A stretch of DNA of 64,000 bases from Firmicutes bacterium UBA5766. Lineage in GTDB: Bacteria; Bacillota; Desulfotomaculia; Desulfotomaculales; Nap2-2B. The notes below the pieces were generated by a model that was given only the letters and a program-made list of their open reading frames with translations, had not been told where the DNA came from and did not search any database. The position numbers and the translations under genes were made by a program. Positions 1 to 64,000 of the stretch are shown piece after piece (within the stretch, counting starts at the first letter, position 1; each line of letters opens with the position of its first letter). The stretch is taken from the NCBI GenBank assembly GCA_002418775.1, contig DIEU01000033.1, forward strand, positions 125-64,124, read 5' to 3'.

Positions 1-151
1 GAGGCTAGGATAGCATTAATTTTTCTGGCAGCTTCTTTCTGCATACCATCTATAAGATGACATTCAGTATAAAAGAGTACTGTAGGTAAGCGCATTGCCA
101 GAAGGGCAGCCGGGAAATTATCCGGCAGGTTGTTTGGCAAACTGTTTAAAT

Positions 152-179
152 ATAAAAACCCCGTCCTGTTTAGACGGGG
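152..179 (-). terminator. Rho-independent terminator downstream of the PIN toxin gene
   Basis: 7-bp stem CCCCGTC (159-165) / GACGGGG (173-179). The A-run at 154-158 on the + strand gives a U-tract on the - strand. Confidence 0.6.
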
Positions 180-212
180 TAGTTGTTTCAATGTTAATTA
201 TTCCGATTTGAC

Positions 213-668
213 CTATGTCATTGGGTAGTTACTTATAGCCCAGCTAAAAAAACTTGCAGGATTTCCAATAGGAATACCCTTAAAACTTCTTAAAGCTATC
301 ATATGTCTTCTGTCATGTGATATTATATATTCTGTTTTTCCATTTTCAGCTGCCCACAGAAAGGAATCATCATCTCGATCATTTGAGACATTAGGCCAAT
401 CATCAGGCATATCGTGAACACTATATCCCACTTCGAAAACCAACCTTAGAAGGTTTAAGGTATCCTTAAGACTGTTTCTTGTCCTTCTTCTGACATAAGA
501 ATTCCACATATCGATTGCTATTCTTTCGGCTTCGTCATAAATAAATTGATTCCAAACGAGCACAAGATTCCCTGATAGTATAAAATTAAATAGATAGCTG
601 CTTCTGTATATAGAAGGAATTAAAACGTTAGTATCAACTACGACCGGAACGACGATTTCTTTTGACAT
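213..668 (-). CDS. PIN-domain ribonuclease, putative type II toxin
   Basis: 151 aa. The N-terminus VVVDTNVLIP carries the first PIN acidic residue, with further acidic clusters (DEAE, DRDDD, ISHD). Its start is overlapped by a small upstream ORF. Confidence 0.7.
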   Translation of the reverse strand: MSKEIVVPVVVDTNVLIPSIYRSSYLFNFILSGNLVLVWNQFIYDEAERIAIDMWNSYVRRRTRNSLKDTLNLLRLVFEVGYSVHDMPDDWPNVSNDRDDDSFLWAAENGKTEYIISHDRRHMIALRSFKGIPIGNPASFFSWAISNYPMT

Positions 669-846
669 TTAAAAATGCCTTATAAGCTTGTTTTTCAAGA
701 TCATGGTGTGTAATTCCAGCCGCTTTTGTCTTTGCTGTAATTTTTTCGGATAGGTCCCTAGCTGCAGCTAATTTTTCTTCACGGGTATCCTTCTTTGCTG
801 CGCCAGGCATCTTGGGCACCTTCTTTCTTGATTTGTCTTTAGTCAT
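634..846 (-). CDS. Small basic protein, putative cognate antitoxin of the PIN toxin
   Basis: Internal ATG (Met17 of the tracked ORF) is preceded by AGGGGGG 5 nt upstream. The 70-aa Lys/Arg-rich product overlaps the PIN start by 35 nt. Function is inferred from position only. Confidence 0.4.
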   Translation of the reverse strand: MTKDKSRKKVPKMPGAAKKDTREEKLAAARDLSEKITAKTKAAGITHHDLEKQAYKAFLNVKRNRRSGRS

Positions 847-1279
847 TCTTAACCCCCCTACAGGCAAACAACAGGCCACTAATACTATGCCCAAAAAAGG
901 GGTATTATTACAATTACAAGCAATTAATTAATCAGTTAATCATATTATGATATATTGACATGCTCTTGTCACTGCTTATATATCTCTTATAATAATGATA
1001 TAGCCATAAAAGTGGTAAAATTCTCCTTGATAGCTAGCTATCACATCAATTTTTAATAAAATATTTTACAAAACACTTTCTCCTATTTTCTTTATTTATT
1101 CGACAATCGAAGGCAGTTCCTTTAGACAAAAAAAATAATGGTAATTCCATCCAGTCATACCTGCCTAGATTAAAAAACCAACCGTGCGGTACGACAACCG
1201 AGTCCGAGTTGTGTTTTTTACTTGATGGATTTACAAGTTCAGCTAGGCCCAGACTTTCTATGTCTTTCTTTTGACTTAG

Positions 1280-1435
1280 AGGGGGTTCCTTGCCGCCGAT
1301 TCCAATAAAAACTCTTAAATGCATGATTATATTACGTAATTTACGCAATATAATACAGTCGTTCAAGTCCCAAGACACCGGGAAATAAACGAAAACGCAG
1401 CGAAACAAATCCTAAAAGATGCGGGGTTGAAATAA
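1280..1435 (+). pseudogene. hicA: Decayed hicA toxin remnant
   Basis: One frame reads RGFLAADSNKNS*MHDYIT*FTQYNTVVQVPRHREINENAAKQILKDAGLK*. The C-terminus matches the HicA signature (VP.H ... ILK.AGL). There are in-frame stops at 1316-1318 and 1337-1339 and no start codon after them. It lies directly upstream of hicB. Confidence 0.5.
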
Positions 1436-1466
1436 AATCCTGTTAACCCTGTTAACAAAGGATTTT
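1434..1466. repeat. Inverted repeat between the hicA remnant and hicB (possible operator or terminator)
   Basis: AAAATCC (1434-1440) pairs with GGATTTT (1460-1466). The loop contains two GTTAAC palindromes (1442-1447 and 1451-1456). Confidence 0.5.
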
Positions 1467-1490
1467 AATATAAAAATAGGAGTCTGCTGT

Positions 1491-1871
1491 ATGGAATACA
1501 TTTATCCAGCTGTCTTCGAGCAAAATAGCGACGGCAGTTATACGATTACTTTCCCTGATTTGCCCGGCTGTATCAGCGAAGGCAAATCTTCAAGCAACGC
1601 TATCGACATGGCGCAAAACGCATTAACGCAATGGATTGAATACTTGTTAGAAGAAAAAATCAATATCCCCCATCCTAGCAATATAAAAACAATTAAAACA
1701 CCGTCAAATCAATTTGCGAATCTTATTAGGACTGAAATACGCTATAACCGTGCGGTACGCCGCACAGTTAGTATGCCGGGATGGTTAGATACAAAGGCTG
1801 CTGATGCTGGCATCAGTTTATCTAAAGTTCTCCAGGAGGCATTAAAAGACCGATTCGAAATCAAAAAGTAG
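1491..1871 (+). CDS. hicB: HicB-family antitoxin
   Basis: The N-terminus YPAVFEQNSDGSYTITFPDLPGCISEG is typical of the HicB fold. The C-terminal tail RRTVSMPGWLDTKAADAGISLSKVLQEALK looks ribbon-helix-helix-like. An AGGAG RBS is present. Confidence 0.8.
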   Translation: MEYIYPAVFEQNSDGSYTITFPDLPGCISEGKSSSNAIDMAQNALTQWIEYLLEEKINIPHPSNIKTIKTPSNQFANLIRTEIRYNRAVRRTVSMPGWLDTKAADAGISLSKVLQEALKDRFEIKK

Positions 1872-1947
1872 CCCACTCCATTATCTTCCATGCTGACAGT
1901 GAGTGTATAATATCTTCGATGAAAAAACAAATTAGCAGTAGACATCC

Positions 1948-2023
1948 ATGCCGCTTAAGCAGCGCCATCAGATAACAAAAAATTATTTTCAGAGCAGTTC
2001 CACATGCCGCTGAAGCGTCGCCA
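1948..2023. repeat. Imperfect 20-nt direct repeat in an ORF-poor spacer
   Basis: ATGCCGCTTAAGCAGCGCCA (1948-1967) and ATGCCGCTGAAGCGTCGCCA (2004-2023) match at 17 of 20 positions. Confidence 0.6.
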
Positions 2024-2515
2024 CGAATGCGTGATAATCTTTTTATCTCCAGGAAATATTTATTTAGACAGGGGGTCGGTGGGTTTGGGATCAGACAATC
2101 CATTGTACTGTAAATGATTGTATATACCGGGTGGAGGGCAACGTATGCTCGGCAAGAGATATTCTCGTATCCACGGATGAGTTTGGCAATAATCAAAGGG
2201 GTGAATCAAACATAAAAGAACTCTCAGCCACTCCGTCGGGCGGTTCGGGAATTTTAACCTCATGCATGACATATAAGGGACCGCATGACCGGAAGTGAGT
2301 TCAGATATAGGTAAGAGAGGCAGTAAAACTGTCTAAGGGATATAAGAGTAAGAAATATAAGAGAAAAAAATATAACATTTTATGGTATATTGTTATATAT
2401 TTCTATTCAAACACACCTATTCTTTGATTTATAGAATTATTAGTTGCCTAATAAGGTAATCTGCTATATAATTTTGAATATATAAATAAAAATCATAAAA
2501 AGGAGGCAGGGGGTT

Positions 2516-2950
2516 ATGTACAAAAAAATACTGGTTGCTTTTGACAACGCTGAAAAATCTAAAAAAGCTATAACAACTGCAGTTGAGATTGCTAAATATA
2601 GCAAGGGAGAGATTTGCCTGCTGACCTCAGTAAAAATGCCTAGTTTTATATCAGCCGCGAGTCCTGACATGCTAAAGGTATTAGAAAATGACAGCCGTAA
2701 ACTCTTTACGGAAGTTCTGAAAGAGTATGAAGATAATATTAAAAAAGAAGGCATTTCAGCAAGTTCAGTAATCCTTAATGAGAGTCCGGGGAAGGCAATT
2801 GTCCGTTATGCGGAAAAGGAAGAATTTGATTTAATAGTGATGGGTTCAGGTAACCGTGGATCTATAGGAAGACTGCTCGAGGGTCTTGGCAGCGTTTCCA
2901 ATTACGTACTGCAGCATGCCAAGTGTAATGTCCTGATTATTAAAAACTAA
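2516..2950 (+). CDS. Universal stress protein (UspA family), paralog 1
   Basis: 144 aa. KKILVAFDNAEKSKKA ... DLIVMGSGNRGSIGRLLEGLGSVSNYVLQHAKCNVLII is the canonical Usp ATP-binding C-terminus. A GGAGG RBS is present. Confidence 0.85.
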   Translation: MYKKILVAFDNAEKSKKAITTAVEIAKYSKGEICLLTSVKMPSFISAASPDMLKVLENDSRKLFTEVLKEYEDNIKKEGISASSVILNESPGKAIVRYAEKEEFDLIVMGSGNRGSIGRLLEGLGSVSNYVLQHAKCNVLIIKN

Positions 2951-3314
2951 CGAGTGGAGTAAAATATTTTAAACAGAAATATTATATTTTAAATAGAATT
3001 AAAGAATCAGTTCAATATTTTTGCGAAATAAGCATTATTAGTAGAAAGAGAAATAATTTCCAAGTATAAAAAAGTAATTTATGAAAAAGGACAGAGAATA
3101 ACTTTTCCCTGTCCTAATTATTTATCCGTAAGCTGTTTTTTGTGCAAGGTAGAATTGTTCTTATTGGCATATAATGTTTTATTAACAGCTGATTTATCTA
3201 TTTCTGCCTGTTTTTTAAGCTTGCTGAAGGTAGTATATTTATGGTATAAATTTCTAGAATACCATTGCCGTTAAATATATTGAATTAAAAATTATTCTGA
3301 AGGGACTGTGAGTT

Positions 3315-3758
3315 ATGCTTAAGAAAATACTTGTCGCTTATGACAACGGTGAGAAAGCTAAAAAAGCTGTGGATGAAGCAGTTGAGATTGCTAAATATAG
3401 CAAGGGAGAGATTTGCCTGCTGACCTCAGTAAAAATGCCTAGTTTTGTATCATCCGTAGCTGCTTCAGACTTGGTTAAGGGTCTGGAAAATGACAGCCGC
3501 AAATATTTTGAAGACATTCTGAAAGAATACGAAGACAAAATTAAACAAAAAGGCATCACGGTAAGTTCGGTAATCCTTGATGAGAGCCCGGGCAAAGCTA
3601 TTGTCCGTTATGCCGAAAAGGAAGAGTTTAATTTAATAGTGATGGGTTCAGTTAACCGTGGATCTGTGGAAAGAATGCTCACGGGCCTGGGCAGCGTTTC
3701 CAATTACGTTCTGCAGCACGCTAAGTGTCCGGTCCTGATTATTAAAAGTAAAGATTAA
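3315..3758 (+). CDS. Universal stress protein (UspA family), paralog 2
   Basis: 147 aa, collinear with 2516-2950. The 69-nt block at 3378-3446 is identical to 2579-2647. Confidence 0.85.
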   Translation: MLKKILVAYDNGEKAKKAVDEAVEIAKYSKGEICLLTSVKMPSFVSSVAASDLVKGLENDSRKYFEDILKEYEDKIKQKGITVSSVILDESPGKAIVRYAEKEEFNLIVMGSVNRGSVERMLTGLGSVSNYVLQHAKCPVLIIKSKD

Positions 3759-3902
3759 ATATATTGTACCAAACTATTTTAATTCCTTTTTTGTGTATGG
3801 GCAAGTTATCCATTGCTTTACCTAACTGAAAATCTTCGGTTATAATTAAGACCTTAGAAAATGTTGGTCATTTCGACATGCTATGCAATTGATTGATTTC
3901 AG

Positions 3903-3946
3903 AATGACTGCATAACTGCAGTCAGGGGAGCAGAATTGCAGTCATT
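3903..3946. promoter_or_regulatory. Three copies of an 8-10-nt half-site, a candidate operator or alternative hairpins
   Basis: AATGACTGCA (3903-3912), TGCAGTCA (3917-3924) and TGCAGTCATT (3937-3946). The first can pair perfectly with either of the other two. The element lies about 120 nt upstream of the first biotin-carrier gene. Confidence 0.4.
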
Positions 3947-4065
3947 ATTTAAGTCTATTGTACTGGCTATACTGGTTAAATGTCTGGCATGATTATTGCA
4001 TCATAAATTATTAAGGGAGTTTTTTCCCAGTTTGAAGGTTTTTTGTAGTAAAGATGGAAGTTTGA

Positions 4066-4281
4066 ATGGGTAAGCCAGTAAATGCGCCAATTGCTGGTAA
4101 AATTCTAGAAATATTTGTAATGGTAGGTGATCGCGTCAAAAAAAACGATGCCATCGTTAAGATGGAATCCATGAAAATGAACGTGCGGATGTTTGCGCCC
4201 GAGGATGGAATTGTCAAGACAGTTAACGTATCACCAATGGAAAATGTAAAAGTCAATACGACGCTTATTACTCTGGCATAG
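4066..4281 (+). CDS. Biotin/lipoyl-attachment domain protein (stand-alone biotin carrier), copy 1
   Basis: 71 aa. APIAGKILEI ... VKMESMKMNV contains the (E)xMKM biotinylation motif. Confidence 0.8.
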   Translation: MGKPVNAPIAGKILEIFVMVGDRVKKNDAIVKMESMKMNVRMFAPEDGIVKTVNVSPMENVKVNTTLITLA

Positions 4282-4326
4282 TTAGTAAATAAAAAAACGT
4301 TTAATTTTAGAAAGGGGAAGAAAATA

Positions 4327-4551
4327 ATGGCTGAAAAGAAAGTTACTGCACCACTACCGGGAATAGTGAAAAAAGTCCTTGTTAACGCAGGACAAAAAGT
4401 TGGAGCGAAGGACGCCGTAGCCGTTATCGAAGCTATGAAGATGGAAAACAAAATTCCTGCCAAGTCAGCAGGAACAATAAAGGAAGTTTTCATCAGCGAA
4501 GGCCAGAATGTAAAAGCGGGGGACAAGCTCTTTACAATCGACGCCGACTAG
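4327..4551 (+). CDS. Biotin/lipoyl-attachment domain protein (stand-alone biotin carrier), copy 2
   Basis: 74 aa. APLPGIVKKV ... VIEAMKMENKI carries the canonical EAMKM motif. Confidence 0.85.
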   Translation: MAEKKVTAPLPGIVKKVLVNAGQKVGAKDAVAVIEAMKMENKIPAKSAGTIKEVFISEGQNVKAGDKLFTIDAD

Positions 4552-4647
4552 TTGATAAAGATTAGAAACATAATAACCTTGCAGTAATCTACCGCAGTAC
4601 CCCTATATAAAAATTAGGGGTACTTCATAATACTCACGAAATATGAG

Positions 4648-5802
4648 GTGGCTCTATTGACAAGTGACGCTGTAATGACTATTTTTCAAGGTATACTGTC
4701 TGGTTTTACCGGCCTAACCTGGCAGTATGCGTTAATGATCTGTATTGGTATACTATTGCTCTGGCTGGGTGTCAAACACGAATTCGAGCCATTGCTGCTT
4801 GTTCCCATTGGATTCGGCTGCATCCTGGCAAATTTGCCCTTAGCTGGAATGATGGAACCTCACGGTTTGCTGAGGCAATTTTATAACGCCGGAATAATAA
4901 ATGAAGTCTTTCCATGTTTAATATTTTTAGGCATTGGAGCAATGACCGACTTTACACCCTTACTTGCCAACCCGAGGGTTTTTCTTTTGGGGGGGGCGGG
5001 TCAGTTTGGAATCTTTCTTACTCTGTTGCTGGCCCTGGCGCTCGGGTTTGACCGGCTGGAGGCCGTCTGCGTTGGTGTAATCGGCGCCTGTGATGGTCCT
5101 ACTTCCATTTACGTAACCACTCAGTTTGCGCCGCAATTACTCGGCCCGATTTCAGTAGCGGCTTACTCGTATATGTCCCTGGTTCCCTTAATCCAGCCTC
5201 CGTTGATGAGGCTCTGCACTACAAAGAAAGAGCGCTCAATGCTGATGTCTTATACGGAACAAAAACCAATATCCCAGACCGTCAGAATTATCTTCCCCGT
5301 GGCCGTTACAATTATAACTGTTCTTATTGCTCCCATGGGCGCTCCGCTGATGGGCACCCTGATGCTGGGCAACTTCCTTCGTGAGTGCGGTGTGGTAGAC
5401 AGGTTGAACAAAGCCGCCCAAAACGAAATCTGCAACATCGTTACCCTGCTGCTTGGTTTAAGCGTCGGCGCGACTATGAACGGTGAGATATTCCTGACCA
5501 CCAAGACACTGCTGATCTTTATCCTCGGAGCAGTCGCCATCAGCGGCGACACAATAGCCGGTGTTTACCTGGCTAAACTGATGAACCTGTTCTGCAAGGA
5601 AAAGATCAACCCGCTGATCGGCTCGGCCGGAATTTCCGCATTCCCGATGGCGGCGCGTGTTTCCCATAAGGTAGGACAGGAAGAGAATGAAGACAACTAC
5701 CTGATCATGCACGCGATGGGCGTTAACACTGGAGGACAGATTGGTTCGGTTCTGGCAGCCAGCATTATGCTGGCCATCCTTGCAGCAATGGGATATATTT
5801 AA
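4648..5802 (+). CDS. Na+-translocating decarboxylase, beta (membrane pump) subunit, OadB/GcdB/MmdB family
   Basis: 384 aa, polytopic. LLLWLGVKHEFEPLLLVPIGFGCILANLP matches the conserved OadB N-terminal region. GTG start. Confidence 0.85.
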   Translation: MALLTSDAVMTIFQGILSGFTGLTWQYALMICIGILLLWLGVKHEFEPLLLVPIGFGCILANLPLAGMMEPHGLLRQFYNAGIINEVFPCLIFLGIGAMTDFTPLLANPRVFLLGGAGQFGIFLTLLLALALGFDRLEAVCVGVIGACDGPTSIYVTTQFAPQLLGPISVAAYSYMSLVPLIQPPLMRLCTTKKERSMLMSYTEQKPISQTVRIIFPVAVTIITVLIAPMGAPLMGTLMLGNFLRECGVVDRLNKAAQNEICNIVTLLLGLSVGATMNGEIFLTTKTLLIFILGAVAISGDTIAGVYLAKLMNLFCKEKINPLIGSAGISAFPMAARVSHKVGQEENEDNYLIMHAMGVNTGGQIGSVLAASIMLAILAAMGYI

Positions 5803-5832
5803 TCAATCGGCCAGGAAAGGAGATCCTTTAAT

Positions 5833-5967
5833 ATGGAACTTACAAAGTGGCAGTACGGCTTTTTAATGATGATTTTCGGAATGGGACTGACGATGATCAC
5901 TCTTTATATACTGTGCTGGGTGGCGCGTCTTTTACCCATGTTTTTTAAGGCCGAAGAAGAAGAGTAA
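5833..5967 (+). CDS. Small single-TM protein, OadG-like decarboxylase subunit (not in the ORF track)
   Basis: ATG at 5833 follows an AAGGAG RBS. Product is MELTKWQYGFLMMIFGMGLTMITLYILCWVARLLPMFFKAEEEE (44 aa), one TM helix plus an acidic tail. It lies immediately after the beta subunit. Confidence 0.6.
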   Translation: MELTKWQYGFLMMIFGMGLTMITLYILCWVARLLPMFFKAEEEE

Positions 5968-6207
5968 CTACCTACTAAAGCTGCCCTGTCGGATAAAGTC
6001 GCCTTTTCATATTCCGGCGACTGTAAAAGGGTGGGTTTGCTAACTGTAAAGTAATGGGCGGCTGCACCCGGTAAAAATAAGCGCAGCCGCCTAATACGAA
6101 ATAAATGAAAGACATAGTTTATGTTCGTTTCAAAGCCTGAGAGGATTTTAGGAGTTAAAATTTTAAATAATCTTTTCTGATAATATTTGTCAAAAAGGGA
6201 GGGAAAA

Positions 6208-7539
6208 TTGTTGACAGACGTCCAAACTGTTACTTTAATTATCTTTGTAATTGCAATAGGTTTGGTTGTCAGCCGGGTAATCAGTAGTGTCGTCGGGGCT
6301 GTGATCGGCGTGGTCGCCCTTGTGGTAAGCAGGTCAATAAGTGACGTTACTGCCTTCGGGCTGGTGGACTGGAACGTTATTATTATTCTTTTGAGCATCT
6401 GGCTGATTGCAACTTATTTCGGCAAGACGGGGGTACCCGAATGGCTGGCCGAGAAGATGCTGGAGATGTCCAAGGGAAACCTGGCCCTGTTTGTGGTCGC
6501 CCTGGGCGCACTTGCCGGCTTTGTTTCCATGTTCATTGACAACGTGGTGATCATCCTGATGTTTGCCCCGGTACTCATGCAGGTAAGCCGGAGGTTTAAG
6601 TTCGCCTCTTTTGCCCCGATCCTTTTCCTCGGGCTGTGCGCAAACTTTATGGGCACCGCCCTTTTATTGGGAGACCTGCCCCCGCAGCTGCTGCACAGCG
6701 TTTCCGGTATTGAATTTGCAGGGTTCCTTTGGCTGGAGGGCAAACCTTCGTCCTTTATTATGCTTACAATTACTTACCTAATTGTTGTAACTGCTTTCTA
6801 CTTCGTTTTTAAAAAGTTTTTCAAAAACAGAAGGGTTAACGTAGCCCGTGAAGAGGGAGCGGAAAACCCAATCAAGAACCCGAAATTTGCCTTTTTAGTT
6901 TGCTTCATGTTCCTGGCCACGGTTTTATTGATGGCCTTCAGGCAGTTTACCGGCCTGCACCTTGGCTTTTTAGCCTTTGCCGGTGCGGTAACCCTTGTTT
7001 TGCTGATTGAAATATTGAAAGGACCATGGAATATTGATGTTCCCAGCTTTGAAGAAATACTCGGCGAAATCTCCTGGGACGCCATCTTTTTCTACTCTTC
7101 ACTGTTCTGTTTGGTTGGAGCGCTGGAGCACGTCGGCATTATTGAAATCGTAGCCAACTGGCTGTCTCCGTTCTTCAAGGCTTCTTTACTAGGCGGGGTA
7201 AGTCTTCTGTATTGGGTGACAGCGCCAATTGTCGGCGTAGTGGAGCACGACGCCTATATCCTGGCAATGCTTTATATTATCAGGGATTTTGCTAACAGCA
7301 CCGGGATAAGCGCCTGGCCTTTTTACTGGGGCTTGCTTTTTGCCGGAACGCTGGGCAGCAACTTGACCATCGCGGGCGCGCCTGCTTTGTATGTTGCGCT
7401 TTCCATGGCCGAAAAGGAAGACGGCCGGAAAGTGCCGCTGGGAGAGTTTTTACGCTGGAGCGCACCTTATGTGTTTCTGTCGCTGGCCGTATGTTTTGTT
7501 ATCTTGCTTGCCATCTGGGTAATCCCGGCAATGCGTTAA
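6208..7539 (+). CDS. ArsB/NhaD-superfamily ion permease (citrate-transporter-like fold), paralog 1
   Basis: Polytopic membrane protein. The RBS AAGGGAGGG (6195-6203) favours TTG 6208/6211 over the tracked 6187 start. Confidence 0.7.
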   Translation: MLTDVQTVTLIIFVIAIGLVVSRVISSVVGAVIGVVALVVSRSISDVTAFGLVDWNVIIILLSIWLIATYFGKTGVPEWLAEKMLEMSKGNLALFVVALGALAGFVSMFIDNVVIILMFAPVLMQVSRRFKFASFAPILFLGLCANFMGTALLLGDLPPQLLHSVSGIEFAGFLWLEGKPSSFIMLTITYLIVVTAFYFVFKKFFKNRRVNVAREEGAENPIKNPKFAFLVCFMFLATVLLMAFRQFTGLHLGFLAFAGAVTLVLLIEILKGPWNIDVPSFEEILGEISWDAIFFYSSLFCLVGALEHVGIIEIVANWLSPFFKASLLGGVSLLYWVTAPIVGVVEHDAYILAMLYIIRDFANSTGISAWPFYWGLLFAGTLGSNLTIAGAPALYVALSMAEKEDGRKVPLGEFLRWSAPYVFLSLAVCFVILLAIWVIPAMR

Positions 7540-7671
7540 ATAGTCTTTGCTTATGGGATTTCTTTTTTTAAGATAAGAGGTGAAGGCCACTGGCGATACC
7601 GGCGGCCTTCAATAAGCCTTTGGTAACGGGTCGCTAAACGATCCAAATCAAAGGGATAAAGAGGTGAAAAT

Positions 7672-9069
7672 ATGTATTTTTTCGCGCTGGCGATATTCCT
7701 GCTTACCTATGCGGTTATCATCTCTGAAAAAGTCCACCGCACAATTGCGGCTTTAATAGGCGCCGGTTTGTTTATGCTTTCAGGCGTTCTGACTATTGAA
7801 GACGCTATTGAATATATTGACTGGAACACTATCGGCCTGTTAATCGGGATGATGATTATTGTAGGTATTACACGCAACACGGGAGTCTTTGAATATCTTG
7901 CCGTAAGAGCGGCCAAGATGGTAAAAGGGAACCCCGTTAAGATCATGATGGCCTTGGCTACAGTCACGGCCGTAGCTTCCGCCCTTTTGGACAATGTAAC
8001 AACGGTCTTGTTGATTGTGCCGGTAACCTTCGCCATTGCCAGACAGTTGAAGGTCAATCCCATTCCTATTCTGGTGACTGAAATCATTTCCTCAAATATT
8101 GGCGGCACTGCCACGCTGATTGGCGACCCGCCGAATATTATGATTGGCAGCTCGACTGGACTCGGGTTTATGGATTTTGTATTCAATTTGGCGCCCATAA
8201 TAGTAGTAGTCTATGTAATTACGATTACCCTGCTTATCCCAATCTACAGGAAACACCTGGTAACAACGCCGGAACTGCAGCAGGGCATCATGAAAATGGA
8301 CGAAAAGGAAGAATTAAAAGATGTTTCTTTGCTTAAAAAGTGTTTGATCGTTCTGGGCTTGACTATTTTAGGATTTGTCATTCACCAGTACATTCACCTG
8401 GAATCATCGGTTATTGCCCTCAGCGGCGCCAGCCTGCTTTTACTTTTGTCCAGCCGTCATGACCCGGAACAGGCCCTTCATGCGGTCGAATGGCCGGTAA
8501 TTTTTTTCTTTGCCGGTTTGTTTTTGGTTGTCGGAGGTATTGAGAAGGTCGGAATCATTGAAGCTATTGCCCGCTTTGCGATTGACGTTACAAACGGAAT
8601 GATGGTTCCCGCAGGTTTGCTGATCCTGTGGGTTTCGGCAATTGCCTCGGCTTTTGTTGACAACATACCGTTCGTTGCTACAATGATACCCCTGATTAAG
8701 GATATGGGCCAACTGGGCATGTCGGGCGACTTAAACTTTTTATGGTGGTCATTGTCCCTGGGCGCCTGCCTGGGCGGCAACGGAACGATTATCGGCGCCT
8801 CGGCCAATGTAGTGGTAGTCGGGATGGCTGAAAAAAGAGGATCAACAATCACTTTTATAAGTTTTATGAAAGTAGCTTTTCCGGCAATGCTTATCTCCAT
8901 AGTCTTAAGTACTGGTTATATGCTTTTCTGGTACCATTATCACGGGTTGGTTTCCTTACTGGGCACACTGGGGTTGGGTGTTGTCCTTGCAGTAATTACA
9001 ATTCCAATAAACAACTCCTTGAGCAAAACGGCAGTTAGTGAAAAAGGATCTGTCAAGGGAAAACGATAG
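7672..9069 (+). CDS. ArsB/NhaD-superfamily ion permease, paralog 2
   Basis: 465 aa. FALAIFLLTYAVIISEKVHRTIAALIGA and LLDNVTTVLLIVPV are typical of this family. An AGAGGTG RBS is present. Confidence 0.75.
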   Translation: MYFFALAIFLLTYAVIISEKVHRTIAALIGAGLFMLSGVLTIEDAIEYIDWNTIGLLIGMMIIVGITRNTGVFEYLAVRAAKMVKGNPVKIMMALATVTAVASALLDNVTTVLLIVPVTFAIARQLKVNPIPILVTEIISSNIGGTATLIGDPPNIMIGSSTGLGFMDFVFNLAPIIVVVYVITITLLIPIYRKHLVTTPELQQGIMKMDEKEELKDVSLLKKCLIVLGLTILGFVIHQYIHLESSVIALSGASLLLLLSSRHDPEQALHAVEWPVIFFFAGLFLVVGGIEKVGIIEAIARFAIDVTNGMMVPAGLLILWVSAIASAFVDNIPFVATMIPLIKDMGQLGMSGDLNFLWWSLSLGACLGGNGTIIGASANVVVVGMAEKRGSTITFISFMKVAFPAMLISIVLSTGYMLFWYHYHGLVSLLGTLGLGVVLAVITIPINNSLSKTAVSEKGSVKGKR

Positions 9070-9168
9070 AATTCTTAACCATTGAATTAATAAAATGGTA
9101 TCGAAATACATGACCAGGCAAATAAGCGGTGTGGAAGAGCGTCAATCTTTTGCAGGCCGGCTTTTTTC

Positions 9169-9198
9169 TTGACATAAAAACGGTATTTTTTGTATAAT
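9169..9198 (+). promoter_or_regulatory. Sigma-A-type promoter for alaS
   Basis: TTGACA (9169-9174), an 18-nt spacer ending in TG, then TATAAT (9193-9198). Confidence 0.6.
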
Positions 9199-9296
9199 TG
9201 CCTCTAGAAAAGCACTTTAAGTAAAAAGAAATCAGGAAATGAAGGAAAGCCGGCAATTGCTCTTTAAGGGCCGGCTTCATGTTTGGAGGTTAATGG

Positions 9297-11936
9297 ATGA
9301 CAGGGAAGGAGATCAGAAATAAATTTTTAAAATTCTTCGAAGAGCGCGGGCATCTTGTTCTGCCAAGCGCCTCTTTAATACCTGTAAACGATCCCAGTAT
9401 TCTCTGGACAGCCGCGGGTATGGTACCGTTTAAGCCTTATTTCACAGGCGCAGCTGCTCCTGTTGCCCGGCGGATTACTACCTGTCAAAAATGCCTGCGC
9501 ACACCTGATATTGAATCTGTCGGCATGACATCCAGGCACCATACTTTTTTTGAGATGCTGGGCAATTTTTCCTTCGGTGATTATTTCAAGGAAGAAGCAA
9601 TTCCCTGGGCCTGGGAATTTGTAACCGGTGTTTTAAAGTTCGACCTTTCCAGGCTATGGATAAGCATTTACCTTGACGACGATGAATCTTATCAGATATG
9701 GACTCAAAAAGTTGGAGTTCCGGCTGAGCGAATCGTCCGGATGGATAAGGATACAAATTTCTGGGAAATAGGAGTCGGGCCATGCGGTCCCTGTTCGGAA
9801 ATATATATCGATTTGGGCAGGGACCGGGGCTGTGGTTTAAGCAGCTGTGGTGTGGGGTGCGATTGCGACCGCTTTTTAGAGATTTGGAATCTGGTCTTTA
9901 TCCAATATTTCCGTGATGAAGCAGGGAATTATCCACCTTTAGCCGTAAAAGGAATCGATACCGGGATGGGCTTGGAAAGGGTAGCTTCAGTATGCCAGAA
10001 CGTTTCCACAAACTTTGACACAGACCTGTTCCGTGTAGTAATTGATTTTATTGCGACGATCGTAGGCAAAAAATATGGCGCAAACAGAAAAAATGATTTA
10101 GCTTTAAAAGTAATTGCCGATCACTGCAGGGCGGTTACTTTTGCCGTAGCTGACGGTGCTTTCCCCTCGAATGAAGGCCGGGGTTATGTGATCAGGCGCC
10201 TTCTTAGAAGAGCAATGCGCTTTGGACGGCTCCTTGGCGTTGAAAGGCCTTTTTTATCACAGGTGTCGGAAATTATTATCAACCAGATGCACGATATATA
10301 TCCCGAGCTTGCAAAAAACAAGGACAACATACTTTCAATAATTCTCCAGGAGGAAACCCGCTTTGCGCAGACTCTTGTCCAGGGCCTTGACATGCTGGAA
10401 AGTTTAATCCGCAAGGCCAGGGCGGCCAACACAAATTCAATCGACGGGGAAGATGCGTTCCGCCTTTACGACACTTACGGTTTCCCGTTTGAACTTACTA
10501 AGGAAGTGGCTGCCGAAGCAGGTATTGATCTTGATGAAGACACTTTTTACAAAGCTCTTGAAGAACAGCGCCGGCGGGCGCGTAAATCCAGACAGGAAAC
10601 GGAGTATTTATCAGAGGACAAAGCTTTTTATAAAACAATCAGGGAGCGTTTTGGAGAAACCGGATTTGTGGGATACGAGTTATTAGACTCTGAAAGCCGT
10701 GTTTTATCGCTTGCGAAAGAAAGAAGGTCCGTAAAGGAAGCGTTTAAGGGCGAGGAAATAGAATTAGTCCTGGATGTGACACCTTGTTATGCGGAATCAG
10801 GCGGTCAGATTAATGATCTGGCTGTAATTACGGGTCCTGGCTGCAGTATTGAAATTTTTGATGTTCAAAAGCCCGTGGAAGGCATCTACGTGCATTACGG
10901 AAAAGTAAAAGAAGGAGTAATCAAAGAAGGCGATCTTGTAAGTGTCCATATAGACAAGGCCAGGCGAATGGATACTGCCAGGAATCATTCAGCCACACAC
11001 CTGCTTCATAAAGCTTTAAGAACTGTGCTGGGAGACAATGTTAATCAGGCGGGTTCGCTTGTCCTGCCCGAACGCCTCAGGTTTGATTTTACATATCCGC
11101 GTTCTGTGTCTGAAGACGAGCTCGCCCGGGTTGAAAATATTGTAAATGAAACCATATTATCAGGTCTGCAGGTTGAAACATCAGTTACTTCCTTTGACAA
11201 AGCCAGTTCTTTAGGGGCTACGGCATTGTTTGGTGAGAAATACGGCGCTGAAGTACGGATGGTAAATATCGGCGGATACAGCCTTGAGCTGTGCGGCGGC
11301 ACGCATATTAAAAATACGAATGAAATCGGGTTATTCAAATTATTAGGCGAAAGCAGTATCGGCGCCGGATTAAGGCGTGTGGAAGCCGTCACCGGAAAAG
11401 GAACGTTTCAATACATGACTGCCTTAAACGATCAGATAAACAGGATCAGCGGCATTCTTAAGACGGCGCCGGGAGAACTGGCGCACAGAGTTGAGAATAT
11501 AATTACGGAAATAAAAGAACTTGAGCAGCAAAACGAGCAACTCCGCTCACGTCTGGCATATTACCAGGTTCAGGCAATGCTTGCAGATGTCAAAGATCTT
11601 GACGGAATTAAACTTTTAACGGCCAGAACTGAAGCAGGGGATATGGACGATTTGCGTTCCATGGTCGACCTGCTGCGCGACAAACTGCATTCAGGAGTAA
11701 TTGTTTTGGGAAGTCAGTCGGGAAACCGGGTAAATCTGGTTGCCGCCGTAACAAGGGATTTATTGCCCCTTGGTTTGCATGCTGGTAAGCTTGTCAAGGA
11801 ATTAGCCTCAATAATAGACGGCGGAGGGGGGGGGAAACCGGAAATGGCGCAGGCCGGCGGAAAAGATCCCGCGCGGCTTCAGGAAGCGTTGGACAGGGTT
11901 TCTTTAATTATTCCAAGACAATTGAATATTACATAA
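9297..11936 (+). CDS. alaS: Alanine--tRNA ligase
   Basis: 879 aa. Class II motifs HHTFFEMLGNFSFGDYFK, the editing-domain HSATHLLH, and the C-terminal DHHA1-type tail GGGGGKPEMAQAGG. Confidence 0.97.
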   Translation: MTGKEIRNKFLKFFEERGHLVLPSASLIPVNDPSILWTAAGMVPFKPYFTGAAAPVARRITTCQKCLRTPDIESVGMTSRHHTFFEMLGNFSFGDYFKEEAIPWAWEFVTGVLKFDLSRLWISIYLDDDESYQIWTQKVGVPAERIVRMDKDTNFWEIGVGPCGPCSEIYIDLGRDRGCGLSSCGVGCDCDRFLEIWNLVFIQYFRDEAGNYPPLAVKGIDTGMGLERVASVCQNVSTNFDTDLFRVVIDFIATIVGKKYGANRKNDLALKVIADHCRAVTFAVADGAFPSNEGRGYVIRRLLRRAMRFGRLLGVERPFLSQVSEIIINQMHDIYPELAKNKDNILSIILQEETRFAQTLVQGLDMLESLIRKARAANTNSIDGEDAFRLYDTYGFPFELTKEVAAEAGIDLDEDTFYKALEEQRRRARKSRQETEYLSEDKAFYKTIRERFGETGFVGYELLDSESRVLSLAKERRSVKEAFKGEEIELVLDVTPCYAESGGQINDLAVITGPGCSIEIFDVQKPVEGIYVHYGKVKEGVIKEGDLVSVHIDKARRMDTARNHSATHLLHKALRTVLGDNVNQAGSLVLPERLRFDFTYPRSVSEDELARVENIVNETILSGLQVETSVTSFDKASSLGATALFGEKYGAEVRMVNIGGYSLELCGGTHIKNTNEIGLFKLLGESSIGAGLRRVEAVTGKGTFQYMTALNDQINRISGILKTAPGELAHRVENIITEIKELEQQNEQLRSRLAYYQVQAMLADVKDLDGIKLLTARTEAGDMDDLRSMVDLLRDKLHSGVIVLGSQSGNRVNLVAAVTRDLLPLGLHAGKLVKELASIIDGGGGGKPEMAQAGGKDPARLQEALDRVSLIIPRQLNIT

Positions 11937-11989
11937 AAAGCATATAACATAAAAGCATAAAGGGAATTAAAAAAGGGGGGGTAAAAGAC

Positions 11990-12247
11990 ATGGCCGAAAA
12001 ATTTTCTGAGCACACAGTAATGTTTAACAAGGCCAAAGTCGAAAAAAACAAGGCGAGGGAAATACTGTTCAAGGTATGCGAGTCATTAAAAGAAAAAGGA
12101 TATAACCCCATAAACCAGCTTGTGGGTTACCTGATTTCCGGTGATCCGGCATATATTACCGGTTATAACAACGCCAGGAACCTGATCCGCCAGCTGGAGA
12201 GGGACGAGCTGCTGGAAGAACTCGTCAGACATTACCTGGAATTATAG
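11990..12247 (+). CDS. ireB: IreB-family regulatory phosphoprotein (UPF0297)
   Basis: 85 aa. [22 protein letters not shown] is the UPF0297 signature. The position after alaS is conserved. Confidence 0.85.
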
Positions 12248-12263
12248 TGAAAGGACTGCCGTC

Positions 12264-13211
12264 TTGGAGTATCGCAATTTAGGAAACACCGGTATCCTGG
12301 TTTCCAGATTATGCTTTGGGGCGCTTACGATAGGCCCTTTTCAGGCGAACCTTGAAATTGAGCAGGGCGCCAGGGTAATCCGTCATGCGCTTGAATCAGG
12401 CGTAAACTTCATTGACACTGCTCAGCTGTACGCCACTTATCCTTATATCAGAAGAGCTATTGAAGGTATAAAAAATAAGGTTGTCATAACTACAAAATCA
12501 TACGCTTATACAGCTGAAGATATGCGCGGCAGTCTTGAAGAAGCCCTTCGTTCAATCAACCGGGATTATATTGATATTTTTTTATTGCATGAGCAGGAAT
12601 CAATTTTAACCATGAAAGGCCACTGGGAGGCTGTCGAATATCTTGTAAAAGCCAAAAAAGAAGGGCTTGTAAGGGCAATAGGCATATCCACACATTCAGT
12701 CGAAGCGGTCAGGGCCGCTTTTTTGATTCCGGAGTTCGAAATTATTCACCCTTTAATAAATATGTCTGGTATAGGGATTAAAGACGGGACCCGGGAGGAA
12801 ATGCTGGCTGCTATTCAAGAGGCGGCGTTATATGGCAAAGGACTATACGGTATGAAAGCCCTGGGTGGAGGAAACCTCCTGGACCAGGTGGATCAAGCCC
12901 TGGATTTCGTTATTTCCATACCCCAACTGGCTTCCATAGCACTGGGAATGTCAAGCGTCTGGGAAGTTGATTTCAATGTGTCGTATTTTTCTGGCAGGGA
13001 AATAAAAAAAGAACTGCGTGAACGTGTGAGCAGACAAAAACGCAGGCTGCTGATTGAAAGTTGGTGTACAGGCTGCGGGCAGTGTATTCAAAAGTGCGAT
13101 CTCGGAGCAATTAAATTGGTTGGAAACAGACCGGTTGTCAATCAGGAAATCTGCCGTCTGTGCGGATACTGCGGGTCGGCATGTCCGGAGTTATGCATCA
13201 GGGTCGTTTAA
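12264..13211 (+). CDS. Aldo/keto reductase with a C-terminal 2x[4Fe-4S] ferredoxin-like tail
   Basis: The AKR N-terminus is MEYRNLGNTGILVSRLCFG. The C-terminus carries CTGCGQCIQKC and CRLCGYCGSACP. TTG start. Confidence 0.8.
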   Translation: MEYRNLGNTGILVSRLCFGALTIGPFQANLEIEQGARVIRHALESGVNFIDTAQLYATYPYIRRAIEGIKNKVVITTKSYAYTAEDMRGSLEEALRSINRDYIDIFLLHEQESILTMKGHWEAVEYLVKAKKEGLVRAIGISTHSVEAVRAAFLIPEFEIIHPLINMSGIGIKDGTREEMLAAIQEAALYGKGLYGMKALGGGNLLDQVDQALDFVISIPQLASIALGMSSVWEVDFNVSYFSGREIKKELRERVSRQKRRLLIESWCTGCGQCIQKCDLGAIKLVGNRPVVNQEICRLCGYCGSACPELCIRVV

Positions 13212-13225
13212 TGGAGGTTTACTCT

Positions 13226-13654
13226 TTGCGCATTATGGGCCTGGATGTAGGTGAAAAAACTATCGGTGTCGCAGTAAGCGATCCTTTGGGCTGTATAGCC
13301 CAGGGGATTAAAACTATCTTACGCGGCGGTCCTGAATCGGAGGATATTAAAAACATAAGAGAACTAATCAGGCAGTATGATATTGAATTAATCGTCGTTG
13401 GTTTGCCGCGCAACATGAATGGTACCTTGGGTGCGCAGGGGAATAAAATAATTAAGTTTGTGGAGAAGCTAAAGGATAACCTTAATATTCATATTGAAAC
13501 CTGGGACGAGAGGTTAACTACTGTAGCAGCGGAAAAAATGCTGCTTACCGGAAACGTCAGCAGGGCAAAGCGTAAAAAAGTTATTGATAAACTGGCTGCG
13601 GTAATCATACTGCAAAATTATCTTGATTTCCGTTATAATTTCCCGGTGACTTAA
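13226..13654 (+). CDS. ruvX: Holliday-junction-resolvase-like nuclease RuvX (YqgF)
   Basis: MRIMGLDVGEKTIGVAVSD is the canonical N-terminus. TTG at 13226 lies 8 nt after GGAGG (13213-13217). The tracked 13160 start overlaps the upstream gene. Confidence 0.9.
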   Translation: MRIMGLDVGEKTIGVAVSDPLGCIAQGIKTILRGGPESEDIKNIRELIRQYDIELIVVGLPRNMNGTLGAQGNKIIKFVEKLKDNLNIHIETWDERLTTVAAEKMLLTGNVSRAKRKKVIDKLAAVIILQNYLDFRYNFPVT

Positions 13655-13731
13655 AAATGTGTTATGTCTGGGATATTTTCTTGACAAATGTCTGCCATTC
13701 AGAATAAGCTTACAAAAAAGGAGTGATCCAG

Positions 13732-14019
13732 ATGACCAATGGTGAATCGGAAGAGGAACGCGTCATAACTCTTATAGACGAGAATGGCGAGGAAGAAGAT
13801 TATGAGGTAATTGACATTGTAGAAATGGAAGATACTCAATATGCCGTCCTTTTGGCAGTTGAAGAAAATCCTGATGAGGACAGCGAGGGCGAAGTAATCA
13901 TATTGAAATTCAGCAAGGACGATACCGGCAGCGACGTCCTTGTAACTATTGAAGATGACGAGGAGTGGGAAAGAGTAGCTGACGCCTGGGAAGAAAAACT
14001 TGTCGACGAAGCTGAATAA
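13732..14019 (+). CDS. DUF1292 (UPF0473) acidic protein
   Basis: ITLIDENGEEEDYEVIDIVEMEDTQYAVL. The position after ruvX is conserved. ATG at 13732 follows AAGGAG. Confidence 0.8.
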   Translation: MTNGESEEERVITLIDENGEEEDYEVIDIVEMEDTQYAVLLAVEENPDEDSEGEVIILKFSKDDTGSDVLVTIEDDEEWERVADAWEEKLVDEAE

Positions 14020-14071
14020 ATACAGTCGTTAATGCTTATCCAGTCCTTTTTTTATCGGGAGAGGAAAATAA

Positions 14072-15562
14072 ATGAAGCTTCATTTTCCCGCTGTTATCTT
14101 ACTGTTTGTAATAATCATCGTAGTAAGTGGTTTGGGAGCGAATTATGTTTCTGCCAAAACAGACAGAGTCATTCCGGGAATTGAAGTACGCAACCTTAAA
14201 CTCCAGGGTTTGAACCACGGGGAATGTTTAAAGGTATTAGAGCAGTTGCAGAATAAAATGCTTGCAACATCTATAACGCTCAACTGTGAGGGACACAAGC
14301 TGGTTATCCCTCTGCGAGACCTGGACTTCGGCATAGATATACAGGCAACCGCAGATGATGCTTTAAGTATTGGCAGAACCGGCTCTTTTTTCAGCAGGCT
14401 GAAAAAAAGGATACTGGTCAGAGAGTTCGGTTATGAACTCCCCTTAAGACTGGTAATAAACAAGAATAAATTTGAGCAAAAATTAACGACATTTAATTCA
14501 GCCATTGGCAGCCCTGCAAAGGATGCTGCCTTTCGTGTAATTAAAGGAGATCGCATTGAGGTTGTTCCCGGCAATAACGGGACAGGTGTGAACATTGAGG
14601 ATGCCTATAAGCAGCTTGTGGATTATCTTGTTAAAAATAGCGGCAAGCCGGAAATCGATTTAAACCTGGTCACAGTCAAACCGAAACGCATGACCGAGAT
14701 GATTGAATCTATGGGACTTAAGGGCCTTCTTGCTTATCATACAACCTCTTTCGATCCTGGCAACGTTGGACGGACATATAACATAAGGGTTGCCGCGAAT
14801 GCGCTTGATGGCCTGCTGGCGCCGCCCGGCCAGGAAGTGTCATTTAACAAGGTTGTCGGACCCCGAAGCACTGAAGCCGGGTATAAAAACGCAAAGGTTA
14901 TTATTAACAACGAATTTGTTGACGGCGTTGGGGGAGGAGTCTGTCAGGTAAGCACCACTCTCTATAACGCCATAATACTTAGCAACCTTGAAATTCTTGA
15001 ACGCACAAATCATTCACTGCCAATCCCGTATGTGCCGATTGGGCGTGATGCGACTGTCGTATATGGTTTGTCAGACTTAAGGTTTCGCAATAACACGGAA
15101 AGTTTTATCTACATCAGGTCCTTTGTCAGCGGGGGGTATTTGACATTCAAAGTATATGGCAACACAGATTATAAAGTACCGGTCAGCATAAGCACAAAAA
15201 CTGTTAAAGTATATGAGCCGGAGACGATTCTTAAAGATGACCCCAATCTGAAAAAAGGTGAGCAGGTTGTCAAGCAGCAGGGATCTAAAGGATATGAGGT
15301 GGTTGCAAACCGGATAACCTGGGAAAAAGGCGCCCGGAAGACAGAACCTTTACCAAAGAGTATTTATCGCGCCGTGAATAAAATAATCGCTGTGGGTATC
15401 AAAGAAGAAGATGAAGTTCCGGTTATATTGCCGCCATATACAGATCTCACTGAAATCTATCAGCCGCAGCCGTCAAATCAGGATCCACCACATCAGTTTC
15501 CGGACAGTAATAGTCCTCCTGCAGAAAATAGCCCGGGGCAAGAGGAGATTACCAGTGACTAG
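14072..15562 (+). CDS. VanW/YoaR-family protein with N-terminal TM helix and G5-like domain
   Basis: VanW core GGGVCQVSTTLYNA. The G5-like segment is KKGEQVVKQQGSKGYEV, and the C-terminal tail is Pro-rich. Confidence 0.8.
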   Translation: MKLHFPAVILLFVIIIVVSGLGANYVSAKTDRVIPGIEVRNLKLQGLNHGECLKVLEQLQNKMLATSITLNCEGHKLVIPLRDLDFGIDIQATADDALSIGRTGSFFSRLKKRILVREFGYELPLRLVINKNKFEQKLTTFNSAIGSPAKDAAFRVIKGDRIEVVPGNNGTGVNIEDAYKQLVDYLVKNSGKPEIDLNLVTVKPKRMTEMIESMGLKGLLAYHTTSFDPGNVGRTYNIRVAANALDGLLAPPGQEVSFNKVVGPRSTEAGYKNAKVIINNEFVDGVGGGVCQVSTTLYNAIILSNLEILERTNHSLPIPYVPIGRDATVVYGLSDLRFRNNTESFIYIRSFVSGGYLTFKVYGNTDYKVPVSISTKTVKVYEPETILKDDPNLKKGEQVVKQQGSKGYEVVANRITWEKGARKTEPLPKSIYRAVNKIIAVGIKEEDEVPVILPPYTDLTEIYQPQPSNQDPPHQFPDSNSPPAENSPGQEEITSD

Positions 15563-16613
15563 TATTTATGAAAGAGAAAGAAAAGCACGCAGGAAAATAC
15601 TAAATTATAAAAAAGCGGCCTCTTGTTTATTATTAATAACGTCTCTAATATTAGTATCTTTTTATTTATCCACTAAAAACCTGTTAGCGCCGGTAAACCC
15701 TTCCGGCAAAATCGAAAATATTCAAGTTACTGTTCCCCCAGACGCTACAATCGCCAGTATCGCTAAATCACTGTCTGAAAGCAAGCTTATTAGAAGTTCT
15801 TTTGCTTTCGTTTTATATACGCGTCTAAAAGGTTTAGACAGCCGTCTTAAAGCAGGAGAGTATCTATTTGAGTCTAATCAGTCAACTCCTGAGATTATCA
15901 ATCAGCTTGTTGCCGGAAGAGAGACGTACTACAGGGTAACCATTCCGGAGGGTTATAATATTAAACAGATTGCGGGACTTTTAAACAACAAAAAAATCAT
16001 TAGCAGGGAAGCCTTATATGACGAGATTAATTCAGGAACATTTGATTATGATTTTTTAACTGATTACCCGGATGTACAAAACAAATTGGAAGGTTACCTC
16101 TTTCCTGATACCTATTTTTTCAGCAAGGAGACAACCGCACATGGCGTTATCGAGATGATGCTTCATCGCTTTGCAGAAAAAATACAGGCCTTGGATTATC
16201 AACAAAAAGCGCAGGAAACGGGATTTACACTTCATCAGGCTGTAACTATTGCCTCTATGGTTGAAAAGGAAGCAAGGTCATCAAAAGAGCGTCCCATAAT
16301 AGCAGGGGTAATTAAAAACCGCCTGAGCAGGAAAATGCCATTACAGGTAGACGCAACAATTCAATTTGCCCTTGGTCGTCAGGAACCAAAAATATATTAT
16401 AAAGACCTTGAAATTGACTCTCCTTATAACACATACATAAACACCGGACTTCCTCCCGGACCTATTGCTTCTCCCGGGGAAGCGTCGCTTCTGGCTGCTG
16501 TAAGCCCCGTAAAAACTGATTACCTTTATTATGTCGCCAAATCAGACGGCACGCACGCCTTCGCAAAAACCCTTCAGGAACATATAGCAAATATGAATAA
16601 ATACCAGCATTGA
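15555..16613 (+). CDS. mltG: Endolytic murein transglycosylase MltG (YceG-like)
   Basis: GTG at 15555 lies 7 nt after AGAGGAG. Features are an N-terminal TM helix, the catalytic region TIASMVEKEA, and YNTYINTGLPPGPIASPG. Confidence 0.9.
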   Translation: MTSIYERERKARRKILNYKKAASCLLLITSLILVSFYLSTKNLLAPVNPSGKIENIQVTVPPDATIASIAKSLSESKLIRSSFAFVLYTRLKGLDSRLKAGEYLFESNQSTPEIINQLVAGRETYYRVTIPEGYNIKQIAGLLNNKKIISREALYDEINSGTFDYDFLTDYPDVQNKLEGYLFPDTYFFSKETTAHGVIEMMLHRFAEKIQALDYQQKAQETGFTLHQAVTIASMVEKEARSSKERPIIAGVIKNRLSRKMPLQVDATIQFALGRQEPKIYYKDLEIDSPYNTYINTGLPPGPIASPGEASLLAAVSPVKTDYLYYVAKSDGTHAFAKTLQEHIANMNKYQH

Positions 16614-16677
16614 TGTATATAACCGGATGTTTTCTGGCCATTCTGTACTTAAAGTAAGTAATTAAAAGGAACAGGAA

Positions 16678-18369
16678 ATGAATCTTTCGACCGGAAAACG
16701 TGTGGTTTTTTTATTTTACTTTTTTATGATCCCTTTTCTTCTGCTTTTATCCCGTTTATATTTTATCCAGGTTGAAAAGGAAGACTATTATATGGCCAAA
16801 GCAATCAGGAGTGAAACACAGACAGTTCCCTTAGAGGAATTTCCCCGCGGGGATATCCTGGACCGAAACATGTATCCATTAACCGGACCTGTTGCTTCCA
16901 ACCGGCTGATTGTTTTTCCTCTATTAATAAAAGATCCTGATTTGCTGTCAAAAGAACTTGCTGCAGTTTTAAAAGTCGATCGTAACAGCCTTTTGCCTGC
17001 CTTAAGTAAAAATCCATGCGTACTTCCTTATAAGATAACATCATCTGCCGCCAAGGCAATTCAGCAGATGAACTGGCCGGGTGTGCTAGTCTTGCCTGTA
17101 ACACAGCGCTATGGAGCGGAACCGTTAGCGGTCCAGGTAGTTGGCCATCTTGGCAAGATCCAGACGAAAGAAGAGCTTGGCTTAAAAAACAAAGACGGTT
17201 TCAGGATTGACGACTGGGTAGGGAAGACTGGACTTGAATTATTTTATAATAATGAATTAATGGCCAGCGCTGCCGGCGGCTACGCCAGAATTTATACGGA
17301 CGCCCGTTCTAAATTCCTCGAAGGGCTTGGTGTTGAGGTTAATTACAATCACATAGACGGCGGCAGGGTAAACCTTGTCACAACCATAGACTCAGACATA
17401 CAGCGGGTTGTTGAAAAAATTATGAACGAACACATTAAAAACGGCGCTGTTATAGTGATGGATGTAAAAACAGGTGACCTTCTGGCAATGGGAAGCCGTC
17501 CAAAATACAATCCCGATCCTCTTAAAATTGAGGAATATTTGAATGGAAATCCGGAGGCCTTTTTAGACCAGTGCACAATGCTTTTTACGCCTGGATCGCT
17601 TTTTAAAATTGTTACAGCCTGCGCAGCCTTACAGGACGGCTGCGTTGCGGAGGATGACTATTTTTATTGCCAAGGTTTAAAAGAAAAACCTATACCTTGT
17701 TGGAACAAGTTCGGACATGGCCGAATATCTTTCAGGGATGCTTTTGCACAGTCCTGCAATCCTGTCTTTGTTGAAACAGCCGAAAAATTGGGCGCAGAAA
17801 AGCTGATTGCCTGCGCAAAAAGTTTTGGCCTTGATAATCAAAAAATAATTGGCTATGACATCCCTTATGATAAGCGACAGAACCTGAATCTTATTGCATC
17901 TCCATATAACCTTGCCAACAGCAGTGTCGGACAGGGACCCGTACTGGCGACACCTGTTCAAATCTCAGTTATGATGAACACAATCGCCAATGATGGTGTC
18001 TATATGCAGCCGAGACTGGTCAGGGAACTCCAAACGAACGACGGGGTTATTAAAAGCTCTTTTCCCGTCGGTGAAGGATCCCTGGCAATTTCTCCGCAGA
18101 CAGCTTTAGAATTAAAAAAACTGCTGTCTCTAGTAACCACGGAAGGCATCGGCAGGGAAGCGTATGTTAAAAAATATGGCAGCGCCGGTAAAACAGGGAC
18201 GGCACAGTTAGGAGAAGAAGAAAAGGGTGTTTATTACTGGTTTTGCGGCTATGCTCCTATTGATCAGCCAAGGTATGTAGTTACAGTCCTGGTGAAGGAA
18301 GGAATAAAAGACGGACAAACCGCCGCTCCGGTTTTCAGGGAGATCATGGACCGGATATTAACACAGTAG
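16678..18369 (+). CDS. Class B penicillin-binding protein (PBP2/SpoVD/FtsI-type transpeptidase)
   Basis: SxxK (GSLFK), SxN (SCN) and KTG (KTGTA) motifs plus an N-terminal TM anchor. Confidence 0.9.
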   Translation: MNLSTGKRVVFLFYFFMIPFLLLLSRLYFIQVEKEDYYMAKAIRSETQTVPLEEFPRGDILDRNMYPLTGPVASNRLIVFPLLIKDPDLLSKELAAVLKVDRNSLLPALSKNPCVLPYKITSSAAKAIQQMNWPGVLVLPVTQRYGAEPLAVQVVGHLGKIQTKEELGLKNKDGFRIDDWVGKTGLELFYNNELMASAAGGYARIYTDARSKFLEGLGVEVNYNHIDGGRVNLVTTIDSDIQRVVEKIMNEHIKNGAVIVMDVKTGDLLAMGSRPKYNPDPLKIEEYLNGNPEAFLDQCTMLFTPGSLFKIVTACAALQDGCVAEDDYFYCQGLKEKPIPCWNKFGHGRISFRDAFAQSCNPVFVETAEKLGAEKLIACAKSFGLDNQKIIGYDIPYDKRQNLNLIASPYNLANSSVGQGPVLATPVQISVMMNTIANDGVYMQPRLVRELQTNDGVIKSSFPVGEGSLAISPQTALELKKLLSLVTTEGIGREAYVKKYGSAGKTGTAQLGEEEKGVYYWFCGYAPIDQPRYVVTVLVKEGIKDGQTAAPVFREIMDRILTQ

Positions 18370-18424
18370 CATCTTAATGCAGTGGAAATTGTTAACCAGG
18401 TGATTTCATGTTACAATACATTAC

Positions 18425-19396
18425 TTGTTTAAAAAGGGGCCTAATGAATTGAAAATATTTGACCGTGTGGTTTCCAATGAACTGGAAGAATTAATTAACG
18501 AAGTTGTTTCTTTGGAACCTGATAAGATAATAAATTGGGAACTATCTGATGAATTACCTGAACCATGTATAATAAACTATGAGGGCAATGAGTTTATTCC
18601 AAAAATTATTATGTCAAGGAGTTTGTTTGATGAAAACAGCGAGGGTTTGACCCCGGAAGCTGAAATTGCGCTTGCGCATGAGCTGCTGCATATACTTTTT
18701 GGAAGAAAAATGTATCCAAGAGTATTTTCAATAAAAGCCATAAATAATCCTATAAACCATATTATGGCTGATTTGATCTGTGACTTGGTAGAAAATAATA
18801 TAGTTTTTAAAGAACTTGAAAACAGGCGTTTCAATCTTGGCTTTTATAAAGACAGTTTTAAGAAGTATTTTTACGAATGGAAAATGGAGGATCCTGACGA
18901 CGCAAGACTTCATATAATAAAAGCCTTTAGAGTGGCAACGTTTTGCATATATCTCAAGGACGATGAAACTTATGCCTTCCTCGAAAACAATTTCCCGAAC
19001 ACAGTTCGGACTGCTTTAAGGCTTGCAGATATAATACAGCTGTCAAATCCGCTCTCGCCCGATAACTGCAGAAGATGCATGATTAAAATTATACGGCTGG
19101 TAGACGATTTGACTGCCGCAATACCATCCTTCGCGATAAGATTGGGAATTGATTTGGTACTTTCTGAACGGCAGCTTAGTTCTTTTGCTTCACAATATAT
19201 AAGATGTCAAAAAACACCGGTAGGAATTATTGGTAACCCTGTCGATTTGATCCAATTGGTCTTTATAGACGGGTTCTACTTCATCTTTATGGCGCTTGAA
19301 GACGATACGATTTTAAAAGATCTCAACGAAGAAATCAGAGCGCACAATTTAAAAGATTTTTTGGATGCATTCAATATATCATATGCTTTAAGATAG
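18425..19396 (+). CDS. Hypothetical protein with an HExxH motif (possible metallopeptidase)
   Basis: 323 aa with LAHELLHILFG. No other family signature was recognised. TTG 18449 is an alternative start with a better-spaced GGGG. Confidence 0.6.
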   Translation: MFKKGPNELKIFDRVVSNELEELINEVVSLEPDKIINWELSDELPEPCIINYEGNEFIPKIIMSRSLFDENSEGLTPEAEIALAHELLHILFGRKMYPRVFSIKAINNPINHIMADLICDLVENNIVFKELENRRFNLGFYKDSFKKYFYEWKMEDPDDARLHIIKAFRVATFCIYLKDDETYAFLENNFPNTVRTALRLADIIQLSNPLSPDNCRRCMIKIIRLVDDLTAAIPSFAIRLGIDLVLSERQLSSFASQYIRCQKTPVGIIGNPVDLIQLVFIDGFYFIFMALEDDTILKDLNEEIRAHNLKDFLDAFNISYALR

Positions 19397-19569
19397 CTTA
19401 CAGATATAATTGTCAATGATTGAAAACATCTATTCGAAATAATAATCCCTTTTTTCTTTTTTATCCTCTTGTCTGTTGGACTTTTTAGCTTAGTAGCAAC
19501 ACTGTTCCTTACAGACCTACCTTAATTTTTAATTCCCTTTTGCCGATAGTAAGAATAGAGATTGTATAG

Positions 19570-19825
19570 CGGTTGCGGTATGACTTCCAAAGACATACCG
19601 CTGAGCCTTTATTTCAATGAACAAGAGAACCCGTATTTAAGCGAGGGAAGTGTTTGAGGCGCGTCAGCGCTTAATTTTGGTCAAGTCCGAGGGTGAACGG
19701 ACTTGAGTATCAAGAGTACTGTCCCCTGTATTTTTAAGCGTCGACTGATCCTGTCCTAAGCGAACCGTCGGCAATACCGGCACGTAGCGCCTAAGCGGAC
19801 AGTGACAACGACAGCTTAAGAATGC
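19570..19825. other. Hairpin-rich ORF-free segment, a candidate structured RNA of unknown class and strand
   Basis: Perfect hairpins at 19575-19582/19594-19601, 19657-19662/19667-19672 and 19682-19689/19698-19705. TAAGCG occurs four times (19638, 19735, 19757, 19792) and the complement CGCTTA once (19668). The ORF track lists no ORF here. Confidence 0.3.
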
Positions 19826-19862
19826 AATAAGTCAATTTTTACAATAAGTCAAGCCTGACCCC
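19826..19862. repeat. 37-nt element, copy 1: AATAAGTCAA-N7-AATAAGTCAA-GCCTGACCCC
   Basis: Matches 33835-33871 at 34 of 37 positions, with the last 20 nt identical. It ends 15 nt before the ATG of the J-domain gene. Confidence 0.8.
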
Positions 19863-19877
19863 GGGAAGAGATTTCTT

Positions 19878-20984
19878 ATGGAAGATTTTATTGATTATTA
19901 TAAAATACTGCAGGTAAGCCCTGATACAAGCCGGGAAAATATAAAGAAATCGTACCGGCATCTTACCAAAGTCTATCATCCTGATACAGGGAACAAGGAT
20001 GATCGGATCATGAAGAGGATCAACGAGGCATATGAATATCTTTCTGATTCTGTAAAAAGAAATTATTACGATGAAATTTACAGAGATCACTATTATGAGC
20101 CGGTTGAAGAAGAAGAATTCCAGGACACCGGGTATTCTTCCGGGGTTCAGAATAGTCCTATTGCAAAAGAGTTAACTTTAAAAGACTATCGTGAAAAAAT
20201 TATTTTAGCAGGACTGATCTGCCTCTTTATATTGATCATGGTACTGATTTTAAAATGGACAATAAGCGGAATGAGCATTATTCCGCAAAAAAACAATCCT
20301 GAATCAGCGCCTGATATATCAATGTCTAATGCCGGTATAATTAATTTCAGTTCAGTGAACGAAAGTTTAAAAAGCCTCAGTGAATTGGATGATGCTTCAA
20401 AGAAGGCGGACAGGGAAAAATCATGGACAACAAAAGCCTGTTTCTCTCTCGGTTCAAATGAGGATGAAGTAAAAACAGTTATGGGTGTCCCGCAAAGCAA
20501 GAGCTATAATACATGGTTTTACGGATTGTCTACAGTAGCTTTTGACCGTAATGGTTCGGTAATTGGCTGGAATGAAGTTGATCAGGATATAAAAGCCAGC
20601 ATCGGAGGAAAAGACCCTCTGGCAAAACCTTTTAGCCTTGGTTCACATAAAAATGATGTAATTGCGGCTATGGGTACCCCAACCGGAATAATTTCTGATA
20701 CAACATGGTATTACAGTTTGTCCTCCGTCAGGTTCGACGACGAGGGGACAGTGGCCGGATGGAACGAATCAAACCTGGCTTTAAAAGTCAGCCTCGGCAG
20801 TAAGGAGGAGTCGGCAGAGCAATTCGGAAAAGGCTCAACTATGCAGGATGTCATATCTGCCATGGGAACTCCTACCAGTATAATTTATGATTTATGGTAC
20901 TACGGTTCTTCTTCAGTCAAATTCAACCTTTCCGGCAAGGTTGAAGATTGGAACGAAGTCGATGTGGTTTTGAAAGCTGGGTAA
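19878..20984 (+). CDS. J-domain (DnaJ-like) membrane protein with three C-terminal ~55-aa repeats
   Basis: J-domain [31 protein letters not shown] with the HPD motif, then TM helix [20 protein letters not shown]. The repeats are three copies of G(S).(D)V...MG.P ... W.Y.(S)S.V.F...G.V..WNE. Confidence 0.8.
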
Positions 20985-21007
20985 AGTAGTTTGGATATGT
21001 TCATGTT

Positions 21008-21766
21008 TTAGCCTGGAAACTCTTCTGCCAGCCAACCGAAAAAAGCCTCCCAAACTTTTCTGTAATGCTCGGTATATTCGTGGTTTGCTCCTTCTATAAA
21101 AACTATTTTTTTCGGCCAACCCGCGGAATTATAAATTGTTGTTGCGTTGGTAGGAGGAACAACAAGATCGGCGGTTCCCTGAATAATCAAAAAGGGGCGC
21201 GGCGAGATCATCGGACTTAAAGACGTCACGTCATATTTTTCCACGTCATAGACAAAGCCTTTTTTCAGGCGGATTAAGTCCGGTTCCTGGCCAAGAATCA
21301 CGTATTCACCTTTTATTTCATCTGCAGAGTTTTTGCCCCTGAGAATCAACTTCTGTATTTGCGCAGGAGCGGACCATGTGCAAACACCCTGAACTCTTTT
21401 GTCCCCGGCTGCCTGGCATATTGCTGTAGTGCCTCCAAAACTCCGCCCTTGAGTTACTATACGGGTAAATCCCTGCCCAATACACCAATCAACGGCGCAG
21501 GTTAGATCATCGATCTGTCTGGTAAGGGTCATCTCCTCAAAAACACCTTCGCTGTCTCCAAGCCCTGTAAAGTCGAATAAAAGAATAGACCAACCTTTTT
21601 CATTAAGTATTTTCCCCATTTCTACCGCTTTTCCGCCGCCGCTTTTAGTTCCGGAAAGCCCATGGCAGGTAATGACAACTGATTTGGTATCTATCGGGCT
21701 ATTATAGAATATACCTGACAATTTCAGATTCCTTGAATTAATGAATGTTACTTTTTCCTCGTTCAT
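21008..21766 (-). CDS. Alpha/beta-fold hydrolase
   Basis: Start at Met39 of the tracked ORF (ATG 21766) is preceded by GGAGG. It has the nucleophile elbow GRSFGG and the upstream HG motif CHGLSG. Confidence 0.8.
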   Translation of the reverse strand: MNEEKVTFINSRNLKLSGIFYNSPIDTKSVVITCHGLSGTKSGGGKAVEMGKILNEKGWSILLFDFTGLGDSEGVFEEMTLTRQIDDLTCAVDWCIGQGFTRIVTQGRSFGGTTAICQAAGDKRVQGVCTWSAPAQIQKLILRGKNSADEIKGEYVILGQEPDLIRLKKGFVYDVEKYDVTSLSPMISPRPFLIIQGTADLVVPPTNATTIYNSAGWPKKIVFIEGANHEYTEHYRKVWEAFFGWLAEEFPG

Positions 21767-21861
21767 ATTACAAGGCCTCCTTTTTGTTATATTTCTACAT
21801 GCCTTAATTATTCCCTCTCTATATCGTATTTGTAAATATATCGTCCAAGATATTTCCTTTC

Positions 21862-21890
21862 TTGTCTTTTTATAGCGCATGTGTTATAAT
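21862..21890 (+). promoter_or_regulatory. Sigma-A-type promoter of the rpsF-ssb-rpsR operon
   Basis: TTGTCT (21862-21867), a 17-nt spacer with a TG-extended motif, then TATAAT (21885-21890). Confidence 0.55.
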
Positions 21891-21983
21891 CGATTAGTTT
21901 AGTCATTCCGCCCTGCTCTATCTGGCAAACACAGTTAAAGAGTTAAAAATTTAAATGGATAGGGCCGCTAAGTCCACAGGGAG

Positions 21984-22280
21984 GTGTTAAAAACGGTAAA
22001 CTACGAGTCTCTTTTTATTCTTCGGCCTGATCTTGAGGAAGAAAAGATCGCTGAAATGATGGAAAAGTTCAGGAATCTCATCGAAAGCAACGGTGGGGAA
22101 GTAACCAGGCTTGATAAGTGGGGCAGGCGCCGCCTGGCTTATGAAATCAAGCATTTGCATGAAGGACTTTACATCATACTTCAGTTTAAAGCTGGTCAGG
22201 CTGTCGTAAGGGAACTTGATCGTGTGTTTAAAATCACCGATGAAGTAATTCGCCACATAATTGTACGAGAAGCATCGTAG
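21984..22280 (+). CDS. rpsF: 30S ribosomal protein S6
   Basis: [23 protein letters not shown] ... [13 protein letters not shown]. The GTG start abuts the GGAGG, so the exact start is uncertain. Confidence 0.9.
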
Positions 22281-22329
22281 GTAAAGAGTTATCAGAGTAG
22301 GATACAGAAAGAATTAGGGTGGTTGGGAA

Positions 22330-22737
22330 ATGCTAAATAAGATTATCTTAATTGGAAGGCTAACCAAAGATCCCGAGTTGCGCTATACACCTGGAGGCGT
22401 GGCTGTAGCGCATATGGTTATGGCCGTAGACAGACCGTTCACAAACAAGCAGGGTGAGCGGGAAACAGACTTTATTGATGTGGTAGTATGGCAAAAACAA
22501 GCTGAAAACTGCGCCAATTTCTTGGGAAAAGGACGGTTGGTTGCCGTTGAAGGGCGGCTGCAGATTCGCTCATATGACGACAATCAAGGCATACGTCGCA
22601 GGGCAGCGGAAGTAATTGCGGATAATGTGCGTTTTCTCGACCGTGCAAAAGATAGCCCGTCTTCGGGTAATTCTCAGCTGCAGGAAGGCGCACTGGGCGA
22701 AGAGATATCTTACAACGAAAAAGACATACCGTTCTAA
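22330..22737 (+). CDS. ssb: Single-stranded DNA-binding protein
   Basis: OB-fold N-terminus [23 protein letters not shown] and acidic C-terminal tip DIPF. Confidence 0.95.
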
Positions 22738-22766
22738 AAGATATACCTGGAGGTGTAAAAAAAGAA

Positions 22767-23003
22767 TTGGTTGTAAAAAGAGAAAAAGGCCGCAAAGTAA
22801 AAAGGCGTGTCTGCAGCTTTTGCATGGATAAGGTAAATTCTATAGATTATAAGGATGTGCCACGTTTAAAGAAATACATTACCGAACGCGGGAAAATATT
22901 ACCTCGCAGGGTTTCAGGAAATTGTGCCCGGCATCAAAGAATTCTGACAGTTGCCATTAAAAGGGCCAGGGTAATGGCACTGGTGCCATTTACTGCAGAA
23001 TAG
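22767..23003 (+). CDS. rpsR: 30S ribosomal protein S18
   Basis: [46 protein letters not shown]. Confidence 0.95.
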
Positions 23004-23023
23004 CCGTCCAAAGACGATTTATC

Positions 23024-23068
23024 AAGGGAACGTTAGGCGGTAGCAAACGCTTGCTGTTCCCTTTTTTA
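23024..23068 (+). terminator. Rho-independent terminator after rpsR
   Basis: AAGGGAAC (23024-23031) pairs with GTTCCCTT (23056-23063). An inner AGCAA/TTGCT stem is present and a T-run follows. Confidence 0.75.
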
Positions 23069-23168
23069 ATTTATTTGGCATTGCGCCCAATATTATCAGT
23101 GCAGGAAAAAATACAGGGGTGACGAATTTAAACTTTAAAAGAAAATTGTTTTTGAGGGGGGGCAGTTT

Positions 23169-23486
23169 TTGATTCCAATTAACCAGGAGACAGGCATAGC
23201 GAGAAATATAAGGGTTATTGAATGGCTTAAGGCAGATTTGCTTACCTCTTTAGCCGCGCTGTTTAAAGGTATGCTCCAGGATAGTGAAGAATACTTGCTG
23301 GATGCGCTTGCCAGCTTAATCATTACAAGTTATGTTCTTGGACGACGTCTTGGTCTTAGTTTTTCACGTTTGGATTTGACACTGGAATCAAAACTCCAGA
23401 AAAATATTCATGAAAACCACGAGCTTGAAAAATGGTACTCTGATTTATCCCTTCTGCATGCTCACCTGACTGAAAAGAAGAGGTGA
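23169..23486 (+). CDS. Small helical protein, possibly MazG-like
   Basis: 105 aa. TTG start follows the GAGGGGGGG RBS. The family assignment comes from memory of similarly placed genes and is weak. Confidence 0.5.
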   Translation: MIPINQETGIARNIRVIEWLKADLLTSLAALFKGMLQDSEEYLLDALASLIITSYVLGRRLGLSFSRLDLTLESKLQKNIHENHELEKWYSDLSLLHAHLTEKKR

Positions 23487-23490
23487 TTAA

Positions 23491-24474
23491 TTGGTTCACC
23501 GCTTTAAAAACAGGATTTTTATTGAAGGGTTTGTCTGGGGCGCACTGGCTGCAATTCTTGAATTACTTGCCAGAGTTCCTGTATTAACCCTTTTATGTAG
23601 TGTATTTGCGCCTTTACCACTGGCCATAGTTGTTAAACGCCGGGACTTGAAGACAGGCGCAGCGGCTTTCCTGGTGGCCTGCCTGATCTACTACTTTGTT
23701 TCGCATGCGGGTTTGCCTGATCTCATAATGATTCTGCAAATCGGTTTGCTTGGTTTATTGCTGGGCATGCTTTTTAAAAACAATGTATCAACCGGGCAAA
23801 GTATAACTTTTTTTATTTTATCAGCATCGGCTTTAACCTTACTAAGCATCTCGGTTATCTGTTGGACCACGGAAATAAATATGTTTGTTTTAAGTCAGGA
23901 AAGCAGGCAATCTTTGGAGCAGCTTCTAAGGTCATACATCAGCATGGGAGGGGCCGAAGGCTCTTTGACACAAGAAACCGTTCAAAAAGCAAGAGAAACG
24001 GTTAATCTGGCAAGTCAGCTGGTACCAGCCAATATGGTTGTCTGGTCGATGATAACTTCGTTTGTTACTTATCTATTGTCTTTCCATGTATTGAGGAAAC
24101 TTGGAAGCAGTGTTCCGGAATGGCTTCCATTCGTACGTTGGCAATTTCCCTGGTATCTGGTCTGGTTTTTGATTACTGGACTGGCAATGATTTTGTCCGG
24201 GGACTATTTTAACTGGTTGATAGTCGACCTGGTTGGTAAAAACATTTTTTACGTGGCAGTATTTATCTATTTTCTCGGGGGACTTTCCGTCAGCGCTTAT
24301 TTTGCCGTTAAGTGGAAGTTCTCTATTGTAATAAAGTTATTACTTGTTTTCATGGGGTTGTTTTACGCTCCGGTTACCCTTGCTATTCTGATGGTTTTAG
24401 GTGTTTTCGATTCATTTATAAAATTAAAGTATATTGCAGAATCCGGCGGGAACCAACGCGGGGAGGGAACTTAA
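23491..24474 (+). CDS. yybS: YybS-family (DUF2232) polytopic membrane protein
   Basis: 327 aa with multiple TM helices. The position immediately upstream of rplI is conserved. Confidence 0.75.
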   Translation: MVHRFKNRIFIEGFVWGALAAILELLARVPVLTLLCSVFAPLPLAIVVKRRDLKTGAAAFLVACLIYYFVSHAGLPDLIMILQIGLLGLLLGMLFKNNVSTGQSITFFILSASALTLLSISVICWTTEINMFVLSQESRQSLEQLLRSYISMGGAEGSLTQETVQKARETVNLASQLVPANMVVWSMITSFVTYLLSFHVLRKLGSSVPEWLPFVRWQFPWYLVWFLITGLAMILSGDYFNWLIVDLVGKNIFYVAVFIYFLGGLSVSAYFAVKWKFSIVIKLLLVFMGLFYAPVTLAILMVLGVFDSFIKLKYIAESGGNQRGEGT

Positions 24475-24924
24475 ATGAAAGTTGTGTTACTGGAGGATGT
24501 GAAAAACCTTGGCAGGAAAGGCGATTTGGCGCAAGTAGCCGAAGGGCACGCACGCAATTACCTCCTGCCCAGAAAGTTAGCCGTGGAGGCGACTGAAGGG
24601 AAAATAAAACAATTGGCTGAGCTTCAGGAAGCCGCAGCAAGAAAAAAACAGCGAGAAGAAAGCGCCGCAAGGGATTTAGCCGTCAGGCTTGAATCAATAT
24701 TGGTCAAGGTATACAGCAAAGCCGGAGAAGGCGGAAAGTTATTTGGTTCCATAGGAAGCAAGGACGTAGTTGATGCCCTGGTAAAAGATTACGGTATAGA
24801 AATAGACAAGAAAAAGGTTATGCTTAAAGAACCGATAAAGAAATTGGGTTTTTACTCCCTGCCGGTCAAATTATATCCTTCCGTACAGGTTAAACTCAGT
24901 GTTAATGTACTGGCGGACCAATAA
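24475..24924 (+). CDS. rplI: 50S ribosomal protein L9
   Basis: MKVVLLEDVKNLGRKGDLAQVAEGHARNYLLPRKLA. Confidence 0.95.
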   Translation: MKVVLLEDVKNLGRKGDLAQVAEGHARNYLLPRKLAVEATEGKIKQLAELQEAAARKKQREESAARDLAVRLESILVKVYSKAGEGGKLFGSIGSKDVVDALVKDYGIEIDKKKVMLKEPIKKLGFYSLPVKLYPSVQVKLSVNVLADQ

Positions 24925-24945
24925 ATTACGAAAGGCTTAAACGAC

Positions 24946-26862
24946 ATGGAATCACTCCTATCCAAATTTAAAGCGATCAAAAATGGTTCCGGATACAAGT
25001 TTACCGGTGAAGAACAATTAAGACGTCAGGTCGATGCGCTTTACGGTCTGGTAGCAAACCTGTACGGTTCGGATAAACTTGTTCTCCGGGCGGGCAAATT
25101 AAACGCTCTTAAATTAATGCGATCGGATAAGCTTGAAGAAAGGGTGCTTGCCCTGCAAAAGCTTGTTTTCGAGGACCCGACATTTGAAACAATACCTTCT
25201 CTCGAAGATATTCCAGAGATATTGGAGCAAATTGAGGAAGAAGTCGCCGACATACTTGCGAAAAGGACCGTTGAAGGTGAACTGGAGAAAAAAATTAACA
25301 GAAAGCTTCAGCAGCGTCATGATGACTACATGCATGAAATAAAGGTCCAGGTACTTAAGGAAAATACAAATCCGGAAAATGCGCATACTTTAAAAAAGCT
25401 TGCCATTTTAGAGAAAATGGAACAAAAGAAATTAGCCCGTTCAGTTATAGAAAAACTTCGCCCGTCCAGTATAGAAGAAATTGTCGGACAGGAAAGAGCT
25501 TTAAAGTCGCTTCTGGCTAAGATGACCTCACCTTTTCCGCAGCATATAATTCTTTACGGTCCACCTGGTGTCGGTAAAACAACCGCTGCCCGGCTGGCTT
25601 TGAATGTGGCGAGAAATTCAACACTTGGTCCTTTTGAAAAAGATGCGCCTTTTATAGAAATCAGCGGGTCAACTCTTAGGTGGGATCCCAGGGAGGTCAC
25701 AAACCCGCTTCTGGGCTCTGTACACGACCCAATCTACCAGGGCGCAAGGAGGGAACTGGCTGACAGCGGGATACCCGAGCCAAAATTCGGGCTCGTCACG
25801 GACGCCCACGGCGGAGTATTGTTTATTGATGAGATTGGTGAAATGGATTCACTGCTGCAGAATAAGCTTCTTAAAGTCTTAGAAGACAAACGGGTTCACT
25901 TTGAATCATCCTACTATGATCCTCATGATCAAAGCATACCCCGGTATGTACGAAAAGTTTTTGAAGAAGGGGCGCCAGCCGACTTTCTTTTAATCGGGGC
26001 AACAACTCAGGAAACTGACAACATTAATCCTGCCTTACGGTCACGCTGCGCGGAAGTCTTCTTTGAACCGCTGACGCCGGGAGATATTAAAAGTATTGTC
26101 ATTCAAGCCGCAAAGAAACTGGATGTCATGCTGGAGGAAAGTGTTTCCAGCGTAATCAGCCGGTATACGATTGACGGTCGTAAAGCGGTAGGCATATTGG
26201 CTGACGCCTATAGTCTCGCCTGTTACAGGGAAAAGAATAAAAATTCTCAAATTCTGATTACTGAGCAGGATACTTACGAAGTAATTAAATTAGGCCGGCT
26301 TACACCCTATGATCTTCGCCAGTCAAGCAGCAATCTTGAAGTTGGGAAAGTATTTGCGCTGGGCGTATTGGGCTTTTTAGGGTCTCTGTTGGAGATAGAA
26401 GCGGTGGTCTTTCCAAGCCGGAAAGCCGGCCATGGGGCAATTCGCTTTAATGATACCGCAGGTTCCATGACAAAGGACTCTGTATTTAACGCTGCTTCTG
26501 TAATACGCAAAACGACTGAAAAAGACCTTATGGATTACGATGTTCATGTAAATGTAGTTGGCGGCGGGCATATCGACGGCCCTTCTGCGGGAGCGGCGAT
26601 ATTCCTGGCTATTTTTAGCGCCCTGCAGGAAAGGGCGCTGCCTCAGGACATGGCTGTTACGGGGGAACTTTCTATTCAGGGTAAAATTAAACCGGTAGGC
26701 AGTATACCGGAAAAGATATACGGCGCACGGCAGGCAGGTATTAAAAAAATAATTATTCCCAGTGATAACTTGCATGATGTGCCGCCGGATCTTAATGATA
26801 TTGAGATTGTTCCTGTCTCTGCAATTGAAGAAATGATTACTATTTTATCAGTTAAAACGTGA
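24946..26862 (+). CDS. Lon-like ATP-dependent protease (AAA+ module plus Lon S16 proteolytic domain), LonC-type
   Basis: Walker A GPPGVGKT, Walker B LFIDEIGE, and the proteolytic motif DGPSAGAA. The position between rplI and dnaB is conserved. Confidence 0.85.
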   Translation: MESLLSKFKAIKNGSGYKFTGEEQLRRQVDALYGLVANLYGSDKLVLRAGKLNALKLMRSDKLEERVLALQKLVFEDPTFETIPSLEDIPEILEQIEEEVADILAKRTVEGELEKKINRKLQQRHDDYMHEIKVQVLKENTNPENAHTLKKLAILEKMEQKKLARSVIEKLRPSSIEEIVGQERALKSLLAKMTSPFPQHIILYGPPGVGKTTAARLALNVARNSTLGPFEKDAPFIEISGSTLRWDPREVTNPLLGSVHDPIYQGARRELADSGIPEPKFGLVTDAHGGVLFIDEIGEMDSLLQNKLLKVLEDKRVHFESSYYDPHDQSIPRYVRKVFEEGAPADFLLIGATTQETDNINPALRSRCAEVFFEPLTPGDIKSIVIQAAKKLDVMLEESVSSVISRYTIDGRKAVGILADAYSLACYREKNKNSQILITEQDTYEVIKLGRLTPYDLRQSSSNLEVGKVFALGVLGFLGSLLEIEAVVFPSRKAGHGAIRFNDTAGSMTKDSVFNAASVIRKTTEKDLMDYDVHVNVVGGGHIDGPSAGAAIFLAIFSALQERALPQDMAVTGELSIQGKIKPVGSIPEKIYGARQAGIKKIIIPSDNLHDVPPDLNDIEIVPVSAIEEMITILSVKT

Positions 26863-26890
26863 GTAGTTTTAGTTATAAGGAACCGGATCC

Positions 26891-30941
<4,051 letters not shown>

Positions 30942-31062
30942 CTTAACACTTCCCGTATACGTTCTTAAATGGCATCAATATCTTAGCACCGGAAATTGAC
31001 CGGTGTCAAGAAGACAGCCTTTTTATGATGAGGTTATCTTTCTTGTTTTTGACATGCTGAAT

Positions 31063-31704
31063 TTAGCAGTGGAAAGCCGGCGCGCATAATTTAAGGAAAT
31101 TATTGAGAATTTTTGCGGTAATACCCCAAATAAAGAATCTATCGTATTCGAGATAATAGATTGGCAGGGACCAGCGTTTCTGCCAGGTCCTTTTATATGT
31201 GGGAGGTATTTTGATGAAGGGAAAATCGGAACAATGTTGTGTTGCGACATCCGTATAACTTCTTACAGGAGGATTAGATAATAGGAAGGAAAGCGGCACA
31301 GTAAATATTTCATCAACCTCTTCTTTGTTCGGAGCAATTTCAGTTGTCAGCATTTTACCGACAAAGGGGTAGATTAATTTACCCATGGGAGTTGGCAGGA
31401 TATCAAGCGCTCCAAGCAACTTCACGTCTTCCTGATTAATCCCGAGTTCCTCTGATGTTTCCCGGACAGCAGCTTCATGCGGCCTGTCAAGCTCATTGAA
31501 TTCCACACCTCCTCCAGGAAAGCAGACCTCTCCGGGCTGGACATCCAGATCTTGGGCGCGAATTTCAAAAAGAATGTGAATCTCGTTCTTTATTTCTATA
31601 AGGGGGAGCAGTACTGCCGATATATAGTAATCTTCTTTGTCTAAAATACTAGTGCATCTGTTTGCAAGCAGACGCACTATTTTTTTTTCCAACAAATAAC
31701 TCAC
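31063..31704 (-). CDS. NUDIX hydrolase (CoA-pyrophosphatase-like)
   Basis: Nudix box GGGVEFNELDRPHEAAVRETSEELGI. GTG start. Confidence 0.8.
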   Translation of the reverse strand: MSYLLEKKIVRLLANRCTSILDKEDYYISAVLLPLIEIKNEIHILFEIRAQDLDVQPGEVCFPGGGVEFNELDRPHEAAVRETSEELGINQEDVKLLGALDILPTPMGKLIYPFVGKMLTTEIAPNKEEVDEIFTVPLSFLLSNPPVRSYTDVATQHCSDFPFIKIPPTYKRTWQKRWSLPIYYLEYDRFFIWGITAKILNNFLKLCAPAFHC

Positions 31705-31720
31705 CTTTTCTCATTATAAT

Positions 31721-32494
31721 TTATAATGCCGGGCTGGATATTATAGAACGGTTAATTACCGTTGCCAGTGAAGCTGCTCCAAAACCGTTGTCAATATTGA
31801 CTACACCGACTCCAGGTGTACAGCTGTTCAACATCCCCAGCAGGGCGGCCAGCCCTCCGAAACTTGCGCCGTAGCCTATGCTGGTAGGGACTGCAACTAC
31901 GGGACGGTCTGTAAGCCCGCCGACAACGCTTGGCAGGGCGCCTTCCATACCGGCAACAACAATTATGACAGCTGCTTTTTGGATTAGTTCCTGATGGTTT
32001 AAAAGCCGGTGCAAACCTGCCACACCTACATCAAACAGCTTTAAGACAATATTACCCATCGCCTGTGCGCATACGGCCGCCTCTTCAGCTACCGGAAGGT
32101 CGGCAGTTCCTGCGCTTATCACAAGGACAGGCGCAGGGTATAAAGGCTCGTCAGGCATACCGTAAACTAGGCAGCGCGCAATCTTATAATATTGTACATC
32201 CGGGCACAAGCTTTTTACTGCCGCAAACACGCGGTAACTTGCACGCGTGCCCAGTACTGTCCGATTCGAGCTAACCATTTGGTTAAAAATTTCGGCTGTC
32301 TGTTCAGGTCTTTTGCCCTCACAAAAAATTACTTCCGGAAAACCGCAGCGGATACTCCGATGGTTGTCTATCCTGGCAAAGTTCAAATCCTGATATGGGA
32401 GCAACTTCAATTGTTCCATTGCCTGGTTAACTGTAATTTCATGATCTGCTAAAAGTAACAGCATTTTTTCTAATTTTTCACGGTCCATACTCAA
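31721..32494 (-). CDS. larB: Nickel-pincer cofactor biosynthesis protein LarB (PurE-like carboxylase/hydrolase)
   Basis: NFARIDNHRSIRCGFPEVIFCEGK and the PurE-like fold AGMEGALPSVVGGL. Its ATG overlaps the larC stop by 4 nt. Confidence 0.8.
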   Translation of the reverse strand: MSMDREKLEKMLLLLADHEITVNQAMEQLKLLPYQDLNFARIDNHRSIRCGFPEVIFCEGKRPEQTAEIFNQMVSSNRTVLGTRASYRVFAAVKSLCPDVQYYKIARCLVYGMPDEPLYPAPVLVISAGTADLPVAEEAAVCAQAMGNIVLKLFDVGVAGLHRLLNHQELIQKAAVIIVVAGMEGALPSVVGGLTDRPVVAVPTSIGYGASFGGLAALLGMLNSCTPGVGVVNIDNGFGAASLATVINRSIISSPAL

Positions 32495-33699
32495 TTGATT
32501 TCCTTTAAAAGACTCCGTGCTGCCTGTAAAGAAGCGTCGTATACAGATCTAAGGGGGATATCTTTCTCACCGGCGATCTTACGGCAGTCCTCATATTCGG
32601 GGCTGATTTGTTTTTCACCGTTCGTGGTGGCAGATATTTTGACCCTGATTGGTCCGTATTCTGTTTCCACGCATATTTCCTGTCTGGGCAGGACAATGCG
32701 TCTTTCTTGACGAACTCGTATTCCAAGACTGGTAGTTTCCTTAAATATTATATTAATCAATTTCATTTTTATTTTAGAGGAGCAAAGAACAGTAAGCAGG
32801 CTTCCAGGACGCCCCTTTTTCATGACCAGGGGTGTTATTGATACGTCAATTGCTCCATGATTAAGCAGTTTGTCAGCAGCGAAAGCCAATATTTCAGGGT
32901 TCAAATCGTCAATGTTTGTTTGTAGGACGGTGATTTCCTGTTCAGGATTAACGGGTTCAATATCTGTTGTATTTTCTGCATCATCATATTCCCCGATAAA
33001 CACGCGCAGGGCATTAGGAATTCCGTAGTCATTTTGACCAAAGCCGTATCCGGTATGGATTAGCTTCATGCCCGGCATAATCCTGGTAAATTCAGACAAA
33101 ACAGTTACTATTGCCGCTCCGGTTGGTGTAACCAGTTCACCCTCAATGTCTATAAAACGGATTGGAAAACCTTTTATAATTTCTGCTGTCGCAGGCGCCG
33201 GGACTGGAAATACACCGTGACTGCACTGGACATACCCGTGACTGATTGGCAGAGGTGAGCAGTATACCTTTTCGATACCCAGTTCATCCAGCGCAAGAAG
33301 AGTTCCTACAATGTCGATAATTGTATCTATTGCCCCTAGCTCATGAAAGTGGACATTCTCCAGGGGAACTCCGTGTACCAATGCTTCTGCTCCGGCTAGT
33401 CTAAGGAAAACCGCAGAGGCATTAGTTTTTATGTCAGCAGGAAGAGAACTTTCTTCAATTAGTCGGGAAATAACAGAAAGATTGCGTAAAGGCATGTGAT
33501 GCTCATCTAATATTACTTGAAACCTGGATCCTTTTATGCCGTACGATCGATCCTTAAGAACCTTCAGTGCGTAACCCTGTATACCAAGATGTTTTAAACG
33601 TTCACTTATGTTCTCAAAGCTTGCGCCTGCATCAATCAAAGCTCCTAAAATCATATCACCGCTGATGCCGCTGAAACAATCAAAATACATTACTTTCAT
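32491..33699 (-). CDS. larC: Nickel insertion protein LarC (DUF111)
   Basis: MKVMYFDCFSGISGDMILGALIDAG is the canonical N-terminus. ATG at 33699 follows AGAGGA. The tracked 33783 start lies inside the predicted promoter. Confidence 0.85.
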   Translation of the reverse strand: MKVMYFDCFSGISGDMILGALIDAGASFENISERLKHLGIQGYALKVLKDRSYGIKGSRFQVILDEHHMPLRNLSVISRLIEESSLPADIKTNASAVFLRLAGAEALVHGVPLENVHFHELGAIDTIIDIVGTLLALDELGIEKVYCSPLPISHGYVQCSHGVFPVPAPATAEIIKGFPIRFIDIEGELVTPTGAAIVTVLSEFTRIMPGMKLIHTGYGFGQNDYGIPNALRVFIGEYDDAENTTDIEPVNPEQEITVLQTNIDDLNPEILAFAADKLLNHGAIDVSITPLVMKKGRPGSLLTVLCSSKIKMKLINIIFKETTSLGIRVRQERRIVLPRQEICVETEYGPIRVKISATTNGEKQISPEYEDCRKIAGEKDIPLRSVYDASLQAARSLLKEIN

Positions 33700-33754
33700 C
33701 TTCAGTCCTCTGATTACCGCAGGTTTTTTGTAGCAAAAACAAACCAACGGTTTT

Positions 33755-33783
33755 ATTGTATATTTTACACATGTTTGCGTCAA
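33755..33783 (-). promoter_or_regulatory. Sigma-A-type promoter for larC-larB
   Basis: On the minus strand: TTGACG (33783-33778), a 17-nt spacer, then TACAAT (33760-33755). Confidence 0.55.
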
Positions 33784-33834
33784 CCCGGGTTACCTGTTGA
33801 GAGTAGATATTAAAACCGCTGAAGCGACTTCTCT

Positions 33835-33871
33835 AATAAGTCAATTATCATAATAAGTCAAGCCTGACCCC
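33835..33871. repeat. 37-nt element, copy 2: AATAAGTCAA-N7-AATAAGTCAA-GCCTGACCCC
   Basis: Matches 19826-19862 at 34 of 37 positions. It lies between the divergent larC and pheA promoters. Confidence 0.8.
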
Positions 33872-33886
33872 AAATAATTTCATGGG

Positions 33887-33915
33887 TTGCTTCTTTAAGG
33901 AATATTTTTTATAAT
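33887..33915 (+). promoter_or_regulatory. Sigma-A-type promoter for pheA
   Basis: TTGCTT (33887-33892), a 17-nt spacer, then TATAAT (33910-33915). Confidence 0.5.
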
Positions 33916-34020
33916 CAGGACATAGCATAGAAAGTCTGCAGCTCTTTTGCCATATCTTTAGTTGGAGGCTTTTTATTCTGACCGCTTCACTTGGTTGTCC
34001 CGAAAAGGAATGATCAAAAT

Positions 34021-34893
34021 TTGAAAAAAATCGGGTATCTAGGCCCGCCGGGAACTTTTTCTGAACTGGCGGCACGCTTTTATCTTGATCGGCTTAAAAA
34101 AGGTGGTAATTATGAAGAAGCGGACGCAGTCTGCCTTTCTTCCTTTGCCGATATCTTAGCCGCGGTTGAATCAGGTGAACTCGAGGAAGGACTCCTTCCT
34201 TTTGAGAATTCAACTGAAGGTTCAATTAATATAATACTTGATTTACTGGCCCACCGGTTTAAAGAGGTAAAAATCAAAGAAGAGGCGATTATTCCGGTTG
34301 TCCATCAACTCCTGGCGCGTCAATGGTTCAGCACTGACGAAATTGAGGTTGTAGTCTCCCATCCGCAAGCGCTTGCGCAATGCAGAGGTTTCATTGAACA
34401 GTATCTATACCGGGCACAAAAAAAGGAAGTCATCAGCACAGCTGAAGCTGCCCGTCTTGTATCACTCCAACAGGAGCCATGGGCCGCAATAGGAACATCC
34501 CTGGTTGCGGAAACATTTAACCTTGTCGTTATTACAGGAAACGTAAACGATTATCCGGAAAATGCCACGAGGTTTGTAATTATAGCTATGCAGGACAGTA
34601 AACCCGTTCCCGGCTGTAAAACTTCCCTTATTTTGTCTGTCAACGACCGCCCGGGAGCGCTTTCTGATATCCTGATAGAATTTGCCAAAAGGCAGATTAA
34701 CCTGACGCATATTGAATCGCGCCCCACAAAGAGCAGGCTGGGTGATTATTTATTCTTTATCGATTTTGAGGGACACCGCGAAGATTCTCATGTTCGCAAT
34801 GCCTTGTCATGTATCAAAGATTATACTATCAGCATGCGTATCTTGGGATCATATCCCGCACACAGCGCCGCCAAAGAAAGAGAAAATTCTTGA
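34021..34893 (+). CDS. pheA: Prephenate dehydratase with C-terminal ACT domain
   Basis: KKIGYLGPPGTFSE, TRFVII, and ESRP in THIESRPTKS. TTG at 34021 is the likely start; the tracked ORF begins at 33991. Confidence 0.9.
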   Translation: MKKIGYLGPPGTFSELAARFYLDRLKKGGNYEEADAVCLSSFADILAAVESGELEEGLLPFENSTEGSINIILDLLAHRFKEVKIKEEAIIPVVHQLLARQWFSTDEIEVVVSHPQALAQCRGFIEQYLYRAQKKEVISTAEAARLVSLQQEPWAAIGTSLVAETFNLVVITGNVNDYPENATRFVIIAMQDSKPVPGCKTSLILSVNDRPGALSDILIEFAKRQINLTHIESRPTKSRLGDYLFFIDFEGHREDSHVRNALSCIKDYTISMRILGSYPAHSAAKERENS

Positions 34894-35114
34894 CATCAGT
34901 TTAAAGTAAGGGCTAGAATATTATGTGGACATGCTTCCCCAAAAGGTGTTGTTATTTTTTGGATTGTCTTACAGGAGGAAGTTTTTTTAAATAATTTTTA
35001 AGGAGGTGTGTGAAAAGAAGAAAAGTGTAAAATAAGTTATGTGACTTAATAGTAATGGATTTATTTTTAGAATTTTTTGTTTGATTAGAAACTCTGTTGG
35101 AAGGGAGTTAAAAA

Positions 35115-35747
35115 ATGTCGCAGAAATATCATTATTTAGCACGGCGGCTGCATTCCTTTACAGGAATTTTTCCGGTGGGCATTTTTTTATGTGTACATTT
35201 ATGCATCAACTCTTTCATCTTTAAGGGGCCGGAGGCCTATGACTGGGCAATCGGACTTTTAGAAAGGTCGCCGCTGACGCCTTATATTGAAGTAGGTTTA
35301 ATAGGCATCCCTATACTTTACCATGCGCTCTATGGTGTTTGGGTAACCTATATTTCAAAGACCAATATATTTCAATATAAGTATTTCAGAAACTGGATGT
35401 TTTATTTGCAGCGCTTTACGGCAATTGTAACATTCCTTTTTGTTTTCTGGCATATTTACGTCCTCAGAATAGCCAGAATCTTTACCGGGACCGAGATGGA
35501 TTTTGCCACTATCGCAGCATGGCTTTCCGATCCTACTATTTACATAATTTATATAATCGGTTATCTGGCCGCTGTTTTCCACTTCTGCAACGGCATCTGG
35601 TCTTTCCTGATCAGCTGGGGAATTACAATCGGCTCAGAAGCGCAAAATTTTGTCATGTGTGTCTGCACATTAATTTTTATTGCCTTGGGCGTTGTTGGTA
35701 TTGCGGGCTTAACTCTTTTAAGCAAAGCGGTTGTCTTAATACGTTGA
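35115..35747 (+). CDS. sdhC: Succinate dehydrogenase / fumarate reductase cytochrome b subunit (five-TM dihaem type)
   Basis: 210 aa with five hydrophobic helices carrying conserved His residues. It lies directly upstream of sdhA and sdhB. Confidence 0.8.
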   Translation: MSQKYHYLARRLHSFTGIFPVGIFLCVHLCINSFIFKGPEAYDWAIGLLERSPLTPYIEVGLIGIPILYHALYGVWVTYISKTNIFQYKYFRNWMFYLQRFTAIVTFLFVFWHIYVLRIARIFTGTEMDFATIAAWLSDPTIYIIYIIGYLAAVFHFCNGIWSFLISWGITIGSEAQNFVMCVCTLIFIALGVVGIAGLTLLSKAVVLIR

Positions 35748-35772
35748 TAGTTATTTTGCAGGGGAAGGGGTT

Positions 35773-37575
35773 TTGAAATTGAAGTTTATTGTTGTAGGCG
35801 GCGGCCTTGCAGGCCTTATGGCTACGATAAAAATTGCTGAAAAAGGCGAAAATGTAGATTTAATCTCTTTTGTTCATGTTAAGCGTTCCCACTCGGTTTG
35901 TGCCCAGGGTGGAATTAATGGCGCAGTAAACACCAAAGGAGAAGGAGATTCGCCCTGGAACCATTTTGATGATACCCTTCTGGGAGGGGATTATCTTGCC
36001 AACCAACCCCCCGTGCTCGGAATGTGCGAGGCAGCGCCGGGGATTATTTATCTTATGGATCGAATGGGTGTTCCCTTTACACGTACTCCGGAAGGCAACC
36101 TTGATTTCCGCAGATTCGGAGGAACACTGGTCCACAGGACTGCTTTTTCCGGTTCTACAACGGGGCAGCAGCTTCTCTATGCCCTTGATGAACAGGTACG
36201 TTATTGGGAAACGCAGGGCAAGGTCAATAAATTTGAAGATTGGGATTACCTGTCTGCCGTAATTGATGATAACGGTGTTTGCCGCGGTTGTATTGCCCAG
36301 GATATGAAAACGATGGAAATAAGGTCGTTCCAAGGTGATGCGGTAATTCTATGCACTGGTGGTCTTGGCGCTGTCTATGGAAAAACGACGAATTCAATTA
36401 TCAATACCGGCAGCCCGGCGAGCAGCGCATATCAGCAGGGTGTATATTACGCAAACCCGGAAATGATCCAGATTCATCCCACATGTATTGGCGGAGACGA
36501 TAAACTAAGGCTGATTTCTGAAGGGGTACGCGGTGACGGCGGACGTCTTTGGACATATAAGGACGGGAAGCCCTGGTTCTTCATGGAGGAGTGGTATCCT
36601 GCCTATGGCAATCTCGTCTCCCGTGATGTTGCCAGCAGGGGCATTTTTAAAGTGTGCCGTGAATTAGGACTTGGTCTGGACGGAGGAGATTCCGTTTATT
36701 TGGATGTTACCCATCTTGAACCCGACTGGATAGAGAAAAGACAGCACGGCGTTTTGGAAATTTACCGTAAGTTTGCCGGCGAGGAACCAACCAAAGTGCC
36801 TATGAAAGTATTCCCGGCGATGCATTATTCAATGGGCGGCATGTGGGTCGATTATAATCAGATGACCAACATTCCGGGCCTGTTTGCAGCCGGGGAATGT
36901 GAATATCAGTACCACGGAGCCAACAGGCTTGGCGCAAACTCGCTTATTTCCTGCTTGTACGCCGGTACAGTAGTCGGGGACAAAGTAATGGAATACTGCA
37001 AGGGGCTTAAGAAAACCTCCAGCGATGTCTCAAGTAAAGTTTTTGATGCGGAAATGGCCAGGCAGAAAGCCGGCATGGATAAGATACTTAAGTTTAACGG
37101 CCCGGAAAATCCCTATGTGCTGAAAGACGAAATGAATAATTATATGTCCACTTATGTTGGTGTTGTGCGCACGACCAAACAACTGCAGGATACTGACAAG
37201 AAGCTTTTAGAATTAATGGAGAGGTATAAGAAACTCGGTGTCTATGACACAGGCGGCTGGTCCAACCGGACGGCCATATTTATCCGGCACTTATGGAATA
37301 TGTTCGAATTAGCCAGGGGAATAGTCGGAGGCTCTCTGCTGCGTAAGGAAAGCAGGGGCGCGCATTATATGCCTGAATATCCCAACCGGGATGACGAGAA
37401 CTGGCTGAAAACCACCAAAGCCAAATGGACACCAAGCGGCCCGCAATTCTCCCTGGAAGACGTGGATATATCTTTGGTCAAACCAAGAGTGCGCCGTTAT
37501 GATGTCACCAAGGATCAGGTAATTAAAGAGGCCGCAGAAAAAGAGGCCGCCTCAAGCAAGGAGGGGGCGAAATAA
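35773..37575 (+). CDS. sdhA: Succinate dehydrogenase / fumarate reductase flavoprotein subunit
   Basis: VVGGGLAGL, SHSVCAQGGIN (FAD-linking His), HYSMGG and RGAHY. TTG start. Confidence 0.95.
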   Translation: MKLKFIVVGGGLAGLMATIKIAEKGENVDLISFVHVKRSHSVCAQGGINGAVNTKGEGDSPWNHFDDTLLGGDYLANQPPVLGMCEAAPGIIYLMDRMGVPFTRTPEGNLDFRRFGGTLVHRTAFSGSTTGQQLLYALDEQVRYWETQGKVNKFEDWDYLSAVIDDNGVCRGCIAQDMKTMEIRSFQGDAVILCTGGLGAVYGKTTNSIINTGSPASSAYQQGVYYANPEMIQIHPTCIGGDDKLRLISEGVRGDGGRLWTYKDGKPWFFMEEWYPAYGNLVSRDVASRGIFKVCRELGLGLDGGDSVYLDVTHLEPDWIEKRQHGVLEIYRKFAGEEPTKVPMKVFPAMHYSMGGMWVDYNQMTNIPGLFAAGECEYQYHGANRLGANSLISCLYAGTVVGDKVMEYCKGLKKTSSDVSSKVFDAEMARQKAGMDKILKFNGPENPYVLKDEMNNYMSTYVGVVRTTKQLQDTDKKLLELMERYKKLGVYDTGGWSNRTAIFIRHLWNMFELARGIVGGSLLRKESRGAHYMPEYPNRDDENWLKTTKAKWTPSGPQFSLEDVDISLVKPRVRRYDVTKDQVIKEAAEKEAASSKEGAK

Positions 37576-37578
37576 AAA

Positions 37579-38355
37579 ATGAGTGACGTTATTTTAAAGA
37601 TTAAACGCCAGGACGGTCCCAACTCCAGGCCGTACTGGGAGGAATTTAAAGTTCCCGTTGCGCCCAAGGCTAATGTAATTTCGTTGCTCCTTGAAATCCA
37701 AAGGAACCCTGTTAACTTGCAGGGCAAACCAACAACCCCGGTAATCTGGGACTGCAACTGCCTGGAAGAGGTTTGCGGCGCCTGCAGTATGGTAATCAAC
37801 GGAGTTGCCCGCCAGGCATGCGCTGCCCTGGTAGATACGCTCAGTAAGCCGATCGTCCTGCAGCCGTTGAGCAAATTCCCCTTGGTCCGCGATCTGATGG
37901 TCGATCGGCAAAAAATGTTTGAGAATTTGAAAAAGATCAAAGCGTGGGTTCCCATAGACGGGACTTATTACATGGGCCCCGGCCCCAAAGTTGCTCCCAG
38001 CGTTCAGGATGAACGTTACCTGATTTCATGCTGTATGACCTGCGGGTGCTGCATGGAAGCCTGTCCTTATGTCAATCCCAAGTCAAATTACATGGGGCCG
38101 ACATGTATGGCGCAGGTAAAGTTATTCAATGCCCATCCGACAGGGGCCATGTATAAGGACGAACGTTTGGATGCCATAGCAGGCGACGGCGGAATTGCGG
38201 ACTGCGGTAATGCGCAAAACTGCGAGAGAGTATGTCCCAAGGAAATTCCGCTGGTCTCAATTATTGCCGAGCTTAACCGTGAAACTGCTTTCCGTGGATT
38301 TAACCGTTGGTTAAAAGGCAAGCCCAAAGGTCCCGGCCTAGCGGCTCCAGGCTAG
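37579..38355 (+). CDS. sdhB: Succinate dehydrogenase / fumarate reductase iron-sulfur subunit
   Basis: Three Cys clusters: CNCLEEVCGACS, CMTCGCCMEACP and CGNAQNCERVCP. Confidence 0.95.
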   Translation: MSDVILKIKRQDGPNSRPYWEEFKVPVAPKANVISLLLEIQRNPVNLQGKPTTPVIWDCNCLEEVCGACSMVINGVARQACAALVDTLSKPIVLQPLSKFPLVRDLMVDRQKMFENLKKIKAWVPIDGTYYMGPGPKVAPSVQDERYLISCCMTCGCCMEACPYVNPKSNYMGPTCMAQVKLFNAHPTGAMYKDERLDAIAGDGGIADCGNAQNCERVCPKEIPLVSIIAELNRETAFRGFNRWLKGKPKGPGLAAPG

Positions 38356-38384
38356 AAAAGAAACAATAAATGGCTTTCAAAAAT

Positions 38385-38420
38385 AAAGGTTGCCCGAACC
38401 GGGGCAGCCTTTACCTTTAA
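38385..38420 (+). terminator. Hairpin after sdhB (probable terminator with a weak U-tract)
   Basis: 11-bp stem 38385-38395 / 38402-38412 with one G-U pair, followed by ACCTTTAAAA. Confidence 0.4.
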
Positions 38421-38510
38421 AAGCAGGTAGTTAACCTCCCTTAACCTAAATTTGCTTTATTCTGTATATTGTGGTATAAAAAAGTAATACTTAATCGAGG
38501 AGGTCTTCTA

Positions 38511-38801
38511 ATGAATTGTCCTAACTGCAATCAGAATCTTCAAAATGATTTCAAATTCTGTCCATATTGCGGTTCCGAAGTTAGCAGGAATCTTTCTTGT
38601 CCCTCGTGTGGGAGCAAAGTGGAACAAAATTGGGTTTCCTGTCCACAATGCGGTACAGCTTTAAAGGGAACGGCTCCCCGGCAGGTTCCGCAGCAGCAAA
38701 TTCCAAGGCCGGAGCATCAACCATATGGATATCAGCACAGCAGTTCCGGAAGAAAACACCGCCGCAAGAAAGGCTTTCTGGGAGGCCTGTTTTCTTCCTG
38801 A
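38511..38801 (+). CDS. Double zinc-ribbon protein
   Basis: ATG at 38511 follows GGAGG. CxxC pairs are CPNC..CPYC and CPSC..CPQC. The linker is Pro/Gln-rich, with a basic patch and a GFLGGLFSS tail. Confidence 0.75.
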   Translation: MNCPNCNQNLQNDFKFCPYCGSEVSRNLSCPSCGSKVEQNWVSCPQCGTALKGTAPRQVPQQQIPRPEHQPYGYQHSSSGRKHRRKKGFLGGLFSS

Positions 38802-38891
38802 AAGGAAAAATCTCATCATGGATATTGCTTTAAGTCATACCTCGGCCGGGGAAGTTATGGAGCCGTTCTAAAAGTCGAGAAAAATGGCCGG

Positions 38892-39689
38892 TTGTATGCT
38901 TTAAAGGCTTTGTTTAACAATTCTGAAGAAAGTCCTGATTTTCCGCCGTATTTCCTATTGGAAAAAGAGATCCTGGAACGTATAACCTGCAGGGGGACGC
39001 CAAGGTTTGTTGAAAGTTTTTCCCTGGGGGATATATACTGTATAGTTCAGGAATACATACCAGGGTGGCCCTTAAGTTACTTTATTGATACAGGCTGCCG
39101 TTTCAGTGAACAAGAAGTCAGGAACATATTAAAAAAACTTTTCGCTATTCTTGCTGAACTGCATTGCCCTTTAGCAAAAGATAACGCTGTTATCCACCGC
39201 GATATTCGTTTGTCTAACCTTTTACTTAATAAGGGAAACCTATATTTGGTTGATTTTGGTCTGGCAAGATTCCTTGATCCGCTTCAATTTCCTCTTTGTC
39301 ATGACCCGGTGGAAATCATATCTTCAGAAAAAGCGCTTAAATATGTCCGTCCTGTTCATAGTTTTAGAATGAAAGGGCAGAATATTCCCGGATCTGTAAC
39401 CTACTCCCTGTTGCGGAAGGAAATCAGTCCCCGCAGCGATTTGTTCGGCGCAGGGGTTGTTGCGGTAGATCTATTTGCAAACCAGGTTGAAGATGAAGCA
39501 CAATTTGCCTTGCCATGGGAGAAAGTTCTCACCCTCTCAGACTCGTTTATTTGTTTTCTTAAAAAACTGCTTGGCAGGGAGGAGGAATTCCAAACTGCTC
39601 AAGAAGCTTTGAAGCGCCTCGAATTTCTATCAGATAATAATATCTGTACAAGCCAAAAAGCGGCGGAAAATATTTTGTTCACAGAATAA
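38892..39689 (+). CDS. Ser/Thr-protein-kinase-like protein. Homology extends upstream to 38802 with no start codon, so it may be a pseudogene or recoded.
   Basis: YALKAL (VAIK Lys), HRDIRLSNLL (catalytic loop) and DFGLAR. The glycine loop LGRGSYGAV lies at 38841-38867, in frame but upstream of the first possible start (TTG 38892). Confidence 0.6.
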   Translation: MYALKALFNNSEESPDFPPYFLLEKEILERITCRGTPRFVESFSLGDIYCIVQEYIPGWPLSYFIDTGCRFSEQEVRNILKKLFAILAELHCPLAKDNAVIHRDIRLSNLLLNKGNLYLVDFGLARFLDPLQFPLCHDPVEIISSEKALKYVRPVHSFRMKGQNIPGSVTYSLLRKEISPRSDLFGAGVVAVDLFANQVEDEAQFALPWEKVLTLSDSFICFLKKLLGREEEFQTAQEALKRLEFLSDNNICTSQKAAENILFTE

Positions 39690-39694
39690 AAAAC

Positions 39695-39716
39695 TTGGAG
39701 GAAAACTACCCTCCAA
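39695..39716. terminator. Bidirectional hairpin terminator between the kinase-like gene and the cysteine synthase gene
   Basis: TTGGAGG (39695-39701) pairs with CCTCCAA (39710-39716). An A-run precedes it and a T-rich tract follows. Confidence 0.55.
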
Positions 39717-39769
39717 ATTTATTCAAGAGAAAGAACCGCAACTAATTTATCTTTAATTATTTTATTTTT

Positions 39770-40678
39770 TTAAGGAGGACATTTCCCGCAAACTGACTTA
39801 AAAAGGGTTGTACTGAGGTAACGATCACCCCGGTCAGGCAGCAGGGCTACAATTGTTCCGGAATCCATTTCGGCCGCCAGGCGAAGCGCCCCCGCCACGG
39901 CAGCCCCGCTGGACATGCCGGCGAAAATACCTTCTTCCAGAGCAAGCCTTCTGGTTATTCCAAACGCTTCTTCATCTTCAACGACAATTATCCGGTCCAG
40001 CATTGCAGGATCGTAAATAGCAGGAACAATAGATTCTGTCATGTTTTTAAGCCCCTGTATCGTATGACCTACTGTCGGTTCTATCCCGACAATCTTTATA
40101 CCGGACTTTCTTTCTTTAAGGTACTGGCTTATGCCCATCAGAGTACCGGTTGTCCCCATTCCTGCCACAAATACATCGACTTCCCCGTTTGTCTGGGAAT
40201 ATATTTCCGGTCCGGTGGTCTCGTAATGAGCAAGAATATTGTTCAAGTTTACAAATTGATTGGGCATATAGTATGATTCCGGTTCATTTTTCATGATTTC
40301 ATGGGCTTTACGGATGGCCCCGTCCGTCAACTCACATGCATTGGTAAGAATAGCTTCCGCGCCGTGAGCTTCCAGGATATGCCTTCTTTCTATACTGACA
40401 CATTCAGGCATAATCAATTTCACTTTATAGCCCTTTGACGCCCCGATCATTGCCAGCGCTATACCTGTATTGCCGGAGGTGGGCTCTAAAATAACCTTAT
40501 CATGTGTTAATTCACCCGACTCTTCCGCCTTTTTAATCATGTAGTAGGCCGGCCTGTCCTTGACTGATCCTCCCGGGTTGTTACCTTCAAGCTTGGCCAA
40601 AATTCTCACTCGGGGATTGCTGTTTAAGTTTTTTAAAGCTACAAGCGGGGTGTTGCCAATAGCTGATAAAACACTCAT
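39770..40678 (-). CDS. Cysteine synthase family PLP enzyme (CysK/CysM-like)
   Basis: GNTPLV, PLP lysine in PGGSVKDR, the TSGNTG loop, and the unusual C-terminal tail CGKCPP. Confidence 0.85.
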   Translation of the reverse strand: MSVLSAIGNTPLVALKNLNSNPRVRILAKLEGNNPGGSVKDRPAYYMIKKAEESGELTHDKVILEPTSGNTGIALAMIGASKGYKVKLIMPECVSIERRHILEAHGAEAILTNACELTDGAIRKAHEIMKNEPESYYMPNQFVNLNNILAHYETTGPEIYSQTNGEVDVFVAGMGTTGTLMGISQYLKERKSGIKIVGIEPTVGHTIQGLKNMTESIVPAIYDPAMLDRIIVVEDEEAFGITRRLALEEGIFAGMSSGAAVAGALRLAAEMDSGTIVALLPDRGDRYLSTTLFKSVCGKCPP

Positions 40679-40693
40679 TAAAGTTTCTCCCTC

Positions 40694-42034
40694 CTATACC
40701 TCTAAATTGTGAACCAGGTTCTTAAACAAGTATAACTCGTCGTAAATGCCCCGGGTAATTAAAAAACGTTCCTTAACTCCTTCCCTTCCCCTTTTTCCCA
40801 TTGTTTTGGCAGACAGGGGATGCTCAAGCAGGTAGATTATTCTTTCAATCATTTCAGGTATACCCTTCTCTCCGGGGGTTATTAAAAAGCCGTTATAACC
40901 GTCGATAATCTGTGCCGGTATGCCTCCCGTATTACCGCCAATTACCGGTTTCTCCTTCCACATTCCTTCACTTACTGTAAGCCCGAAACCTTCTTTGACG
41001 GAGGGCTGCAGAATAATTGTAGACGCCCTCTGAAAGGCATTTACTTCTATATGACTGTCCGGAGGAAGATTCAGCAGTATGACATCCGGTATGTTTTTTG
41101 ACCTTTCAGCCAGTTCGTCAAAGATCCTGATATTTTCGGGGTCGTCGGAAGCTGTTCCGCCCGCCAGTAAAAGCTGACAGGGAATTGTTCTGCGAATTTT
41201 TTTAAAGGCTTCTATGGCTGCCAGATGTCCTTTAAAAGGATCGAAACGGGAGACCAGCGTAAGAAGAGGCTTCTTTTTCGAGTCTTCGATTCCGAATTTA
41301 TCAAGCACAGCCCGTATCTCTTGTTCCGTCAATTCCTTATTTTTGTCTGAAAGGGGATCAATATACGGCAGAATCAGAATTGACGGTACTTTCCACGGCG
41401 GAAGGAATTGAGGTGAAGAAAAGATCGTTGCGTCATAGGACTCGATCAGGGTCCTTAAAAACTCCGTTACAAAAAAATCTTTTGGCAGAAGCTGAATATG
41501 ACACCGCCAGATCCATTTCTGTTTTTCCCTTATTGCGGGGTCGAGGAATTTTATCATTCCGGCCGGCTGTGGATCGTGGATAAGAATTATATCCGCGTCC
41601 TGGTCAATTAATTTAAAGTTGGCCTTGTTTGTATCCCAGTATACTTTAGTCCCGACAAGATCCGGAATTCCCATCTTGCCCTGGATAAAATTATGAATCG
41701 TTTTCGTATAGTTAAAAAAATCTATATTTCCAGTGATAACTTCCCAGTTCATGTCAAGCCCAAGGACACGTTCAAGGGGAATTATTGAACGCAGCATTTC
41801 AGCAACGCCGCCGCCGAACCGTGCCGAATTGACCTGCTGTACTTTCAGCCCTTTAATTTCATTTCCCAGCCTGACAAGTTCCTCTATAATCTGCGGGCCG
41901 ACAATTTCAGCGTATTGATCAAGTGTTTTTGCAGGAGGCATGCCTTCCTTTGTTTTTAAAACCTTCTGGTCTTTTTTCTCCTGGAGATTTGTTTCCAATG
42001 TGATTAACTGCCTTTCCTTATCATTTTGAATCAT
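40694..42034 (-). CDS. treT: GT4 glycosyltransferase resembling trehalose glycosyl-transferring synthase (TreT)
   Basis: NSARFGGGVAEML, FFNYTKTIHNFIQG, WRCHI, IDPLSDKN, VSRFDPFKG, VNAFQRASTIILQPSVKEGFGLTVSEGMWKEKPVIGGNTGGIP. These match remembered TreT blocks. No search was run. Confidence 0.55.
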   Translation of the reverse strand: MIQNDKERQLITLETNLQEKKDQKVLKTKEGMPPAKTLDQYAEIVGPQIIEELVRLGNEIKGLKVQQVNSARFGGGVAEMLRSIIPLERVLGLDMNWEVITGNIDFFNYTKTIHNFIQGKMGIPDLVGTKVYWDTNKANFKLIDQDADIILIHDPQPAGMIKFLDPAIREKQKWIWRCHIQLLPKDFFVTEFLRTLIESYDATIFSSPQFLPPWKVPSILILPYIDPLSDKNKELTEQEIRAVLDKFGIEDSKKKPLLTLVSRFDPFKGHLAAIEAFKKIRRTIPCQLLLAGGTASDDPENIRIFDELAERSKNIPDVILLNLPPDSHIEVNAFQRASTIILQPSVKEGFGLTVSEGMWKEKPVIGGNTGGIPAQIIDGYNGFLITPGEKGIPEMIERIIYLLEHPLSAKTMGKRGREGVKERFLITRGIYDELYLFKNLVHNLEV

Positions 42035-42189
42035 TTATTTTAGCTTATTCTATGTTCGAAGCAATGTTCCTTTATATTTTAAACAGAGTTGTTATTGTTG
42101 TAAATGGGTGTCGACTAGATTGTTGCCTTTTGTAATTACAGGGTGATATAATACCCAATGCATATTTTTTTAAGGAGGCAAATATAAAA

Positions 42190-42966
42190 ATGCGCTTAAC
42201 CGTTCTCGGATGTTGGGCTCCATACACACCTATGGACGGCGCTTGTTCCGGCTATCTGCTGCAGGACGGCGGCGCCAACATTATTCTTGATTTGGGACAT
42301 GGCGCATTCAGCCGTTTAGGCCATTTCATACATCATGCAGATATAAAGGCGGCTGTTATAACCCACCTGCATCCCGATCACTACGTCGATTTGCACTGCC
42401 TGCGGCATGCCACTAAAGGCGCCCTGAGAGACGGTCTGAGAAGGAATCACATACAACTGTTTTTACCATCGGAACCAACCCATATTTTCAAGGAACTTCA
42501 GTCCTGTTCAGATGCCTTTGAGGTAACGCCTATTGAAGACCTGCCTGTTGAGAAATTGCCTTCCGGCGCCAGGGTGCGGCAGGCTAAAATCGGCGCTGTG
42601 AATATCATTTTTCTTCCAGTGCGTCATTCAAATATGAGCGCCTACGCTTTGGGAATAGAAGGTTCCGGTTACCTGGTTTATTCCGGGGACGCAATACCCG
42701 GCAAAGAATTAACCGAGTTTGCTGAAAAAGCCGGTATCTTCCTTTGTGAGGCAAGCGGACTGGATAAAGACCTGGAGACTTTCAAAGATCTGCATTTTAC
42801 GGCGCGGCAGGCCGGGGAACTGGCTGCGCAGGCTAAAGTCAAGGAACTTATTATAACTCACTTTTACCCTGAATATGATCTTGAGCAATTACGAACCCAG
42901 GCACAGGAAGGATATGGCCGTCCGGTAGTTCTTGCGCAGGAAGGAGACACTTACTTTTTATATTAA
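42190..42966 (+). CDS. MBL-fold metallo-hydrolase
   Basis: HLHPDHYVDL metal-binding motif. 258 aa. Confidence 0.8.
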   Translation: MRLTVLGCWAPYTPMDGACSGYLLQDGGANIILDLGHGAFSRLGHFIHHADIKAAVITHLHPDHYVDLHCLRHATKGALRDGLRRNHIQLFLPSEPTHIFKELQSCSDAFEVTPIEDLPVEKLPSGARVRQAKIGAVNIIFLPVRHSNMSAYALGIEGSGYLVYSGDAIPGKELTEFAEKAGIFLCEASGLDKDLETFKDLHFTARQAGELAAQAKVKELIITHFYPEYDLEQLRTQAQEGYGRPVVLAQEGDTYFLY

Positions 42967-42978
42967 AAGGATAACTAG

Positions 42979-43584
42979 ATGAGACTAATTCTGGCAACCC
43001 GCAACCAGGGAAAGACTAAAGAACTCGTTTCGTTGCTGAGCCCACTTGATCTCGATGTGGTTTCCCTTTCTTTATATCCCGAACTGCCCGAGATCATCGA
43101 GGATGGAACTACATTTGCCGAGAATGCCGCAAAAAAGGCCAGAACTATAGCACTGGCGACCGGCTGCCTGGCGATGGGCGATGACTCAGGACTAGAGGTG
43201 GATTTTTTAAACGGCGCCCCGGGAATATTTTCAGCGCGTTTCGCGGGCGAAAAAAGCGATGATCTTGCTAACAACACGAAACTCCTCAAATTATTGGAGA
43301 ATGTACCCTGGGAACAACGTAAGGCGCGTTTTTTTTGTGTTGTAGCAATTGCCACACCGTCCGGAAGAATTTTTACCGCCGAGGGCAGCTGCCAGGGAGT
43401 AATTGCTTTTGAACAGAAAGGCTCTGGAGGATTCGGCTATGATCCTCTTTTTTATGTGCCCGGACTTGAAAAGACTTTTGCCGAACTCGAACCTGATGTA
43501 AAAAATAAAATCAGTCACCGGGCGCGTGCTCTTGCCGGAGCATATAAAGTATTGCATGAAATAATCCAAAATAAGTTAGTCTGA
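42979..43584 (+). CDS. rdgB: Non-canonical purine NTP pyrophosphatase (XTP/dITP diphosphatase)
   Basis: ILATRNQGKTKE, EDGTTFAENA, DDSGLEVD, GGFGYDPLF and ISHRARA. Confidence 0.9.
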   Translation: MRLILATRNQGKTKELVSLLSPLDLDVVSLSLYPELPEIIEDGTTFAENAAKKARTIALATGCLAMGDDSGLEVDFLNGAPGIFSARFAGEKSDDLANNTKLLKLLENVPWEQRKARFFCVVAIATPSGRIFTAEGSCQGVIAFEQKGSGGFGYDPLFYVPGLEKTFAELEPDVKNKISHRARALAGAYKVLHEIIQNKLV

Positions 43585-44400
43585 TTTTAAACTTAAATCT
43601 TTTACTAAAACGTTTACAGCCTTAACAGTAAGGCCTGTCATGTCTTCAACGCGTTTCTTGACCGCATACTGCACTTTATGGCTCACAGTTTTTAAGTTGT
43701 AACCATGAATTATTGTCGGGAATATATCCAGAACAACGTCCTTTTCCGAGCGCGTTATATGTACTCTGCCTGTTTTTTTGACACCGTCAATTTCTTCGGC
43801 TGCCCTAGTAATAATAGAAATTAACGCACTGTGCGAAACAGAGATTTTGCCATAACCTGTAAAGGAAGGACGCACAACCGACTGCTCCGACCAGCTTTTT
43901 ATTTCGGGTGTGCTTTTGCGTTTTAAGAAGACCTGTAAAGGATTAATTAACGTATCCGGAAAAGACTTTTGGACTTCCACGGTGGGAGCGGGAATAACAT
44001 GTTTGCTGTGCTGCTTGCGAAGCATCCTGGCTTTGCGGATTTCTTTGGGTGACGCCACTTCTTCTATGGAAATAACCCTGCTGAAAGAATCAAGTCTGAG
44101 GTTGCTTCTTATTCTTTCGGCCATCCGTGCGGATGTTGCCAGAACCAGCACTCTTTGCTGGACAAATTCCAAAATTGCCGATCTGGCCAGTTCCGCTTCG
44201 TTTTTATCAAGAAAAAGCGCAGTCTTTATGGCTCCTATCCGGGTAGGCTGCTTTTTTGCGGATGAACCGGCGAGTATTTGAGTTCCCTTGATAACCAGGC
44301 CGTCATCAATAATTAAATCCGCATCCAACTCTTGAGCAAGCGCTATTGCCCGGTGGCTTTTTCCAGTTCCGCTGGGGCCTGTTAACGCAAAAACCTCCAC
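43576..44400 (-). CDS. Fusion protein: HprK-like P-loop N-domain plus Asp23/Gls24-like C-domain
   Basis: The N-terminus LTGPSGTGKSHRAIALAQELDADLIIDDG resembles the HPr kinase P-loop/ADD region. The C-terminus ISVSHSALISIITRAAEEIDGV ... VEDMTGLTVKAVNVLVKDL is Asp23-like. Confidence 0.6.
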   Translation of the reverse strand: MEVFALTGPSGTGKSHRAIALAQELDADLIIDDGLVIKGTQILAGSSAKKQPTRIGAIKTALFLDKNEAELARSAILEFVQQRVLVLATSARMAERIRSNLRLDSFSRVISIEEVASPKEIRKARMLRKQHSKHVIPAPTVEVQKSFPDTLINPLQVFLKRKSTPEIKSWSEQSVVRPSFTGYGKISVSHSALISIITRAAEEIDGVKKTGRVHITRSEKDVVLDIFPTIIHGYNLKTVSHKVQYAVKKRVEDMTGLTVKAVNVLVKDLSLKSD

Positions 44401-44411
44401 TTTGAACCCCT

Positions 44412-46190
44412 TTACAATTTATTCTCGGCCAGTTTAAACACCGTCTCTTCATCAGGACTTGCATTTATCGTTCGCTGGCCGGTATAGGTAACATAACCCG
44501 GCTTTGCGCCAGGCGGTTTACGTATGTTTTTTCGCAAAGTATAATCTACTGGAACATTTTTATTTTGCCTGGCCCTGCTGAAGTACGCCGCCAGGCAGGC
44601 AGCTTCCAGCAAGACATTCGCCGGTGTTTCAGACAAACTCTTTTCCGTTTTGATTATTACATGCGCTCCCGGATAATCCTTTACATGAAGCCAGATGTCA
44701 TTATCTTTGGCCACATGTGTGACCAGGTAGTCATTTTGGCGGTTTGTCTTGCCGACGAACGCAGTAAAGCCTTCGGACAATTTGAAAATCAGCGGCTGAG
44801 GCGTTTTCCGAACTGTTTTTACTTTGCGGGGGCCGGAGTTATCTTTAAGGTACCCCTGTCTTTTTAATTCTTCTTTTATTTCGGATATTTCCTGATCAGC
44901 GGATGCCATAGTCAGATTTGTTTCGACACCAGCAAGATAATTTAATTCTTTTAAGGTTTGTTCTTCTATCCTGGCGGCTGTTTTGGAAGCCCTCTTGGCT
45001 TTGGCGTATCTCTTAAAATACGCCTGGGCATTTTCAACGGGTCCCAATTCGGGACTGAGATCAATATCCGTCTTTGAACCGGATATATCATAAAAATTTT
45101 CAAGGCTGACTTTTACAGACCCCCTGCTTATTTGATGAATATTGGCCATAATCAATTCTCCGGATATCCTCAGTTGTTCTGTGTTTTCTTCCTGCCCAAG
45201 GTATTTGCGCTGGAATTCCAGCTTTTTTGAAAGATTTCCGGTCTGTTTAAGCACTGTTTTAAGAAGAAAGCTTCTTTCCTTCCCGCGCCTCAAATCTTCT
45301 TCCTGATAGTTGTAAAACTGTTCTACATGATCATTCATTGAGCCTTTTTTTCTTAATTGATCTCCAAAACAAGTCAGGTCAAAGGCGCTGAATTCTACCG
45401 GTTCCCCATGTCTGTTCAAAACAAGTGTCGGTTGAAACAGATTCTGTCTTGCCGGAATTATTATTTCCTGAAGGACGGTCCATATCTTATTAAGCTCATA
45501 CTCCCCGCACTCGTTTAAGGTAAGTTCCGCAGGAAGCCCTGTACGGTAAAGTATTTCATTAGCCAGAACAGTGCTGAATCCTTCCAGGCAGTTTTGCAGA
45601 CACTTTACTATGAGATCGTCTAAAGGTCTTTTCATCAAAGATTCGAACAGGTCTTTCTCCGTCATATGCAACGTGTCCAGCTTTTCCTGCGCCGGCGGCG
45701 GTATGTATATGCGCCCCGGCAGCACTTCCCTGTGCCGGCTCAATACGTGGGAGTATTTTTTAATGGCGTCGGTTATTTTCCTGCTTTGAACCTCGACAAG
45801 AATAATATTGCTGTGTTTCCCCATAATTTCACAGATCAGGTGTTTTGTTACTGCCTGGCCAATTTCGTTTTGCGCTTCTATCTCAAGTGAGACGATACGT
45901 TCCAGGCCGGGCTGAATTATTTTTTTTATACGTCCGCCTTCCAAATGCTTTCTAAGGACCATGCAGAAAGAGGGTGGGGAAGCCGGGTTTTCCTTTGGTT
46001 TCTTAAACAGGTGTACACGCGCGAAAGAAGGATGGACGCAAAGCAGCAGACGCATCCGTTCCCTAGCCTGACGAAGATTTAAAGCTATGGAATCCTGGTA
46101 AGGCTGATAGACCCGGTCAATCCTGCTCCCAATTATCTTTTCTTCCATTTCATGGCGTACTGCGGCAAGCACAAAACCGTCAAATGGCAT
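44412..46190 (-). CDS. rqcH: Ribosome quality-control protein RqcH (NFACT / FbpA family)
   Basis: MPFDGFVLAAVRHEM N-terminus, a long coiled-coil middle, and DIWLHVKDYPGAHVIIK (NFACT-R). Confidence 0.9.
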   Translation of the reverse strand: MPFDGFVLAAVRHEMEEKIIGSRIDRVYQPYQDSIALNLRQARERMRLLLCVHPSFARVHLFKKPKENPASPPSFCMVLRKHLEGGRIKKIIQPGLERIVSLEIEAQNEIGQAVTKHLICEIMGKHSNIILVEVQSRKITDAIKKYSHVLSRHREVLPGRIYIPPPAQEKLDTLHMTEKDLFESLMKRPLDDLIVKCLQNCLEGFSTVLANEILYRTGLPAELTLNECGEYELNKIWTVLQEIIIPARQNLFQPTLVLNRHGEPVEFSAFDLTCFGDQLRKKGSMNDHVEQFYNYQEEDLRRGKERSFLLKTVLKQTGNLSKKLEFQRKYLGQEENTEQLRISGELIMANIHQISRGSVKVSLENFYDISGSKTDIDLSPELGPVENAQAYFKRYAKAKRASKTAARIEEQTLKELNYLAGVETNLTMASADQEISEIKEELKRQGYLKDNSGPRKVKTVRKTPQPLIFKLSEGFTAFVGKTNRQNDYLVTHVAKDNDIWLHVKDYPGAHVIIKTEKSLSETPANVLLEAACLAAYFSRARQNKNVPVDYTLRKNIRKPPGAKPGYVTYTGQRTINASPDEETVFKLAENKL

Positions 46191-46296
46191 ATTTAGTCTC
46201 CCTGCCGGTTTCCTGATTGGTATTATTATATCACAACTTACATTGGCGTTGACTTCTTCCGGGTTTTGTGTGAAAATTACATTGTTGACTTTTTAA

Positions 46297-46375
46297 CGGG
46301 GCGTAGCTCAGTTTGGCTAGAGCGCACGGTTCGGGACCGTGAGGTCCGCAGGTTCAAGTCCTGTCGCCCCGACCA
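46297..46375 (+). tRNA. tRNA-Pro (anticodon CGG)
   Basis: Acceptor CGGGGCG/CGCCCCG, D arm GCTC/GAGC, anticodon stem CACGG/CCGTG with loop TTCGGGA, T arm GCAGG-TTCAAGT-CCTGT, and an encoded CCA. By hand folding the variable region is 6 nt, one longer than usual. Confidence 0.85.
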
Positions 46376-46418
46376 TTTTATTTCAAAATAAAGTATAATA
46401 CCAATAGGGGTGAACGAG

Positions 46419-46694
46419 ATGGAAAAAATTAAACTTAAAAAAGCGACCTTCTCTATACCTGAACCTGTACTTAAGAAGTTAAGCATACTGGCCAAAAAAA
46501 ACCGTAAATCCTCCGTTAATGCTATTGTGCGTGAAGCTCTTGAACTATATATAGTAGAAGTTGAACGCAGAGAATTCCGCCGGGCCATGATCGCTGCGGC
46601 CAATGATCCGATATTTATCCGTGATTTAAATGAAACAGCATCAGCATTTCGCTACGCTGACGCCGAATCTGCAGAGACGATTCCTGAATGGTAG
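46419..46694 (+). CDS. Ribbon-helix-helix (CopG/MazE-like) antitoxin
   Basis: KKATFSIPEPVLKKLSILAKKNRKSSVNAIVREALELYI is an RHH fold. Its stop overlaps the ATG of the mazF remnant (ATGGTAG). Confidence 0.7.
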   Translation: MEKIKLKKATFSIPEPVLKKLSILAKKNRKSSVNAIVREALELYIVEVERREFRRAMIAAANDPIFIRDLNETASAFRYADAESAETIPEW

Positions 46695-46813
46695 CTTATC
46701 GCTGGAAGATTTTCTGGGCTGACTTAAACCCGGTGATCGGTTCTGAGCAGGCCGGAAAACGTCCTATCAAAGATACGCAAAGCAGTTTTGCGTCACCTGG
46801 GATTTTTTCTTAA
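46688..46813 (+). pseudogene. mazF: Truncated MazF/PemK-family toxin (N-terminal ~26 aa of homology only)
   Basis: MVAYRWKIFWADLNPVIGSEQAGKRP matches the MazF N-terminus. The frame then runs into unrelated sequence and stops after 41 codons, against about 110-120 expected. Confidence 0.6.
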
Positions 46814-46956
46814 TTTTTAATGCCAATTCCCCTTCCAAGCTACTTAAAAAAAACAGGTTTTCATCTTTGGTCGAAAGAGAACCCGGGGTGAAGTCCGGAT
46901 AGCTGTAAACAACCTTCCTCAAGTATGATTTAAGGAAAGTGTTTGCGCTACTACTT

Positions 46957-47216
46957 CTACTTCATCGCCACTTCCACACGGTAGATTACGGTGAAGTTCT
47001 TGATGAAAAGCTGACGATAGTATTTATTAGCATACACGCTTTTTTTCTTGGAGCTTCCCGCTGGGGAAGTTCCTCCAAACTGAAGATTGTTTCTTCCAGC
47101 GCGTCCAGCAGTTTTTGCGCTGTACCTGACTCCAGCAGTGTTTCGGCAATGTAGGCATAGATGCCTTCCAAATCCCGACAGGCACGGGAAAGCAATTTTA
47201 CGGCATATTTATCCAA
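46957..47216 (-). pseudogene. RelE/ParE-family toxin disrupted by a frameshift at an A7 run
   Basis: The N-terminus is MDKYAVKLLSRACRDLEGIYAYIAE ... EELPQRE. After the A7 run (47040-47046), the conserved ParE-like C-terminus YANKYYRQLFIKNFTVIYRVE continues in another frame, reachable by adding one A. Confidence 0.6.
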
Positions 47217-47472
47217 AGCGCCGCCTCCTTAATGTGGAGAGAGCTTTCCTCGCATCCAATAACTGGCTGTCAGATGCATACCCGGCCTCAGCTTCCGTGA
47301 TGGCGGCGTCAAGTTCCCGTTCTTCCAGCATGGCTTCGTAAGTTTCAATGCTCATAATTACCAGATCACCATAGCCGTTTTTTGTAATGAAAATCGGCTC
47401 TTTCTTTGCATGGCAGATGTCGGAAATTTCGTTGGTATTTCTCAAATCCGTAATCGGTCTGATCTGCGGCAT
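47209..47472 (-). CDS. Phd/YefM-family antitoxin
   Basis: MPQIRPITDLRNTNEISDICHAKKEPIFITKNGYGDLVIMSIETYE. ATG at 47472 follows GGAGG, and the gene overlaps the toxin start by 8 nt. Confidence 0.8.
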   Translation of the reverse strand: MPQIRPITDLRNTNEISDICHAKKEPIFITKNGYGDLVIMSIETYEAMLEERELDAAITEAEAGYASDSQLLDARKALSTLRRRRFG

Positions 47473-47616
47473 AACGGCGCCTCCTCTCTTGTACATAATT
47501 ATAGCATTATTACGTGCAATACACAAGACAGTATGCCCCTCTTCATTTCCCACGCCCGCGCCAGTACAATCTTAAGTCAGGTTTTTATTCTTATTATGAA
47601 CTTGCTTTATTTTTAG

Positions 47617-48531
47617 CTACTTCTTAAAAAAGTGTTTCTTGTAAAATTCAAATGTATCTTTCATTCCTTTGGTAAAGGGAGTGTACTTGAAATTTAAAGT
47701 ATTTGAAATTAATGAACCGGAGTAGAGTTCATGCTGTTCTAAAGGGAAGGGAAGGGGGATGTTTTTTTGCTCAATTTCCTCAATGGTGTATTCCCTGGTC
47801 CGGATTCTTTCGCCGCTTATTTCTTCGAATACATTGACTAATTTTTGATATGAGATCATTTCCTCTGCCGACAGGTTGTAGACATTTCCATAGACTACGC
47901 TGTTGCCCAAACAGGAAACGCATAAGTTGGCGATATCCGTAACATAAACAAACTGAAAAAGAGCAATTGAGTTTGACGGTACCGGAACTTCCTTATCGGC
48001 CAAAATAAGGTCAAAAAAATATGATTCCCTCGGGGCATAATTAAAAGGACCGTAAACGAAAGCAGGCCTTAATACTGTATAATTTATATTTTTAGTCTCA
48101 CAACTCTTAACTAACTCAAGTTCTGTAAGATACTTTTTATAACCATAATCTCCAAAAGGACCCGGAATAGGTCCTGAAAGCTTGGGCGAGTCTTCATATT
48201 TAGGGTAATCTACAGATGTTTTATAAACCGCACAGGTACTGAAATAAATATAATGGTTTATTTTACCAGGCAAATCATTAATCATACTGTTTACTTCGTG
48301 AGGAAGATCAGCGCAGAAGTCAATCACCGCATCCCAATCTAGGGAAGGGATAACCTTTTTTACCATTTCAGATTCATTCCTGTCGCAGATATGTTCTTCG
48401 ACACCCTGCATCCTTAGCGGCATGTTACCCCGGTTAAGAACGTGGATTAAATATTCTTTTCGCCTCGATAGCATTAGAGTAAAAACTCTTCCTATAAAGT
48501 AACTCCCCCCGATAATCAAAATGTTTTTCAT
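47617..48531 (-). CDS. NAD-dependent epimerase/dehydratase (SDR family)
   Basis: Rossmann motif ILIIGGSYFIGR. 304 aa. Confidence 0.75.
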   Translation of the reverse strand: MKNILIIGGSYFIGRVFTLMLSRRKEYLIHVLNRGNMPLRMQGVEEHICDRNESEMVKKVIPSLDWDAVIDFCADLPHEVNSMINDLPGKINHYIYFSTCAVYKTSVDYPKYEDSPKLSGPIPGPFGDYGYKKYLTELELVKSCETKNINYTVLRPAFVYGPFNYAPRESYFFDLILADKEVPVPSNSIALFQFVYVTDIANLCVSCLGNSVVYGNVYNLSAEEMISYQKLVNVFEEISGERIRTREYTIEEIEQKNIPLPFPLEQHELYSGSLISNTLNFKYTPFTKGMKDTFEFYKKHFFKK

Positions 48532-48738
48532 TTTATTCCCAATCCCCTTTATGAAATTTAAAGCGTATAACTTGTGCGATTCCTCAAAGATTCCGGCGTT
48601 GTTTTTGCGATAGACATTTACTTTTCACTTAATTATAATAGTTAAGAGAAAATTGCGAAAGCAAAAACAGCTTTAAATGACGAATGTTTACAAATATTTA
48701 GTCTATAGCTGGGGGGCTGGAAAACGGACAGGAGTATC

Positions 48739-50055
48739 TTGCGCGGGATACTTATCTGGTGGCTGCCGCTTAACATTGCGGCAGCGGCCTTACTGATCTT
48801 ATGGAAACCTTCAATCTGGCATTGTGCGATTGTCCTGCTCATATCCAATATTCTAACAGCAATAGGGATGGACAGGTTTGTTTACAGGCAGAAGCTTCAA
48901 GATATCATGCTGGAGAAAAGCCTTGTCGACCTCACGCTCCAGATCGCCAATGAAACTCTGCCTTTTTTAAGGCGAGGCTTAAGTGAAGAAACGGCTGCTC
49001 AAACGGCGGCTATAATAAAAGAGATCTCTCAGGTTGCGGCAGTAGCGATCACCGACAGAGAGAAAATACTTGCCTATATCGGTTCGGGAGACGATCATCA
49101 TCAAGCGGGAGGACCTATTCTTACAGAGGCCACCAAAGCCGTTTTATACAGCGGAGAGTTAAAAATATTGGATAACCCACATGATTTAAAATGTCCTTTT
49201 CCAAACTGCCCTTTAGAGTCCGCCGTAATCGCTCCCTTGAAATGCAACGGAAAAGTAACCGGGGCATTAAAACTATACCAGTCAAAACCCGGCAAAGTAC
49301 CGGAAGGAATAGTGAAACTGGCTGTCGGGCTGGCTCATTTATTTGGAATGCAGATGGAGTTGGCGGAACTGAACCGGCAGACCCAACTGGTTACCAAGGC
49401 GGAACTGGAAGCTCTTCAGGCGCAAATTAACCCTCATTTTCTGTTTAATACTTTGAATACTATTATCATGTTTATCCGGACGAATCCCGAAACTGCCAGA
49501 CGCCTGTTGATCCGGCTGGCCAGTTTTTTTCGTTATGCGCTTAAAAGAAGAGGACATTTCAACAGCCTGAAAGAAGAGATTGAGTATTTGAATACGTATC
49601 TTATTCTGGAAAAGGCGCGATTCGGTGAGAAACTGCAGATAATGAAAGATATCGACGATACTCTTTTATCCTGCGAGGTACCTGTGCTTACCATTCAACC
49701 GCTGGCCGAAAACGCAATCAAGCATGGTATATTACCCAAGTTAGGCAAAGGAACAGTTAAAATTGCCGCCAGTCTTGCAGACGGGGAAATCTTATTTGAA
49801 GTAAATGATGACGGTGTGGGAATTCAACCGGAAAGGCTGCCTGAAATTCTTAAGCCTGGCGTAGGTTCGGGAAACGGCGTCGGCCTCAGTAATGTAAACG
49901 AACGCTTGAAGAGCTTGTTTGGTGAAGATTACGGCCTAAAAATAAAAAGCGCCCCCGGAGTGGGGACATCTGTTTTTTTCCGGGTTCCACTGGATCTTAA
50001 GCATGTGGACGGGGAGGAGAATAAAAATGAAATTGAAAGCTCTGATCGTGGATGA
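48739..50055 (+). CDS. LytS/YehU-type sensor histidine kinase (two N-terminal TM helices, GAF-like region, His_kinase and HATPase domains)
   Basis: QINPHFLFNTLNTI (phospho-acceptor region), ENAIKHG (N box) and GVGLSNV (G box). Confidence 0.85.
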   Translation: MRGILIWWLPLNIAAAALLILWKPSIWHCAIVLLISNILTAIGMDRFVYRQKLQDIMLEKSLVDLTLQIANETLPFLRRGLSEETAAQTAAIIKEISQVAAVAITDREKILAYIGSGDDHHQAGGPILTEATKAVLYSGELKILDNPHDLKCPFPNCPLESAVIAPLKCNGKVTGALKLYQSKPGKVPEGIVKLAVGLAHLFGMQMELAELNRQTQLVTKAELEALQAQINPHFLFNTLNTIIMFIRTNPETARRLLIRLASFFRYALKRRGHFNSLKEEIEYLNTYLILEKARFGEKLQIMKDIDDTLLSCEVPVLTIQPLAENAIKHGILPKLGKGTVKIAASLADGEILFEVNDDGVGIQPERLPEILKPGVGSGNGVGLSNVNERLKSLFGEDYGLKIKSAPGVGTSVFFRVPLDLKHVDGEENKNEIESSDRG

Positions 50056-50827
50056 CGAGTACCCGGCTCGGCAGGAATTGCGTTTTGCTTTGAAGAACTT
50101 TGACAACATTGAAGTTATCGGCGAGGCCGCCAACGCGCAAGAAGCGCTTGTATTAATAAAAGCGCTGGATTACCAGGTTTTGTTTCTTGATATTTCCATG
50201 CCCGGAATGAGCGGTATGGAATTGGGAGCGGCGATTCAGGAACTTCCCTGCAAGCCGTTCGTTATTTTTGTTACCGCTTATGATGAATATGCCGTGAAAG
50301 CCTTTGACATCAACGCTGTCGATTATCTTTTAAAACCTGTGGAAATCAGCCGCTTAAAGAAAGCCATTGACAAAGTTCTGAAGTTGGTCGGTGATTCAGG
50401 AGCAGCAAACCTGGAAAATCAAGAAATTGAGGAAGCGGAAACGCCCGGCGGCGATAACCAGGCAGACATAAACCTTGATTTGGAGCAGATCAAAATTGAC
50501 CGTATACCTGCTGAAAAGAAAGGCAAAACAGTCCTGGTGCCTGAGTCGGATCTCGTTTTTGCCTTTACGGAAAAGGATTACGTCTACTTAAAGATCTTTG
50601 ATGAAAAACTTTTTGTAAGATTTACTTTAAAGGAACTCGAAAAACGTTTAGATCCGAAAGTGTTTTTCAGAACCCACCGGTGTTACCTGGTCAACCTGCA
50701 TAAAGTAAAAGAAATAGTCCCTTTCTTTAACGGAACATATAACCTTGTAGTGGACGATAAGGAAAAAAGCGAAGTCCCTGTAAGCCGTGCGCAGGCAAAA
50801 AAACTTAAGAGAATTATCGGGTTTTAA
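50027..50827 (+). CDS. LytR/AlgR-family response regulator (REC plus LytTR DNA-binding domain)
   Basis: MKLKALIVDDE receiver N-terminus and the LytTR motif FFRTHRCYLVNL. ATG at 50027 overlaps the kinase gene by 29 nt. Confidence 0.9.
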   Translation: MKLKALIVDDEYPARQELRFALKNFDNIEVIGEAANAQEALVLIKALDYQVLFLDISMPGMSGMELGAAIQELPCKPFVIFVTAYDEYAVKAFDINAVDYLLKPVEISRLKKAIDKVLKLVGDSGAANLENQEIEEAETPGGDNQADINLDLEQIKIDRIPAEKKGKTVLVPESDLVFAFTEKDYVYLKIFDEKLFVRFTLKELEKRLDPKVFFRTHRCYLVNLHKVKEIVPFFNGTYNLVVDDKEKSEVPVSRAQAKKLKRIIGF

Positions 50828-50845
50828 AGAAAATAAAAGGCGGGT

Positions 50846-51232
50846 TTGCCATTGGTAAAAGGAATCGGCACTGATATAATTGAAATCAAACGGCTGCGTT
50901 TGTTAGCTGAAAAATATCCTGGCAAGTTTCAAAATAAAATATTTACACAGAATGAAGTGGCTTACTGCAGTTTGCGCAAGGATCCCTTTCCGTCTTTTGC
51001 AGCCCGTTTTGCCGCCAAAGAAGCCGTTTTAAAAGCATTGGGGACAGGACTGGCTTTTGGCATAGGTTGGCGGGATGTCGAGATAGTAACAGAAAAAGAT
51101 AATGGGCCAAAAGTATCTTTGCATAATAAGGCAGTTGAAATCGCCGGAGAAAAAGGAATCAGCAAAGTAATGATCAGCATTTCCCACGATCAGGACAAAG
51201 CATTGGCATTTGCTCTGGCTTTAGGAGGCTAA
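50846..51232 (+). CDS. acpS: Holo-[acyl-carrier-protein] synthase
   Basis: GIGTDIIEIKR, FAAKEAVLKALG and ISISHD. TTG start; 50852 is also possible. Confidence 0.9.
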   Translation: MPLVKGIGTDIIEIKRLRLLAEKYPGKFQNKIFTQNEVAYCSLRKDPFPSFAARFAAKEAVLKALGTGLAFGIGWRDVEIVTEKDNGPKVSLHNKAVEIAGEKGISKVMISISHDQDKALAFALALGG

Positions 51233-51233
51233 A

Positions 51234-52787
51234 ATGAAAGTAGTCAGCGCCGCGGAAATGAGAGAACTGGATCGCACTACTATAGAAGATTATGGGATAC
51301 CCGGTGTTGTTCTGATGGAGAACGCCGGTTTCCAGGTAATCCAAGTTATCCGGGAGTTGCTTCCCGGTATAGAAAATAAGAATGTCTGCGTATTTTCAGG
51401 TAAAGGAAACAATGGCGGTGACGGTTTTGTCGTTGCCCGGCATTTGTACAACTTAAAAGCCGGTGTAAAGGTTTTTCTTTTAGCTAAAAAAGAAGAAATC
51501 TCCGGTGACGCAAAAACAAATATGTCTATCTGGGAGAATATGGGCCAAAGGATAGAAGTAATAGATCAAAATTTCCGTTTCGATGATTTGCATGCGGACC
51601 TTGCAGGAAGCGATCTCATTATAGACGCTATTTTTGGCACTGGTTTCAGAGGGATTCCGGGCCAGCCGGCCGCCGGTGTAATTGAGCAGGTTAACCGCAG
51701 CGGGAAGCCGGTAGTGGCTGTAGATATACCCTCCGGATTACAGGCGGACAGCGGCCTTATTGAAGGACTTTGCGTTAAGGCATCCTGTACAGTTACCTTC
51801 GGCCTGCCCAAGCTGGGGCTGGTCCAGGAACCTGGCGCAAGCTATACTGGAAAACTACATGTAGCAGACATTTCCATACCGGCGTTTCTTTATAATAACG
51901 AATCCTTAAAGAGACAGTTGTTAACCAGGGACTTGGTCCGCGGCTGGTTTCAGCCGCGCCGGCCCGCCTCCAACAAAGGTGATTACGGACGGGTACTTAT
52001 TGTCGCCGGGTCGAGGGGCATGACCGGCGCCGCCTGTCTGGCGGCCCTGAGCGCAGCGCGGACGGGTGCGGGACTGGTTACCCTGGCGGTTCCGTCCGGA
52101 GTGCAAAAGCTTGCCGCTTCAAAACTAACTGAAATCATGACTGTCGCTTTGCCGGAAAGTTCCGAACAGACAATCGGCAGCGGAGCTTTGGATGAAATTC
52201 TTACCCTTGCGCAGCGCTTTGATGTTATCGCAATCGGACCCGGTATCACCACACATCCCGAGACAGTTGCTTTCATAAGAAAGATTATACCCGTGTTAAA
52301 CATACCGTGTGTATTGGACGCGGATGGTTTAAATTGCCTTGCAGGTCACACGGAGGTGTTCAAACTAACGTCAGCGCCGCTTGTCTTAACCCCTCACCCG
52401 GGCGAGATGGGCAGGCTTACAGAAAATACTGCAGCGCAAATCCAGAAGCGTCGTTTAGAGATAACGGAAAAAGCGGCTAAAGACTGGGGAGTCGTTTTAT
52501 TGTTGAAGGGCGCGTCAACTATAGTCGCAGCTCCCGATTCCAGGGTTTATATCAATACAACAGGAAACCCCGGTATGGCTACAGGCGGCGCAGGCGATGT
52601 CCTTACCGGAATCATTGCCGGGTTGATCGCCCAGGGGTTAAGCCCGTTTGACGCAGCAGGAGCGGGGGCTTACCTTCACGGTTTGGCCGGTGATCTTGCG
52701 GCTGGGCAAAAAGGCTGCCGCGGTCTTGTGGCCGGTGATATTCTGGACTATTTACCGGACGCTATTTTAGAAACTGAAAGCAATTAA
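51234..52787 (+). CDS. nnr: Bifunctional NAD(P)H-hydrate repair enzyme Nnr (epimerase plus ADP-dependent dehydratase)
   Basis: YjeF_N part GKGNNGGDG and the kinase-like part GGAGDVLTG. 517 aa. Confidence 0.9.
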   Translation: MKVVSAAEMRELDRTTIEDYGIPGVVLMENAGFQVIQVIRELLPGIENKNVCVFSGKGNNGGDGFVVARHLYNLKAGVKVFLLAKKEEISGDAKTNMSIWENMGQRIEVIDQNFRFDDLHADLAGSDLIIDAIFGTGFRGIPGQPAAGVIEQVNRSGKPVVAVDIPSGLQADSGLIEGLCVKASCTVTFGLPKLGLVQEPGASYTGKLHVADISIPAFLYNNESLKRQLLTRDLVRGWFQPRRPASNKGDYGRVLIVAGSRGMTGAACLAALSAARTGAGLVTLAVPSGVQKLAASKLTEIMTVALPESSEQTIGSGALDEILTLAQRFDVIAIGPGITTHPETVAFIRKIIPVLNIPCVLDADGLNCLAGHTEVFKLTSAPLVLTPHPGEMGRLTENTAAQIQKRRLEITEKAAKDWGVVLLLKGASTIVAAPDSRVYINTTGNPGMATGGAGDVLTGIIAGLIAQGLSPFDAAGAGAYLHGLAGDLAAGQKGCRGLVAGDILDYLPDAILETESN

Positions 52788-52854
52788 CGGCAGGTGACTG
52801 ATCCTGGAAGTCCCGGTTTGGGCTGAAATAGATCTTGGCGCCATCGCGCAGAAT

Positions 52855-53934
52855 ATGCGGGAAATACGTAAAATTGTTTCCCCAAAACCGGAAATTATGG
52901 CCGTGGTAAAAGCAAACGCATATGGACACGGCGCTTTGGAGACGGCAAAAGTTGTTCTGGCTAACGGGGCAACAAGCCTGGCGGTTGCTAGGGTTGAAGA
53001 AGCAAAAGAATTAAGAAAAGCGGGGATTGACGCCCCGGTTTTACTTCTTGGGTATACACCAGGCGCCCAGTTTAAAGAGGTATTGGATTTAAATCTGATC
53101 CAGACAGTATACAACCTGGAGATGGCCGAAGCCCTAAACAGTATTGCGGAACGCTCAGGCAGGCAGGCTAAGGTTCATATTAAAATTGATACCGGCATGG
53201 GGCGTCTGGGTCTAACACCGGGGAAACCCGCCCTCGAAGATGTCCTTAAAACCGCAAGGCTTCATCATTTAAATTTAGAGGGGATTTTTACACATTTTGC
53301 TGCAGCCGACAGCGCGGATAAAACATTCGCGCTCGCGCAGCTTGAACTGTTCATTTCTTTTCTGGAAGAACTTCGCCAAGCGGGGCTGGAGTTTCCTCTC
53401 CGTCATTGCGCCAACAGCGCCGCCCTGCTTGATCTCCCGCAGACTTGTTTAAACCTGGTCAGACCTGGTATTGTCATTTACGGTTTGTATCCTTCCAACG
53501 AAATCCGGAACTCACTAAATCTAAAACCGGCCATGTCTTTTAAAACAAGAATAGCGCAAATCAAGAAAGTACCCGCAGGATTTAAAATAAGCTACGGATC
53601 GACCTACCAGACTCCACAGCCGACTGTCATCGCCGTGATTTCTGCAGGTTACGCAGACGGCTACAGCAGGCTTTTATCTTCCAGAGGAAGTGTGCTTATC
53701 AAAGGACAAAGGGCGAAAGTTGTCGGGCGTGTTTGCATGGACCAATGTATGGTTGATGTCGGGCATATCAATGATGTATCTCCCGGTGACGAAGTAGTGC
53801 TATTCGGGTCCTGCGGAGAAGAAACCATCCCTGTTGAAGAAATTGCCAAACTGACAGGAACGATCAGTTATGAAATTGTCTGTTTGGTCAACAGCCGCGT
53901 GCCGCGTTTTTATTTTAACCGAAAAGAGCAATAG
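52855..53934 (+). CDS. alr: Alanine racemase (conserved N-terminal homology continues upstream to about 52798 without an ATG/GTG/TTG)
   Basis: PLP lysine in VVKANAYGHG and the C-terminal SYEIVC. The upstream in-frame codons read LILEVPVWAEIDLGAIAQN, the usual Alr N-terminus. Confidence 0.85.
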   Translation: MREIRKIVSPKPEIMAVVKANAYGHGALETAKVVLANGATSLAVARVEEAKELRKAGIDAPVLLLGYTPGAQFKEVLDLNLIQTVYNLEMAEALNSIAERSGRQAKVHIKIDTGMGRLGLTPGKPALEDVLKTARLHHLNLEGIFTHFAAADSADKTFALAQLELFISFLEELRQAGLEFPLRHCANSAALLDLPQTCLNLVRPGIVIYGLYPSNEIRNSLNLKPAMSFKTRIAQIKKVPAGFKISYGSTYQTPQPTVIAVISAGYADGYSRLLSSRGSVLIKGQRAKVVGRVCMDQCMVDVGHINDVSPGDEVVLFGSCGEETIPVEEIAKLTGTISYEIVCLVNSRVPRFYFNRKEQ

Positions 53935-54087
53935 AAAAATTTTGGCTGCGAAAGAAGGAATTATTTGCTGAATGACGAAAACTATGGCAAGTAGATTTTA
54001 TGATAAGTAGGTTTTTAATTTTTAGAATATACGTAATGTAAATAAAAGTCCGGGTTCAGATACAAATATAGGAACTGGAAATAGACA

Positions 54088-54558
54088 ATGTCTGCAATAT
54101 TGACAAGAGAATTAACCGCTTTACTGGTACAGGCTTTGCCGGAAAGCATAGTCTTTGCAATGGTAGTATTTAGTTTTCTCTGTTTGAGATTTGATTTAAA
54201 AAAGATAGCCACAATTGCAATGCTTCAAAGTCTGACAAATTTAGTGAGTTTGTTACCCATTGCTTTTGGTGTGCATACCGTAGTTCTTGTAATTTCTCTG
54301 GCTTTTTATGTTCACTTGATGACGAAAATGCATCTGAGCAGGGTTTTCATGGCGGTATTTTTTACCTTTGTGGCTACTGGTTTAATAGAAATGATTTATT
54401 CAATGCCCCTATTAAAGATAACAGGCAGGACCTATCAAGAAGTTTTCACAAGCCCTGTACTCAGGGAAGTATATAGCATTCCCTGCCAGTTAGTTTTGCT
54501 GGCTGTAGCTCTGGGTAAAAATTATTACAACCACCAGCGGGGGAAAATTTCAGCATAA
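54088..54558 (+). CDS. Polytopic membrane protein of unknown function, upstream of agrB
   Basis: 156 aa with four or five hydrophobic segments and no soluble domain. A 15-nt gap separates it from agrB on the same strand. Confidence 0.6.
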   Translation: MSAILTRELTALLVQALPESIVFAMVVFSFLCLRFDLKKIATIAMLQSLTNLVSLLPIAFGVHTVVLVISLAFYVHLMTKMHLSRVFMAVFFTFVATGLIEMIYSMPLLKITGRTYQEVFTSPVLREVYSIPCQLVLLAVALGKNYYNHQRGKISA

Positions 54559-54573
54559 GGGAGTGCAAACTAT

Positions 54574-55200
54574 TTGTTTAAAGTCGATCTCCCCAGATCT
54601 GCGGCAGTTTTCTTAAAGGACAGGCTGGGTTTAAGCAGGGATGAAGAAGAAGTCGCTGCTTACAGCCTGGAGATGATTATCTACGGCGGCACGGGTATTC
54701 TTATGGTGTGCATCGCAGGATGGCTGCTCAAGTGTCTGACTGTTACTTTAATAGTTCTAATTGTAGGTATTTTGCTGCGCTCTTTCTCCGGCGGCGCTCA
54801 CAGCTCTTCTCCATATATTTGCATTTTAGTCAGTACAATAGTGGTTTCGATTTTAGGAAAGCTGGCCGTTATAGCAGCGCCTTATTTTTCATATTCTGCG
54901 CTGGTTCTGGTAGTTGCCGGAGGTTTTATAGTATCTTTAGCCGTGGTATGGCGGTTAGCCCCGGTGGAGTCGCCCAAAAAGCCCATTTCTTCTGAGAAAC
55001 ATAGGCGGCAATTGCGTTTACTATCAATGGTTTTTGTCTTCTTGGCGGTTTCTGTTCAGGTATCCCTTCTATTATTGAGTCCGCTTATCCATGTCACAGC
55101 GGCAATCATCCTGGCTATTGAGGCGGGACTTTTATGGCAAATCTTTTCCATGACTCAAGCAGGTCATCGTTTCGCAGTAACAATAGACAGTATATTTTAA
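54574..55200 (+). CDS. agrB: Accessory gene regulator B (AgrB) family membrane endopeptidase
   Basis: LLRSFSGGAHSSSPYICILVST has His and Cys seven residues apart, as in the catalytic pair of AgrB. It is polytopic. TTG start follows AAGGGAG. Confidence 0.8.
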   Translation: MFKVDLPRSAAVFLKDRLGLSRDEEEVAAYSLEMIIYGGTGILMVCIAGWLLKCLTVTLIVLIVGILLRSFSGGAHSSSPYICILVSTIVVSILGKLAVIAAPYFSYSALVLVVAGGFIVSLAVVWRLAPVESPKKPISSEKHRRQLRLLSMVFVFLAVSVQVSLLLLSPLIHVTAAIILAIEAGLLWQIFSMTQAGHRFAVTIDSIF

Positions 55201-55221
55201 ACGAAAGGGGGTGTAAAAATA

Positions 55222-55353
55222 ATGAAAAAGATTTCCTACTTTATCTTTTCATCCTTGTTCAGTGTTCTGGTCCTTTTGGCTGCATTTAGTGTTAAGCCTA
55301 CCTGCGCTTTTTTTTGGTATCAGCCTGAGCTGCCAAAAACCCTAAGAAAATAG
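55222..55353 (+). CDS. agrD: AgrD-like autoinducing-peptide precursor (43 aa, not in the ORF track)
   Basis: MKKISYFIFSSLFSVLVLLAAFSVKPTCAFFWYQPELPKTLRK. It has a hydrophobic leader, a single Cys followed by 4 residues (CAFFW), and a P-E-L-P-K tail. RBS AAAGGGGG is present. Confidence 0.75.
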   Translation: MKKISYFIFSSLFSVLVLLAAFSVKPTCAFFWYQPELPKTLRK

Positions 55354-55377
55354 ATGAGCTTATAAAGTGCTTATAAA

Positions 55378-55401
55378 GGGGGGAATACCCCCCACTTTTT
55401 T
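55378..55401 (+). terminator. Rho-independent terminator after agrD
   Basis: GGGGGG (55378-55383), loop AATA, CCCCCC (55388-55393), then T6. Confidence 0.8.
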
Positions 55402-55423
55402 ATGCGGAGACAGGTGACATCAA

Positions 55424-57061
55424 ATGGCGGAAAAAATACACCCGCTGGTAAATAGAAAAGAAGAGCTTGCCGAACATATCCTTGTCTCTCATATTACCAG
55501 TGTACTGGTTGTTTTTCTGGCTATTATAGCGCTGAATGTTAACTTTAAACTTGGCCAGGCGGTCACAGGCACCCTTTATTATTATGGCACAATAGTTTTA
55601 TTCTTATTGGTTGCTGTCATACCGTATTTGTCAAAAAAGTTCAGCTCAAAGCCTTGGACAGGCGAAGCCCTTTTATTGACTATTTTATTTCCCTTGATTA
55701 TGGTACTGATTTATCTGACAAAGGGCTTTGACGGTTCCAAGGTGCTTCTTTTTGTACCGGTGGTTATTGCAGCCGGCAGCTACGGTAAGCCCATAGGTGT
55801 CCTAAGCGCATTAATAGCCAGTACAGCAATCTTTGTCCTCGATATGAGACAGTTTTTTACTAATCCCGTTTCTCCTGCTTTCCAGATTGACTTAATTTAT
55901 ATGGGTATACTTGTTACTATAGCCTGGTTGATTGGTGGCCTGACGGACATTGAGAGACGCACCCATCTTCAGCTCCTCTCACTTGCCAATACTGACACCC
56001 TTACCGGATTTATCAACCACCGGCATTTTTATGAAAAGCTGACTGAAGAGTTGGAAATTGCACGGGTCAACTCTAAACCTGTATCCCTGATTATGATCGA
56101 TATAAATTACTTTAAATTTTTCAACGACATCTATGGTTATCAAAAAGGAGATCTGGTTATTGTAGAAATCGGCAGGATTCTTGAAGGCCTGATCTCGCCG
56201 CCATCTTTCGTAGCCCGTTACGGGGGAGACGAGTTTGTCTTAGTACTGCCGGGTTTAAACAGACTGGAGGCCCTGCATAAAGCAGGCGAGATTGAAGAGA
56301 CGATAAAAAATTACTCTATTGAAGGCGATCATACCCAGCCGGGGGGAAAAATAACTGTCTCTTTAGGCATGGCCTGTTTCCCCGAAGATGGAAAAAAACC
56401 AAGGGATTTGGTCAAAGCGGCAGACGACGCCTGTTACCAGTCCAAACACAGCCGCAGCCGGATCTGTTTTTCCGTCATCGACCAATTATATTCACTCAGC
56501 CAGCCGGAAAAGGATTTGTTTGATTGTTTTAAAGCGCTTTTAACAGTTATCAACGTCAAGGACAGGTATACATTTGCCCATTCGGAAAGGGTAATGGCCT
56601 ATGCTCTGGCCGTGGCTGAACGAATAGACCTGCCTGAAGAGCAGAAAACGGAACTCAGGTACGGCGCTTACCTTCATGATATAGGCAAGGTTGATATAGA
56701 TGCCGGTATCCTGAATAAAAACGGTCCTTTGCTGGATGAAGAATGGGAAATCACCAAAAAGCATCCCGTCTGGGGAAGCGATATTGTCAGGCCTTTATTG
56801 TCACTTGAGGGCCTGGTGTCGCTGGTCAGACATCATCACGAGAATTATGACGGCACCGGCTACCCTGATGGTCTAACAGGTAAAAACATTCCCCTTTCCG
56901 CCAGGATAATGCGCATCGCAGACAGTTTTGACGCGATGACAACAGACAGGCCATACCGTAAGGGCATGACACATGAAGAAGCTATTGAGGAACTTAAAAA
57001 ATATTCGGGTAAGACGTATGATCCTATATTGGTAGAAGCTTTTATAAATACAGTAAAATAA
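55424..57061 (+). CDS. Membrane-anchored GGDEF (diguanylate cyclase) plus HD-GYP (c-di-GMP phosphodiesterase) protein
   Basis: About 180 aa of multi-TM N-terminus. The GGDEF site is ARYGGDEFVLV. The HD-GYP domain carries YLHDIGK and HHENYDGTGYPDGL. Confidence 0.9.
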   Translation: MAEKIHPLVNRKEELAEHILVSHITSVLVVFLAIIALNVNFKLGQAVTGTLYYYGTIVLFLLVAVIPYLSKKFSSKPWTGEALLLTILFPLIMVLIYLTKGFDGSKVLLFVPVVIAAGSYGKPIGVLSALIASTAIFVLDMRQFFTNPVSPAFQIDLIYMGILVTIAWLIGGLTDIERRTHLQLLSLANTDTLTGFINHRHFYEKLTEELEIARVNSKPVSLIMIDINYFKFFNDIYGYQKGDLVIVEIGRILEGLISPPSFVARYGGDEFVLVLPGLNRLEALHKAGEIEETIKNYSIEGDHTQPGGKITVSLGMACFPEDGKKPRDLVKAADDACYQSKHSRSRICFSVIDQLYSLSQPEKDLFDCFKALLTVINVKDRYTFAHSERVMAYALAVAERIDLPEEQKTELRYGAYLHDIGKVDIDAGILNKNGPLLDEEWEITKKHPVWGSDIVRPLLSLEGLVSLVRHHHENYDGTGYPDGLTGKNIPLSARIMRIADSFDAMTTDRPYRKGMTHEEAIEELKKYSGKTYDPILVEAFINTVK

Positions 57062-57099
57062 AAAAGCGCGGCTTGCTTTTCTTAGGAACGTCTTCGCAG

Positions 57100-57123
57100 C
57101 CGGTTTAAAAGCCGGTATTTTTT
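57100..57123 (+). terminator. Rho-independent terminator after the GGDEF/HD-GYP gene
   Basis: CCGGTTT/AAGCCGG hairpin (57100-57115) followed by a T-run (57118-57123). Confidence 0.55.
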
Positions 57124-57172
57124 ATGTATAATATATGTTCTGATATTATATGTTCTGAGAGGAGTAATATTT

Positions 57173-57673
57173 GTGGAACGTATCTGGGCGCCGTGGAGGA
57201 CTGTTTATGTAGGCGGTAAACAGGATGAAGGCTGTATTTTTTGTGAGAAGATTCAGTCTGATCAATCCTATGATGAAAAGAACTACCTGTTACTAAGATA
57301 CGATCAAGCGTTTGCCTTGCTGAATTTATATCCGTACAGCAACGGACACATTATGGTCGCGCCTGCAAAACATATCGGAGACCTTGCCGGATTAACAGAG
57401 AATGAATTTCTCCAAATAGGCAGGGTGACAAAGTATATGGTTGAGCTGTTGAAAAAAGTCTTTAATCCCGACGGCTTTAATATAGGGGCCAACTTGGGCA
57501 AAGTAGCCGGAGCAGGCATACCCGGCCATATTCACGTCCACATAGTGCCGCGCTGGAATGGTGACACAAACTTTATGAGCGTTGTGGGGGATGTCAGGGT
57601 TATCTCCGAAGCGCTTGAAACAACATACAAAAAACTCAGCGCAGCAATGGAAGCTATCAAATTCCCAGGATAA
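57173..57673 (+). CDS. HIT-family nucleotide hydrolase/transferase
   Basis: Histidine triad GHIHVHIVPRW. The N-terminus is WAPWR ... CIFC. GTG start. Confidence 0.85.
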   Translation: MERIWAPWRTVYVGGKQDEGCIFCEKIQSDQSYDEKNYLLLRYDQAFALLNLYPYSNGHIMVAPAKHIGDLAGLTENEFLQIGRVTKYMVELLKKVFNPDGFNIGANLGKVAGAGIPGHIHVHIVPRWNGDTNFMSVVGDVRVISEALETTYKKLSAAMEAIKFPG

Positions 57674-57711
57674 AAAATGGTTGAAAAACTGACAGCTTGA
57701 GCTTGAACAGT

Positions 57712-57740
57712 CTTGTTGGAGAATTATAAAGGTGCTATAA
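57712..57740 (+). promoter_or_regulatory. Sigma-A-type promoter for the MoxR/VWA pair
   Basis: TTGTTG, a 17-nt spacer, then TATAAT, located upstream of GTG 57781. Confidence 0.45.
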
Positions 57741-57780
57741 TGTTCCAGAGCAAGATTAAGAACATCAAGGGGGATTTTTT

Positions 57781-58647
57781 GTGGACAGATCCGCTTTCGA
57801 CAGTACCGGAAGTTACCTGGTCTCAACTGACCTGCGCAATACGGTAAACATTGCTGTTGCCCTGGGAAGGCCGCTTTTAATCAAAGGTGAGCCGGGAACC
57901 GGCAAGACTATGCTGGCCAAGGCTATAGCCGAATCTTTGGGGTTTGATCTAATTATCTGGAACATTAAATCAACCACCAAAGCCCAGGAAGGGCTCTACG
58001 TTTACGACACAGTCCAGCGATTGTATGACGGTCAATTTGGCGACCATGACGTTTCAGACATAAAACAGTATATTAAACTCGGTAAGCTGGGTGAGTCTTT
58101 TGATGTAGATAAACGCGTCGTGCTTCTGATTGATGAAATTGACAAAGCAGACCTCGAGTTCCCCAATGACCTTTTATGGGAACTTGATATTATGAATTTT
58201 TATATTCCTGAAACCAAGGAAACTATTACAGCCAAACACAGGCCGATTGTGGTAATCACAAGCAACGCTGAAAAAGAACTGCCTGACGCATTTCTTAGGC
58301 GCTGTGTTTTTCATTACATTGATTTTCCTAATGAAGACATGATGCTGAAAATCATCAAGACGCATTACCCCGATATGGAAAAAACGCTGCTTGATGAAGC
58401 ATTAAACGCTTTTTACTGGATTAGAGGTATAAATGGTCTTCAGAAAAAACCCAGCACCAGCGAACTTTTAGACTGGGTTCAGGCTCTTGTAGTAGGCGGG
58501 ATAAGTTACAATCGAATCTGTTCCGACCTGCCCTTTTTAGGGGTCCTGTTAAAGAAGAATCAGGATTTTGAAGTTGTCCTCCGCCGCCTGCAGGCGGGAG
58601 GCGTTCAAAGGAAAACGTCTTCAACCGGCGCCCGCCGCGGTTATTGA
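57781..58647 (+). CDS. MoxR-like AAA+ ATPase (AAA_5 / CbbQ-NorQ-CoxD type)
   Basis: Walker A GEPGTGKT, Walker B VLLIDEIDKA, and sensor region ITSNAEKELPDAFLRRC. Confidence 0.85.
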   Translation: MDRSAFDSTGSYLVSTDLRNTVNIAVALGRPLLIKGEPGTGKTMLAKAIAESLGFDLIIWNIKSTTKAQEGLYVYDTVQRLYDGQFGDHDVSDIKQYIKLGKLGESFDVDKRVVLLIDEIDKADLEFPNDLLWELDIMNFYIPETKETITAKHRPIVVITSNAEKELPDAFLRRCVFHYIDFPNEDMMLKIIKTHYPDMEKTLLDEALNAFYWIRGINGLQKKPSTSELLDWVQALVVGGISYNRICSDLPFLGVLLKKNQDFEVVLRRLQAGGVQRKTSSTGARRGY

Positions 58648-58657
58648 GGTACAGATA

Positions 58658-59854
58658 ATGTTTACCGGACTTTTTTATACCCTGCGTGAAGAAGGAGTCC
58701 CTGTTTCCCTGACCGAATGGATGACTTTGATGGAAGCCTTACACAAAGGATTGTCCGGCGCCAGCCTGAACGGTTTCTATTACCTGGCGCGTTCGCTGCT
58801 GGTCAAAAGCGAAACGTATTTTGACCGTTTTGACCTTGCTTTTTACCGTTTTTTTCAGGATATTGAAACTTCACCGGAACTTGCTGAAAGGGTTATGAAA
58901 TGGCTTGAAAAATCGCTGCCGCCAAAGCAAGTTGATCCGAACGAGCGTAAGCCTTTCAGCCCTTGGGATTTGGAAGAACTGCGCAAAGCGCTTGAAGAAC
59001 GGTTGAACCAGCAGACGGAACAACATCATGGAGGAGGGCGCTGGATTGGAACCGGAGGCACTTCTCCTTTTGGACATTCAGGATACAACCCGGCCGGTAT
59101 ACGAATCGGGGGGGAATCAGTAAATCACTCCGCAGTAAAAGTTGCAGCCCAGAGGCGCTACCGGGATTTTCGCACAGATGATACCCTTACTACACGCCAG
59201 TTTGAAGTAGCTCTGCGCAAGTTGCGCGAACTGAGCTACAACGAAGAAGGGCCAAAGGAAGAACTTGACCTGGAAGGCACCATTGACGCTACCTGTAAAA
59301 AGGCAGGAAACCTGGAACTGGTCTGGGAAAGGCCTAGAAAAAACATTATTAAGCTTGTCCTGCTGATGGACGCCGGCGGTTCTATGCAGCCTTATTCCAG
59401 GTTGTGCAGCCAGCTTTTTAACGCCGCAAGTAAAATCAATCATTTCAAGGACACCAGATATTACTTTTTTCATAATTGTGTTTACGACCGCCTCTACCTT
59501 GATCCATACTGTATGAAGAAAAACTCTCTTTCTACAACTGAAGTTTTAAATAACCTCGGCCGTGATTACCGTTTAATCATAGTCGGGGATGCAAGTATGT
59601 CGCCCGGTGAATTGATGATGCCCGGCGGCATCCTTAGCTGGGATGATTACAACGAAGAACCGGGCATCATCTGGCTGCAGAGGCTGTTTTCTTACTTTAA
59701 ATTTTCAGTCTGGTTAAATCCTATCCCAGGCAAATACTGGCAAGCATTTTATGGCTCCGAGTCGATAAGCCTGATCAGGAGAGTTTTCCCCATGTTTGAG
59801 CTGACAGTAGACGGTTTGGAACAGGCTGTCAAAGGTCTGAAAGCTAAGATTTAA
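58658..59854 (+). CDS. VWA-domain protein (CoxE-like), partner of the MoxR ATPase
   Basis: ATG at 58658 follows GAGG. The N-terminus is MFTGLFYTLREEGVPVSLTEW and the MIDAS-like motif is LLMDAGGSM. Confidence 0.8.
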   Translation: MFTGLFYTLREEGVPVSLTEWMTLMEALHKGLSGASLNGFYYLARSLLVKSETYFDRFDLAFYRFFQDIETSPELAERVMKWLEKSLPPKQVDPNERKPFSPWDLEELRKALEERLNQQTEQHHGGGRWIGTGGTSPFGHSGYNPAGIRIGGESVNHSAVKVAAQRRYRDFRTDDTLTTRQFEVALRKLRELSYNEEGPKEELDLEGTIDATCKKAGNLELVWERPRKNIIKLVLLMDAGGSMQPYSRLCSQLFNAASKINHFKDTRYYFFHNCVYDRLYLDPYCMKKNSLSTTEVLNNLGRDYRLIIVGDASMSPGELMMPGGILSWDDYNEEPGIIWLQRLFSYFKFSVWLNPIPGKYWQAFYGSESISLIRRVFPMFELTVDGLEQAVKGLKAKI

Positions 59855-59906
59855 TCTGAAAGCTGAGATTTAAATAGAAGCAACGGGGAAATCTGGTGGA
59901 GAGTCT

Positions 59907-60683
59907 TTGGATATCGTCATTGCCGAAAATTTGCTTAAACAATACAATGGATTTACAGCAGTACGGGAAGTAAACTTTACAATCAGGGCTAAAGAGTGTT
60001 TTGGATTTTTGGGGCCCAACGGCGCCGGCAAAACATCCCTTGTTAAAATGATTTATGGGTTCTCACCGGTAACATCAGGAAAACTGACAGTCTTCGGAAT
60101 GGACGTAGAGACAAAGATCAGAGATATCAAACGGCTGCTCGGTGTTGTCCCTCAAGATAATAACCTGGATCCCGACTTGAAAGTGCTTCAGAATTTACTG
60201 GTCTATGCAAGTTATTTTGGAATTGACGTTCGTCTGGCCAGGGAAAGGGCGGAAGAACTGCTCGAATTTTTCGGCTTGAAAGAAAAAGCCGGGGAAATAG
60301 TAGAATCCCTTTCCGGCGGCATGAAAAGACGCCTGACAATTGCACGTGCGCTGATCAACAAACCAAAACTTCTAATCCTTGACGAACCGACAACAGGTCT
60401 TGATCCGCAAGCCCGCCACATGGTCTGGCAGCGCTTGCGCTTTCTTAAAGAACAGGGCGTGACCCTAATCCTAACAACTCATTACATGGAGGAAGCCAGT
60501 CAACTTTGCGACCGTTTGGTTATTATGGATTTAGGGGAAATATTGGTGGAGGGAACCCCCAAAAAATTAGTAGCCGACTATACCGCTGAAATTTCAGGCC
60601 AAATTGTTCAAGATAAAAAAGAACAGCCGGCTACATTAGAAGATGTCTTTCTCAAACTGACCGGCAGAAAACTGCAGGATTAA
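59907..60683 (+). CDS. ABC transporter ATP-binding protein (ABC-2 / DrrA-NodI type)
   Basis: Walker A GPNGAGKTS, signature LSGGMKRR, and Walker B LLILDEPT. Confidence 0.9.
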   Translation: MDIVIAENLLKQYNGFTAVREVNFTIRAKECFGFLGPNGAGKTSLVKMIYGFSPVTSGKLTVFGMDVETKIRDIKRLLGVVPQDNNLDPDLKVLQNLLVYASYFGIDVRLARERAEELLEFFGLKEKAGEIVESLSGGMKRRLTIARALINKPKLLILDEPTTGLDPQARHMVWQRLRFLKEQGVTLILTTHYMEEASQLCDRLVIMDLGEILVEGTPKKLVADYTAEISGQIVQDKKEQPATLEDVFLKLTGRKLQD

Positions 60684-60684
60684 C

Positions 60685-61473
60685 GTGGAAGCGCTAAAAA
60701 GAATGTTACGGATGGACATATCACCTCTGGTCTGGAAGGTTTTTCGCAGGCATTTGATTGTATTCAGCCGGAACTGGAAAGTAAATATTTCTTTTAATTT
60801 CTTTGAACCTCTTCTTTACCTTACTGCTTTGGGAATTGGACTGGGCGCATATGTTCAACCAATTGAGGGGACTCCTTACCTTAACTATCTGGCCCCGGGA
60901 TTAGTTGCTTCATCCGCTGTTTTTGCCACCGCCTATGAGTGCACATACGGCACTTTTATACGTATGGAATTTCAGAAGACATTTCAGGCAATGGTAGCGA
61001 CTCCGGTAAGCATGGACGATGTAATTGCCGGTGAAATCCTTTACGGGGTTTTTAAAAGTATCTTATATAGTCTGGTCATCCTGGTAGTTATATTTGCTCT
61101 TGGTCTTATTAAATCACCCTGGACTTTGTTTATTCCATGCGTGATGTTTGTCGGAGGCGCTTTGTTCGCCATTTTGTCGATTATTTGGACGGGGCTTGTG
61201 CCTAATATCGAGAGCTTTAACTATTATTTCTCACTAGTTATGACTCCGTTATTTTTGTTTTCCGGTGTTTTTTTTCCGCTCACGGGAATGAGCGTAATAG
61301 TTCAAAAAATTGTCTGGATTAGCCCGCTTTACCACCTTGTCAATCTAACCCGCGGAATGATCCTCGGCAGGGTGGGTATTAATTTGTTTTGGGATTTTAT
61401 CTGGTTGGCGGCAGCGGTGCTTATTTTGCTTCCAGTCCCATTTTATTTAATGCGCAAGTTGATGATCAGGTAG
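60685..61473 (+). CDS. ABC-2 type transporter permease
   Basis: 262 aa with six hydrophobic segments. It follows the ATPase gene after a 1-nt gap. Confidence 0.85.
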   Translation: MEALKRMLRMDISPLVWKVFRRHLIVFSRNWKVNISFNFFEPLLYLTALGIGLGAYVQPIEGTPYLNYLAPGLVASSAVFATAYECTYGTFIRMEFQKTFQAMVATPVSMDDVIAGEILYGVFKSILYSLVILVVIFALGLIKSPWTLFIPCVMFVGGALFAILSIIWTGLVPNIESFNYYFSLVMTPLFLFSGVFFPLTGMSVIVQKIVWISPLYHLVNLTRGMILGRVGINLFWDFIWLAAAVLILLPVPFYLMRKLMIR

Positions 61474-61530
61474 CAAAGAAGATAATGTATTAAAACAGGT
61501 AACCATGGGTTAGTAAGGAGGTTTGAACAA

Positions 61531-61974
61531 ATGAAGCGGATTGTTGTAGCGGTGGACGGTTCCGAAAGTTCCTTAAGAGCGGTCAGCCATGCTCTAAAGT
61601 TAAAGAAACTCAGTTCACACGTGCATGTCACTGCGCTTTATATTGGCCCGTCATGTTACGATCTTTTTCCTGAGCCCGGTGCTTGTTCGGGTTTCCAGCA
61701 AAAGGAACTAGATAAGGAAATTGAGTCCAGGGCAAATGAGGTCTTTAAAAAAATTGACAAGATCGCTGGCGGAAAAAGCTCAAGTATTGAAAAGGCTATT
61801 GGCCGGGGTGACGCCGCCGCCGCGATAAGCAAGTTTGCGGCGGAAGGCGGTTTTGACCTTATAATTATAGGATTCCACGGATATGAAGAGGATGAAGGTT
61901 CAAAATTCTGGCTTGGCGGGGTTTGTTATAAAGTTTTGCATATGTGCCAGTGTCCTGTAACCGTTGTAAAATAA
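61531..61974 (+). CDS. Universal stress protein (UspA family)
   Basis: MKRIVVAVDGSESSLRAV ... DLIIIGFHG ... GGVCYKVLHMCQCPVTVV. Confidence 0.8.
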   Translation: MKRIVVAVDGSESSLRAVSHALKLKKLSSHVHVTALYIGPSCYDLFPEPGACSGFQQKELDKEIESRANEVFKKIDKIAGGKSSSIEKAIGRGDAAAAISKFAAEGGFDLIIIGFHGYEEDEGSKFWLGGVCYKVLHMCQCPVTVVK

Positions 61975-61997
61975 TCACATAATGATTTATTTATCCT

Positions 61998-62606
61998 TTA
62001 ATTTATCAAGATATCATTAAGAGACAACCTGTTCCGAGGAGGAGGAAATTCTGCTGGATAACCGATTGGAAGAAGGGCTACCACGGATATATTATTCCCC
62101 CAGCCGAAAATACTTTTTATCTCCTTTTCTTCAAATAGTCTTACCCAGCAGGCGCCAAGTCCAAAATCCAAAGCCCTTAACACGATATGCTCTATTGCTA
62201 TGGCAGTGTTCAGGGCAATTCTAACCCCAATTTCTTCGAAGTTCATTTTGCTTACGTTGTTAATACGATCCAGGACAACCTCGACTACATTTTGATCTAC
62301 CGCTTTGATCCTCCCAAGGTCTTGTGTTCTGGAAACACTTCCGTCCAGATAACCGTTTATGTTCACACAGCAGACAAATACAACAGGAGCGCCGGCAATA
62401 AATGTCTGGTTGAAAGCGGCCTGAGCAAGTTTCAGCCTCGTCTTTTCATCCTTAACAATTTTAAAACGCCAGGGTTGAGCATTACAGGCCGAGGGCGCCA
62501 GTCTGGCTGAATCCAGCAACGCGTCAATTTGTTCCTGAGGAACAGGATCTGGCTTGAATTTTCTGATGCTGCGTCTTTGTTCGATTGCTTCCTTGGTCGT
62601 GAGCAA
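61998..62606 (-). CDS. Nitroreductase-family protein
   Basis: AIEQRRSIRKFKPDPV and APSACNAQPWRF. Confidence 0.85.
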   Translation of the reverse strand: MLTTKEAIEQRRSIRKFKPDPVPQEQIDALLDSARLAPSACNAQPWRFKIVKDEKTRLKLAQAAFNQTFIAGAPVVFVCCVNINGYLDGSVSRTQDLGRIKAVDQNVVEVVLDRINNVSKMNFEEIGVRIALNTAIAIEHIVLRALDFGLGACWVRLFEEKEIKSIFGWGNNISVVALLPIGYPAEFPPPRNRLSLNDILIN

Positions 62607-62764
62607 TTTTATCTTCCCTTTCTTCTATAACAATTGACCATCTTTATTATACATTATTTTCTCTATTTCCAACTTAACAAAAAAGCTGGTTTTATTATGC
62701 TAAATTAACCGTTATATGTTATTATTGATGCGTTAATGTTCTCTAATTTTATTGGAGGTGATTA

Positions 62765-63241
62765 TTGCCGGATTTTTCCGGTAAAATCAATATGGAGAGA
62801 ACTTTCGTAATGATTAAACCCGAAGGATTACAGCGAGGGCTGGCGGGAGAAATAATCGCCAGACTAGAAAAAAAAGGTTTGAAAATGATTGCTATGAAAA
62901 TGCTTGTTATTTCCGTGGACCTGGCAAATAAACATTACGGAGAACACGTCGGCAAACCTTTTTTTGAAAAACTGGTCAAGTATATAACCTGCGGTCCCGT
63001 TATCGCCATGGTACTTGAGGGCAAAAACGCAGTAAGCACTGTACGCGCCATGATGGGTTCCACGGATCCTTTAAAGGCGGAACAGGGAACAATCAGGGCA
63101 ACTTACGGTATGGATATGGGCAGAAATATTATCCATGGCTCAGATTCACCGGCCAGCGCCGACAGGGAAATCGGCAACTTTTTTAAGACAGAAGAATTAA
63201 TCGATTACACAAGAAGCATTGAACTCTGGGTTTATGAATAA
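62765..63241 (+). CDS. ndk: Nucleoside-diphosphate kinase
   Basis: [11 protein letters not shown] and NIIHGSD (catalytic His). TTG at 62765 lies 7 nt after GGAGG, giving a 9-aa extension. The internal ATG at 62792 has no RBS. Confidence 0.9.
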
Positions 63242-63274
63242 AAACAGATACTTCTTAAAGGAGGATCACGGATT

Positions 63275-64000
63275 ATGATATTGCGCCTGGGCCTGCCTAA
63301 AGGCAGCCTCCAGGAAGCTACTTTTGTTTTATTCAAGAGAGCGGGATTCAACATCAAGCTTCCCGCCCGTTCATACTACCCTGTCATAGATGATCCGGAA
63401 CTTGAAGTAATGCTTATGCGCGCCCAGGAAATCCCTCGTTATGTAAGCGATGGTGTTTTGGACGCCGGCCTTAGTGGTTATGACTGGATTATGGAGAACG
63501 GCGCTGATGTAATTGAAGTAGCTGAACTGGTTTACTCCAAAAACACACCTAACCCAATCCGTTTGGTGCTTGCTGTTGCCAAAGACAGTGAAATAAAAGA
63601 AATAAAAGATTTACAGGGTAAACGTATTGCCACCGAATTGGTACAGGTAACCAGACGTTTCCTGTCCGATCACAATGTGCAGGCGATAATAGAATTTTCA
63701 TACGGAGCAACAGAAGTAAAAGTGCCCGAATTGGTTGACGCAATAGCTGATATCACGGAAACAGGCAGTTCTCTTCAAGCAAATAACCTTCGTATAATCG
63801 CAACGATTCTTCAATCAACCCCTCGCCTGCATGCCAGCAGAATGGCCTGGGATGATCCCTGGAAGAAGGAAAAACTTCAGAATCTTGCGGTTTTACTGGA
63901 AGGCGCCTTAAGAGCTGATGATAAAGTAGGACTAAAAATGAACGTTCCGGGAGAAAAGCTTAATGAAGTCCTAAAGGTTTTGCCATCTATGAGACATCCG
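63275..64000 (+). CDS. hisG: ATP phosphoribosyltransferase, 3'-incomplete at the window edge
   Basis: ATG at 63275 follows AAAGGAGGA. Product is MILRLGLPKGSLQEATF ... DITETGSSLQANNLR. The frame stays open to position 64000, so it is not in the ORF track. Confidence 0.9.
   Translation, partial: MILRLGLPKGSLQEATFVLFKRAGFNIKLPARSYYPVIDDPELEVMLMRAQEIPRYVSDGVLDAGLSGYDWIMENGADVIEVAELVYSKNTPNPIRLVLAVAKDSEIKEIKDLQGKRIATELVQVTRRFLSDHNVQAIIEFSYGATEVKVPELVDAIADITETGSSLQANNLRIIATILQSTPRLHASRMAWDDPWKKEKLQNLAVLLEGALRADDKVGLKMNVPGEKLNEVLKVLPSMRHP

Follow-up and report, generated by a model that had tools for sequence, protein, structure and literature searches.

An agrBD cassette conserved beside a membrane-bound GGDEF and HD-GYP enzyme: a candidate agr-type quorum-sensing module with a cyclic-dinucleotide output

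Introduction

How might an agrBD pair signal when neither AgrC nor AgrA is encoded beside it? A locus of Firmicutes bacterium UBA5766 raises this question: in the 64-kb stretch of DNA analyzed here (hereafter, the window), genes for AgrB and AgrD precede a gene for a membrane protein with both GGDEF and HD-GYP domains. In one reading, whose chances we judge to be about even, this cassette is a non-canonical agr-type quorum-sensing module, with a membrane-bound cyclic-dinucleotide enzyme in place of the AgrC/AgrA output. This suggests that peptide quorum sensing is tied directly to a second messenger, in a way undescribed before; we found no published description of a coupling between agrBD and a c-di-GMP enzyme in the literature.

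Results and discussion

Four same-strand genes form a unit interrupted by a stem-loop

The preliminary description of the locus listed four genes on one strand, in the order membrane protein, AgrB, AgrD, hairpin and 545-aa protein. Open reading frames and family scans matched this order, with all four ORFs on the forward (+) strand where they had been placed. The first gene, mem156 (54,088–54,558, +), encodes a 156-aa membrane protein with five transmembrane (TM) segments by hydropathy and five long helices in its AF2 model (pLDDT 84.6). It is followed by agrB (54,574–55,200, +), which has a TTG start codon and the ribosome-binding site AAGGGAG. The 208-aa product belongs to the AgrD-processing membrane endopeptidases/cyclases (PF04647, 121.8 bits for a cut-off of 23) and carries the catalytic His/Cys spacing GGAH-x6-C, a strict pattern found in 39/43 cassette AgrBs. 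Next comes agrD (55,222–55,353, +), encoding a 43-aa autoinducing-peptide precursor (TIGR04223, 39.6 bits for a cut-off of 19). Its sequence ends in KPT-CAFFW-YQPELPKTLRK and comprises a hydrophobic leader, Cys plus 4 residues that constitute the predicted ring CAFFW, and the conserved tail YQPELPKTLRK. Judging from family membership, AgrB would mature AgrD into a hydrophobic (thio)lactone peptide of five residues that is exported.

The last gene (55,424–57,061, +) encodes the 545-aa enzyme, which joins an N-terminal sensor-type membrane domain (55,424–55,969, +) to a GGDEF domain (55,985–56,455, +; PF00990, 136.3 bits) and an HD-GYP phosphodiesterase domain (56,543–57,025, +; PF13487 HD_5, 132 bits). 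Hydropathy gives 5–6 TM segments for the membrane domain, and a low-confidence single-sequence model has six helices. HMM matches and topology thus agree with the preliminary assignments of AgrB, AgrD, GGDEF and HD-GYP and of both membrane regions, and the intact motifs RYGGDEF, HDIGK and HHENYDGTGYP are read directly from the sequence of the enzyme.

A consensus scan alone proposes a weak candidate promoter for the operon, ATGATA-17-TAGAAT (54,000–54,028, +; 9/12 matches); its TAGAAT block is conserved in the related locus L001, as are flanking blocks. Between agrD and the enzyme gene, the terminator scan and the sequence both recover the terminator noted initially, a G+C-rich stem-loop (GGGGGGAATACCCCCC) followed by a T-run (55,378–55,401, +). 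Only 22 nt, including the ribosome-binding site, separate this hairpin from the ATG of the enzyme gene, leaving no room for a separate enzyme promoter. A stem-loop of -10 kcal/mol or stronger follows agrD in 37/41 non-identical loci, with lineage-specific sequences. It is a candidate leaky terminator or attenuator and, from this anatomy, transcripts that read through into the enzyme gene would be fewer than those carrying agrD. The unit is closed by a terminator-like hairpin and T-run (57,099–57,125, +; consensus scan). The next gene, HIT (57,173–57,673), has a promoter-like site of its own by scan (57,104–57,132).

The unit is conserved across Clostridia

With only the membrane domain of the enzyme as query, our search of public genomes and metagenomes yielded 50 non-redundant loci; 40 of these are informative, having 1.7 kb or more of DNA upstream. 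In 37/40 informative loci, mem156, agrB and agrD lie immediately 5' of the enzyme gene on the same strand. The cassette has at least eight unrelated flank classes among 29 loci and a ninth in L063, hence at least nine contexts, and spreads over at least three orders of Clostridia (Desulfotomaculaceae, Thermoanaerobacterales, Moorella group). The neighborhood, on whose conservation the preliminary description had made its proposal depend, is therefore maintained in relatives. Outside agrBD neighborhoods the six-TM domain is almost never met: L041, where the enzyme occurs without agrBD, is the sole solo locus among the 40. Another locus, L031, holds a decayed cassette.

Clostridia commonly carry GGDEF genes, and this prior is all that speaks for a coincidental adjacency. 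The survey refutes such a coincidence, with an identical four-gene order in independent loci, contexts and orders, and its probability is close to nil. The enzyme and agrBD are not adjacent by chance. Judged from genomic linkage, a functional coupling between the agr cassette and the c-di-GMP enzyme is strongly supported; this linkage does not establish the enzyme as the peptide receptor.

A classical kinase and regulator output is not a conserved partner

We searched the 64-kb window by tblastn with an AgrC-type kinase module and found no match, in agreement with the initial view of an orphan agrBD pair without AgrC/AgrA. Nor was an AgrC-type kinase found in any cassette locus, with 10–64 kb visible per genome. 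The preliminary description had kept a classical output in play through the sole LytTR regulator of the window (50,003–50,827; PF04397, 87 bits), which is paired with a same-strand kinase. If this pair (48,739–50,827, 3.3 kb upstream) were the cognate receptor system, the c-di-GMP enzyme would be unrelated to the peptide. However, the kinase is of the GAF and His_kinase type (PF06580, LytS/YehU type) rather than the HPK10 type of AgrC, and the housekeeping genes ACPS, YjeF and Alr separate the pair from the cassette. Moreover, the pair is confined to the closest relatives of the window (L001, L002, L013, L049) and missing from the other cassette loci; among the cassette loci compared, no kinase/regulator pair is conserved near the cassette. 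From these comparative data, this alternative is close to refuted, and we regard it as highly improbable.

The conserved output is predicted to be a phosphodiesterase

The output of the six-TM protein is GGDEF plus HD-GYP in 47/50 loci. The HD-GYP motifs are invariant (HD[IL]GK in 43/43 orthologues, HHEN[YFW][DN]G[ST]GYP in 42/42), and HSERV, DSFDAMT and RPY[RKQ] are nearly so, whereas GG[DE]EF is intact in only 13/43 orthologues and replaced by G[SDNHR]DEF in the other 30/43. The output kept across the family is thus the predicted phosphodiesterase activity, and the intact GGDEF site belongs to the lineage of the window and not to the family. The closest solved relatives of the HD-GYP domain are V-cGAP3 (5Z7C) and PmGH (4MCW); since the nearest is a 3'3'-cGAMP phosphodiesterase, the nucleotide substrate is not certain.

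The guanine-binding Asp of the GGDEF domain is invariant (43/43), and the RxxD I-site is absent from the window copy. Where GG[DE]EF is intact, as in the window, this domain may be a second catalytic domain; elsewhere, the degenerate version would probably act as a GTP-binding regulatory or dimerization domain. In Caulobacter PdeA (CC3396), a degenerate GGDEF domain is a GTP sensor for the linked active c-di-GMP phosphodiesterase. The degenerate orthologues share with PdeA the retention of nucleotide-binding residues, in their case the guanine-binding Asp, and the fusion to a phosphodiesterase domain, but the partner in PdeA is an EAL domain rather than HD-GYP, and the GGDEF motif of the window copy is intact.

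The six-TM domain is a candidate sensor module

The six-TM domain resembles DUF4118, of the KdpD type (8/33 members, best E 1.2e-6), and 6TM_PilS (4/33 members, best E 3.9e-6), in both cases below the Pfam gathering threshold. In two loci only, it is fused to PAS-HisKA-HATPase kinases beside agrBD: in L046 (E 2.7e-21) the kinase gene directly follows agrD, and in L047 (E 3.8e-16) it directly precedes mem-agrBD. A single input domain joined to interchangeable outputs is a pattern typical of a sensor module. The most variable part of the domain is the predicted outward loop 1 with TM2, where "outward" follows a topology that we infer from hydropathy, charge and a low-confidence model. This variability parallels that of the AgrD ring, with 40 distinct 5-mers among 44 orthologues. 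When the ring was tested for covariation with each of the membrane domains, no signal emerged; saturation of the ring left this test without power.

We propose that the six-TM domain, probably together with mem156, would sense the extracellular peptide within the membrane. The signal would pass through a continuous TM6-linker helix and alter the cytoplasmic HD-GYP phosphodiesterase activity, so that c-di-GMP levels may shift with cell density. Very short loops suggest intramembrane sensing, as in PilS-PilA, BceS-BceAB and LiaS-LiaF, where a small partner membrane protein is likewise encoded alongside. Unlike in these systems, the output of the six-TM domain is not a kinase in 47/50 loci, and mem156 is unrelated to PilA, BceB and LiaF.

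Alternatively, the enzyme may be an effector of the agr operon whose membrane domain senses something else or nothing. An unlinked kinase/regulator pair would detect the peptide and autoinduce the operon, and c-di-GMP would simply follow the amount of enzyme. The same-strand genes, the read-through hairpin and the lack of a separate promoter are consistent with this, and unlinked receptors of agrBD peptides are known in clostridia, such as VirS/VirR of C. perfringens. However, such coupling hardly explains why histidine kinases carry the same membrane domain at the same place beside agrBD. The near restriction of the domain to agrBD neighborhoods, its exofacial region being hypervariable as the peptide is, and the failure to find a conserved kinase/regulator pair near the cassette argue against it too, and we hold a purely transcriptional coupling to be quite unlikely.

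mem156 may take part in sensing or in peptide biosynthesis

We found no family match for mem156 in Pfam and NCBIfam, and no structural match for its model in the PDB. An exhaustive profile search gathered its family into 773 representative clusters. The gene is immediately 5' of agrB in all loci examined, often overlapping it, and is frequently duplicated in tandem. On rare occasions (P0115, P0068), a mem156-type domain makes up the N-terminal part of a kinase of the AgrC type. The genes for these kinases lie immediately 5' of agrB, and S. aureus AgrC is the best match of their catalytic module. The label of kinase-less membrane protein first given to the window copy thus holds.

These fusions raise the possibility that mem156 binds the peptide as a stand-alone AgrC-type input, the six-TM domain being a transducer only. 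The signal would then cross by intramembrane contact, as with intramembrane-sensing kinases and their accessory membrane proteins. Consistent with this, no six-TM partner is encoded separately near the fused P0115-type form, while the stand-alone mem loci examined all have such a gene. Among 12 syntenic proteins compared between the window and L001, which carry different AgrD rings, mem156 has diverged most (78%, against 84–96% for the others). Finally, mem, AgrB and the six-TM domain co-vary beyond the cytoplasmic domain, although this could stem from evolutionary rates shared by membrane proteins. On the other hand, mem156 is most strongly conserved (0.81) in its predicted outward loop, LPIAFG, a motif found family-wide whatever the ring sequence; this speaks more for a conserved function than for a determinant of specificity. 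Nor does the mem profile resemble the sensor of S. aureus AgrC, for which a sequence entered by hand was used. Altogether, we consider a peptide-binding role of mem156 alone to be unlikely.

A somewhat unlikely alternative, though one we take seriously, is that mem156 assists AgrB in biosynthesis, through leader removal, export or scaffolding, and leaves the six-TM enzyme as sole receptor. The membrane protease MroQ acts on AgrD in S. aureus and offers a likeness for such an accessory role. The constant position and overlap with agrB, the tandem duplications, a called protein spanning the mem domain into AgrB (P0096), the conserved outward loop and the polar residues conserved in or near the membrane across the 773 clusters (PE, R, G-x-H, P) all favor this role. 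In C. perfringens, two hypothetical ORFs upstream of agrBD are co-transcribed with it, and an agrB mutant was complemented only by a construct including both (PMC2706048). By their position, these ORFs (CPE1562/CPE1563) recall the one or two mem genes of the cassette. However, the mem domain keeps its conserved motifs when fused to AgrC-type kinases, and this fusion points to a role in input or sensing. In addition, matches of mem members to protease families were not significant (Rce1-like E 0.095 and SpoIIGA E 0.007, one member each), and a PDB fold match is absent.

Comparison with known quorum-sensing systems

The cassette shares with S. aureus agrBDCA an AgrB (PF04647) with catalytic His/Cys spacing, a short AgrD in which a ring of Cys plus 4 residues lies between a hydrophobic leader and a charged tail, a ring sequence that is hypervariable among lineages, and a candidate receptor that is a polytopic membrane protein of the same unit. 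It differs by the absence of AgrC (HPK10 kinase) and of a cognate AgrA in the visible DNA, by an output that is a GGDEF and HD-GYP enzyme rather than phosphotransfer to a LytTR transcription factor, and by its order, mem-B-D-enzyme, with an additional 156-aa membrane protein. C. perfringens CPE1563-CPE1560 and C. difficile agr1 also have agrBD without adjacent agrCA, and the pathway downstream of C. difficile AgrD1 is described as unknown (PMC11210211). Unlike these orphan pairs, the cassette always encodes a signaling protein and is thus not really orphan.

Action of a quorum signal on c-di-GMP through an HD-GYP phosphodiesterase, as predicted for the cassette, is reminiscent of the DSF/Rpf system of Xanthomonas. 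There, the kinase RpfC binds DSF and acts on RpfG (REC-HD-GYP), and the quorum signal reduces c-di-GMP. That system differs by its fatty acid signal, its Gram-negative hosts and its separate kinase that phosphotransfers to a soluble REC-HD-GYP protein; in the cassette, the HD-GYP domain lies on the membrane protein itself, without REC. Burkholderia RpfR (PAS-GGDEF-EAL), which responds to BDSF, and the dCache diguanylate cyclases that bind AI-2 are autoinducer receptors that are themselves c-di-GMP enzymes. The likeness to the receptor proposed here is one of concept only: they perceive small molecules through soluble PAS or periplasmic dCache domains in Proteobacteria, whereas the cassette would pair a ribosomal cyclic peptide with a six-TM bundle as input in Gram-positive anaerobes.

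The agr cassette and its hairpin

The four same-strand genes of the preliminary description were placed exactly by an ORF check. They encode a 156-aa membrane protein (mem156, 54088-54558, +), AgrB (54574-55200, +), AgrD (55222-55353, +) and a 545-aa enzyme (55424-57061, +), and are referred to below as the cassette. The 208-aa protein proposed as an AgrB homolog scores 121.8 bits with PF04647 (cut-off 23) and aligns with profile positions 10-184 of 185. Its catalytic His and Cys lie seven residues apart (GGAHSSSPYIC in the window), and the strict pattern GGAH-x6-C is found in 39/43 cassette AgrBs. The 43-aa AgrD-like precursor also scores above its curated cut-off (TIGR04223, 39.6 bits versus 19) and is laid out as hydrophobic leader-KPT-CAFFW-YQPELPKTLRK, with a ring of Cys plus 4 residues. 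Leader and tail (QPE[VL]P-x-[AS]L[RK]K) are conserved among 44 orthologues, while the ring is hypervariable, with 40 different 5-mers; agr specificity groups would be expected to show this pattern. Ser replaces Cys at the ring position in two loci (L040, 6789-6917; L056, 2150-2293), where AgrD reads ASAS-TVIW-YQPQVP and the enzyme RLGHDEF. These precursors would be lactone-type variants, not thiolactones.

The terminator-like element reported after agrD is present as a G+C-rich hairpin with a T-run at 55378-55401, 22 nt ahead of the enzyme start codon. Of 41 non-identical loci, 37 have a strong stem-loop after agrD (median about -24 kcal/mol), with a sequence that varies by lineage. Since the window leaves no space for a promoter between this hairpin and the 545-aa ORF, expression of the enzyme must depend on read-through, an arrangement that would favor a surplus of AgrD-precursor transcript. 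Riboswitches, for c-di-GMP or any other ligand, were sought around the operon, and Rfam gave no match at E<=1 in 47000-60000, one spurious lncRNA match aside. A search for a shared promoter or operator motif 5' of mem156 (8-mer counts, 36 loci) returned just RBS-like or A-rich words and fragments of flanking genes.

The four-gene unit is conserved across Clostridia

We searched for related loci with the enzyme membrane domain alone, a query free of agr information, and obtained 31 species-representative genomes and 15 metagenome contigs. Pooling and removal of redundancy gave 50 loci, 40 of them with at least 1.7 kb of upstream sequence. The neighborhood proved to be conserved in relatives: in 37 of these 40 informative loci the enzyme gene is immediately preceded, on its own strand, by mem156, agrB and agrD, and the output is GGDEF plus HD-GYP in 47/50. 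Relatives of mem156 (42-79% identity) all stand in the order mem-agrB-agrD-GGDEF/HD-GYP, with differing flanking genes; at least eight unrelated flank classes occur among 29 loci, and a ninth in L063. Carriers comprise Moorella/Neomoorella, Thermacetogenium, Syntrophaceticus, Ammonifex, Pelotomaculum, Desulfotomaculum and Syntrophomonadaceae MAGs, and span at least three orders of Clostridia (NCBI taxonomy). These comparative data contradict a coincidental adjacency of agrBD and the enzyme, which we consider effectively excluded. On the evidence of gene order, agrBD is very probably functionally coupled to the GGDEF/HD-GYP enzyme.

Three of the 40 loci depart from this order, each instructively. 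In L047, the cassette lies downstream of a kinase version of the enzyme. L031 (6160-8650) holds a decaying copy that has lost agrB between mem156 and agrD and whose enzyme gene is frameshifted. L041 (6986-8644), in a MAG labelled Deltaproteobacteria, has a solo six-TM-GGEEF-HD-GYP gene, the 7 kb upstream of which contain neither mem156 nor agrBD. Possible explanations are a receptor that eavesdrops, an error of binning, or an agrBD located elsewhere.

Closest to the window is a MAG that bears the label Eubacteriales bacterium SO_2017_LW3_34; its individual cassette proteins are about 80-87% identical to those of the window. Domain-by-domain divergence was roughly even, with no agr-style hypervariable block; only mem156 stands out, and in the closest pair alone.

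The conserved enzymatic output is a phosphodiesterase

The 545-aa protein carries, as described earlier, an intact RYGGDEF site and an HD-GYP domain behind a hydrophobic N-terminus of ~180 aa (PF00990, 136 bits; PF13487 HD_5, 132 bits), and its GGDEF domain has both residues that bind guanine, N and D. GG[DE]EF is intact in only 13/43 orthologues, the others having GSDEF, GDDEF, GNDEF, GHDEF or GRDEF, so cyclase activity is not conserved across the family. The guanine-binding Asp is invariant, and the domain probably still binds nucleotide where catalysis is impossible. Five residues upstream of GGDEF, where an RxxD I-site would lie, the window has SPPS, and the site is absent among the commonest orthologue variants.

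The HD-GYP motifs are essentially invariant across the 43 orthologues (HDIGK and HHENYDGTGYP in the window). With HD-GYP kept and GG[DE]EF mostly degenerate, the conserved enzymatic output is the phosphodiesterase; the window copy, its GGDEF intact, may be bifunctional. The closest solved HD-GYP structures are a 3'3'-cGAMP phosphodiesterase (5Z7C, E 4.6e-38) and a c-di-GMP phosphodiesterase (4MCW, E 4.1e-33). Because the linked GGDEF is of the canonical GTP type, not the Hypr type, c-di-GMP is favored and is the likely substrate.

In L023 (2650-4686), L024 (3098-5530), L027 (3005-5521), L033 (3161-4036), L040 (76-1788) and L031 (3-1970), the cassette is immediately preceded by an extra gene with a canonical GGDEF motif (RFGGDEF, RIGGDEF, RFGGEEF). 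Of seven loci with an extra GGDEF-type neighbor, six have a degenerate GG motif in the cassette enzyme itself, which hints that a separate cyclase is paired there with a phosphodiesterase under peptide control. Compared with the 70% baseline, this enrichment does not reach significance.

The cassette lacks AgrC and AgrA

The cassette shares AgrB and AgrD with canonical agr systems and departs from them in AgrC and AgrA. That no AgrC stands beside agrBD was upheld by tblastn with an AgrC-type kinase module, which gave zero matches in the 64-kb window and found no AgrC-type kinase (HPK10, HATPase_c_5) in any cassette locus. There is likewise no cognate AgrA, the sole LytTR regulator of the window being the partner of a LytS-type kinase (GAF plus PF06580), which is the sole kinase near the cassette.

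This LytS/LytTR pair (48739-50827) had been retained in the preliminary description as a possible classical output, and as a rival it would be the receptor of the peptide. Its regulator lies 3.3 kb upstream of the cassette, separated from it by three housekeeping genes, and the pair is confined to the window's nearest relatives among the cassette loci compared. These comparative data contradict the pair as receptor, and we regard that role as effectively excluded. Its function appears, on this comparative evidence, unrelated to the cassette.

The six-TM domain resembles a dedicated sensor module

The six-TM domain of the window enzyme matches DUF4118 with 19.6 bits (gathering threshold 28.4) and 6TM_PilS with 13.8 bits (gathering threshold 27); weak matches to the two families occur in 8/33 and 4/33 members, respectively. 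Scores below threshold point at most to distant relatedness. The full-length domain recurs as the N-terminus of a PAS-HisKA-HATPase kinase encoded directly after agrD in L046 (E 2.7e-21) and directly before mem-agrBD in L047 (E 3.8e-16), these two being the only kinase-output examples found. A single input domain with varied outputs, always beside agrBD, looks like a dedicated sensor module.

Its most variable part is the predicted outward loop 1 together with TM2, on the inferred topology. A single-sequence AF2 model reached a pLDDT of 55.6 and was taken for the helix count alone. Homology between mem156 and the six-TM domain was considered and rejected (hhalign probability 1.6%), and a PDB sequence search with profiles of both membrane families gave no match.

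Another main rival holds that the coupling is purely transcriptional and the receptor unlinked; the recurrence of the six-TM domain on kinases next to agrBD argues against it. Partial Mantel correlations of ring distance with mem156, AgrB or TM-domain distance, controlled for the cytoplasmic domain, were r about -0.1 to 0, a comparison that saturation of the ring deprives of power.

mem156 belongs to a large family encoded upstream of agrB

No family in Pfam or NCBIfam accounts for mem156. It is modeled with confidence (pLDDT 84.6) as a bundle of five helices, for which Foldseek gave no match in the PDB, AgrC membrane domains included (best E 4.2). The mem156 profile scored -19 bits against an approximate S. 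aureus AgrC sequence, a tentative sign that it does not resemble that sensor. The family comprises 773 clusters at 50% identity, nearly all of them stand-alone proteins of ~155 aa, and all members with visible context are encoded directly upstream of agrB.

Two proteins, P0115 and P0068, have the mem156 domain fused to a kinase. Residues 7-146 of P0115 match the mem156 profile (E 5.0e-15 and 3.4e-18 in two profile searches), its kinase module is of the HATPase_c_5 type with S. aureus AgrC structures (4BXI, 6E52) as best PDB matches, and its gene overlaps agrB. This fusion to an AgrC-type kinase overlapping agrB argues for mem156 as an input-type domain. One main rival goes further and has mem156 itself bind the peptide, leaving the enzyme the part of a transducer. 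Against an input role, no segment of mem156 is more conserved than its predicted outward loop (LPIAFG, on the inferred topology), a motif shared throughout the family, which would fit a conserved task better than ring-specific recognition. In a further main rival, mem156 is a biosynthetic accessory, and these two rivals differ mainly by the role they assign to mem156. Taken together, the evidence on both membrane proteins favors the six-TM domain as the specificity-determining sensor and mem156 as its conserved partner, whether as co-receptor or as an accessory to AgrB.

A candidate route from peptide to second messenger

We propose that the peptide would be sensed in the membrane by the six-TM domain of the enzyme, probably with mem156, and that sensing would modulate HD-GYP activity. 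Drawn as it is from sequence comparison, we hold this whole model to be an even bet. A broader reading, to which we give somewhat less credence, is that the six-TM domain might be a previously unrecognized agr-peptide receptor module that works with the mem156 family and is fused to c-di-GMP enzymes or PAS-histidine kinases.

In Gram-positive bacteria, quorum-sensing peptides are understood to act either on a histidine kinase that signals to a transcription factor or, after import, on an RRNPP regulator. A fixed connection of the agr peptide machinery to a membrane-bound c-di-GMP phosphodiesterase would be a third route, from peptide to second messenger. Conceptually the cassette resembles the DSF system, in which RpfC signals to the HD-GYP protein RpfG, and one-component receptors such as RpfR and AI-2-binding cyclases. 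The DSF, RpfR and AI-2 systems differ in being proteobacterial and in relying on small molecules as signals and on sensor domains that are soluble or periplasmic. If the broader reading is true, the version with GGDEF/HD-GYP would make this the first case in which a cyclic-dinucleotide enzyme itself reads a peptide autoinducer. The preliminary description knew of no such coupling, and none turned up in full-text searches of the literature on agr with c-di-GMP domains, gene neighborhood or the carrier genera, a scope outside which the survey of Wuster and Babu (2008) lies.

The model would tie density sensing to c-di-GMP-controlled behavior in acetogens and syntrophic acetate or propionate oxidizers, namely Moorella, Thermacetogenium, Syntrophaceticus and Pelotomaculum. 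In such organisms c-di-GMP typically controls aggregation, motility and biofilm formation, and in anaerobic digesters they rely on cell-cell proximity. To our knowledge, what receives the peptides of clostridial "orphan" agrBD loci is a long-standing question; the pathway of C. difficile AgrD1 has explicitly been termed unknown (PMC11210211). The six-TM domain and mem156 are two concrete candidate families. If the broader reading is true, the "missing receptors" long sought for agrBD loci without agrCA across Clostridia would be the six-TM domain and the mem156 family with its 773 clusters. As carriers include the cultured type strains Moorella mulderi DSM 14980, Neomoorella stamsii DSM 26217 and Syntrophaceticus schinkii Sp3, the hypothesis is directly testable. 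Moorella naiadis AZ13.I is a further carrier of the cassette.

Variant loci and neighboring genes

Tandem duplication of a mem156-type gene upstream of agrB is seen in L009, L012, L023, L026, L039, L040 and L046 (duplicates L010 and L048); the two matches in L039 may be one frameshifted gene. The arrangement recalls C. perfringens, where two hypothetical ORFs (CPE1563, CPE1562) lie upstream of agrB. In L033, from an Ammonifex MAG, a second agrB (4409-5035) lies upstream of the mem-agrB-agrD-enzyme unit. L044/L045 (6001-8170) have the order agrC-agrB-agrD, with an AgrC-type kinase bearing a mem156-like N-terminal domain, an AgrD that reads ...GVQPACPIFFYQPEVPEHLRDN and no LytTR regulator within 6 kb.

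Plasmid searches for further cassettes returned only one record, L067 (NZ_CP061968.1, "Klebsiella pneumoniae LZK001 plasmid unnamed3"; 27 kb, 58% GC, unannotated). Its cassette at 6800-10010 has the order mem-agrB-agrD-TM-GGDEF-HD-GYP and the ring CFTWF, and a frameshift splits the TM domain. The record is probably a mis-assigned Firmicute contig and no Klebsiella replicon.

Within the window, the kinase of the LytS/LytTR pair (48739-50827) consists of GAF, His_kinase and HATPase_c domains with few TM segments, and its gene overlaps the LytTR gene by ~50 nt. The pair is 95-96% identical to its counterpart in L001, far above the cassette (78-85%). An AAA ATPase (MoxR-like) and VWA/CoxE-type gene pair at 57781-59854, 3' of a HIT gene, shares 93-94% identity with L001.
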